From Promethearchaeum syntrophicum (GTDB lineage Archaea; Asgardarchaeota; Lokiarchaeia; Sigyniarchaeales; Promethearchaeaceae), in the NCBI RefSeq assembly GCF_008000775.2, contig NZ_CP042905.2, positions 2,850,001 to 2,882,000 on the forward strand: DNA of 32,000 nucleotides, written 5' to 3'. The notes below the pieces were generated by a model that was not told the DNA's origin, made no database searches, and was given only the letters and a program-made list of their open reading frames with translations. Position numbers and translations under genes: made by a program. Within the stretch, counting starts at the first letter, position 1; the number at the start of each line of letters is the position of its first letter. This document shows positions 1 to 32,000 of the stretch, piece by piece.

Positions 1-380
1 TTTTCTGAGGATTTATCTAAAGTTAAAATTATCCGATTAATGCTTGGAAGATATTGGTTCAGATCTACGGTTTTCTGTACTTTACTCATGAAATATACAT
101 TTTCTCCGAAGGTAAATATAATATTCTCTCGATCTGATTCTAAAATTAAATTATGGATGTCTTGAGTTTCTAATTCCGAGACGAGTTTCTCTCTTTTTAA
201 AATCAATTCCCATAAAACTGGAGAGATCAGTTTACCAGGAGTTAATTTTGGGATTTTTGAAGCAAGCACTATACCATATTTATTGATGATAGCTGTATCA
301 GTACCGATCATTTCGAAAATTTGGTCAACCACTCCATCCCAATTTATTTTATTGTCTGTATTTGGTGGATTTGCACTCAT
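1..380 (-). CDS. Roadblock/LC7 (MglB-like) domain protein; the C-terminal part runs off the window edge
   Basis: My own translation of the minus strand from the ATG at 378-380 gives MSANPPNTDNKINWDGVVDQIFEMIGTDTAIINKYGIVLASKIPKLTPGKLISPVLWELILKREKLVSELETQDIHNLILESDRENIIFTFGENVYFMSKVQKTVDLNQYLPSINRIILTLDKSSE. The frame stays open to position 1. It is absent from the supplied ORF track. The helix / strand-pair / helix pattern looks like a roadblock fold, judged by eye only. Confidence 0.55.
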   Translation of the reverse strand, partial: MSANPPNTDNKINWDGVVDQIFEMIGTDTAIINKYGIVLASKIPKLTPGKLISPVLWELILKREKLVSELETQDIHNLILESDRENIIFTFGENVYFMSKVQKTVDLNQYLPSINRIILTLDKSSE

Positions 381-676
381 TTTTTATAATTCCTTTTAAT
401 TGATTGTATATTTATGATTTAGATGTTAGATATTGTTATGATTTCCTTTATATATATATTATTTTTTTATTGCTAAGTAAGATTAGAACTCCAAGTTTTT
501 ATAATATCAAGCATGATTTTTTAGGACATTTTTACATTTATATAATTGAGTATATAAAAAATTTGAATTATTAAGGTGAAATAATTAATATAATCATAAA
601 AATTCTTTATAATTTGAAAAGAAACGATACGAAGTAGAAATTTTAATCTTAAAAAGTTAATCAAAGAGGAAAAAAA

Positions 677-1813
677 ATGGGTGATAAAGACTTAGAGAAT
701 ATTATCTCGAATATTGGACAGGAAGAATTGGCAGTAGCTCAAAAACAGGCTCAAATTGATAGACTTAAACAGCTGATCGTTAAGCAAAAAAATGAGATGG
801 CAGAACAGCAAAAAATTATCAAAGATTTAAATAATCGCATTCATAATATGTATGATTTACCCGCCGATGTTGAAGAATTAAAAAGAATGGTAGGTGAAAT
901 GCGTGCAGAAATCAATGATAAGGACTCACAACTTCAAATGGCATATGGAACTGTTGCAGAGCATGAAGCTGAACTGAGAAATCTAAGATTACAGATGGAT
1001 CCACTATCCAAAAATTTAGAGACTTATATTACTCAAGTCGGTGAAATAAAAGCAAAATTGGCAGAGCAAGAAGGCTTGTTAATGCTAAAAGAGAAAGATA
1101 TTCATGAATTAAAAACTAATTTAAGCAATAAACAGATGAATTTCGATAACATGGAAGAAGAATTTGCTAAAAAAGTTCAAGAACGACTAAAAGAATTCAT
1201 GGAAATCGAAGATAATTATCAAAAAAAAATTACAGAGATGCAGGAAGAACTACGCGAAAAAAGTATGACCTCCGACGAAGCACGTGTTAAAATTAAGGCA
1301 GAACTCCAAGAAGATGCTTTAAAAAATCAAACAGAATTTATGGATAAAATCAGAAAATTAGAATCCCAAGTAATGGATAAGGAAATTGAATCCAAAGAAG
1401 CGAAGCAAAAACTGGAAAACTCATTAAATCAAGTACAAGACATCAAACTAAAATTAGATACTCAAGTTGAAAAATATAATCAACTGCAAAAAGAATATTC
1501 TGTAATTAAGGATGAAATGGATACACGTGATGAATTTTATGCCGATTTAAAAGAATTTAAAGAACAGAATTTAGGTGTTTCATCAAATTTTTCCCGATTA
1601 ATGACTCTATTCGAACATGAACCACTCTTTAAAGCTTTTCTCTTAGTAAATGATGTTGGTGAAATGAATGTTGAAGATCTAAAAAATTCGTTGGGTGTGC
1701 CGAGTATAACTACAAAAAAATATGTCGATCAATTTATTAAAGCTGATTTATTTGTGTTAACCGATTCGGGCAAATTGTCACTTAAATATCCGATAAAGGT
1801 GAAGAAAAAGTAA
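677..1813 (+). CDS. Long coiled-coil protein with a probable C-terminal winged-helix domain
   Basis: 378-aa ORF. About 290 aa are E/K/Q/L-rich heptad-like sequence. The C-terminal ~70 aa (EMNVEDLKNSLGVPSITTKKYVDQFIKADLFVLTDSGKLSLKYP) resemble a wHTH. A GAGG motif lies 9 nt upstream of the ATG. Confidence 0.7.
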   Translation: MGDKDLENIISNIGQEELAVAQKQAQIDRLKQLIVKQKNEMAEQQKIIKDLNNRIHNMYDLPADVEELKRMVGEMRAEINDKDSQLQMAYGTVAEHEAELRNLRLQMDPLSKNLETYITQVGEIKAKLAEQEGLLMLKEKDIHELKTNLSNKQMNFDNMEEEFAKKVQERLKEFMEIEDNYQKKITEMQEELREKSMTSDEARVKIKAELQEDALKNQTEFMDKIRKLESQVMDKEIESKEAKQKLENSLNQVQDIKLKLDTQVEKYNQLQKEYSVIKDEMDTRDEFYADLKEFKEQNLGVSSNFSRLMTLFEHEPLFKAFLLVNDVGEMNVEDLKNSLGVPSITTKKYVDQFIKADLFVLTDSGKLSLKYPIKVKKK

Positions 1814-1880
1814 TTTACTGAATTTTTTTTTTTATTTTTAAGGAAGGCTGCTAGGTCTTCTGGTTAAAGTTTATTTTTTT

Positions 1881-1974
1881 CTTATTTCTGGTTTATATGT
1901 TCATTTTAGAACAAAGAATCTAATCTAAAATTTTTTAAATTAACGAATTTAGAATTAAATATAATCAATTATTT
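1881..1974 (+). repeat. Intergenic direct repeat, copy A (promoter/leader module upstream of the OppD-like gene)
   Basis: An ungapped hand alignment with 4329-4422 gives 76 of 94 identical positions. The core is AAAGAATCTAA-CTAAAATTTTTTAA...GAATTTA...AAATATAA-CAATTATTT. It contains a TATA-like AAAATTTTTTAA about 50 nt upstream of the ATG at 1989. Confidence 0.7.
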
Positions 1975-1988
1975 TGATATAAGTTGAG

Positions 1989-3251
1989 ATGAAGGTAATG
2001 AGTGAAACTTTGAATTATAAGCAATCTAACGAAAAGCAAGATATCGCAAATAAAACTAGTGAATTCCTTTTAGAGGTAAAAGATTTACGTACATACTTCT
2101 ATACAGAGGAAGGTGTAGTTAAAGCAGTTGATGGTGTTTCTTTTCAAATTAATCATGATGAGATACTTGGATTTGTTGGAGAAACTGGTTGTGGTAAAAG
2201 CGTAACAGCTTTATCTCTATTGAAATTAATCCGAACACCAGGAGAAATATTAAGCGGTGAAATTCTTTTCAATGGAGAAGATATTGTTAAAAAATCTGAA
2301 GACGAAATGTTGAAAATTCGAGGAAATTCAATAACAATGATATTCCAAGATCCTCTAAATTCTTTGAACCCAGTTATAAAAGTTGGAGACCAATTAGCTG
2401 AGGTTTATCTTTTACACCAAATGGAATACTTAGAAGATGAATTAGTCAAAGCTCGTGAGAAAAATAAACGTTTAAAAGAGAATATTAAACGTATGAAAAA
2501 AGAATTGAAAACAGGTTCTTCAGCGGGCTCTGAAACTCTGAAAAATCAGATAAAAGCATTAAAAGAACAAATTAAGTTTAGAATAACTATATTGGATATA
2601 GCCCACAAAGAATCTGCCGCTTTATTAGACAGAATTGGACTTCCAAATGCAGATACAATTATTAATCGATTCCCACATGAATTATCTGGGGGTATGCGTC
2701 AAAGAATTATGATTGCAATGGGTCTTGCATGTAATTCACAATTATTAATTTGTGATGAACCTACAACTGCTTTAGATGTCACCATTCAAGCACAAATCTT
2801 GGATATGATTCGAGAATTGAAGAGAAAACTGAAAAATTCTATTCTATTCATTACTCACTCTCTTGGAGTTATTTATGAGTTATGTGATCGAGTAGCTGTA
2901 ATGTATTCTGGGAATATCGTTGAATATGGAAAAGTTGAGGACATTTATAATAATCCAAAGCACCCATACACAAAAGGCTTAATGGCTGCAATTCCACGTG
3001 TATCAAAAGCATCTCGTGAATCGGAATTGATGATTATTCCTGGAATGGTTCCAAATTTAATATTCCCTCCACGTGGCTGCCGATTTCATCCAAGATGTGA
3101 CCATGCGATGGTAATATGCAAAAAGGTTAATCCTCCATTAAAAGATATGGAGAATAATGTCCAAGTTGCATGCCATCTTTATGATGAAGATAAATCTGAC
3201 CCAGAATTATATCGTAAATTAACAGAAAAGGAGAAAATGGAGGACATATAA
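1989..3251 (+). CDS. oppD: Oligopeptide/dipeptide ABC transporter ATP-binding protein (OppD/DppD type) with an internal coiled-coil insertion
   Basis: Walker A GETGCGKS, Q-loop MIFQDP, signature LSGGMRQR, Walker B LLICDEPTTALD, H-loop ITHSL. It has the OppD/F-type C-terminal HPYT...PPRGCRFHPRC region. Its TAA overlaps the next ATG (TAATG at 3249-3253). Confidence 0.9.
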   Translation: MKVMSETLNYKQSNEKQDIANKTSEFLLEVKDLRTYFYTEEGVVKAVDGVSFQINHDEILGFVGETGCGKSVTALSLLKLIRTPGEILSGEILFNGEDIVKKSEDEMLKIRGNSITMIFQDPLNSLNPVIKVGDQLAEVYLLHQMEYLEDELVKAREKNKRLKENIKRMKKELKTGSSAGSETLKNQIKALKEQIKFRITILDIAHKESAALLDRIGLPNADTIINRFPHELSGGMRQRIMIAMGLACNSQLLICDEPTTALDVTIQAQILDMIRELKRKLKNSILFITHSLGVIYELCDRVAVMYSGNIVEYGKVEDIYNNPKHPYTKGLMAAIPRVSKASRESELMIIPGMVPNLIFPPRGCRFHPRCDHAMVICKKVNPPLKDMENNVQVACHLYDEDKSDPELYRKLTEKEKMEDI

Positions 3252-4282
3252 TGACCAAAGCAACAGGAAAAATAAGAAATGTGTCTATGAAAGTACTTAA
3301 TAAAGAGTATGAGGGACCATTAATTACAGTAAAGAATTTAGCAGTAGATTATCCAATTATCGGCGGGATTTTTATGAGACAAATCGGAACAGTACAAGCT
3401 GTTCGAGATGTATCATTTTCCGTTTATCCTAACGAAACTTTAGGAATTGTAGGAGAATCAGGGTGTGGAAAAACAACTATTGCAAAAGCAATTTTGAATT
3501 TAGTCGAATCATCGAAGGGTGAAATGTATTATAAAGATGTCCGAATCGATAATAATATGAGTAAGAATAAGAATATTCGTCAAAAAATTCAAATGGTTTT
3601 TCAAGATCCGGATGCTTCTTTAAACCCTCGAATGAAAATTGTAGACATCATTGGAGAACCATTACGCAATCTAAGACCTACAATTAAAAATAATGAAATT
3701 CGTAAAATTGTATTAGATCTGTTAAATCAAGTATCAATGAAAAAAGAACATATGGATCGATTTCCCCATGAATTTTCCGGTGGACAGAAACAAAGAATCG
3801 TCATTGCTCGAGCTTTAGCTTGTGAACCAGATGTAATTTGTTTAGACGAACCTACCAGTGCATTAGATGTTTCTGTACAAGCTCAAATCTTGAACCTTCT
3901 TAAAGTATTACAAGAGAGACTAAATTTAGCATATATCTTTATAACCCATGATTTAAGCGTTATCCACCATATTGGAAGTCGAATTGCCGTTATGTATTTA
4001 GGTCTTCTTGTTGAGACAGGAACAATTGATGATATCTTTTACAATACATCTCATCCATATACTAGGGCATTATTATCAGCAAGACCGGCAGTAAATGCGG
4101 AAGAAAAACAACATAAGATTATATTAGAGGGAGAAATTCCATCACCTTCGAATCCACCAACAGGTTGCTCTTTCCATCCAAGGTGCCAAGAAAAAATGTT
4201 ACCCGAATGTAATAAAGAATCACCACATGAGACAATATTATCAGACACACATCATGTTTGGTGTTGGAAATTTGTTAAATAA
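3251..4282 (+). CDS. oppF: Oligopeptide/dipeptide ABC transporter ATP-binding protein (OppF/DppF type)
   Basis: Walker A GESGCGKTT, MVFQDP, FSGGQKQR, ICLDEPTSALD, ITHDL. The C-terminal region is HPYTRALL...PPTGCSFHPRC. It is translationally coupled to the upstream gene. Confidence 0.9.
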   Translation: MTKATGKIRNVSMKVLNKEYEGPLITVKNLAVDYPIIGGIFMRQIGTVQAVRDVSFSVYPNETLGIVGESGCGKTTIAKAILNLVESSKGEMYYKDVRIDNNMSKNKNIRQKIQMVFQDPDASLNPRMKIVDIIGEPLRNLRPTIKNNEIRKIVLDLLNQVSMKKEHMDRFPHEFSGGQKQRIVIARALACEPDVICLDEPTSALDVSVQAQILNLLKVLQERLNLAYIFITHDLSVIHHIGSRIAVMYLGLLVETGTIDDIFYNTSHPYTRALLSARPAVNAEEKQHKIILEGEIPSPSNPPTGCSFHPRCQEKMLPECNKESPHETILSDTHHVWCWKFVK

Positions 4283-4328
4283 TTTTTTTATTTCATTTTG
4301 ATTTTTTTTTAATCCGTTTTTCTAATTT

Positions 4329-4422
4329 CTTACTTCTGGTTTAGGAGTATACTTTCTAATAAAGAATCTAAACTAAAATTTTTTAAGATAAAGAATTTAA
4401 AGTAAAATATAAGCAATTATTT
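4329..4422 (+). repeat. Intergenic direct repeat, copy B (downstream of the OppF-like gene, upstream of the 4529 ORF)
   Basis: See copy A: 76 of 94 positions are identical without gaps. It follows T-rich terminator-like runs at 4283-4320. Confidence 0.7.
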
Positions 4423-4528
4423 CTTATCAAATTACATCCATAGGTGACATTACATTCCAGTAGGCATATTAGTTCTTAGGTGGGATAACGAAATTGGCCC
4501 GGTTTTAATAACAAGTTTCCCAGAAAAT

Positions 4529-4831
4529 TTGAAAATAACAAATAATCTTTTGACTCAAATTTATTCTGCTCACAGATATTCTTCTTTAACCCCGGGATTT
4601 TCTTCACTTACATTAAAAAATAATAAAGTCGTATCGTTCTTTTCTGGGTTGGGAGAAAAATATGTCGAAGTTGAGAATTATGTCGTCGCTTTACTACTTC
4701 GTCGTGATGAAAGTGTAGCAACATACCGCGCGATTTTAAATAAAATTGCAGCGAATATTTTAGGAAATATTGAAAATAATAAATACAAAAAACTAATTCC
4801 AAGACTTTACCAGGATTTAGCTAGAATTTAA
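4529..4831 (+). CDS. Small longin/roadblock-like alpha/beta protein; start uncertain because the frame is open from 4448
   Basis: The track ORF starts at a TTG. The same frame is open back to 4448 and encodes HYIPVGILVLRWDNEIGPVLITSFPEN. That stretch matches the N-terminus of the 24174 protein (LILVQWNVKTGPLNLVQFPPE). There is no in-frame ATG, GTG or TTG in 4448-4528. Confidence 0.6.
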   Translation: MKITNNLLTQIYSAHRYSSLTPGFSSLTLKNNKVVSFFSGLGEKYVEVENYVVALLLRRDESVATYRAILNKIAANILGNIENNKYKKLIPRLYQDLARI

Positions 4832-5037
4832 GCAAAATTAGAAGAGATTTGTTTAAAAATATTTTTTTTCATTCCATTTTAATATAGTTTTTATTAATTG
4901 TAATTCTTAAAAGTTCACACACTTCTCATTCCGAAATTTCAATAGGTGCTCGTTAGGAAATATCCGAAATATTTTTATTTTTTCATAAGTTTATTAAGAC
5001 GGATTAGAAAGCAATTTTATACAAAATTCAAATCCAT

Positions 5038-5174
5038 GCAGAGGTAGCCAAGCCTGGTCAATGCGATTGGAGAATCCCTTTCATGAACTTCTGATGGGTC
5101 AGACCGCGACTAACGGCGCCGGACTTAAGATCCGGTTCCATAGGGATACGTGCGTTCGAAGCGCACCCTCTGCA
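5038..5174 (+). tRNA. tRNA-Leu (anticodon UAA) with a ~50-nt insertion (intron) in the D-arm region
   Basis: Acceptor GCAGAGG (5038-5044) pairs with CCTCTGC (5167-5173), with discriminator A at 5174. D-arm start is GCC-AAGCCTGGTCAA, and the D-stem closes with GGC at 5115-5117. The anticodon arm is CCGGA-CTTAAGA-TCCGG (5119-5135), with TAA at 5126-5128. There is a long variable arm, TTCCATAGGGATAC. The T arm is GTGCG-TTCGAAG-CGCAC. Total length is 137 nt against about 86 nt expected for a class II tRNA. Confidence 0.85.
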
Positions 5175-5245
5175 TCTATTTTTTCTTTACTTCCTAATAT
5201 AAATTTTTAATGATAACGTAAATTAAGTGAATAACTAACATTAAA

Positions 5246-5899
5246 CTAGAAAGGGTTTGGTCTAATGTATCCACGTGAGAGAAACTCATAAATTATGTCT
5301 GCAATTAAATTTTTATCGATTTTCGTAATATTCAATGATTTAAACCACAGATCCCGCATTAAAATGCTACCAGATTCTTGCGATAAAGTTTGGGCAATTT
5401 TCCATATTTTCTTATAGTTTCCTTGTAATCGGGTTTTAGGAGTACCAAGATGATGGGGAAAATGATAGTTTAACTGAAAAATATCATTTACAAGCGCTTG
5501 AATGTTTTGCCCGTTCTTGGATTCATTAAAAAATATATCATTATCACCTTGATAATGGGAAAAAAATTGTTGCAGTTCATTTTCCCACCTGCTTTCAAAT
5601 CGAGCTGCAAATGCACTTAATGCTTCATCAGCAAATTCATTAGGTTTATTATCGAGAACGAGAATAATTTTAGTTAAATTCGAGGTAATTAGCAGCAAAT
5701 AGAATTGTTCAAACATTCCATGAACGATCTGCCCTTTGATCTGTCGAAATTGTATGTAGCCCCTATTAATATTAAATCGTATTTTTTCGATAAAAAGTGG
5801 ATCAAATGCAATACTTGGTGCAGATTCGAAATAAAGTAAACTTTGATTTTCATTGTGAAAAACAAGCAAATAATTAAAAGAGAGACTTACAGAAATCAT
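5246..5899 (-). CDS. Hypothetical protein, possibly with an N-terminal longin-like domain
   Basis: 217-aa ORF. The N-terminal pattern is YLLVFHNENQSLLYFES...IQFRQIKGQIVHGMFEQFYLLLITSN...ADEALSAFAARFESRW. This strand-strand-helix-strand-strand-strand-helix layout resembles the 4529 and 24174 proteins. Confidence 0.6.
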   Translation of the reverse strand: MISVSLSFNYLLVFHNENQSLLYFESAPSIAFDPLFIEKIRFNINRGYIQFRQIKGQIVHGMFEQFYLLLITSNLTKIILVLDNKPNEFADEALSAFAARFESRWENELQQFFSHYQGDNDIFFNESKNGQNIQALVNDIFQLNYHFPHHLGTPKTRLQGNYKKIWKIAQTLSQESGSILMRDLWFKSLNITKIDKNLIADIIYEFLSRGYIRPNPF

Positions 5900-6059
5900 A
5901 TGTTATGATAAAATATTGTGTTTTACTAATATAATAATATTCAATAAATTTTGTTCCTGCTAATGTCTATATTCAGTATATTTTTTGCTAATCGCAAAAT
6001 TCAATTTATTTTGAGGCTTCCGAGATTAGAGTAAACTTATATGATTGGATTAGATAAGT

Positions 6060-6218
6060 ATGGTGATGACAAAATACAATCCTCATACATGTAAATGGGA
6101 AAATGTTCCAGACAATTGGGTTATAAAATATAATCCACATAATAGAGAATGGAAATATGCGGCTCCAAAATCAAAATTAATGTATGATCCACATAATCAT
6201 AAATGGGATTATGTCTAA
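6060..6218 (+). CDS. 52-aa miniprotein with three Y(N/D)PHxxxW repeats
   Basis: My own translation gives MVMTKYNPHTCKWENVPDNWVIKYNPHNREWKYAAPKSKLMYDPHNHKWDYV followed by a stop. It falls below the size shown in the ORF track. The three 12-aa units recur with an 18-aa period and are also visible at nucleotide level. A TATA-like CTTATATG lies about 22-28 nt upstream of the two candidate ATGs (6060 and 6066). Confidence 0.5.
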   Translation: MVMTKYNPHTCKWENVPDNWVIKYNPHNREWKYAAPKSKLMYDPHNHKWDYV

Positions 6219-6267
6219 TCCTTTTACTGTAAAAAAATGGTTTACTAATTTGATTCTATTTAAAAAA

Positions 6268-7209
6268 TTAACTGTAGTCGATCATTTTTTCGATACTTAG
6301 TAAGGCTTTTTGTGCAATATGAGATGGAACTTTGACTTGAAATTGTTCCTCTTCTGGAGTTCCAATAGATTTAAGAGTAGTATAAATTTTTTCTAAGGTA
6401 ATTTTTTTCATATTTTCACAAAGCGATTTGGGATTAAGGGGAAAAAATTTTTTGGAAGGATTTTTCCAAATTAAATGATCCATTAATCCAATTTCAGTTC
6501 CGATTATATATCCAGCATCATTTTCATGCTCATGTACATAATTAAGCATACCAGATGTAGATCCAATGTAATCCGCCATTTGTTGCACTTCTGGAGGGGC
6601 TTCAGGATGAACTAAAAGTATAGCATTTGGATGAGTATTTTTAGCATTAACTACATCCATTTTGGTGAAAAGGTTATGGCGCGGGCAATTTCCAAGACCA
6701 GGAATCGATATGACCTTTAAATCGGTCCTATCTCTAACATAAGATGCAAGATTTTTATCAGGTCCAAATAAAATTGTGTCGGTATTATGTTCTTCAGCTA
6801 TTTTTTGTGAAATTTTAATTGCATTTGAAGATGTGCAGCAGATATCTGTATGAGCTTTTGTTTCTGCAGTCGTATTTACATATACCACAACTGGAATATC
6901 AGGATATTGGATTTTATATTTCTCAATATCGTCCCCCGATAAAAAATTCGCTAACGGACATCCCGCAGATTTATCAGGAGAAAGAATGGTTTTTGCAGGA
7001 TTTAATACAGATGCCGTTTCCGCCATAAATAAGACTCCTGCAAATAGAATATAGTCTGTGTCAACTTCATTTTTAGCGATCTTAGAAAGACCTAGAGAAT
7101 CTCCAATTCTATCGGCAATTTTATGAACTCCCAAAGGTGTATAATAATGTGCCAGAATTGTTACACCCTTTTCAGTTTTTAAAGCCGAGATTTTTTCTGA
7201 AATATCCAT
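6268..7209 (-). CDS. nadA: Quinolinate synthase
   Basis: 313 aa. It has the family-typical blocks ILAHYY, GDSLGLS, FAGVLFMAETASVLNP and CPLANF, plus conserved Cys positions (C..TSSNA, GNCPRHN). Confidence 0.9.
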   Translation of the reverse strand: MDISEKISALKTEKGVTILAHYYTPLGVHKIADRIGDSLGLSKIAKNEVDTDYILFAGVLFMAETASVLNPAKTILSPDKSAGCPLANFLSGDDIEKYKIQYPDIPVVVYVNTTAETKAHTDICCTSSNAIKISQKIAEEHNTDTILFGPDKNLASYVRDRTDLKVISIPGLGNCPRHNLFTKMDVVNAKNTHPNAILLVHPEAPPEVQQMADYIGSTSGMLNYVHEHENDAGYIIGTEIGLMDHLIWKNPSKKFFPLNPKSLCENMKKITLEKIYTTLKSIGTPEEEQFQVKVPSHIAQKALLSIEKMIDYS

Positions 7210-7344
7210 ATCCTACGATATAATAAGAAAAGAACAATTAAAACTGATTTGGTTAATATATATAGTTGTTCAAAAAAAATGCACAAACTTTTAAAATTCT
7301 GAGAAATTTATTTAATTAACATATAATATTAAAAAATGTGATAA

Positions 7345-8304
7345 ATGAATATGTCGAAGCATATAGGAAGTTGCGATGTTAACGAAGATAATTGCTATCA
7401 TGTAATTATAATTGGCGGAGGTCCTGCAGCAGTGTCTGCAGCTATATACTGCCATCGATTTGACCTAAAAGTATTGATGATCGGAGAAGAATTTGGTGGG
7501 GCTATAGCCAAAACTTATCTTGTTGAAAATTATCCCGGATTTTTTGAGACATCTGGATACGATTTGATGGAAGCTTTTCAGAAACATTATGAGTTTTTTA
7601 AAATCCCTTTTATTTTTGATACAGTAACAGAACTAAAACAAGACGCCGAACATGGTTTTGATATCCATACTTCTGGAGGATTATCTTACAAAGCTTGCAG
7701 TGTTATTATAGCAACCGGAACAAAATATAAAAAAATGAATGTTCCAGGAGAGACCGAACTCCATGGAAGAGGCGTATCTTATTGTGCTACTTGTGATGGC
7801 CCATTCTTCAGAGATAAAAATATTATAGTTGTAGGCGGTTCTGATAGTGCTGCTGTTGAAGCTCTTTTCTTATCTCGATTTGGTAAAAAGGTAAATATTG
7901 TTTATAGGCGTGAAAAAATTCGCGCAGAACCAATTAACATCACTCGAGTCGAATGTAATGATAAAATTGAAGTTATTAATAATACTGTCATAGCAAAGAT
8001 AAATGGAAAAGAAAAGGTTGAATCGGTTGAATTCGGAGACGGAACCATATTTCCGGCTGATGCAGTATTTATTGAGATCGGATCGATACCCCAATCAGAT
8101 ATTGTTAAGGAAATAGGTACAAATCTGAATGAAAAGGGAGAAATAATTGTAGATAAATACGCTCAGACTAATATTCCTGGTTTATTTGCAGCAGGGGATA
8201 TTACTGATATTCGCGAGAAACAAGTTATTACAGCTTGCGGACAAGCCGTTTCAGCATCATATTCCGTCAGAGAGTTCTTAACTGAGAATTTTTGCTTAGA
8301 TTAA
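7345..8304 (+). CDS. trxB: Thioredoxin-disulfide reductase
   Basis: FAD motif IIGGGPAAVSAA, redox-active CATCDG, second dinucleotide fold VVGGSDSAAVEA followed by VYRREKIRA, and C-terminal FAAGD. Confidence 0.9.
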   Translation: MNMSKHIGSCDVNEDNCYHVIIIGGGPAAVSAAIYCHRFDLKVLMIGEEFGGAIAKTYLVENYPGFFETSGYDLMEAFQKHYEFFKIPFIFDTVTELKQDAEHGFDIHTSGGLSYKACSVIIATGTKYKKMNVPGETELHGRGVSYCATCDGPFFRDKNIIVVGGSDSAAVEALFLSRFGKKVNIVYRREKIRAEPINITRVECNDKIEVINNTVIAKINGKEKVESVEFGDGTIFPADAVFIEIGSIPQSDIVKEIGTNLNEKGEIIVDKYAQTNIPGLFAAGDITDIREKQVITACGQAVSASYSVREFLTENFCLD

Positions 8305-8396
8305 GTAGAACTCAAGACTTAAGTAATTTTTTTTCAGATAATTTCTATTTCCTTTTTACTATTCCTGTAAAATTGCTAATTTTTCAAAATAAGAAA

Positions 8397-10775
8397 TTAA
8401 AAATCAGAGTGTTCGGTTCTTTTAATAATTTCTTCTTGTAGATCTGTTCCTAAATTTACAAAATAATCACTATAACCTGCAACTCTAACGATTAAATTGC
8501 GATATTGATCCGGATTACTTTGAGCAGCACGTAATGTTTCGGCAGAGACCACGTTGAATTGAATATGATGGCCATCCATTTTAAAGTAGGCTCTAATCAA
8601 ATGGGATAGTTTATCAATATTTGTGGTATCTTTTAAAAATTGAGGAGTGAATTTCTGATTTAGAAGAGTTCCACCTGTTCTCAAATGGTCAATTTTTGCA
8701 GCGGATTTTATCACTGCAGTTGGTCCATTAGTATCCATGCCTTGAACGGGACTTATTCCTTCAGAAAGAGGGGTTTGAGCTTTCCGACCATCAGGGGTAG
8801 CACCTACAACAGAACCAAAATAAATATGAACGGTCGTAGGGAGTAAATTGATCTTATGAGTCCCATTTCTAGTGTTTGGTCTACCATCAACGGCTTTAAA
8901 TACAATATCGAAAACCTTTGTTAGTAGATCATCTACATAATCATCATCATTTCCATATTTTGGAGTTTTCTTAGTTAAATTCTCATGTATCTGCTCATTT
9001 CCCTTAAAATTAGCTGATAGAAGATCCAACAATTTATCCCAAGAAAGAGATTTTTTATCATAAATATGATACTTAATGGAAGCAAGAGAATCGGTAATCG
9101 ATCCCATCCCTACAATTTGTATGTAACTTGTGTTATACTTTGCCCCACCATCATTATAATCCTTTCCTTTCAAAATGCAATCATCTATTATAATGGACAT
9201 AAACACTGCGGGTAAATTTTGGGCCCAAAGACGTTCAATCATTACATTACCTTTAATTTTTATATCAATGAAATAATTTACCTGTTTTTCAAAGGCTGCG
9301 AGAAATTCTTGAAAAGTGATAAAACTACGGGGATCTCCTGTTTCCAAACCAATTTTTTTTCCCGTTCGAGGATCAATCCCATTATTTAATGCAATTTCTA
9401 GAATTTTAACTAAATTAAAATATCCAGTGAGAATATATGCTTCTTTTCCAAAGGCTCCCACCTCAACACATCCACTTGCACCGCCGTTTCGAGCGTCAAT
9501 AATATTCTTTCCTTGTCTTGTCAATTCTTGAATAATTGCATCTGTGTTAAAAATGGAAGGTTGGCCAAACCCAGTTTTAATTATTTCTAAAGCGCGTTTT
9601 AAAAAGCGATCAGGTGTTTGTTTGCTTATTTGAACATTTGAACTTGGTTGGAGTATTCTCATCTCTTCAATAACATCTAGTAAAATGTATGAAAGCGGAT
9701 TAACAGCATTACTTCCATCTTCCTTTAATCCGCCGATATTTATATTACAGAAATCTGTGTATGTATTAGATTCAGCGGCAGTTACTCCCACTTTAGGCGG
9801 AGCAGGTTGATTATTAAATTTCACCCAGAATGCTTCTAGCAATTCTTTTGCTTGATCTTCATTTAATCGCCCTTCATCAAGATCTTTTTGATAAAAAGGA
9901 TATAGGTGCTGGTCTAGCCTTCCAGGATTGAATGAATCCCAAGTATTGAATTCCATTATTACCCCAAGATGAATAAACCAATAATGCTGTAGCGCTTCCC
10001 ACATTGTGCGGGGCGCATGGGCGGGAATGTAATCACACATTTCAACAATCTTTTGCAATTCCTTTTTTCGCATTTCAGATTTTTCGATTTCAGCTAATTG
10101 CTTAGCTTTTTCAGAGTGGCGTTTTGCATACAAAATAATTGCATCTACTGCAATATCCATAGCCTGTAACTCTTCCCGCTTATTGAATGCACCAGGATCA
10201 TTGTAAAAATCGAGATTGGAGATACTCTCTTGAATTTCTTGCTTAAATTCTAAAAATCCTTTAGTAAATATTTGTTTCCCTGCTACTGTATGACCCGGGG
10301 CACGTTGTTCCATGAACTCAGTAAAAATCCCCGCTTTATATGCATCAATCCAATTATTATCAACTTGGTCAAATATTTTTTCTCGAATAGATCTATTATT
10401 CCAAAAAGGGATTAAGACTTTTCGCGTGTATTCCTTATCCTCATCAGATACCTTAAATGAAATTTTATCGCGATTGTTCAAAATCTCTAAATCTTTTAAA
10501 CTATGACAGCATATTTCGGGATAAGTGGGAGTTGCTTTCGGTTCTGGTCCCCTTTCACCAACAATAAGTTCACCAGGATTTATACAAATTACCTTTTTTT
10601 CCAAGAAATATTTAAACGCTAGAGCTCGTGTTATTGGAACGGAATATCTCTGAGATGCATCAGTTTTATAGAATTCTGTCATTAATCTTGCGCGTTCTAA
10701 AGATAGATAAGGAGTTGCAGTTCTACTTTGAGTTCTTAGTGTTTTTATTCGTTCATTCATGAAATTACCCTCCAA
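8397..10775 (-). CDS. Glycyl-radical enzyme, PFL2 / glycerol-dehydratase-like (GCVE) class; substrate unknown
   Basis: 792 aa. The C-terminal glycyl-radical signature is LIVRVAGYSDYF. The catalytic Cys loop is GGASGCVEVGAFGKE, i.e. the single-Cys GCVE type rather than the CC of true PflB. Its start overlaps the activase stop by 11 nt. Confidence 0.9.
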   Translation of the reverse strand: MEGNFMNERIKTLRTQSRTATPYLSLERARLMTEFYKTDASQRYSVPITRALAFKYFLEKKVICINPGELIVGERGPEPKATPTYPEICCHSLKDLEILNNRDKISFKVSDEDKEYTRKVLIPFWNNRSIREKIFDQVDNNWIDAYKAGIFTEFMEQRAPGHTVAGKQIFTKGFLEFKQEIQESISNLDFYNDPGAFNKREELQAMDIAVDAIILYAKRHSEKAKQLAEIEKSEMRKKELQKIVEMCDYIPAHAPRTMWEALQHYWFIHLGVIMEFNTWDSFNPGRLDQHLYPFYQKDLDEGRLNEDQAKELLEAFWVKFNNQPAPPKVGVTAAESNTYTDFCNINIGGLKEDGSNAVNPLSYILLDVIEEMRILQPSSNVQISKQTPDRFLKRALEIIKTGFGQPSIFNTDAIIQELTRQGKNIIDARNGGASGCVEVGAFGKEAYILTGYFNLVKILEIALNNGIDPRTGKKIGLETGDPRSFITFQEFLAAFEKQVNYFIDIKIKGNVMIERLWAQNLPAVFMSIIIDDCILKGKDYNDGGAKYNTSYIQIVGMGSITDSLASIKYHIYDKKSLSWDKLLDLLSANFKGNEQIHENLTKKTPKYGNDDDYVDDLLTKVFDIVFKAVDGRPNTRNGTHKINLLPTTVHIYFGSVVGATPDGRKAQTPLSEGISPVQGMDTNGPTAVIKSAAKIDHLRTGGTLLNQKFTPQFLKDTTNIDKLSHLIRAYFKMDGHHIQFNVVSAETLRAAQSNPDQYRNLIVRVAGYSDYFVNLGTDLQEEIIKRTEHSDF

Positions 10776-11574
10776 TTTTTACAGGAATATTTATTGAGTC
10801 AAATTTTAATTTTATTTTTTCCATTTGTTCATGGGAAGGTTCATTAAAATCTTCCATGAGATAAGGCAAATTTAGTTTAATGTATTTATTTTTACCAATT
10901 TTGTGAAAAGGTAAAAGATCGATACCTTGAATATTTTTTAGATTTGAAATGAAGTAGCGTATTTTATTTAACTCATCGCTATCATCGTTTATCCCTGGAA
11001 TAATCGGAATCCTGATAATGATCTTACTTCCATTTTCAGACAGTTTTATTAAATTATTTAATATTTGCTGATTGGGAACTCCCGTAAATTTCTCATGTTT
11101 CTCGCTGTCATGAAATTTCAAATCGTATAGGAATAAATCGACATACTCTTTAATATTATTTATTATATCTTCTGTGGTATAACCAGAAGTATCTAAAACT
11201 GTATGGATCTTATTAATCCGACATAATTTTAATAAAGAGAGGAGAAATTCGGGTTGACTTAGGGGTTCTCCCCCAGAAAAAGTAACCCCACCCCCAGACT
11301 CATCATAAAATATTATATCCTTTTCAACTTCTTTAAAAACTTCTTTAACTGTCAGATTTTTCCCAATAATCTTGAAATTATCTCGTCCATTATCTTCGTT
11401 TTTCGGATTTATGAACTGCTCGAGTTTAAAATTCTGGCTTTCAGGATTATGACACCACCAGCATGTTAACGGGCAACCTTTGAAAAAAACTGTGGTTCTT
11501 ATACCCGGGCCATCATGAACTGCAAACTTCTTGATATCAAATATTATTCCCGAATTTCCAATCCGCAAATCCAT
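10765..11574 (-). CDS. Glycyl-radical enzyme activating enzyme (radical SAM)
   Basis: 269 aa. It has the N-terminal FAVHDGPGIRTTVFFKGCPLTCWWCHNPE (CX3CX2C) and the SAM-binding GGVTFSGGEP. There are only four Cys in total, so no auxiliary ferredoxin-like cluster motifs. Confidence 0.9.
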   Translation of the reverse strand: MDLRIGNSGIIFDIKKFAVHDGPGIRTTVFFKGCPLTCWWCHNPESQNFKLEQFINPKNEDNGRDNFKIIGKNLTVKEVFKEVEKDIIFYDESGGGVTFSGGEPLSQPEFLLSLLKLCRINKIHTVLDTSGYTTEDIINNIKEYVDLFLYDLKFHDSEKHEKFTGVPNQQILNNLIKLSENGSKIIIRIPIIPGINDDSDELNKIRYFISNLKNIQGIDLLPFHKIGKNKYIKLNLPYLMEDFNEPSHEQMEKIKLKFDSINIPVKIGG

Positions 11575-11691
11575 TACATCTCATAAATTATTTTAAAATA
11601 ATAAGTAATTCCATTATAAATTGAAAATTGGGGTTTTTAAGAATAAAGGGCAAAAAAAAAAGAATAGAAAAAAAAATTCTTTGTTCTACGT

Positions 11692-12120
11692 TTAAATATC
11701 TAAAACATCTCGGAATAGAGCCATAATATTCTGAAATTTCATACCATCAGAAATTGCTCCATCAAGCTTTAATTCCCCTTTCATGAAAGCTGTATTTGAA
11801 TCAACTGCACCGGAAACCATACCTGCGGCACATTTTGCATCACATGTAAATGCTAAATCCACTGGTTTTAAAGTACCATTCCCGGCAGTAAACTTTCCAC
11901 CTTCAATTTTAATCCACATATGCTCGCTTTCAGGTTTATCACTGATTACGAACGAATATGTCTTAGTTAAATCCTCAAACTCGTCCTGGAAGTCTTCATC
12001 ACTATTCGCAATACCAACAAGCAATTCCATGACTTCAGGGACTTCATCCCAGCTTAATTCTTCCGCTTCAAGTTTGGGAAGATATTTTTCTTTTAGTTCT
12101 TCGATACCCATAACAATCAA
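11692..12120 (-). CDS. SCP2 (sterol-carrier-protein-2) domain protein
   Basis: 142 aa. The C-terminal AFMKGELKLDGAISDGMKFQNI matches the SCP2 FMxGKLKIxGdxxxAxKl signature. It lies upstream of, and on the same strand as, the activase and the glycyl-radical enzyme. Confidence 0.8.
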   Translation of the reverse strand: MIVMGIEELKEKYLPKLEAEELSWDEVPEVMELLVGIANSDEDFQDEFEDLTKTYSFVISDKPESEHMWIKIEGGKFTAGNGTLKPVDLAFTCDAKCAAGMVSGAVDSNTAFMKGELKLDGAISDGMKFQNIMALFRDVLDI

Positions 12121-12286
12121 CTCACGTGTTGTTATTATCTTTTTTTGATTTAGAATATATAAACCTTTTTGAATGTTTTTTTAGAAATAAGTTAAACTAA
12201 TGCCAAAATCGCTTAACATTAAAAATCTAGAAGATATTTTAAAAATTGTAGTGATTTTATAAAAAGATCCTTAATAAAGGTTGAAT

Positions 12287-13189
12287 TTAAAATTTAATTT
12301 TATATTTCTTGACATATCTTATTGGATGATAATGTTCTTTTGCTTTCCTTAGATTAATTTTTCCCAAATCTTGCTCTCTGTTAATAAATTTAATTGAACT
12401 ATCTAATTTTTCATAGAATTGTTGTGCCACTGTTTGATATGCTCCATTAAACGCGGGATTTGCTTTTTCAACGTGAACTACAATCGTATCCTTATTTAAC
12501 AACTCAGCCAGAGTATATGCAACGATTTTTTCATCCACTTTAATCACCCCACCGTCAAATTTTAGATCTTTCCAATTTGAAAAAATTTCATGAATTCCGA
12601 GATTTTCTTCATTTAAATTTTCATCATCATAACATGCTCGAATCCCACACCATTCATCTTGCATATTTAAGATATTTTCAATTAAGGATTCGCTTAATTC
12701 CTCATATGACCACTGAAATTGTCTTTTGAAACGATTCAATTTTTTCCGAAAATTAGCGTAAGGTTTGCCCGGTAGAGTAATAAGATCATTTCTATCATAA
12801 ACATAATCCCAATTACCTCGTTCTTCGATGATTTCGTGTTGGATACCAGTTGATTTTAATAAATCCAAATCTTTTTCAGGAAAACGAACCATTTCTAAAT
12901 TTAATTTTAATTTTTTGGAAATATCTATTAAAAATTCTAGTGAAACTTTTAAAGCATCACCCAAAGGAGGGAAGACCGATAATATTTTAGGTGGTTTTAC
13001 CTTCGCGGATACGAGAATAAGTTGATTTTTATATTGTCTCCAACGAAATTGATAATGATTTCGCCACATGAAAAGATTTGTAAAGGTGAATTCTGATATA
13101 TCGGGTTGAAATCTCTTTAGATAGGAGTTAAAATTTATTCTGTCTTGCAACGAAATTGCCTTAAAATCGGGAAGTAGAATCGAATTCAT
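12287..13189 (-). CDS. DUF2156-like protein (resembles the MprF lysyl-phosphatidylglycerol synthase C-terminal domain)
   Basis: 300 aa. The N-terminal FTFTNLFMWRNHYQFRW, the overall size and the spacing are reminiscent of DUF2156. The assignment is by eye. Confidence 0.55.
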   Translation of the reverse strand: MNSILLPDFKAISLQDRINFNSYLKRFQPDISEFTFTNLFMWRNHYQFRWRQYKNQLILVSAKVKPPKILSVFPPLGDALKVSLEFLIDISKKLKLNLEMVRFPEKDLDLLKSTGIQHEIIEERGNWDYVYDRNDLITLPGKPYANFRKKLNRFKRQFQWSYEELSESLIENILNMQDEWCGIRACYDDENLNEENLGIHEIFSNWKDLKFDGGVIKVDEKIVAYTLAELLNKDTIVVHVEKANPAFNGAYQTVAQQFYEKLDSSIKFINREQDLGKINLRKAKEHYHPIRYVKKYKIKF

Positions 13190-13307
13190 TATTATAATAA
13201 TGATGATTTAAAATCAAATAGTTTTCAATTATTATTTACAAGAATTTTAACTGAATTTACTTTAATTTTAAAGATTAAGTGAAATTTTTTTTGAATTTGA
13301 TTGACAT

Positions 13308-13547
13308 TTACCGATTGAAAAGGAGAACGGAAGTTATACCCACTACAGCCAGAGCGAGAATAGCACCCCAAGTTTTTATTATTCCTACTTTTCTCTCACG
13401 ATAGAAATCAACCTCACAATAAAAATGATGATGAATCCAGAAAGTGTGCTTTGAACAAATAGGAGAATGACAGCGATAACATGAAATATCTGTATTTTTC
13501 CCGCATTTAAAGCATTTTTGCATTTTGATCTGATTTTGATCAGCCAT
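13308..13547 (-). CDS. Small zinc-finger protein with a C-terminal transmembrane anchor
   Basis: 79 aa. The Cys/His-rich region is CFKCGKNTDISCYRCHSPICSKHTFWIHHHFYC. It is followed by the hydrophobic helix TWGAILALAVVGITSVLLF. Confidence 0.6.
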   Translation of the reverse strand: MADQNQIKMQKCFKCGKNTDISCYRCHSPICSKHTFWIHHHFYCEVDFYRERKVGIIKTWGAILALAVVGITSVLLFNR

Positions 13548-13919
13548 ATCTGTTTAGATAAACTTTGGAAACAATTTTAATTTTATGATCTTTTTAATTT
13601 CATTATTCATTTAAAATTTAAATCATTAGAATACACCAATAAATTCAATAATTGCTCTTCGACTAAAACCAGATGAGCTTCACACAAAACTTTTTTTTAT
13701 TTAATTAAATTAAGATTTTTGAATTTCGATTTCAAATATATTAATGTTCCATGTATTTAAAGTTTTTTTTCTCGGTTCGTTGATTTCCGCTATTTAATTA
13801 CGTAAAACTTTAATTTAATGTTCAATATCATTATTATAGTTCTGATAATTCACCAAAATGTGTGATATATCCGAAAAAGCTTCAATAAGTTATCTTGTCG
13901 TAAACTTGAGGGATTTAAT

Positions 13920-14894
13920 ATGAATTTAATTATGAAAAAATGGTCCGATGTGGATTTAGATCAACTAACACACTTTCTTAGTCAGAATTGCCTTGAATTT
14001 GGTGATTCAAAGGAAAAAAAAGCCTTAGAAATCAAAAAAAAGTTACTTAAATATAAGAAAAAGCATTTGGATTCCAGAATTTTTCTCTGGTTCCAAGAAC
14101 AAGATTTACAAGGAGGAGTTTATCTCTATTGTGAGGAAGGAAGATATTTCTTCTTTAATCCAGGATTTGTCGGAGAATTTCCAATAATAAAGAAGTCTCT
14201 CGATTATTCCTCAGCCGTGAAGAAGTTATATTCCCAAGTTCTCAAATTTATCGCTGTGAACTTACCTGAAATCAAGTCAGTTCAAATGGATCTCTCCCCT
14301 AAGTTTGCAAAATTTGATCTAACCCGCGATCTACTAAAAATTTTGCATGAAGATGTCGGATTTTATAAACATTATTTCCGTTTGCTTCTACCCTTGAAAA
14401 ATTTGACCGTAAAACCCAAATCATATGCAGCTGATTATAAATTTTCTCATGTATCCAAAGATATAGAAGAAGAACTCTATAAATGTTATTACCAGGCACT
14501 TCTTCATAGTGATTTGGATTTCTTTAAAAATCAATCAGAAAACGAGAGAAAAACCTTTTTTCAAGAATTATTAGATCCAGAACAGATGAATTATAGCGCT
14601 TCCCCAATCATTCGACAGCAAAATAAAGTGATTGCGTTTGCTTTGATTTGGGATTATAATGAAGAACTGGAAAAGAATGCACATATCAATTTAATGTGTG
14701 TTCACCCTGATCATCAACACCAAGGAGTAGGAACACTTTTACTCAATAAAATTATCATACAAGCTCAACAACAAAAATATACGACGACAACTCTGTATAC
14801 AGAAAATAATCGAATCCCCTACAATTTCTATCGAAAGAATGGGTTTAAAGAGTCCCCAGGATACACAATTTTAATATGGAAGAATTCAGAGTAA
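13920..14894 (+). CDS. GNAT-family N-acetyltransferase with an N-terminal extension
   Basis: 324 aa. The C-terminal motif A is LMCVHPDHQHQGVGTLLLNKII, and the terminal motif is FYRKNGFKE. Confidence 0.75.
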   Translation: MNLIMKKWSDVDLDQLTHFLSQNCLEFGDSKEKKALEIKKKLLKYKKKHLDSRIFLWFQEQDLQGGVYLYCEEGRYFFFNPGFVGEFPIIKKSLDYSSAVKKLYSQVLKFIAVNLPEIKSVQMDLSPKFAKFDLTRDLLKILHEDVGFYKHYFRLLLPLKNLTVKPKSYAADYKFSHVSKDIEEELYKCYYQALLHSDLDFFKNQSENERKTFFQELLDPEQMNYSASPIIRQQNKVIAFALIWDYNEELEKNAHINLMCVHPDHQHQGVGTLLLNKIIIQAQQQKYTTTTLYTENNRIPYNFYRKNGFKESPGYTILIWKNSE

Positions 14895-15244
14895 TAATTT
14901 TTTTACTTTTTTTGTTAAGTGAACTAAAGAGATCTGGGCAAATACGAGAGAAATCACAGAAATTTTCTCAGTAGGTTTTAAGTTTCATAGATAAAAAATT
15001 AGATATTAAAAATTCTTATTTTTTGCCCATTTTTGTGGGAGAAAATCTTATAATTTGAACTAATTTAAATAATAATTTTCAATTTTACCCCCGAAAAAGA
15101 ATGGATAAAGAATAAATGTGATTTTAATCTTTGCTTAATCAAACGCTAATATTTTGATTCCAAGAATTTTCTTGAAAATAAATATTTGTTTTAGTAAGAA
15201 CAGTAATAAACTCGTTGTAAAACGAAAATCGGAGTATATAAAAA

Positions 15245-17392
15245 ATGTTACTTGAAGTAATTTTAGAAGTATGGACTTTATGGTTTGTCCTCGCAGCTGC
15301 TATTGCAAGTTTTATTGTTGCGTTCATCTTAAAAAAAAGAGTAGATGTGGCAGATCCCGGCAATGAAGAAATGGTTAAAGTTCAAGGATATATCAGAGAC
15401 GGCGCAAGCACGTTTATAAAACGTCAATATATAACCTTAGCTTATTTCGTTGGAGGGTTAGCAATAATAATTGCACTAGTGTACTGGGGTAATATCAGGG
15501 TTCCATGGTATTTGATGGTGATTTCCTACCTCGCAGGATCAGGCGCTTCAGCTTGGGCAGGATGGTTAGGAATGAAAGTAGGTGTTGATGCTAATGCAAA
15601 AACAGCACAAGCATCCACTAAAGGACTCGCACCAGCGTTTAATGTTTCATTCTTTGCAGGTGCAGTTATGGGATTAATTGTGGTCGGAGCCGCCCTCGGT
15701 GGTGTCTGGCTATTATATTTCGTCTTTGGAGATCCATTGGTAATCTTAGGATTTTCTTTCGGTGCTTCTTCAATTGCACTGTTTGCTAAAGCGGGAGGAG
15801 GTATTTATACTAAAACCGCGGATGTTGCAGCTGATTTAGTCGGAAAAGTTGAATACTCATTGCCCGAAGATGATCCACGAAATCCAGCCTCAATCGCTGA
15901 TAATGTTGGAGATAATGTCGGAGATATTGCAGGGATGGGTGCAGATTTATTTGACTCATATGTGGCTTCCATATTAGGTGCAATGTTACTCGCATTTTCA
16001 TGGATAGGAGCAAGAGGTTATACTACTACTGATATCAATCTTATGACTTCTTTCCCACTAGTAATCAGTGCTGCTGGATTAATTGCATCGATTCTCGGTA
16101 TCTTCATTATCGGAAAAATGGGTAAATCTACACCAGGTAAAGCTCTAAACTTGGGGACTTATATTGCTACTCTTATTTTCATCGCAGTCGGAGCCTTATT
16201 TACGTTCTTCATGACTTTGACAGAAGGAGTTAGTGAAGATATTAAATCACAATTATGGAGAAATCTATGGGCCGGTGTATTCGGTGTCGCTAGTGGGCTT
16301 GTAATCGGTTTAACAACAGATTATTTCACCAATGATGAAAAACGACCAACTCAATTAACCGCTGAATCATCAGAACAAGGTCATGCTTTAAATATCTTAA
16401 CTGGCTTTTCATATGGCTTGCTAAGTGTTGCTCCTCCTATTATTGGAATTGTAATTGCAATGGGTGTTGCTTATTGGTTGGATGGATTAATCGGTGTTGC
16501 AAATGCTTCAACTGGAATGTTGGCAATTGTTGGAACTATCGTTTCTAATGATGCTTTTGGACCTATTGTTGATAATGCTCGTGGAATCGCAGAACAAGGC
16601 GGTCTATCCGAAAAAGAAATTGCACTGTGTGACAGGTTAGACTCAGCAGGAAATACAGCCAAAGCCATTACTAAAGGGTTCGCAATTGGTGCCGCCGCTT
16701 TAACAGTACTTGCTTTACTCTACGCATTTATGGAAGAAGCTAAACACAACCCAGATATCGCCCAAGCATTAAAAGATATGGAAACAATCAGTCTTGATTT
16801 AATGACACCAGCAGTTATGATTTCTGCCCTTCTTGGAACTGCAGTCCCGATGGTTTATTCAGCAGTCTTGATTATGGCAGTTGATAAAAACGCACAAGTC
16901 ATGGTTAAGGAAATTCGACGCCAATTTGAAGAAAATCCAGCCATCCTGAAGGGAACTGAACCCGCAGACTTTGAAAAATGCATTGATATCGCAACCAAAG
17001 GTTCTTTGAAAGAATTAATCGTTCCAATCTTGCTATCCGTCGTATCACCATTAGTTGTCGGAGTTCTGTTCGGTGTTCAAGGTTTAGGTGCTTTCCTCGC
17101 ATCAACTATCTTAATTGGATTTGTCTTTGCACTATTACTCTCCAACTCAGGGGGAATGTGGGATAACGCTAAAAAATACATAGAAGATGGACATCTTGGC
17201 GGAAAAGGAACATTTGCTCACGCTGCAGCCGTTACCGGCGACACAGTAGGAGATCCATTTAAAGATACAGCGGGTCCTTCAATCAACACTTTAATAACCG
17301 TGATGTCTTTAACAGCATCAATGTTCTTATCTCTGTTTATGTTGGATATTTTCAACAATGGACAGGGATTACTGATGAATCTATTTGTTTAA
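15245..17392 (+). CDS. hppA: Membrane-bound H+-translocating inorganic pyrophosphatase, K+-independent type
   Basis: 715 aa and polytopic. Family motifs present: GGGIYTKTADVAADLVGKVE, DNVGDNVGDIAGMGADLF, DNAKKYIE, GDTVGDPFKDTAGPS. The GNTAKAITKG block carries the Lys and Thr diagnostic of K+-independent enzymes. Confidence 0.95.
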   Translation: MLLEVILEVWTLWFVLAAAIASFIVAFILKKRVDVADPGNEEMVKVQGYIRDGASTFIKRQYITLAYFVGGLAIIIALVYWGNIRVPWYLMVISYLAGSGASAWAGWLGMKVGVDANAKTAQASTKGLAPAFNVSFFAGAVMGLIVVGAALGGVWLLYFVFGDPLVILGFSFGASSIALFAKAGGGIYTKTADVAADLVGKVEYSLPEDDPRNPASIADNVGDNVGDIAGMGADLFDSYVASILGAMLLAFSWIGARGYTTTDINLMTSFPLVISAAGLIASILGIFIIGKMGKSTPGKALNLGTYIATLIFIAVGALFTFFMTLTEGVSEDIKSQLWRNLWAGVFGVASGLVIGLTTDYFTNDEKRPTQLTAESSEQGHALNILTGFSYGLLSVAPPIIGIVIAMGVAYWLDGLIGVANASTGMLAIVGTIVSNDAFGPIVDNARGIAEQGGLSEKEIALCDRLDSAGNTAKAITKGFAIGAAALTVLALLYAFMEEAKHNPDIAQALKDMETISLDLMTPAVMISALLGTAVPMVYSAVLIMAVDKNAQVMVKEIRRQFEENPAILKGTEPADFEKCIDIATKGSLKELIVPILLSVVSPLVVGVLFGVQGLGAFLASTILIGFVFALLLSNSGGMWDNAKKYIEDGHLGGKGTFAHAAAVTGDTVGDPFKDTAGPSINTLITVMSLTASMFLSLFMLDIFNNGQGLLMNLFV

Positions 17393-17584
17393 AAAATTTT
17401 TACCTGAACTAAGGTTTGGGTTTTTTATTACTTTTTTTTTTTGATCTTCTTTTCAAGCTGATATATTCCCTTCTATTGAATGATCAAATATTCCCTTTTT
17501 AGACATTCTTCCTTCTGAGAACAAAATAAGTATTTTCGCCCACATTATAGATAAAAAATAAGAAGGAATAGAACTAATATAATA

Positions 17585-17972
17585 GTGGAAATGGATCACT
17601 TATCTTGGTTGTGCCATTCTATTGTGGTTTTGAGCAATCATGCTTTTATGTCGAAAACCCAATGCGGATCGATATCGAGAAAAACTTTGTCTTCCACAGC
17701 ATTCCCGTCAATTCATAGATTACTCGATATTTGTGAATATGTAAGGATTGTCCTTAATCGGAAAGACTTTTAACGTGCACTAAGCATCAATGCTACGCTA
17801 AGATTAATTTAATAAAAATTTGTCAAAAATCCTTCGGGATAGAACATGGACGGTGCAGGAATTTCCCAATTATTATTGTTTTAACCAAGAACTGTACTAG
17901 AAAACTAAGGATCAAAAAAAAAGGGTTTTAGTCTTTAATGGGGGTCAACGACCCCCAGGCTAAATTTTTTTT
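17585..17972 (+). ncRNA. Candidate unclassified ncRNA in a 684-nt gene-free gap (weak call)
   Basis: This stretch is locally richer in G+C than the surrounding intergenic DNA. It contains an ATCC-TTCG-GGAT hairpin (about 17830-17841) and other short inverted repeats. It ends in a GGGGGTC-AAC-GACCCCC hairpin plus a T8 run. The only ORF here (17585-17773, GTG start) has an atypical composition. Confidence 0.25.
17940..17972 (+). terminator. Stem-loop plus oligo-T terminator-like element
   Basis: GGGGGTC (17940-17946), AAC, GACCCCC (17950-17956), followed by T8 at 17965-17972. On the opposite strand the same hairpin is followed by T9 (complement of about 17918-17926), so it could act in both directions. 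Confidence 0.4.
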
Positions 17973-18076
17973 ATTTTTTAGTTCAATATTCCAATCATGA
18001 CATATCTTGATCCATTTAGGGATACAGCCAGTCCAACTAAATAAAAACTACAAAAACCTTTTTTTTAGGATAGTAA

Positions 18077-18520
18077 TTATTCATACATCTTAAAATAATC
18101 TTCAAAAATAAAAAGTAGATAATCGGTTGGAGTTCCTTCTTTGGATTCTATTATTTCCGAGAACGCGCGAATAAAGACTCCTTTTAAATTTTCAATCGCG
18201 AGGGGGCGCTCATTTGGTGGTAAAAGGGTAAATTTTTGTATTGGAATTGAACTCAATTCATGATAAATTTTAAAGCAGTATATCAAGTATTTGCGTATTT
18301 CCTTATTGCTAAGGGGTAATTTAGGATCCAAAAAAGAAACCATTCGAGAAATCAAGACATTTTCAGTTAATCCAACAGAATAATTCTGTATTGTAGCCAT
18401 TTTTTCTTCAAAAATTTTCTTATTGATTTTAAATTGGGGGTGGTTGTATTTAACAGAAGTCTCTTTAGGGATTAAAATGTTTTTCTCACTAAACGATTCC
18501 TTTTCGTTTCGATTTCTCAC
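18077..18520 (-). CDS. Hypothetical protein
   Basis: 147-aa ORF with a GTG start preceded by GAGGGT. Its composition is typical of the other genes in the window. No recognisable motifs. Confidence 0.5.
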   Translation of the reverse strand: MRNRNEKESFSEKNILIPKETSVKYNHPQFKINKKIFEEKMATIQNYSVGLTENVLISRMVSFLDPKLPLSNKEIRKYLIYCFKIYHELSSIPIQKFTLLPPNERPLAIENLKGVFIRAFSEIIESKEGTPTDYLLFIFEDYFKMYE

Positions 18521-18558
18521 TTATGATACCCTCTTAAGTTTGGGTAAAAGATTTCATG

Positions 18559-19155
18559 TCATTCTAAATTTTGGATAAGACTTTTAATGGAATCCTCAAT
18601 AAGTTTTTGACTTTTTTTTATCATTTCAGCGTCTTTATAAATTTTGGCGAGATAATTAGTAAAAATGAGATTATAGAGTAGAGATAGATCTTGATTTCCC
18701 TCTTCATCCAAACTGTTTAATTCTTTCTTAATTTTTTTGGTAAGTGTCTGATTGTTCTTTATAAGGAATTTTTCTATCCAAGACCACCCATTAACATCAA
18801 AAACTTGTTGTCTAATATTTTCGAGGGTTTTCGTAATAACAAGATAATAAATCATGATATCATCGCTATCGGTTTCAACCATCGCTTCAATATTTTGCTC
18901 GATATTGACTTGGAGAGAACTTAGATCAAGAGAAAATTTTTCTTCCAGCGCGTTTAGATAGGATGCAATGTCGTTATCGTAGATAAAAGAGAATACTTTA
19001 TCCAGATCAGCAATAAAGAAGGCTAAAAGTTTTTCTAATCCGCTGATTTCAACATAATCTCTCACATTTTTTCCCATCAATAAATCTTGACCTTCTCCCC
19101 TTACAACTAACGCATAAACACCTAATTGAAGCATTTCATTTTGAATTTCAGACAT
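18559..19155 (-). CDS. Hypothetical protein
   Basis: The track ORF extends to a GTG at 19167. I prefer the ATG at 19153-19155 (MSEIQNE...), because GGGGGA lies just upstream of it. No recognisable motifs. Confidence 0.55.
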   Translation of the reverse strand: MSEIQNEMLQLGVYALVVRGEGQDLLMGKNVRDYVEISGLEKLLAFFIADLDKVFSFIYDNDIASYLNALEEKFSLDLSSLQVNIEQNIEAMVETDSDDIMIYYLVITKTLENIRQQVFDVNGWSWIEKFLIKNNQTLTKKIKKELNSLDEEGNQDLSLLYNLIFTNYLAKIYKDAEMIKKSQKLIEDSIKSLIQNLE

Positions 19156-19405
19156 TTTTTCCCCCACTTTACTAAAATTTTAAGATATTACAAAAAATAT
19201 TGATGGTTAATTTCTATTAGATTCTATCGTCTTAAATAATTTTAAGATTTTGGATTTAATATATAAATCTCATTTACATTTAAATTTCGGATAGATTTTT
19301 TTCCATATCTTTGATTTAATTTATTTTATTTTATTTTTATTTATTTTGCTTTCTGTTGATTTTTGCGAATAATGCATTGGAAAATTCTAATAATATAAAA
19401 TAATT

Positions 19406-20227
19406 ATGTTCAATCAGAGTATAATCATGGAAAATTATGAAAATCTTACGATTAAAGTAGAAAAACTCTCAAAATCATTTAAAGAAGTTCAAGCAGTTAA
19501 TGACTTGTCTTTCCATATTAAAAAAGGAGAAATATACGGACTACTAGGTCCAAATGGTGCTGGAAAAACTACCACAATTAAGTTAATCTTAGGATTGTTA
19601 GAACCCGAAGTGGGAAACATCTCAGTTTTAGGATTAGATCCTGAAAAAAATGAAATTGAAATTAAAAACCAAGTTGGATATGTATCTGAAGAACCATTGA
19701 TTTACAAATCACTTACTCCCAAGGAATTATTCAATTTTATTGCGTCTATTAGAAAATTAGACGGGGATAAAACTACTCCAAAATTAGCACAATATTTAGA
19801 AAGTTTGAGCGCTGTTGAATATTATGAAAGGCTAATCTCAACACTTTCACGTGGAAATAAGCAAAAAATTCAAATCATTGCAGCTATTATGCATGATCCA
19901 GAAATTCTTATCATGGATGAACCGTTGACTGGATTAGATGCAAAATCTGTTAAGGTTGTAAAGGAAATCTTGGAATTGCACACAAATCGAGGAGGAGCTG
20001 TTTTATTTTCGACCCATATTATGGAAATAGCAGAGGACATCTGTGATCGCATAGGTATTATTAACCAAGGTAAGATGGTTGCAGAAGGAACCATGGAAAC
20101 TCTTAAGCAAAGTGTTAGTGCAATGGGAGAAAATTTGGATTTGGAAGATATTTTTCTAAAATTGACTGAACAAGATGATTCTATTAATCATATCATAGAA
20201 AATCTACGAAAAACGATGAATTTGTAA
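19406..20227 (+). CDS. ABC transporter ATP-binding protein (ABC-2/exporter type)
   Basis: Walker A GPNGAGKTT, signature LSRGNKQK, Walker B ILIMDEPLTGLD, H-loop FSTHIM. Confidence 0.9.
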   Translation: MFNQSIIMENYENLTIKVEKLSKSFKEVQAVNDLSFHIKKGEIYGLLGPNGAGKTTTIKLILGLLEPEVGNISVLGLDPEKNEIEIKNQVGYVSEEPLIYKSLTPKELFNFIASIRKLDGDKTTPKLAQYLESLSAVEYYERLISTLSRGNKQKIQIIAAIMHDPEILIMDEPLTGLDAKSVKVVKEILELHTNRGGAVLFSTHIMEIAEDICDRIGIINQGKMVAEGTMETLKQSVSAMGENLDLEDIFLKLTEQDDSINHIIENLRKTMNL

Positions 20228-20263
20228 GATTTTAAAAAAAAATTTAGGATAAAAACGATTGAA

Positions 20264-21997
20264 ATGAAAAACAAACAGTTATACAAAATATCAAAGTATG
20301 CCTATAAAGAAGCATTTTTAGAAAGCCAATTGGAAATGGCAGGAGTAAACCAAGCACAAATTCTCGAAAAAATGGAAAAGAATGCAAAATATATGCGTAC
20401 TCAAGATATAGCAATGAAAATTGTAGTTATGATATATCTTGCATCAATGGTTATTTTACCTGTTCAAGTGTTTGGGCTATTGAATAATACAATTGGGAGA
20501 GGAATACCTGCCCAATGGGCAATTTTTGCAGGTGGAATTTCCTTTAGTATCTTTTTTGCGATTCAGCTAATGTTTTTACTCACATTTGGAGTATATATTT
20601 CATCAGGATTTTTTTCGGGAGAAGAGTTCAAATGGTTATCAACATTACCGCTATCCAAAAAAGAGCTTCATAAGGTAACATTATTTACATTTTTCCGAAC
20701 AGTAGATGCTCAATTTTTTGCTTTAACTCTTGGATTTCCTATTGCTACGTTTTTTGCTACAAAAAACATTCTTATTACTTTCATCAGTCTCATCGTATCT
20801 TTATTGAATATGGTTTTTTCGATTGGGATTCTCGCTGTATTAGGTGAAAAATTACATAGAATAATGAAAAACTCAGATGTAACCTCGAAAAAGGCTTCAT
20901 TAATTCGGGTTTCTGTAATGGTTGGATATGCTGTCTTGACAATAGGGATTGCTTTAAGTTTTAATTTAATAGTTCCTAAAATTGAACCATTTTTTTTGAA
21001 TTATCCTACAAATTTAGATCCATATGAATTTGTAAACAAATTTATTGGAATTATACCCTATCCTTTCAGCGGGGGTTTTTTAATATCAAATTTATATATT
21101 AATTCTCAAGATGTCCCTTTCGCCCAATATTTTACTCCAATTTTAGGAATTATTTTACTAATTATTATAAATCTCCGGTTTTATCGAACTGTAATGAAAA
21201 AGATGAATAATCTTATTTTTAAAAAAACAGGACGATTACAGGATGAGGAAAAACTAAAAATAACCGAAATTAAAGACATAAAACTAATAACCGTAAAACC
21301 TATGAACGCTTTTTTCAAGAGAGATAAAAAAATGGCATCTAGGGATGTCCAAGTTATTATGATGATTGTGATGCCCATTTTATTACCATTCGTTAGTTTT
21401 GCATCCTTGGCGATCGGAGCTGAAGAAATAGGGAAAGATTTCGATATGGTTATTATGTTGATGAATCTCTCATATTGGATGATGAGCGGTGTTATAATAA
21501 TTGTCACTTTACTCAATATTGAAAGTTCTGGTGCAACAATAACTCAAGCGTTACCAATTAATCCTCGAGATCAAGCAATTGCAAAAATTAAATGGCTCTT
21601 GATCATTCTACCAATATCTTCATTTATTTCCCTTGTTCCATTTATTGGAAAAGAAGCTTTCGTAAAAAATTTTATTTATATCCTAATTACAATGAGTCTT
21701 GGACCTTTAACGGGAATTCTCACTTTATTATTACGCGTAAGGTTCTTTGGAAAATTGAAAAATAAATATGTTATGGGAGAAATAAATCTTGGAGCGAAAA
21801 TCTGGAAATGGGTGTTAATTGTTATTGTTGACATTATATTATATATTGTAATAGCAGCGGGATTTGGAATTATTCTATTAACTTATAATTTAGCAATTCT
21901 TTCACTAGTGTTTATTGTAGGCGAAGTAGTAATTCTTTTTATACTTAGTTTTTTTTTCAATCGAATGTTTCCGAAAAAACAAGTTCAAAAAATTTAA
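20264..21997 (+). CDS. Large polytopic membrane protein, putative permease partner of the ABC ATPase
   Basis: 577 aa with many hydrophobic segments. It starts 36 nt downstream of the ATPase on the same strand. No conserved permease motif was recognised. Confidence 0.6.
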   Translation: MKNKQLYKISKYAYKEAFLESQLEMAGVNQAQILEKMEKNAKYMRTQDIAMKIVVMIYLASMVILPVQVFGLLNNTIGRGIPAQWAIFAGGISFSIFFAIQLMFLLTFGVYISSGFFSGEEFKWLSTLPLSKKELHKVTLFTFFRTVDAQFFALTLGFPIATFFATKNILITFISLIVSLLNMVFSIGILAVLGEKLHRIMKNSDVTSKKASLIRVSVMVGYAVLTIGIALSFNLIVPKIEPFFLNYPTNLDPYEFVNKFIGIIPYPFSGGFLISNLYINSQDVPFAQYFTPILGIILLIIINLRFYRTVMKKMNNLIFKKTGRLQDEEKLKITEIKDIKLITVKPMNAFFKRDKKMASRDVQVIMMIVMPILLPFVSFASLAIGAEEIGKDFDMVIMLMNLSYWMMSGVIIIVTLLNIESSGATITQALPINPRDQAIAKIKWLLIILPISSFISLVPFIGKEAFVKNFIYILITMSLGPLTGILTLLLRVRFFGKLKNKYVMGEINLGAKIWKWVLIVIVDIILYIVIAAGFGIILLTYNLAILSLVFIVGEVVILFILSFFFNRMFPKKQVQKI

Positions 21998-22001
21998 ATT
22001 G
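21987..22001 (+). promoter_or_regulatory. Archaeal BRE/TATA promoter of ncRNA copy 1
   Basis: AAAAAATTTAAATTG. The TATA octamer TTTAAATT (21993-22000) ends 22 nt before the first base of the RNA closing stem (22023), so its centre is at about -26/-27. The block is identical to the one upstream of copy 2. It overlaps the stop codon of the upstream membrane-protein gene. Confidence 0.6.
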
Positions 22002-22022
22002 TGAAAACCAAATATTAATACA

Positions 22023-22170
22023 AATCCCTGGCGTTTCTCTTAATTGAGGAAGCTGCAGTGAGACACTGCAGTGGAATACTAAGGAATTCATATTACAATA
22101 CTGATCCATACATGGCGTCTGGATAAGTTTCCGATCGGAGATCGGAAAAATGCTGTAGTTTGCAGGGATT
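22023..22170 (+). ncRNA. Unclassified structured ncRNA, tandem copy 1
   Basis: The closing stem pairs AATCCCTG (22023-22030) with CAGGGATT (22163-22170). A perfect 8-bp hairpin is CTGCAGTG-AGA-CACTGCAG (22053-22071). An imperfect hairpin is TGATCCATAC-ATGGC-GTCTGGATAA. A 9-bp hairpin is TTTCCGATC-GGA-GATCGGAAA (22128-22148). A promoter lies upstream and a T5 run downstream. Confidence 0.6.
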
Positions 22171-22174
22171 ATAC

Positions 22175-22179
22175 TTTTT
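22175..22179 (+). terminator. Oligo-T terminator of ncRNA copy 1
   Basis: A TTTTT run lies 4 nt after the closing stem. Its context (ATTATAC-TTTTT-CC) is conserved with copy 2. Confidence 0.5.
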
Positions 22180-22240
22180 CCATAGCTTTTAATTCTAAAG
22201 AAATTACCAAACTAGTCATAGATCTTTAGTATTTCATACT

Positions 22241-22254
22241 AAAAATTTAAATTG
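22241..22254 (+). promoter_or_regulatory. Archaeal BRE/TATA promoter of ncRNA copy 2
   Basis: AAAAATTTAAATTG is identical to the copy-1 block. TTTAAATT (22246-22253) again ends exactly 22 nt before the RNA start at 22276. Confidence 0.6.
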
Positions 22255-22275
22255 ATAAAATTAAATATAAACTTG

Positions 22276-22425
22276 AATCCCTGGAGTTTCTCTTAATTGA
22301 GGAAGCTGCAGTGAGACACTGCAGTTGAATACGAAGGAATCTATATTACAATACTCATCCATACATGGCGTATGGATGACTTTTTCACACTTTGTGCGAA
22401 AAACATGCTGTAGTTGGCAGGGATT
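22276..22425 (+). ncRNA. Unclassified structured ncRNA, tandem copy 2
   Basis: The architecture matches copy 1. The closing stem pairs 22276-22283 with 22418-22425. The CTGCAGTG-AGA-CACTGCAG hairpin is identical. There is a perfect 10-bp hairpin, TCATCCATAC-ATGGC-GTATGGATGA (22354-22378). The last hairpin is replaced by TTTTTCACAC-TTT-GTGCGAAAAA (22381-22403). The RNA ends 20 nt from the RT stop codon on the opposite strand. Confidence 0.6.
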
Positions 22426-22428
22426 ATA

Positions 22429-22435
22429 TTTTTTT
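22429..22435 (+). terminator. Oligo-T terminator of ncRNA copy 2
   Basis: A T7 run lies 3 nt after the closing stem. Confidence 0.5.
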
Positions 22436-22445
22436 CCTATTATTT

Positions 22446-24020
22446 TTATTTTCTATTTAGTTCTCTTAATTTCTGAAAGAGAAGAGAAAATTTATTTGCT
22501 TTTTCTGGATTCACCATGTGTAAATAGGCAATTTTGCCTTGAAGTTGATTGTAAATGATATCTCCTTCTTCTCCTTGGGGCAATCCAAATTTCTGGTATC
22601 GATATAACTCCCCCCTTAAAGAATTCACCCATTTTCTATCAACATTGAGCTTCTCATTCACTATGATTCCGGTAACTGCCTTTCGATTTCCTTTTCTGAA
22701 TACTTTCGTTTTTTTTAAATTTGGATACAATTTTTCATCCCGAATGATATGATAAACAGATGCAATGAATTTTCTAACTTGGATCTTTTCATTTATTGAT
22801 GAAAAAGTTAGATCATCGGCATACCTTGTATATTTCAAGCCATATTTATTCGCTAATCCATTTATTCTGACATCCATTCTTGAAGCATACAAATTACCAA
22901 TCATGGGACTGGTTGGTGCTCCTTGTGGAACAAATCTTTTTGAGTGATACCAATCAGTACATAAGCAAGCAAGTACACCAGATACTGGCCTGTTATATCC
23001 GATACCTCGAAAAACATGTAGAACATGCCAGAATTTTAATGAGGGAAAGAAATTGAGGAGATCGATTTTTATAAGAGTATTTGCCTTAAGATGAATACGA
23101 GCATTATCTACTGTAGATTTTCCAGGTACAAAACCATAACAATAATCGGGAATTTCCACTTTTTCAAGAATATCCCGTAAAATTTTTAGTTGTAGCTGTT
23201 TTAACCAATAATTCGGGTTTGAAATTAGACGTCTCTTTTTATTTGGAAATTCAATAAATTTATGAGTATAAAATGGACTTTCAAGTTCTTTGAATGATGG
23301 TATTTCAATTTCAGGTTGTTTTTTGGATTTCTTCTTTTTTTCTTCCTTTAATTCTGAGTAAGATTTTTTTATATATCTATAATCATCTGGAATAGTGTTT
23401 TGTCCAAAATTCTCAAACATTTTTTTCCGTTTTATATAATAAGCTGTCCTTTTAGTTTTTTGATTATATGAATAACCCAATAAAGCATTTACTCTAATCT
23501 TAAAATAAAGTGCAAGGTCGATTATTGAATTAAATTGTGGGATGGTATGTTCTGGTTTTAATTTGAAATGGAATTTCTTTTTGAAATGCTTTTTATCATA
23601 AACTTCTTTATTCAAGCCAGGACCGAAATATACCCGTCTTAAAAGAGGAAAAATTTCTTCAATTTGTTTTATCCTTTCATTAGGTAATTCATTTGTATGT
23701 TTGTTAATAATATTAAGCATTGAACGCTTTAGAATGGTGTTTTTTAATGATTTATCACCTGTTCTAAATTTATAATTAATTGTTTTCCTAATAGACTGTA
23801 AATATGTTTTAAAATATTCATCCGAAAGACTTTGAATGTTATAATATATTTCCTTTTCAATGCTTGGTTCATTAGATTTAATATATTTATTCCAACGATA
23901 ATCACCATGTAAATATCCGCTATATCCTAATAATTTGGCGAGACATAAACAAAAAACAAAAATCATGAAAGCGATAATAATAAGACCAGCTGCTTCTCCA
24001 GATAATCCTTCTAATAACAT
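22446..24020 (-). CDS. Reverse transcriptase, retron-like clade, with an N-terminal transmembrane segment and a long N-terminal extension
   Basis: 524 aa. RT motifs 1-3: YTHKFIEFPNKKRRLISNPNYWLKQLQLKILRDIL...GFVPGKSTVDNA...IKIDLLNFFPS. Motif 4: VPQGAPTSPMIGNLY. Motif 5: YTRYADDLTFS. Retron-type motif 7: RKAVTGIIVNEKLNV. The N-terminus has one hydrophobic helix (AAGLIIIAFMIFVFCLCLAKLLGY). About 270 aa, including a Lys-rich stretch, precede motif 1. No endonuclease or group-II maturase domain was recognised. Confidence 0.9.
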   Translation of the reverse strand: MLLEGLSGEAAGLIIIAFMIFVFCLCLAKLLGYSGYLHGDYRWNKYIKSNEPSIEKEIYYNIQSLSDEYFKTYLQSIRKTINYKFRTGDKSLKNTILKRSMLNIINKHTNELPNERIKQIEEIFPLLRRVYFGPGLNKEVYDKKHFKKKFHFKLKPEHTIPQFNSIIDLALYFKIRVNALLGYSYNQKTKRTAYYIKRKKMFENFGQNTIPDDYRYIKKSYSELKEEKKKKSKKQPEIEIPSFKELESPFYTHKFIEFPNKKRRLISNPNYWLKQLQLKILRDILEKVEIPDYCYGFVPGKSTVDNARIHLKANTLIKIDLLNFFPSLKFWHVLHVFRGIGYNRPVSGVLACLCTDWYHSKRFVPQGAPTSPMIGNLYASRMDVRINGLANKYGLKYTRYADDLTFSSINEKIQVRKFIASVYHIIRDEKLYPNLKKTKVFRKGNRKAVTGIIVNEKLNVDRKWVNSLRGELYRYQKFGLPQGEEGDIIYNQLQGKIAYLHMVNPEKANKFSLLFQKLRELNRK

Positions 24021-24173
24021 TCTTTTGTGTACTCCTTACATTTTTGATTAATAGTAATATCTTACTTATTGCACATTTTCTTAATATTTCTTTGTATCCT
24101 TTTAGAAAAATTTGTATTTGAACCTAAAGATAAATAAAAATTATTAGTCAATAATTGATTCTAGTTCAATGGA

Positions 24174-25196
24174 ATGAAAAAATTAATTCTTGTTCAATGG
24201 AATGTTAAAACGGGACCTTTAAACTTGGTTCAATTCCCGCCTGAAGAAGAAATTATTCCAAATGAATTTCTTTTAAAAATCTGGGCAAAACATGAGATGA
24301 ACTCAGATTCTAATTTCTGTTCTTTAAAAGAAGGAAAAAAATATTATTGTTCACTATTAAAAATTCACAAAATAGAAAATCAACCTTATTTTATCATATT
24401 GGAATTGGATGAAAATGATGATGTGCGAATTTTTGAGGAGATTCTAGAAAATATTGCTGAAGATTTAATCCTTAAAGTCGGTAAACCTTATTTTTCTCAT
24501 GTTTTGACAGAAACATATACAACAATTAAACATTATTCAGATTTAGATGAGTTTCAAATATTTTTAAGATTATTTGAGGATAAAAACCGCATAGATATTT
24601 TACATATTTTAAGAAAGGGAGTGATTTCTAAGCCTAAATTAGAACAGAATCTTGAAGAACAATTCGGTTATGCAAATTTAAATCTAGATTTATTACTGAC
24701 TCCTTTCATCAGATTAGGTATGATATCAGTTTTAAATGATCCAGGGAGTAATATATCATTTTATTTAACGTATGATGCTTATGCATGTCGAATACCTCCG
24801 AAACAATCCCCAAAAGTAGTTGATCTAGAACAGAAAATCATAAAATTTTTCTCAATTCCTCAAATCTTAGATGATGATTTACTTCAAGATATCGTGAAGT
24901 TACATCAGCAACCAGGTGTGAAAGAATTAAACTCGCTCTTAAGAGAAGATGTTCCAAATGGAATAGATTATGAGATTGCACTAACTACAGTTAGAAATGA
25001 TCCTACAATATTGGAGGAGCTTGAAAGATTTTCTTTTATTTATATATATGAAGAAAAACAAGTGTTTTTATTTTCTAATTTGCAATTTGTGAAATTTAAT
25101 CCTAGCTATCTTTTGCATATTTTGAAAAAACGTTATGAATCAAAGGAAATTTCTTTAGAACAATTGATTCATCAAATAGAATTTATTTCAAAATAA
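24174..25196 (+). CDS. Hypothetical protein: N-terminal longin/roadblock-like domain plus a probable winged-helix region
   Basis: 340 aa. The N-terminal ~115 aa are paralogous to the 4448-4831 product. The middle segment (NRIDILHILRKGVISKPKLEQNLEEQFGYANLNLDLLLTPFIRLGMISV) looks like a wHTH. The gene is divergent from the RT across a 153-nt spacer. Confidence 0.65.
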   Translation: MKKLILVQWNVKTGPLNLVQFPPEEEIIPNEFLLKIWAKHEMNSDSNFCSLKEGKKYYCSLLKIHKIENQPYFIILELDENDDVRIFEEILENIAEDLILKVGKPYFSHVLTETYTTIKHYSDLDEFQIFLRLFEDKNRIDILHILRKGVISKPKLEQNLEEQFGYANLNLDLLLTPFIRLGMISVLNDPGSNISFYLTYDAYACRIPPKQSPKVVDLEQKIIKFFSIPQILDDDLLQDIVKLHQQPGVKELNSLLREDVPNGIDYEIALTTVRNDPTILEELERFSFIYIYEEKQVFLFSNLQFVKFNPSYLLHILKKRYESKEISLEQLIHQIEFISK

Positions 25197-28100
25197 TTCG
25201 GGCATAGGATATACATTCTGCATTGATTAATAATTGTTTATACTTTTTCAACCGTTTTAATTGTTCAGGTAAGTCGAACTCTAAATTTTCTAAATTTCTC
25301 TCCCATCTTTCACGTTCGTTTTCAAGGTACTGAACTTCTTTCTTAATTTTATTGAAATTTTCCATCCTTTTCTTTTTTCGAGACGTATCACTTATCTTCT
25401 CTAGATTATCTATTTGCCGTTCAGTTGGCATTTTTAACTTTTTGGCTCTTAATTTTTGTTCAATTTTCTGAAGTTGAACTTCTGAAAAATTTTTTTTTTG
25501 TTCTGCTGATTTAATTATTCTTTTACGTTTTTGAAAATAGGAATCTCGATTTAATTTCGTTAATTCCTGTGTTCTTTTTTGAATCCAATTTTTAGTAGAT
25601 TTAATGGAAATATCATAACATTTCTTTAGGAAATCTTCAGATATATGAAAATCTTGTTTAGCATGAGCATAATTCTGATTTTCTGAAATAACTTCATTAA
25701 AATTGTGAGGGCGAGAGATAAAATCTGATAATGATGGAAGTAGGTCAAATTCATCAGAAATAAATACAGGAATGACAATTTTTTCGATAATAATTCCTAA
25801 AAATTTTATTTCAAATAAAAATAGGTTAAGACCTGTTTCATTTCTTAATAACTTCTGAACGATAGGAACTTCTCCAGCTTTTAAACGCACCAAGTAAGGA
25901 TTCATAAAATACGACGCTAGTTTTTTTATATCTAAGAATAGAAGGCTAGCTGACCCTCCAAAATTATCTTTTTTACACCAATCAATTAAATTCATTATTA
26001 ACGGATGGCCTAAAGCATAAAAATCGTATTCTTCTTGATCTTTAGCCAAATCAATGTTAAAAACCCCTTGATATCTTGTGTCTTCAGCTTTCATACATTT
26101 TCGATATTTTTCGGATAAATTTATATTCCAAACTCCTTTGGTTCGAGGGTTATTTTTGATTGCTAATTCAATGGGCAGTTTTTCGTATTTATTTGGGATT
26201 AATTGGTTTTTTTTCATATAATTTGAAAATCTATTGATAAATGAGAAAATATCTATTCCCGATAATAAATCGGGATTATTTATATCTTTCGAGATATAAT
26301 CATACTGAAAAGAACGTTTGTCTAATATAAGATCTTCTAACTTATCATAAATTTCATGAATTTTATTTGATGTTTTTGATATAGTTTCATCTATACGAAA
26401 TTTTCGAGGTATTTCATTATCTTTTAGAACTAGATTAGTAATTTGTCTTTCAAGTTTTCCTAAAATAGGTTCTAAAGCTCCAATAGATTCTTCAAATAAT
26501 TTAATACGATTAAGAATTGCAGTTACAATTGATGATTCAACTGTATCCTTGATGAAAAAATTATAAATTAACACATTTTTTTTTTGACCAAATCGATCAA
26601 GACGTCCAATTCTCTGTTCAAGCCTCATTGGATTCCATGGTAAATCATAATTAACAATAATATGGCAAAATTGGAAATTTCTTCCTTCGCCTCCAATTTC
26701 AGTAGATAATAAAATTGAACCTTCCTGTTTAAATGAAGATACTGATTGATTTTTTTGTTTTTCATCTAAATCTCCATGAAATTGGAAGACTTTGTAACCT
26801 TTTTTCTCGAGTAATCGGGTTAAATAAAAGAGCGTTGCTTTAAACTGTGTAAAAATGATAATTTTTTCATCAGGTGCATCATCCATTATTTCTTGAATTA
26901 TTTCAACTAAATTTTCTGCTTTAGAATCATATTGAAGGTTTTCAAGATCTTTTACAAATTCACGGAGTATTTGGATATGAGTTTTAATATTGAGATTTGT
27001 TTCCTTTTTTGGGATCATTTTACGCTGTCTATTTTTAACAATTATTCGATCTTCTAGATCCAATTCTTCCAATCCCCAAGCATAATCTAAACTTGAATCT
27101 TCATCGGTAAATTCCAGAGATTTTTTGTAATCATCTTGCAATTTTAAAAGTAGATCTTGGTTTTCTTCAAGATATTTTATCCTTTTTTTCATACTTTTTA
27201 GGATTGCAGGAACTGAGCTTGTTAACAATTTCTGTAATATTACCATAACAAAACCTAACCCAGCAGGTCCTGATTCATAATTCTGGGAATAAACTTTTGC
27301 TAGGTAAAGGTGAATTCTGTTATAAACATCCAATTCTTCCTGAGTTAATTCTACCTCAATTACATGAGGGATTCTTCTTACTGGGTTATCTGGAAAAACT
27401 ATTCTACGGCGATTTCTAATTATAAACTTGCTCAAAAAATGTTGATTTTCTAATTTTTGAATTAGAGCTTCCCTATGATGAGGAAATCTTAAGGTTTGAT
27501 CAAATCCATTTGAATCAATATTGATGTTAAATGAGGAAATCTGATATTTAAGAGCATTTCTTTCGTATGTATTTATTCGAGTAAAATTTCGCAGATTTTT
27601 GACTATTGTATTCAATAACGGTATTTTTTTCCTTTCTATTTCAAATGATTCATAGTTACTGAATTCGTAGGGATTTAATAACTGAATTAAAGAAAAGAGA
27701 TCAAAAGAATGAAGCTGAATAGGGGTTGCTGTTAATAATAGTAGACTTTTACTCTTTTCAGATAATTTTTCTGCTAATTCATATGCTAATGTTGTTCGAT
27801 ATTGCCCGGTTTTTTGATTTGTTAGATATCTTCGCAAATGATGAGCTTCATCGAAAATTACAATATCCCATTCCATCTGTGTTAAAATGGAATAACATTG
27901 ATTTAAGCGAGCATATTGCAGAGATACCGTTAATAGTGAATATTCTTTAGAGGACTTTATATGCTGTAAATTTCCTGAATTGTAGTTAATTTTCAATTTT
28001 TTGAGTAAAGCTGAGTTTAATCGAGTAAAATGAAGATTGAATTTATTTTTCATCTCAAACTCCCATTGTCCAGTAATTGAAGCAGGAGTTATGATTAGAA

Positions 28101-28827
28101 TCCGAGAGGCTAAATTTCTTGCAATCATTTCTTTTAGATAAATCCCTGCTTCAATAGTTTTTCCTAGCCCCACCTCATCTGCGAGTATATAGCGAGCGTA
28201 TCCTAATTCTAATAAACTATGGGCTACAGATATTTGATGGGGTAATAAGCTTAATCGAGAATTTGTAATTATTTTGAGTATATTGCTTTCATAAAGATCT
28301 GAAGCCTGAAACGCCCAAAATCTCAGTAAAAATTGATTTTGAGAATCAATATTTCCTTTCAAAAATTCATCGATAGGTGATTGGTATTCAGAGAGTATTT
28401 GTGTCTCTTCAAGACGCATTTTTAATCCTGAAGACGACAAAATTTCATACCTAACAATACCATCGGATTTATCAAGATTATAGGATAAAATTGTTCCGAT
28501 ATCACTTGAATATCGAATTTTTTTTCCAATATCGAAAATATAATGCAATAAATCATTTCTAAAAATTATTTTCTCATGGAATGCTTGAAATTGTACGAGA
28601 TATTTATCTAACTGAATATTAGAAATATCCTTATTTTTTTTATTTGGTAATTTTTCTAAAACATCGATAATTCGTCCGATTCCTAATCCAGGATTATTTC
28701 TAAGAACTACTAAATTTCCTATAAAAAATGAGTGGCTGCGACATTTTAAATTAGGACATATACCTTTTGAAGAAATGTCAATTGATGTTTTGCAGTATTG
28801 GCAAATTTCCGGATAAAATAAGAACAT
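25183..28827 (-). CDS. SNF2-family ATPase, RapA/HepA-like, with an N-terminal zinc ribbon and a long C-terminal extension
   Basis: 1214 aa. Zinc ribbon: CQYCKTSIDISSKGICPNLKC. Tudor-like RapA-style N-terminus: GNLVVLRNNPGLGIGRIIDV. Helicase motifs: LLPHQ, ILADEVGLGKTIEAG, FDEAHHLR, LLLTATPIQ, QRIGRLDRFGQK. About 450 C-terminal aa end in a K/E-rich coiled coil. Confidence 0.9.
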   Translation of the reverse strand: MFLFYPEICQYCKTSIDISSKGICPNLKCRSHSFFIGNLVVLRNNPGLGIGRIIDVLEKLPNKKNKDISNIQLDKYLVQFQAFHEKIIFRNDLLHYIFDIGKKIRYSSDIGTILSYNLDKSDGIVRYEILSSSGLKMRLEETQILSEYQSPIDEFLKGNIDSQNQFLLRFWAFQASDLYESNILKIITNSRLSLLPHQISVAHSLLELGYARYILADEVGLGKTIEAGIYLKEMIARNLASRILIITPASITGQWEFEMKNKFNLHFTRLNSALLKKLKINYNSGNLQHIKSSKEYSLLTVSLQYARLNQCYSILTQMEWDIVIFDEAHHLRRYLTNQKTGQYRTTLAYELAEKLSEKSKSLLLLTATPIQLHSFDLFSLIQLLNPYEFSNYESFEIERKKIPLLNTIVKNLRNFTRINTYERNALKYQISSFNINIDSNGFDQTLRFPHHREALIQKLENQHFLSKFIIRNRRRIVFPDNPVRRIPHVIEVELTQEELDVYNRIHLYLAKVYSQNYESGPAGLGFVMVILQKLLTSSVPAILKSMKKRIKYLEENQDLLLKLQDDYKKSLEFTDEDSSLDYAWGLEELDLEDRIIVKNRQRKMIPKKETNLNIKTHIQILREFVKDLENLQYDSKAENLVEIIQEIMDDAPDEKIIIFTQFKATLFYLTRLLEKKGYKVFQFHGDLDEKQKNQSVSSFKQEGSILLSTEIGGEGRNFQFCHIIVNYDLPWNPMRLEQRIGRLDRFGQKKNVLIYNFFIKDTVESSIVTAILNRIKLFEESIGALEPILGKLERQITNLVLKDNEIPRKFRIDETISKTSNKIHEIYDKLEDLILDKRSFQYDYISKDINNPDLLSGIDIFSFINRFSNYMKKNQLIPNKYEKLPIELAIKNNPRTKGVWNINLSEKYRKCMKAEDTRYQGVFNIDLAKDQEEYDFYALGHPLIMNLIDWCKKDNFGGSASLLFLDIKKLASYFMNPYLVRLKAGEVPIVQKLLRNETGLNLFLFEIKFLGIIIEKIVIPVFISDEFDLLPSLSDFISRPHNFNEVISENQNYAHAKQDFHISEDFLKKCYDISIKSTKNWIQKRTQELTKLNRDSYFQKRKRIIKSAEQKKNFSEVQLQKIEQKLRAKKLKMPTERQIDNLEKISDTSRKKKRMENFNKIKKEVQYLENERERWERNLENLEFDLPEQLKRLKKYKQLLINAECISYARIILK

Positions 28828-28858
28828 AATTTAATTCACATATTTTTTTGAAGAATTG

Positions 28859-31132
28859 CTACTCTTGACTTTGCCACCTATCATATTCTTCAAATAGATC
28901 ATCAATTTCACCCATAACACGCGAGAATTTCCTCCACATCTTTCGTCCGAACGCATCTTCAACAACATAGGTCATTTTGAGATTATAATCAGTAGTTAAT
29001 TCAAAAAGAGATGATAACTCGTCCCGAGTGATATCTTCTTTTAAAACAGTATTTACAATTTCAGATAATTTAGTTTTTAATAATTCTGTATTTGATTTAG
29101 ATTTTTGGGCTTTTACTAATAAATGGTGAATTCTTTCTTGTAATTCTTCTTCATCAAGAGATAATTTCTTTATTCCTTCCTCAATTATACGATCAGAACA
29201 TAAATTTATTACCCTGTCATAAATTTCGATTGCATGTTGAAGACTTAGGCCAGATTCAATGGGATTAAAATTTCGACCAATTCTGGCTTCAATTACTTTT
29301 AAATATGCACTTTCTTCCAGCAATTGGATGTTTTTTAAATCACTCTCAGGCCAATTTGCATTAATTTTTTCTGCCAATTCTTTTAAACGTGAATCTGATA
29401 CTGGGGTCTCCTTTAAGGCGGATACTAAATCTTTTTGAAAGCCTTTTGCATGTTCACCTAATAATTTCACCCTGACCTCAATATCCGGCATCATTTTTTT
29501 GTGTGCCTTATTTTTTATCCATTTAAACTTCTTAATTGCTTCAGAAATTAATTTTTCCGCTTTTTTTGGGTTTTTCTCTAATTGAGCCTTTCCATCCAGC
29601 ACAAATTGTATCCCATCATCCATTGCCATATTAAGCTCAAAGAAATAATCTATGAAAGAAACTTGTGAACGCTCTCGTAGAGTAATCTCTTTTGTATATA
29701 TATCATTAACAACACTCTTTGTTGATAAAAACCATAGAAAAGCAGAAGGAATCCAAAATAGGATACTTATGTATAATAACTCGCGATACCCCATCCCAAT
29801 TCGACTTAATATTGTTAATAATCCCGCGGTAAGCATTAATGTAAAACTTTTTCCCAGCTGTTCAGTTAATTGAAAAAGCGAAGTAGCCGTCCCGCGATGT
29901 TCTGGCAAATTAACATCAACCATTACGGCATTCTTATTAGTGACCATACCAGCACTGAGAAAAGTTCCTAAGAACGAAAATATTACATAAAAAATATAAG
30001 AGGGATAATTTGTAAATATCGCACCTATTGTCTGAGAAACATAAAAACCAAACTGATCATTTGAGATTTCACTTGGATATGCAGGCATATTTGATAACAT
30101 TACTGGTCGTAGGAAAAAAATCATTAATAAACAGAAAGGAACTGCCAAAGCATTAACAATAAATGCTAAAATAGCCCGATTTTTATTGTTTTTATTGTAA
30201 AGAAAATCTCCCAACCAAGATAAAACAATACTTCCTACTATATAACCCACACTTGCCACTCCAGCCATTAGTGTGGAAACTTGAATTCTTATTTCACTAG
30301 GTAGAACGGCTAATAAACCATCAGTTGGATGTGAAAACGTCGTTATTAAAGAGAAGATTATAATTGTGCCAGGAACAATTGAAAATAATCCATTTATAAT
30401 GAGATATCTATTCGTTCGCTTTTTCATCATACTGATTAAAGCACGTCGACTCATTCGATATCCATATTGAAGTTCATCAAATTCTTGTAAATCTGCCAAA
30501 CTCTCCTCTTTCGAGCCCATTTCTGGCAATTTTACAAAGGCGAGTAAAAATAATGCAATTACAGCTAATCCAAACAATATTAAAAATGGAAAATGCCACC
30601 CTAAATTTAAAATATTAAGAGGACCAAGAAAAGCAGATAATCCTTGACCAGTACCATTACTTGTAGAAGAAAATATTGCTAAAAATCCAAATAATCCAGA
30701 TCGTTCTTCTGCGGGAAATATATCACTTAGAATTGATATTCCAACTGGAATTGCAAAACCCATGCCACCACCTGTGATTATCCTAGCAACAATTAATAAC
30801 CCATAAGAATTAACAAAAATTGTTAATAGAAAGCCCAAAATTGATAAAAATACCCCCCAACGAATCACTTTGTTCCGATCGAGCCGGTCCGTATAATATC
30901 CCCATACTACCATCGTAAATGCAGCAATTAGCACCGACAAAGCATCAGGAATATAAATTGAAGAAGAATATTGCTCCCCGAAATCTGCAATAATTGCAGA
31001 ATATGAAGGAATCATCATATTTAAAGAAGCGACGTTAATGAATGAAAGCAAGAGAATTACAAAAATAACTGAAATCTCATTTTTAGAAAATTTCATCTTG
31101 AATTTCATCTTCTTTCGTTCTTTAATATCCAT
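28859..31132 (-). CDS. MFS transporter fused to a ~270-aa C-terminal soluble helical domain
   Basis: 757 aa. About 12 hydrophobic helices occupy the first ~480 aa. An MFS motif-A-like GYYTDRLDRNK follows TM2. The remainder is hydrophilic, helical and E/K-rich with no motif I recognise. It lies 31 nt upstream of the SNF2 gene on the same strand. Confidence 0.8.
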   Translation of the reverse strand: MDIKERKKMKFKMKFSKNEISVIFVILLLSFINVASLNMMIPSYSAIIADFGEQYSSSIYIPDALSVLIAAFTMVVWGYYTDRLDRNKVIRWGVFLSILGFLLTIFVNSYGLLIVARIITGGGMGFAIPVGISILSDIFPAEERSGLFGFLAIFSSTSNGTGQGLSAFLGPLNILNLGWHFPFLILFGLAVIALFLLAFVKLPEMGSKEESLADLQEFDELQYGYRMSRRALISMMKKRTNRYLIINGLFSIVPGTIIIFSLITTFSHPTDGLLAVLPSEIRIQVSTLMAGVASVGYIVGSIVLSWLGDFLYNKNNKNRAILAFIVNALAVPFCLLMIFFLRPVMLSNMPAYPSEISNDQFGFYVSQTIGAIFTNYPSYIFYVIFSFLGTFLSAGMVTNKNAVMVDVNLPEHRGTATSLFQLTEQLGKSFTLMLTAGLLTILSRIGMGYRELLYISILFWIPSAFLWFLSTKSVVNDIYTKEITLRERSQVSFIDYFFELNMAMDDGIQFVLDGKAQLEKNPKKAEKLISEAIKKFKWIKNKAHKKMMPDIEVRVKLLGEHAKGFQKDLVSALKETPVSDSRLKELAEKINANWPESDLKNIQLLEESAYLKVIEARIGRNFNPIESGLSLQHAIEIYDRVINLCSDRIIEEGIKKLSLDEEELQERIHHLLVKAQKSKSNTELLKTKLSEIVNTVLKEDITRDELSSLFELTTDYNLKMTYVVEDAFGRKMWRKFSRVMGEIDDLFEEYDRWQSQE

Positions 31133-31281
31133 CCCCTCGATTAATCCTAATAAAAATTACCATTATAAATATTTTAATTTATTCTTTCTATCGTAAATGT
31201 AGTTCTGTTAATTTGTTTAAGCTTAAATTAGGAAAAAATTTGGAAAAGAAAAAAATGAAAGCCTCACTGCATACTTATTTA

Positions 31282-32000
31282 TTAGATCATATCAAATTTT
31301 CTGCCAATTTTCTCATAGATATCTAATGCATCTTGAATTTGCTCTTCAGTATGAGTAGCCATTAGAGAATTCCGTAATAATTCATCCCCTTCAGCAACTC
31401 CAGGAGCACGAACTGGATTCGAATATAATCCTTCTGCTAAGAGTTCCTTCCAGACTTTGAAAACTTTAAGTTCATCTCGTACATACACTGGAACTACAGG
31501 AGTTTCGCTTCCACCTGTTTCAAAACCCAACTTTCTTAAACCAGATTCGAATAAGCGCGCATTTGACATTACTTTCTTCCTCAAATCTTCACTTTTTTCT
31601 ATCAATTCAATCGCTTTAATAATTGCTGCAACTGCAGGTGGAAGAAGAGAAGCACTAAAAATGAAACTTCGTGCATGGTGTTGAATATAATTAGCCACAT
31701 CCTCAGTACTTACACAAAAACCTCCAATGGAAGCGAATGATTTTGAGAATGTGCCAACGACAAGATCAATCCGATCCATAAGACCAAAATGCCCTCCAAC
31801 ACCTTCACCGTGATCCCCTAGATACCCCACTCCATGGGCATCATCAATCATTAAACGAGCGCTATATTGCTCTGATAATTCAACTAATTCAGGTATTGGT
31901 GCTAAAGATCCTTCCATGCTAAAAACTCCATCACTAACAATAAGTTTACCTTTATTTGCAGGTATTGATTGAAGAACCCTTTCAAGATCTTCCATATTAT
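31282..32000 (-). CDS. Alpha-oxoamine synthase family PLP enzyme (BioF / Kbl / serine-palmitoyltransferase-like); N-terminus lies beyond the window
   Basis: Family blocks present: DGVFSMEG, MIDDAHG, and the PLP-lysine block GTFSKSFASIGGF. The reading frame continues past 31995 to the window end. The family is normally about 390-400 aa, so about 160 aa are missing. Confidence 0.85.
   Translation of the reverse strand, partial: NMEDLERVLQSIPANKGKLIVSDGVFSMEGSLAPIPELVELSEQYSARLMIDDAHGVGYLGDHGEGVGGHFGLMDRIDLVVGTFSKSFASIGGFCVSTEDVANYIQHHARSFIFSASLLPPAVAAIIKAIELIEKSEDLRKKVMSNARLFESGLRKLGFETGGSETPVVPVYVRDELKVFKVWKELLAEGLYSNPVRAPGVAEGDELLRNSLMATHTEEQIQDALDIYEKIGRKFDMI

What the first reader, a model, noticed from the sequence alone, without database searches (positions are those of the whole stretch)
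21987..22435. Two tandem ~150-nt structured RNA genes, each a self-contained archaeal transcription unit
Two copies (22023-22170 and 22276-22425) share the same layout. Each has an identical 14-nt AAAAATTTAAATTG block whose TATA octamer ends exactly 22 nt before the RNA. That places the TATA centre at about -26/-27, the canonical archaeal spacing. Each RNA is closed by an 8-bp terminal stem (AATCCCTG/CAGGGATT). Each has three or four internal hairpins, including a perfect CTGCAGTG-AGA-CACTGCAG. Each ends 3-4 nt before an oligo-T run (T5 or T7). Conservation of promoter, spacing, fold and terminator argues for expressed plus-strand RNAs rather than repeat debris. I do not recognise the fold as tRNA, C/D or H/ACA sRNA, SRP RNA or RNase P RNA.
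Basis: seen in the sequence. Interest (0 to 1): 0.8.

Follow-up and report, generated by a model that had tools for sequence, protein, structure and literature searches.

The report
Tandem retron RNA genes, Asgard archaeon
The two ~150-nt structured RNAs are real, and they are most likely the primer/template RNAs of the retron-type reverse transcriptase gene that ends 20 nt away on the other strand, which makes this an unusually organised archaeal version of a bacterial antiviral retroelement.

Summary
A 253-bp unit is duplicated, giving RNA copies at 22023-22170 and 22276-22425. Each has the same AT-rich promoter-like block, a terminal 8-bp stem, internal hairpins and a trailing oligo-T.

ORF 22446-24020 (-) is a retron-family reverse transcriptase (RT). 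It carries NAxxH, YADD and VTG, and its best solved relative is Ec86 RT.

I identified the same RNA in 21 of 22 distinct RT-homologue loci from Promethearchaeota (Asgard), across about 10 unrelated gene neighbourhoods. It was always on the strand opposite the RT, in one or two copies. Covariation is strong: 29 of 40 pairs have compensatory changes. G-U pairs fix the strand as window +.

The anatomy matches a retron msr-msd RNA:
- a closing a1/a2 stem;
- an invariant G just 3' of a1, facing an invariant G 5' of a2;
- a conserved 5' module;
- hypervariable 3' hairpins.

It departs from canonical retrons in five ways:
- the RNA is an autonomous opposite-strand gene;
- the msd-like part has two or three hairpins;
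- some loci carry tandem paralogues;
- no accessory effector gene is conserved;
- the RT has an N-terminal membrane anchor plus an Asgard-only domain.

Expression and msDNA synthesis are untested. I rate it a new variant of a known kind.

The parts
21988..22001 (+). Promoter-like block of copy 1 (A-rich BRE-like run plus TTTAAATT TATA-like octamer)
   Evidence: Identical 14-mer in both copies. The octamer ends 22 nt before the RNA start. The block AAAA(A/G)(A/T)TTTAAATT is conserved at the same distance in 12 close homologues while sequence further upstream diverges.
22023..22170 (+). RNA copy 1 (148 nt), distal to the RT gene; putative retron msr-msd RNA
   Evidence: Fold z = -4.2. CM R1 scores 168 bits, E = 2e-36. 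Nearest counterpart is L161 2835-2982, the RT-distal copy in a locus whose RT is 92% identical to the window RT.
22023..22030 (+). a1 arm of the terminal stem, copy 1 (pairs with 22163-22170)
   Evidence: The stem covaries across the family: AAUCCCUG/CAGGGAUU, GUCCCUG/CAGGGAC, GACUCUG/CAGAGUC, AGCUUUG/CAAAGCU, AGCCCUG/CAGGGCU.
22031..22031 (+). Candidate priming (branching) G, copy 1; first unpaired base 3' of a1
   Evidence: Invariant in all 24 RNAs of alignment A4 (column 8). The context TGGC/TGGT/TGGA resembles the retron TAGC/CAGC/GAGC/ACGC motif (PMC6868368). The role is inferred.
22034..22051 (+). Hairpin P2, copy 1 (UUUCUC-UUAAUU-GAGGAA)
   Evidence: Compensatory CUC/GAG to CCA/UGG changes. 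Helix 2 is 100% paired, with 4 of 6 pairs changed on both sides. Other subgroups replace it with stems of 2-7 bp, several capped by GNRA-type tetraloops.
22053..22071 (+). Hairpin P3, copy 1 (CUGCAGUG-AGA-CACUGCAG); the most conserved hairpin of the family
   Evidence: Helix 3 is 98.8% paired, with 5 of 9 pairs changed on both sides and recurrent G-U pairs that are valid only on this strand.
22073..22103 (+). Conserved, mostly single-stranded linker, copy 1 (GGAAUACUAAGGAAUUCAUAUUACAAUACUG)
   Evidence: 88% mean pairwise identity within the close group. Motifs GGAYUACGAAG and ACAAUA persist in RNAs whose RTs are only 44-47% identical.
22104..22124 (+). Variable hairpin P4, copy 1 (msd-like)
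   Evidence: All 7 modelled pairs change on both sides across the family. The sequence is entirely different in L002, L003b, L161b and L005, with the stem kept.
22128..22148 (+). Variable hairpin P5, copy 1 (UUUCCGAUC-GGA-GAUCGGAAA)
   Evidence: All 10 modelled pairs change on both sides. It differs completely from P5 of copy 2.
22162..22162 (+). Invariant G facing the candidate priming G, immediately 5' of a2, copy 1
   Evidence: Invariant column 44 of A4. It corresponds to the 'two opposing G residues' of retron ncRNAs (PMC7736814).
22163..22170 (+). a2 arm of the terminal stem, copy 1
22175..22179 (+). Oligo-T (T5) terminator-like run after copy 1
   Evidence: Most homologues carry a run of 5 or more T within about 15 nt after a2.
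22241..22254 (+). Promoter-like block of copy 2
22276..22425 (+). RNA copy 2 (150 nt), proximal to the RT gene. a1 22276-22283, candidate priming G 22284, P2 22287-22304, P3 22306-22324, P4 22357-22377, P5 22381-22403, opposing G 22417, a2 22418-22425
   Evidence: Fold z = -5.3. CM R1 scores 172.6 bits.
22429..22435 (+). Oligo-T (T7) terminator-like run after copy 2, 10 nt before the RT stop codon on the other strand
22446..24020 (-). Retron-family reverse transcriptase gene (524 aa), convergent with the RNA genes. Motifs: NARIH 23091-23105, QGAPTSP 22905-22925, YADD 22812-22823, VTG 22668-22676
   Evidence: Pfam RVT_1 4e-21. PADLOC RT_XIII 1.6e-89. PDB profile search: best hit Ec86 RT at 9e-60, against group II intron RT at 4e-11 and DRT2 at 2e-5. 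The AF2 model's top 18 Foldseek hits are all retron RTs. N306, A307, H310, YADD, T450 and G451 are invariant in 23 homologues.
23922..23993 (-). N-terminal hydrophobic helix of the RT (residues 10-33); predicted membrane anchor
   Evidence: The best 19-residue Kyte-Doolittle window scores 2.0-3.6 within the first ~35 residues of all 19 full-length homologues. It is modelled as a long helix.
23550..23915 (-). Asgard-specific helical N-terminal domain of the RT (residues 36-157)
   Evidence: A search with residues 36-245 found only 10 hits among 1.84 billion representatives. The hits already seen here are members of this RT family; the three new ones are short fragments. Profile homology to bacterial type XIII RTs starts only at residue ~158.

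Best explanation
The two RNAs are the cognate non-coding RNAs of the adjacent retron-family reverse transcriptase, and they are built like retron msr-msd RNAs.

Each copy is its own archaeal transcription unit: a BRE/TATA-like block, a ~150-nt RNA and an oligo-T terminator. Each is transcribed towards the 3' end of the RT gene.

Proposed mechanism:
1. The 5' and 3' ends pair (a1/a2). This places the invariant G just after a1 (22031 in copy 1, 22284 in copy 2) opposite the invariant G just before a2.
2. The conserved 5' module (P2, P3, linker) is what the RT recognises.
3. The RT uses the 2'-OH of that G to prime cDNA synthesis on the 3' part (tail, P5, P4). The product is a small branched RNA-DNA molecule (msDNA) of roughly 60-70 nt of DNA.
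4. P4 and P5 differ between the two tandem genes, so one RT would make two different msDNAs.
5. By analogy with bacterial retrons, the RT-msDNA complex probably acts as a sensor in antiviral defence. No accessory gene is conserved, so the membrane-anchored, lineage-specific N-terminal domain of the RT is the best candidate for the output module.

Shown: a real covarying RNA structure, the strand, obligate linkage to the RT, and retron signatures in both the RT and the RNA. Inferred: transcription ends, 2'-OH priming, msDNA extent and biological role.
For: 1. The RT is retron-type. PADLOC's best model is RT_XIII at 1.6e-89. The PDB profile search puts Ec86 RT first at 9e-60, with group II intron and DRT2 RTs far behind. 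The Foldseek top 18 hits are all retron RTs. The retron-specific regions X (NAxxH) and Y (VTG) are invariant (definition from PMC7736814). Its nearest bacterial relatives sit in genuine WGR-SWIM-RT type XIII operons.

2. Linkage. CM R1, built from 6 sequences, finds the RNA at 146-174 bits in all 9 other distinct close loci (L001-L003, L161-L165, L167). It also finds it at E = 2e-7 to 3e-12 in L005 (two copies), L006, L082, L168 and L169, whose RTs are 38-47% identical. Model R2 finds it in L172 and L004/L081 (~1e-5) and marginally in L173/L174, L170 and L007 (E 0.06-0.09), at the positions I had found by eye. Neighbouring genes differ in about 10 contexts, including PmbA/TldD, MFS/RnfC-like, TPR, EamA/NUDIX, an EF-G-like GTPase/CCA-adding enzyme and GDPD. 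RT plus RNA is therefore the only conserved unit. There were no hits in 100 bacterial RT loci, in viral contigs or elsewhere in the window.

3. Structure and strand. Compensatory changes occur in 13 of 40 pairs in a plain MAFFT alignment and in 29 of 40 in the 19-sequence alignment, which is 95% paired against 42-50% when slid. The a1/a2 stem covaries fully. There are 54 G-U cells, and reverse-strand pairing would be 88.5%.

4. Retron RNA hallmarks. There is a terminal a1/a2 stem. An invariant G lies 3' of a1, facing an invariant G 5' of a2 ('two opposing G'). The context TGGC resembles TAGC/CAGC. The 5' module is conserved at 87-88% identity, while P4+P5 reach only 59%. Paralogues within one locus are 92-98% identical in the 5' module (77% in the more diverged L005 pair) against 32-58% in P4+P5. 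The longer family members carry a canonical long hairpin, for example a 23-bp perfect stem in L004.
Against: - No transcript or msDNA data exist here.
- The gene arrangement breaks the textbook definition of a single msr-msd-RT cassette on one strand. The RNA is always on the opposite strand: convergent in most loci, divergent-upstream in L173/L174 and L082.
- The msd-like part is two or three hairpins and not one long stem.
- No accessory effector is conserved, and no type XIII partner (SWIM, HEAT/WGR) is present.
- Nothing in Rfam release 15 matches at E up to 10 locally, so any retron msr family in that library does not match either.
- R1 finds nothing next to bacterial type XIII RTs, so homology of the RNA to known msr-msd RNAs is not shown. 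Only the architecture is alike.
- Copy 2 contains an internal T5 (22381-22385) that could cause premature termination in an archaeon; 6 of 24 family members have such a run.
- No RNA was found in L008, where only ~700 nt upstream of the RT is available.
- Detection in the 190-210-nt subgroup was partly manual and has marginal E-values. L171 was found by eye only.
Confidence: 0.65

Rival explanations
1. The RNA is the RT's partner but is not used in the retron way. It could be a scaffold or regulator of the RT, or a template for a different product, as in DRT2 (rolling-circle cDNA) or DRT9 (homopolymer synthesis).
For: The linkage to the RT is firm, but the chemistry is untested. The gene arrangement, the multi-hairpin 3' part and the absence of an effector gene all differ from canonical retrons. 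The conserved single-stranded linker and the U-run/A-run base of P5 have no assigned role.
Against: The RT is much closer to retron RTs than to DRT2 or DRT9 (9e-60 against 2e-5; ranking). It keeps the retron-specific NAxxH and VTG regions. The a1/a2 stem with opposed invariant Gs is the specific geometry of 2'-OH priming. A hypervariable hairpin region is a poor fit for a coding or homopolymer template.
Confidence: 0.2
2. The RNAs are an independent small regulatory or housekeeping RNA family that merely lies next to the RT gene.
For: They have their own promoter-like and terminator-like signals. Within the genus, the whole neighbourhood is syntenic.
Against: The RNA follows the RT through about 10 unrelated neighbourhoods, and no other neighbour is retained. 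It was never seen without the RT, in the window or in any fetched locus. It carries retron-like priming geometry.
Confidence: 0.05
3. The element works on the minus strand as a 3'-UTR or terminator structure of the RT mRNA, or as an insulator between convergent genes.
For: It begins 0-90 nt after the RT stop codon in most loci. The reverse complement also forms hairpins.
Against: There are 54 G-U cells, including conserved wobble positions, that would become A-C mismatches on the minus strand (95.0% against 88.5% paired). Promoter-like and oligo-T signals are conserved on the + strand. In L173/L174 and L082 the element lies upstream of the RT yet still on the opposite strand, so it cannot be part of the RT mRNA there. 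In L172 it is 1.3 kb away.
Confidence: 0.03
4. The copies are repeat debris, a MITE, or a template/variable repeat pair of a diversity-generating retroelement (DGR).
For: There are two ~87% identical copies with terminal inverted repeats, next to an RT.
Against: Only two copies exist in the window, both beside the RT, with no target-site duplications. No copies occur in viral contigs. Covariation shows selection on RNA structure. Differences between the copies are not adenine-specific, neither copy lies in a target gene, and the RT is retron-type, not DGR-type.
Confidence: 0.02

Closest known systems
Type XIII retrons (RT clade 10; Mx162, Mx65, Sa163, Ne144; Mestre et al. 2020, PMC7736814)
   Same: The best-scoring RT model is RT_XIII. 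The nearest bacterial homologues (34-41% identity) lie in WGR-SWIM-RT type XIII operons. RT profile homology extends from the HTH-like segment at residue ~158 to the C-terminus. The RT carries an N-terminal extension. Inheritance looks largely vertical and chromosomal, as reported for type XIII. The RNA has an a1/a2 stem, a priming-type G in an NxGC context (Mx162/Sa163 have CAGC), and msr-like hairpins followed by variable hairpins.
   Different: There is no SWIM/DEDE partner or HEAT/ARM partner. The RNA gene is a separate unit on the opposite strand, in one or two copies. The RNA is much shorter (131-211 nt, against a 241-nt Mx162 transcript). The msd-like part has two or three hairpins. The N-terminal 157 residues (membrane helix plus helical domain) are unique to the Asgard family. 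CM R1 gives no hits beside bacterial relatives.
Retron-Eco1 (Ec86), the structurally best-characterised retron
   Same: It is the closest solved RT by sequence (9e-60) and by fold (Foldseek 1.5e-17, target TM-score 0.74). The RNA logic is the same: a terminal stem, a priming G immediately 3' of a1 followed by C, and a G 5' of a2. The Ec86 sequence details are from my own memory; the general scheme is from PMC6868368.
   Different: Ec86 is a bacterial type II-A3 system with an NDT effector. Its ncRNA lies upstream of the RT on the same transcript, and its msd is a single long hairpin. The Ec86 RT has ~320 residues and no membrane anchor.
DRT2 / DRT9 (UG-class defence RTs with dedicated ncRNAs)
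   Same: Both are two-component RT plus structured ncRNA systems without a separate effector gene, in which the RT product itself is the output.
   Different: RT similarity is weak (2e-5 for DRT2; DRT9 only at Foldseek rank 30). Those ncRNAs lie upstream on the RT strand (from my own memory). They have no a1/a2 stem with opposed Gs and no hypervariable hairpins.
Type IV retron (Ec48) with a 2-TM membrane effector
   Same: It links a retron to the membrane (Table 1 of PMC7736814).
   Different: There the transmembrane protein is a separate gene and the RT belongs to clade 3. Here a single predicted helix is fused to the RT N-terminus. A functional analogy is pure inference.

Membership tests
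Retron (RT + msr-msd ncRNA) | RT of the retron clade with region X (NAxxH) and region Y (VTG) | tested here: met
   NARIH at residues 306-310 and VTG at 449-451. N306, A307, H310, T450 and G451 are invariant in 23 homologues. Retron HMMs, PDB sequence hits and fold hits all rank first. The NCBIfam retron models score below their curated cut-offs, so this is a divergent member.
Retron (RT + msr-msd ncRNA) | ncRNA whose 5' and 3' ends pair (a1/a2, ~8-30 nt), enclosing the msr and msd structures | tested here: met
   A terminal stem of 7-10 bp occurs in every member and covaries.
Retron (RT + msr-msd ncRNA) | Conserved priming guanosine at or just 3' of the a1 arm, opposed by a G 5' of a2 | tested here: met
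   The G after a1 and the G before a2 are invariant in 24 RNAs (A4 columns 8 and 44) and also in L173. Their positions fit the scheme; the chemistry is untested.
Retron (RT + msr-msd ncRNA) | msr with 1-3 short hairpins, and msd as one long stem-loop | tested here: inconclusive
   The msr-like hairpins P2 and P3 are present. The msd-like region holds two hairpins of 8-13 bp in the window-type RNAs and two or three hairpins in the longer RNAs, one of them with up to ~23-25 bp.
Retron (RT + msr-msd ncRNA) | msr-msd and RT form one contiguous cassette on the same strand | tested here: not met
   The RNA is on the strand opposite the RT in all 21 loci where I identified it. It is convergent-downstream in most and divergent-upstream in L173/L174 and L082.
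Retron (RT + msr-msd ncRNA) | Production of msDNA with a 2'-5' RNA-DNA branch | not testable with these tools
   This needs biochemistry or cDNA sequencing.
Retron (RT + msr-msd ncRNA) | Third component: an accessory effector gene or a domain fused to the RT | tested here: inconclusive
   No conserved neighbouring gene was found. An N-terminal membrane helix plus a family-specific domain is fused to the RT, but its function is unknown.
Type XIII retron | Associated WH/SWIM (cluster 114) protein and HEAT/ARM-WGR protein | tested here: not met
   PADLOC finds SWIM_XIII and WGR_XIII next to bacterial relatives. tblastn with those proteins finds nothing in the window or in 24 Asgard loci.
Type XIII retron | RT belongs to clade 10 | tested here: inconclusive
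   RT_XIII is the best PADLOC model (299 bits, against 248 for the next), and the nearest bacterial relatives are type XIII. No phylogeny was computed.
Known RNA families in Rfam 15 (including tRNA, C/D and H/ACA sRNA, SRP RNA, RNase P RNA and any retron msr family it holds) | Match to a curated covariance model | tested here: not met
   There were no matches at gathering thresholds and none at E <= 0.05 in the window. Only chance-level hits (E 0.29-8.3) appeared in 21800-22600. ARAGORN found no tRNA.
Diversity-generating retroelement (TR/VR pair) | Adenine-specific differences between a template repeat and a variable repeat inside a target gene, plus a DGR-type RT | tested here: not met
   Substitutions between the copies are of all types, both copies are intergenic, and the RT is retron-type.
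MITE / dispersed repeat | Many scattered copies with target-site duplications | tested here: not met
   There are two copies only, both beside the RT. Homologues are found only beside RT genes. The whole genome was not available.

The most novel reading that the evidence does not exclude
Lokiarchaeial (Asgard) archaea carry a lineage-specific, chromosomally inherited retron reduced to two parts. One is a membrane-anchored RT with a unique N-terminal domain. The other is one or more autonomous opposite-strand RNA genes. The hypervariable P4/P5 hairpins act as exchangeable msDNA specificity cassettes, so tandem paralogues let one RT display two different msDNAs. This would be the first archaeal retron with a defined ncRNA, and it would work without any separate effector.
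Probability: 0.4. Interest if true: 0.75.

Novelty: new variant of a known kind. Interest (0 to 1): 0.6.

Why it matters
Retrons have been characterised only in bacteria. Retron-type RTs make up about 4% of known archaeal RTs (PMC8632793). In six full-text searches I found no paper describing an archaeal retron ncRNA or msDNA.

Three things follow if the reading is right:
- It gives a concrete, testable RNA partner, with predicted priming G, template and transcript ends, for an RT family confined to the archaeal lineage closest to eukaryotes.
- It shows that the msr-msd RNA need not be co-transcribed with the RT. Retron-finding pipelines that scan only upstream on the RT strand, or that require a known accessory gene, would miss such systems.
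- The RNAs are compact (131-150 nt) and have a naturally swappable hairpin module under a simple archaeal promoter. That is of practical interest for retron-based DNA production and editing.

The membrane-anchored RT and the paired paralogous RNAs also raise mechanistic questions about where the complex acts and how it signals.

Tried and rejected
- **Rfam and tRNA.** Rfam at gathering and permissive thresholds and ARAGORN gave nothing. The weak PreQ1, snoR4, SL2 and RAGATH-7-assoc hits (E 0.29-8.3) are chance.
- **DGR template/variable repeat.** Rejected because the substitutions are not adenine-specific, there is no target gene, and the RT is retron-type.
- **MITE.** Rejected.
- **Minus-strand or RT 3'-UTR element.** Rejected on G-U pairs and on the divergent-upstream loci.
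- **SNF2 helicase or 340-aa neighbour as effectors.** Both are syntenic only within the genus and absent from every distant RT locus, so neither counts as part of the system.
- **Type XIII partners.** SWIM and WGR were not found. The 72-aa WGR ORF in L171 is isolated.
- **Viral or mobile copies.** One degenerate pattern gave 35 chance hits, none confirmed by the CM. Exact P4 and P5 sequences gave 0 hits. A linker 17-mer gave 2 chance hits.
- **Homologous RNA beside bacterial type XIII-like RTs.** None in 100 loci.
- Tandem Repeats Finder did not report the two-copy array. The afdb50 fold library was unavailable, so the fold of the N-terminal domain was not compared beyond the PDB.
- **Not run.** I considered a rolling-circle (DRT2-like) ORF test on the template region but did not run it.

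Full report
**Observation**

The repeat finder reports one direct-repeat family, 21988-22130 / 22241-22383, at 87% identity and 253-nt spacing. It starts exactly at the shared block AAAAATTTAAATTG, and no further copy exists in the 32-kb window. The coordinates of the terminal stems, hairpins and T runs were verified. Both 148/150-nt RNAs fold much better than dinucleotide shuffles (z = -4.2 and -5.3). The two copies align at 88% mean column identity with their flanks included. One hairpin (22128-22148 against 22381-22403) has a completely different sequence but keeps its stem. Rfam and ARAGORN find nothing.

**The missing context**

The ORF at 22446-24020 on the minus strand ends 20 nt from copy 2 and is a reverse transcriptase (RT). 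It matches Pfam RVT_1. The best PADLOC model is retron RT_XIII at 1.6e-89. NCBIfam retron models match below their cut-offs.

A profile of 23 homologues hits the retron Ec86 RT at 9e-60, far ahead of group II intron RTs (4e-11) and DRT2 (2e-5). An AlphaFold model (pLDDT 76.5) has retron RTs as its top 18 Foldseek hits in the PDB. The retron-specific NAxxH and VTG motifs, together with YADD, are invariant (definitions in PMC7736814).

Full-length homologues (40-92% identity) are all from Promethearchaeota/Lokiarchaeota. The next-best hits are bacterial RTs that cover only the RT half. These bacterial relatives sit in genuine type XIII retron operons, WGR-SWIM-RT. No such partner genes occur in the window or in the Asgard loci.

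**Linkage of the RNA to the RT**

I fetched loci around RT homologues. A covariance model built from six sequences (R1) found the RNA in these places:
- In all 9 other distinct close loci (L001-L003, L161-L165, L167), at 146-174 bits, immediately downstream of the RT and on the opposite strand. Each has one or two copies.
- In L005 (two copies), L006, L082, L168 and L169, whose RTs are 38-47% identical, at E = 2e-7 to 3e-12.
- In longer (190-210 nt) versions in L004/L081, L007 and L170-L172, recognised by eye. A second model, R2, partly confirmed these: about 1e-5 for L172 and L004, and 0.06-0.09 for L170 and L007. L171 was found by eye only.
- In L173/L174 and L082, where the RNA lies upstream of the RT but again on the opposite strand. 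R2 scored L173/L174 at E 0.06.

Only L008 showed no RNA, and that locus has little flanking sequence. In total the RNA was identified in 21 of the 22 distinct RT loci, counting the window and treating L004/L081, L165/L166 and L173/L174 as duplicates.

Neighbouring genes are fully syntenic within the genus but unrelated in the other loci: PmbA/TldD, MFS/RnfC-like, TPR, EamA/NUDIX, an EF-G-like GTPase/CCA-adding enzyme and GDPD. RT plus RNA is therefore the only conserved unit. R1 finds nothing beside 100 bacterial RT homologues, nothing in viral contigs, and nothing elsewhere in the window.

**Structure and strand**

A plain MAFFT alignment of six RNAs already shows 13 of 40 predicted pairs with compensatory changes. 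The 19-sequence alignment fitted to R1 gives these figures:
- 95% of pair cells are paired.
- 29 of 40 pairs change on both sides.
- No shuffle in 500 reaches the observed percentage paired, compensatory-pair counts or covariation score.
- Pairing falls to 42-50% when partners are slid by 1-3 columns.

A 24-sequence mini-alignment of a1/a2 plus P3 is 99.4% paired, and the terminal stem covaries completely. I extracted that alignment using the structure as a guide, so it leans towards pairing.

There are 54 G-U cells, several at conserved positions. The reverse strand would pair only 88.5% against 95.0%. Homologues also keep an AT-rich TATA-like block roughly 24-36 nt upstream of a1 and, in nearly all cases, an oligo-T run shortly after a2. 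Together these place the RNA on the window + strand. Internal runs of five or more T are absent from 18 of 24 RNAs.

**Anatomy and interpretation**

The family layout, from 5' to 3', is:
- a1 (7-10 nt);
- an invariant G;
- NGU;
- P2;
- P3, with consensus approximately GCNGCGAUG-NNN-CAUCGYGGY;
- a conserved linker (GGAAUACGAAGG...ACAAUA);
- two or three variable hairpins;
- a semi-conserved tail;
- an invariant G;
- a2.

This is the architecture of retron msr-msd RNAs. Their ends pair, a priming guanosine sits just 3' of the a1 arm in a TAGC/CAGC/GAGC/ACGC context, and a second G opposes it. The msr carries short hairpins that the RT recognises, and the msd is variable (PMC6868368; PMC7736814). 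In this family the context of the candidate priming G is TGGC, TGGT or TGGA.

Conservation is modular. Within the close group, the 5' module and the tail are 87-88% identical, against 59% for P4+P5. Paralogues within one locus are 92-98% identical in the 5' module (77% in the more diverged L005 pair), against 32-58% in P4+P5.

I therefore propose that each RNA is transcribed on its own, folds, and is bound by the RT through P2, P3 and the linker. The RT would then reverse-transcribe from the 2'-OH of G22031 or G22284 through the tail, P5 and P4, giving one msDNA per RNA gene. Priming, msDNA extent and biological role are inferences.

**Departures from known retrons**

1. The RNA is never on the RT strand, so it cannot be the 5' leader of the RT mRNA.
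2. The msd-like part is split into two or three hairpins. The longer versions do contain stems of 23-25 bp.
3. Four of the loci carry two paralogous RNA genes with different P4 hairpins; P5 also differs in three of them.
4. No effector gene is conserved.
5. Every full-length RT has a hydrophobic N-terminal helix, followed by a helical domain at residues ~36-157. A search with residues 36-245 found only 10 matches among 1.84 billion representative proteins. The hits already seen here are members of this RT family; the three new ones are short fragments. This domain lies outside the region homologous to bacterial type XIII RTs.

The surrounding window is ordinary chromosome and not a mobile element: pyruvate formate-lyase, NadA, H+-pyrophosphatase and ABC transporters.

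**Literature**

Retron-type RTs are reported as about 4% of archaeal RTs (PMC8632793). Six full-text searches found no description of an archaeal or Asgard retron ncRNA, or of a retron RNA encoded on the strand opposite the RT. The library is incomplete, so prior description cannot be excluded.

**Verdict**

The most likely identity is a pair of retron msr-msd RNA genes belonging to an Asgard-specific, membrane-anchored retron RT. This is a new variant of a known kind. My confidence that the RNAs are the RT's cognate partners is about 0.85 to 0.9. My confidence in the retron-type mechanism overall is about 0.65. Interest is 0.6.

Noticed in passing
window 25183-28827 (-): A 1214-aa SNF2-family helicase with a Cys-rich N-terminus. 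Its best matches are the defence-system helicases BrxH, DrmD and DpdE, and also RapA, all below the curated cut-offs. No other DISARM, BREX or Dpd genes were seen nearby. It is syntenic with the RT only within the genus.
   Followed up: partly
window 24174-25196 (+): A 340-aa protein with no Pfam, PADLOC or NCBIfam match. It is transcribed divergently from the RT, with a 153-nt gap, and its 3' end overlaps the SNF2 gene's 3' end by 14 nt. It is 85-93% conserved in close Promethearchaeum loci and absent next to distant RT homologues.
   Followed up: partly
window 1878-1974 and 4326-4422: A 97-nt AT-rich direct repeat (81% identity) flanks the two-gene block at 1989-4282, whose first gene encodes an oligopeptide-type ABC ATPase. 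It could be a duplicated promoter or regulatory region.
   Followed up: no
window 17393-18076: A stretch of about 680 nt between the H+-pyrophosphatase gene and the next gene has no convincing ORF (only a 62-aa GTG ORF) and no Rfam match.
   Followed up: no
L170 4471-4681 (-), L171 4057-4264 (-), L172 5716-5907 (-): The long (190-210 nt) RNA versions carry a recurring palindromic RAAAUUUY motif at the bases of their variable hairpins. For example, GGAAAUUUCC ... GGAAAUUU extends the long stem to about 25 bp. Its role is unknown.
   Followed up: no
window 22381-22403 (P5 of copy 2) and the homologous P5 hairpins: P5 usually has a U-run 5' arm and an A-run 3' arm (UUUUYC...GRAAAA). On the minus strand the A-run reads as an oligo-T, which could terminate read-through of the RT mRNA. 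On the + strand, 6 of 24 RNAs have an internal run of 5-6 T.
   Followed up: partly
L171 4621-4839 (+): A 72-aa WGR-domain ORF lies just beyond the RNA gene in one distant locus. WGR is a domain of the type XIII retron accessory protein. It is not seen in any other Asgard locus, so it may be coincidental.
   Followed up: partly
L173 140-784 (-): A 214-aa gene called by the source annotation covers the position of the RNA (about 518-695) upstream of the RT. It has no Pfam match and may be a spurious call over the RNA gene.
   Followed up: no

Follow-up and report, generated by a model that had tools for sequence, protein, structure and literature searches.

A retron-clade reverse transcriptase with structured RNAs on the opposite strand in Promethearchaeota: a probable new archaeal variant of an antiviral system known from bacteria

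The window, a 32,000-nucleotide stretch of the Promethearchaeum syntrophicum genome (contig NZ_CP042905.2, positions 2,850,001 to 2,882,000), carries an intact open reading frame for a retron-clade reverse transcriptase (RT) and, past its 3' end on the other strand, two copies of a structured RNA, each accompanied by promoter- and terminator-like signals. The features, in window positions, are as follows.

21993..21999, + strand: TATA-like box TTTAAAT of RNA copy 1, ~24 to 30 nt upstream of the closing stem
22023..22170, + strand: noncoding RNA copy 1, 148 nt (covariance model R1, 119 bits, E 1.4e-16; fold z -4.2)
22023-22030 and 22163-22170, + strand: 5' and 3' arms of the copy 1 closing stem, P1
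22031, + strand: candidate branching G of copy 1, directly 3' of the P1 5' arm
22162, + strand: opposing G of copy 1, directly 5' of the P1 3' arm
22034-22051 and 22052-22072, + strand: copy 1 hairpins P2 and P3
22074-22075, + strand: invariant GA of copy 1
~22090-22099, + strand: conserved single-stranded AUAUUACAAU of copy 1
22103-22124 and 22128-22148, + strand: variable hairpins of copy 1
22175..22179, + strand: T5 run after copy 1, an archaeal-type terminator signal
22246..22252, + strand: TATA-like box TTTAAAT of RNA copy 2, in the conserved part of the duplicated 253-nt unit (D1)
22276..22425, + strand: noncoding RNA copy 2, 150 nt (covariance model R1, 127 bits; fold z -5.3)
22276-22283 and 22418-22425, + strand: 5' and 3' arms of copy 2 P1
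22284 and 22417, + strand: candidate branching G and opposing G of copy 2, bordering the P1 arms
22287-22304 and 22305-22325, + strand: copy 2 hairpins P2 and P3
~22355-22379 and 22381-22403, + strand: variable hairpins of copy 2, the second unlike copy 1
22399..22403, - strand: first oligo-T (T5) on the RT strand past the RT stop, inside the complement of RNA copy 2
22429..22435, + strand: T7 run downstream of copy 2, separated by just ~10 nt from the stop codon of the oppositely oriented RT
22446..24020, - strand: RT of the retron clade, 524 aa, intact reading frame (Pfam RVT_1 4e-21, PADLOC, PDB, AF2)
22449..23285, - strand: retron RT core, aa 246 to 524 (retron motifs)
22668-22676, - strand: VTG motif, within AVTGIIVN (RT translation)
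22812-22823, - strand: YADD motif (RT translation)
23091-23105, - strand: NAxxH motif, NARIH (RT translation)
23286..23450, - strand: variable K/E-rich linker, aa 191 to 245 (AF2 pLDDT <50 in segments of 190-245)
23451..23924, - strand: family-specific helical N-terminal domain, aa 33 to 190 (motifs FPLLRRVYFGP and IIDLAxFFxxxVNxLLGY)
23925..23993, - strand: predicted N-terminal transmembrane (TM) helix, aa ~10 to 32 (hydropathy; AF2 helix at 8-49)

The RT belongs to the retron clade and its catalytic motifs are intact. All of the motifs quoted in the preliminary description (IIDLALYFKIRVNALLGYSY, FIEFPNKKRRLISNP, YADD, AVTGIIVN, and NARIH) are present in the translation, and N306, A307, H310, Y400-D403, T450, and G451 are invariant across 23 RT sequences; NAxxH (region X) and VTG (region Y) are hallmarks of retron RTs (PMC7736814). 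The Pfam RVT_1 domain spans aa 260 to 443 (4e-21), and the extension said to precede the RT domain is thus present, with a length of ~260 aa up to the Pfam domain instead of 270. The K/E-rich linker between extension and core ranges from 0 to ~100 aa among homologues, and the AF2 model of the whole protein has a pLDDT of 76.5. The best PADLOC matches are all retron RT models, with RT_XIII the best of 44 (1.6e-89), and all 14 PDB sequence matches are retron RTs, Ec86 among them at 1.6e-40. Likewise, the best 18 Foldseek matches of the AF2 model are all retron RTs, including Ec86 (TMt 0.74, 27% identity), and the DRT2 and DRT9 structures rank below all of the retron, group II, and DGR RTs. The NCBIfam retron_St85_RT model scores 191 bits, below its cut-off of 235.

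That the RT might cluster firmly with a known family using another template, raised beforehand as a point to check, is not what we find, as the protein is retron-clade and its closest model, RT_XIII, is matched by the archaeal RTs at only 290 to 312 bits and over the RT core only, versus 545 to 647 bits at full length for bacterial type XIII RTs. Membership in the type XIII clade is thus doubtful, and we do not assign the RT to type XIII, because the score is about half strength and the type XIII accessory proteins are absent among the neighbors tested. Assignment as a group II intron RT or maturase was rejected on a TIGR04416 score of 49 bits (cut-off 300) and no Rfam group II match in the window, and a DRT2-type (UG2) assignment on a Drt2 score of 38 bits (cut-off 390) and the lack of a consistent stop-free concatemer frame.

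The predicted TM helix (maximal 19-residue Kyte-Doolittle mean of 2.96) was correctly called in the preliminary description and is kept in all 19 full-length homologues, where an acidic N-terminal tail and a basic C-terminal flank give an N-out/C-in charge bias. The helical domain that follows is kept across A3/A5 and is modeled at a pLDDT of 81.5, and a search of 1.84 billion representative proteins with the N-terminal domain returns 10 matches, all in this RT family; a PDB fold search with the domain model gives no match (best E 3.5). The ~60 aa at positions 130 to 190 probably share ancestry with the extension found at the N terminus of type XIII RTs, because P0020 aligns to positions 84 to 423 of the RT_XIII model with its aa 152 to 220 falling on model positions 84 to 155. 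The TM helix and helical domain together are a tentative candidate effector, for which one TM helix and an orphan domain are weak evidence, and the membrane anchor could have some other role.

The two RNAs are ~88% identical, bearing out the reported duplication (22023-22170 and 22276-22425, + strand), and identity extends to the upstream ATTTAAATTG. None of 200 shuffles folds as well as either copy. The unpaired Gs flanking the closing stem are as described, with G22031 and G22284 following the 5' arms and G22162 and G22417 preceding the 3' arms. The variable hairpins of the window RNAs are short, with 8 to 10 bp, which puts them at the bottom of the 10 to 50 bp reported for msd stems, and one in copy 2 differs from the orthologous RNA at locus L001 by a compensatory A-U to U-A change that keeps the structure. 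An Rfam 15 search of the window RNAs, both at the gathering threshold and at E<=10, gives no meaningful family, and no tRNA or tmRNA is found in the window. Upstream of the RT, there is indeed no co-oriented RNA, the 5' intergenic region (24021-24173, - strand) being unstructured (z +1.19).

Scanning with sigma-70 and intrinsic-terminator models gives promoter-like counts no higher than in shuffles, these being bacterial signal models and the host archaeal, and we therefore inspected TATA and oligo-T signals directly. There is a TATA-like box at each copy, consistent with the proposal that each RNA has its own promoter, and these elements are putative promoters. The first oligo-T on the RT strand does lie inside the complement of copy 2, at the complement of 22399-22403 and not of 22401-22405, and the RT mRNA 3' end thus probably overlaps ~25 to 45 nt of the copy 2 gene in antisense. 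Such an overlap, also anticipated in the preliminary description, is probable in the window but cannot be essential, because the RNA is upstream and divergent at loci L008 and L094 and 1.3 kb away at L004.

Comparison among homologues establishes a genuine family of structured RNAs whose coding strand is known. Covariance model matches score 44 to 132 bits, pairing holds in 93.6% of cells (versus 79.7% in shuffles and 40 to 49% in slid controls), and 15 of 22 pairs change on both sides, a number reached in none of 500 shuffles. P1 itself is 8 to 10 bp long and covaries (CCCUG/CAGGG, CCUUG/CAAGG, and CUCUG/CAGAG). The strand is fixed as that opposite the RT by an excess of G·U over A·C cells (44 versus 2), as reading the RT strand would cut pairing to 82.8%, and the sense-strand MFE is below the antisense MFE in 13 of 14 RNAs. 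All 14 RNA copies examined have a TATA-like AT-rich element 27 to 35 nt upstream, including that at the GC-rich L008, and a T-run 2 to 12 nt past the P1 3' arm. The covariance model covers P1 to P3 only, because several helices tried by eye between the post-P3 segment and the 3' tail in 10 sequences found no consistent support. A K-turn, C/D, or H/ACA sRNA reading was also set aside by eye, the surroundings of P1 having no bulge with tandem G·A.

Retron noncoding RNAs have a1 and a2 ends that pair, an msr and an msd, and "two opposing G residues," and enclose one to three short hairpins in the msr and one or two variable ones in the msd (PMC7736814). The archaeal RNAs match this layout of paired ends, msr-like hairpins, variable hairpins, and a G at the stem end. 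The retron-like closing stem and opposing Gs pointed out earlier prove to be general features, and all 18 RNAs have the two Gs (G11 and G301) and the GA that follows P3 without variation. The 5' half, with P2 and P3, is conserved, and the 3' half consists of one to three variable hairpins of 8 to 25 bp.

The RT family is a rare one, present in Asgard archaea (Promethearchaeota), and the RT almost always has the RNA beside it. Among RT-homologue loci with 40 to 92% identity and differing gene neighborhoods, the covariance model finds the RNA within 1.3 kb of the RT in 14 of the 15 that are testable (L254 was left out, its contig ending 95 nt past the RT). The sole RT homologue of these with no RNA is L006/P0009, an intact RT for which 0.7 kb of upstream and 5 kb of downstream sequence contain none even when the covariance model filters are off. 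RNA and RT are encoded on opposite strands at all 14 loci, 12 of them convergent and two (L008 and L094) divergent with the RNA upstream; 12 loci have the RNA 3' end at -3 to +84 nt from the RT stop codon, at L004 two genes lie between RNA and RT, and four loci have tandem RNA pairs. Conversely, an RNA-pattern scan of 185,579 species genomes gives five real matches, all from AT-rich Promethearchaeota and all beside an RT homologue, so that no RNA lacking a neighboring RT is seen among them; the other 79 matches are chance hits in GC-rich bacteria that the covariance model rejected.

The RNA is absent from 158 bacterial and viral retron RT loci (metagenome loci searched by covariance model at E<=1, and viral loci by RNA pattern), and the viral contigs of IMG/VR have no RNA matches and only generic retron RTs. 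A metagenome scan with the RT profile recovers mostly bacterial retron RTs, with only L093 and L094 belonging to the family. RT and RNA co-diverge, with correlated distances (Mantel r 0.64, 0 of 5,000 permutations), which could reflect shared vertical descent of neighboring DNA. A functional link between the RT and the RNAs, put forward in the preliminary description, is supported by this comparison (14 of 15 loci), with cDNA synthesis as its presumed outcome.

The gene neighborhoods offer no separate partner. The 340-aa open reading frame and SNF2 helicase of the window are syntenic only in L001. The loci L002, L255, and L257 share a Cupin-RT-RNA-PmbA/TldD order, and neighbors elsewhere are unrelated. 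The loci have no conserved neighboring gene in common, and there is no match to the PADLOC retron accessory models, including ARM_XIII and WHSWIM_XIII, among the neighbors tested, which come from the window and six related loci. The only PADLOC matches among neighbors are two weak ones to a 158-aa protein at L004 (Cas4_II, E 1e-4, and PDC-S02, E 4.7e-3), and L256 has a WGR-domain fragment at the contig end. Outside the window/L001 clade, we find no defense-gene context to support a defense role.

With a retron-like RNA that lies beside the RT but on the other strand, has a putative promoter of its own, and is often duplicated, the system resembles a bacterial antiviral system in a new archaeal guise, and we consider it reasonably probable that this is a retron-type RT/noncoding RNA module of Promethearchaeota, rearranged for its archaeal host. 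From the features above, we infer independent transcription, recognition in trans, branch-primed cDNA synthesis, a defense role, and the effector assignment. Each RNA gene would be transcribed alone, from TATA-box promoter to oligo-T terminator and opposite the RT strand, to give a discrete RNA of ~130 to 215 nt whose ends would pair as P1, the equivalent of retron a2/a1, setting the unpaired G22031 or G22284 opposite G22162 or G22417. The conserved 5' half (P2, P3, and GA) would be an msr-like handle recognized by the RT, and the variable 3' hairpins an msd-like template. The membrane-anchored RT would bind the RNA in trans, use the 2'-OH of the G that follows P1 as primer, and reverse transcribe the 3' hairpins to a short single-stranded DNA left attached to the RNA; tandem genes with the same handle and different 3' hairpins could then yield two cDNAs from one RT. 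Because no separate effector gene is conserved, the output would most likely come from the TM helix and helical domain at the RT N terminus, and the result may be a single-protein, membrane-acting system of abortive-infection or toxin-antitoxin style.

A more elaborate version is possible but doubtful, namely, a self-contained single-protein retron in which the N-terminal domain is the effector, restrained by msDNAs from the trans-encoded RNAs, the tandem arrays supply several msDNA "sensors," and the antisense placement couples RT mRNA and noncoding RNA through transcriptional interference or pairing. It is unlikely that the RNA instead serves the RT as the scaffold or template of a UG/DRT-like product, different from that of retrons and with no 2'-5' branched msDNA. 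DRT2 makes concatemeric cDNA by rolling circle that encodes a toxic protein, and DRT9 and DRT3 synthesize homopolymer or repeat DNA. It fits such a product that the RNA is an independent gene and not the 5' leader of the RT mRNA, that a closing stem joining the template ends could favor template jumping, and that the RT diverges from all curated retron models (by the St85 and type XIII scores above). The RT nevertheless groups with retrons in both model and fold searches, most of the 14 RNAs have no frame open across concatenated templates in either orientation, and the template varies freely in length and sequence, even between tandem copies, which misfits an encoded product; the invariant opposing Gs at the stem end are moreover a retron priming feature.

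We think it improbable that the RNA is a cis or antisense regulator of RT levels, acting by convergent transcription or by pairing with the RT mRNA 3' end, and not a template. The opposite orientation at all 14 loci, the close 3' ends at 12 of them, and the RT-strand oligo-T inside the copy 2 complement would suit it, but at L008, L094, and L004 no 3' overlap is possible and the RNA is still fully conserved, and 130 to 215 nt with covarying stems, invariant Gs, and a varying 3' domain is far beyond a regulator's needs. Very improbable is a selfish mobile retroelement whose RNA is reverse transcribed and reinserted, as might be read from the differing neighborhoods of RT subclades and the tandem copies in four loci. 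Against it, there is one locus per genome, no orphan RNA copy in the genome scan, and no member in viral contigs; subclades keep their synteny (window/L001; L002/L255/L257), and endonuclease and integrase domains are lacking; the duplicated 253-nt unit also contains the promoter, which points to DNA-level duplication and not to retro-insertion.

Retrons are classified as bacterial msr-msd-RT cassettes, and archaeal retron-like RTs are known only as sequences; in the literature searched, we find no link of retrons to Lokiarchaeota or Asgard archaea, and the main Asgard defense survey omits retrons. The locus supplies the RNA partner missing for an archaeal retron-clade RT and departs from the cassette in that the noncoding RNA appears to be an autonomous gene, always antisense to the RT (14/14 loci), that it forms natural tandem arrays with distinct candidate template hairpins, and that the RT, which is predicted to be membrane anchored, carries an orphan domain at its N terminus, a separate effector not being found. 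Retron-finding pipelines look for the noncoding RNA upstream on the RT strand, and opposite-strand RNAs thus expose a blind spot. Synthesis of msDNA by the RT on these RNAs would broaden what counts as a retron and add an RT-based system to the Asgard immune repertoire, and in that case a compact RT working naturally in trans with a short defined handle may interest developers of retron-based DNA-writing tools. Should the single-protein retron reading be true, no earlier archaeal retron would have a defined noncoding RNA, the host would belong to the lineage closest to eukaryotes, and engineered multitrons would have a counterpart in nature.

In retrons generally, the msr-msd is upstream of the RT and cotranscribed with it, whereas the archaeal RNA is on the opposite strand. 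Type XIII (RT clade 10, with Mx162, Mx65, Sa163, and Ne144; PMC7736814) provides the best RT model for every archaeal member tested, and shares an N-terminal extension before the RT core, partly alignable with the archaeal RT, as well as a noncoding RNA with a1/a2 ends and structured msr and msd. Type XIII RTs are linked to a WH-SWIM protein and usually also to a HEAT/ARM protein (PMC7736814), and these partners (clusters 114 and 216, respectively) are absent from the archaeal neighbors tested. The type XIII RNA is also upstream in the RT transcript, unlike the archaeal RNA with its own TATA-like box, and the archaeal RT adds the TM helix and ~125 aa of orphan N-terminal sequence, in an archaeal host. 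The archaeal RNA has no detectable homology to RNAs beside the nearest bacterial RTs. Retron-Eco1 (Ec86, type II-A) has the closest solved RT by sequence and fold and shares NAxxH, YADD, and VTG, but its RT is soluble and 320 aa long, its effector is separate, and its noncoding RNA makes up the 5' leader of the RT transcript.

The I-C/Eco2 RT-Toprim, XI RT-protease, XII RT-TIR, and VII-A1 RT-DUF3800 retrons likewise consist of one RT polypeptide plus a noncoding RNA with no conserved partner (PMC7736814), and PMC12916289 describes Eco2 as a minimal single-fusion-protein retron. Their extra domain is C-terminal with a recognizable enzymatic fold, whereas the archaeal one is N-terminal, membrane anchored by prediction, and without a fold match. 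Retron-Eco6 (Ec48, type IV) also has a membrane-spanning output module, the output role of the archaeal one being presumptive; its TM effector causes cell death, according to bioRxiv 10.1101/2024.10.26.620412, and is a separate two-TM protein, in contrast to the single TM helix within the archaeal RT. The DRT2 and DRT9 systems are similarly two-part modules of an RT and a dedicated structured noncoding RNA gene, but they belong to other RT clades, with a co-oriented noncoding RNA, and the archaeal RNA is without a concatemer reading-frame signature. One retron RT can use engineered tandem noncoding RNA arrays and a trans-supplied msr (bioRxiv 10.1101/2023.07.17.549397), and these multitrons resemble the archaeal loci in having tandem RNA units with the same msr and different msds served by one RT. 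Multitrons are synthetic, made as one transcript, and used in bacteria or yeast, whereas the archaeal units are natural, antisense to the RT, and equipped with their own promoter and terminator signals.

The reverse transcriptase (RT) and the two RNA genes lie side by side in the window (GC ~30%), as follows:

22446..24020, minus strand: RT open reading frame, 524 aa, with Pfam RVT_1 over aa 260-443
22023-22170, plus strand: RNA copy 1, just beyond the RT stop codon on the opposite strand; fold z -4.2
22276-22425, plus strand: RNA copy 2, also just beyond the RT stop codon on the opposite strand; fold z -5.3

The coordinates and motifs of the preliminary description are all correct, apart from two trivial differences. 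The retron type that it gave the RT also stands, with retron RTs ranking first in PADLOC, NCBIfam, PDB sequence matches, and structural matches, and we assign it to the retron clade. PADLOC matches are to retron RT models only (first RT_XIII, its model of type XIII retron RTs, 1.6e-89), NCBIfam scores are 191 bits for retron_St85_RT versus 49 for group II and 38 for Drt2, and all PDB sequence matches at E<=1e-5 are retron RTs (Ec86, 1.6e-40). For an AlphaFold2 model (pLDDT 76.5), the top 18 structural matches are retron RTs (Ec86, TMt 0.74), and group II, DGR, DRT2, and DRT9 RTs all rank below them. YADD, the region-X NAxxH (N306, A307, and H310), and the region-Y VTG (T450 and G451) are invariant in the family alignment, the latter two being hallmarks of retron RTs (PMC7736814). 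The full architecture is common to 22 homologues with 40-92% identity, the closest of which are annotated as Promethearchaeota, Lokiarchaeota, or Promethearchaeum, that is, Asgard archaea; beyond these 22 there is a sharp score drop to bacterial retron-type RTs matching the RT core only. Bona fide type XIII membership is disfavoured, as the archaeal family members score 290-312 bits against RT_XIII versus 545-647 bits over the full length for bacterial type XIII RTs, and PADLOC models of type XIII accessory proteins have no match among the neighbour genes tested.

A long stretch precedes the RT domain, of ~260 aa rather than the ~270 aa first reported. The TM helix predicted at its N terminus is a family trait, a strongly hydrophobic 19-mer being present at aa ~5-32 in 19/19 full-length members (Kyte-Doolittle mean 2.0-3.6). 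It has a short acidic tail before it and basic residues after it, so by the positive-inside rule the protein is predicted to be anchored once, N-out/C-in, with a cytoplasmic RT. Next comes a conserved helical domain (aa ~33-190; pLDDT of its model, 81.5), and a K/E-rich linker of highly variable length connects it to the RT core. A complete HMMER search with aa 1-250 against 1.84 billion representative proteins gave only 10 matches, all from the same RT family or its fragments, and Foldseek gave no PDB fold match for the N-terminal domain (best E 3.5, TM<0.3). Alignment of P0020, another RT homologue, to RT_XIII suggests that the last ~60 aa of the helical region (…YFGP…IIDLAxFFxxxVNxLLGY) probably correspond to the type XIII N-terminal extension.

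The RNA copies are ~150 nt each and ~88% identical, with the identity reaching into the upstream ATTTAAATTG, and the duplicated unit is 253 nt. None of 200 shuffles folds as well as either copy; the window RNAs match no Rfam 15 family at the gathering threshold or at E<=10, and a tRNA search of the window found none. The intergenic region 5' of the RT lacks structure (z +1.19) and a canonical upstream msr-msd is therefore absent, as had been stated for the co-oriented strand. We note that the 11-mer TTCTCTTAATT, which forms the 5' arm and loop of the conserved 5' hairpin P2 in both RNAs, has a third exact copy at 22461-22471, within the RT 3' coding end and in a small hairpin-like context; this may be what remains of an earlier RNA copy, or a coincidence.

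RNA homologues were first spotted by eye and with a regular expression beside RT homologues and then aligned, and a covariance model with three helices (R1) was built on the alignment; R1 recovers 18 RNAs at 44-132 bits. In the 18-sequence alignment, standard pairs fill 93.6% of cells, versus 79.7% for column shuffles and 40-49% for slid partners, and 15 of the 22 pairs are changed on both sides, a count reached by 0/500 shuffles; a hand-independent 12-sequence alignment gives the same covariation picture. The closing stem (P1) and opposing Gs noticed in the window hold across the family, in which P1 covaries (CCCUG/CAGGG, CCUUG/CAAGG, and CUCUG/CAGAG) and the Gs are invariant. The functional RNA lies on the strand opposite the RT, because G·U pairs number 44 versus two A·C mismatches, pairing of the helices would fall to 82.8% if read on the RT strand, and the sense strand folds better than the antisense in 13/14 RNAs. 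In all 14 RNA copies examined, including GC-rich L008, an AT-rich TATA-like box precedes the stem by 27-35 nt and a T-run follows it after 2-12 nt, from which we infer the archaeal promoter and terminator signals expected of independent small-RNA genes. Duplication, opposite-strand location, and separate promoter signals had each been claimed previously, and each is upheld, the last as putative signals. L253 additionally carries an 81-nt hairpin element (z -3.4; 6795-6875, minus strand) that has a TATA-like box and T-run of its own and closely precedes the retron-like RNA on that strand; no counterpart was seen in the sister locus L256.

Family members have a total length of 137-217 nt and the following predicted organization, 5' to 3':

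Part 1: P1 5' arm
Part 2: invariant G, N, invariant G
Part 3: P2 hairpin, 2-7 bp, varying in sequence and length with full compensation
Part 4: P3 hairpin, 9 bp with a 3-nt loop, G·U-rich
Part 5: N, then invariant G and A
Part 6: semi-conserved single-stranded UAUUUAACAAU-like segment
Part 7: 1-3 hairpins of 8-25 bp, differing freely between lineages and between tandem copies
Part 8: G(U/A)UN, then invariant G
Part 9: P1 3' arm

Where variable hairpins are orthologous, as in window copy 2 and L001, structure is kept through compensatory change. Retron msr-msd RNAs are described as having a2/a1 terminal repeats, one to three short msr hairpins, variable msd hairpin(s), and two opposing G residues at the stem end (PMC7736814), and the organization predicted here from sequence and covariation matches that description.

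Among 16 distinct RT loci examined, an RNA lies <=1.3 kb from the RT in 14, or 14/15 testable loci, with L254, which ends 95 nt past the RT, excluded from the count. The proposed RT-RNA association fails from the RT side only at L006, where no RNA was found with CM filters off in the available 683 nt upstream and 5 kb downstream of an intact RT (P0009, 684-2147; 49% identity, TM helix present). The RNA is opposite the RT strand in 14/14 loci; in 12 it lies downstream, converging with the RT, and in the other two (L008 and L094) it is upstream and diverges from it. Tandem pairs occur in four loci of different assemblies (the window, L065, L002, and L007), with the 5' domain common to both copies and the 3' hairpins different. 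Gene neighbourhoods vary by subclade: the window and L001 have ABC / 12TM and SNF2 / 340-aa, L002, L255, and L257 have Cupin and PmbA-TldD, L005 has TPR proteins, and the neighbours at other loci are unrelated. The conserved unit is therefore the RT plus the RNA.

The association also holds from the RNA side. A degenerate RNA 5'-domain pattern, scanned in one genome per species across 185,579 species, gave 84 loci, five of them in AT-rich Promethearchaeota with an RT adjoining the RNA in 5/5; the remaining 79, from GC-rich bacteria, are chance matches that lack both an RT and a CM match. The RNA was not found at 78 metagenomic loci with the nearest bacterial retron-like RTs, and the pattern has no match in a viral contig collection, where the RT relatives match over the RT core alone and are generic retron RTs. 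Distances between RTs correlate with those between RNAs (Mantel r 0.64; 0/5000 permutations), as would also be expected from shared vertical descent.

Several neighbouring genes deserve mention. In L004, two small genes without family matches (205 aa and 85 aa; 7492-8545, minus strand) lie between the RT and the RNA on the RNA strand and may be lineage-specific additions to the module. L256 has a WGR-domain gene fragment at the contig end (4621-4839, plus strand), just downstream of the RT and RNA, with no PADLOC match; a WGR-like domain belongs to type XIII accessory cluster 216_1 (Mestre 2020, PMC7736814). In the window, a gene divergent from the RT (24174-25196, plus strand) encodes a 340-aa protein that matches nothing in Pfam, PADLOC, or NCBIfam. 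It is convergent, with a 14-nt overlap, with the gene of a 1214-aa SNF2 helicase (25183-28827, minus strand) similar to the DrmD, BrxHI, and DpdE defence helicases (E 1e-85 to 1e-97, below NCBIfam cut-offs). Synteny of this pair with the RT extends only to the close relative L001, so the pair may represent a defence-island neighbour distinct from the module. The ATG of the 340-aa ORF (24174) lies within a tandem direct repeat of two 28-nt units (24150-24205; 86% identical), which could be a regulatory, operator-like element or a start-region duplication. The RT module otherwise sits among housekeeping genes with no obvious mobile element around, including a glycyl-radical (PFL-like) enzyme and its radical-SAM activase (8397-11574, minus strand), a membrane H+-pyrophosphatase (15245-17392, plus strand), and, further upstream, NadA and oligopeptide ABC ATPases.

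The best-supported reading is that the RT and RNA are a retron-type module adapted to gene expression in archaea. In place of a 5' leader on the RT mRNA, the ncRNA would be a discrete transcript of its own, and the RT would recognize the conserved P1/P2/P3 handle in trans, prime at the G after P1, and copy the variable 3' hairpins into small ssDNA. A DRT-like product is disfavoured by the retron clade of the RT and the lack of a concatemer ORF in the RNAs, and a mobile retroelement by single-copy loci, synteny that is stable within subclades, a duplicated RNA unit that includes its promoter, and the lack of an endonuclease. The RNA could instead be purely an antisense regulator: its 3' end is -3 to +84 nt from the RT stop in 12 loci, and the first oligo-T that the RT strand of the window offers falls inside the RNA gene, within the complement of copy 2 as reported, albeit at 22399-22403 rather than about 22401-22405. 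This too is disfavoured, given the divergent RNAs of L008 and L094, the two genes between RT and RNA in L004, and the elaborate, conserved RNA structure, although the tight convergent packing may add a regulatory layer.

For the retron-type module, the weakest step is its output. Since no effector gene is conserved among the RT-RNA loci examined, the most plausible output module would be the TM and helical domain fused at the RT N terminus. Precedents include retrons with RT-fused effectors (PMC7736814), among them Eco2, presented in PMC12916289 as a minimal, single-protein retron of this kind, and the TM effector of retron Ec48 (bioRxiv 10.1101/2024.10.26.620412).

In the literature searched, we found no paper combining retrons with Lokiarchaeota and no retron ncRNA described on the strand opposite the RT, and a survey of Asgard defence (PMC11291487) makes no mention of retrons or RTs. 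The canonical retron features present here are a retron-clade RT and the retron RNA topology; RNA-RT co-transcription, also canonical, is absent, with the RNA opposite the RT strand. In engineered 'multitrons', one retron RT serves several tandem ncRNAs and RNA supplied in trans (bioRxiv 10.1101/2023.07.17.549397); the tandem RNA pairs resemble a naturally occurring form of this design, and each would yield two distinct cDNAs.
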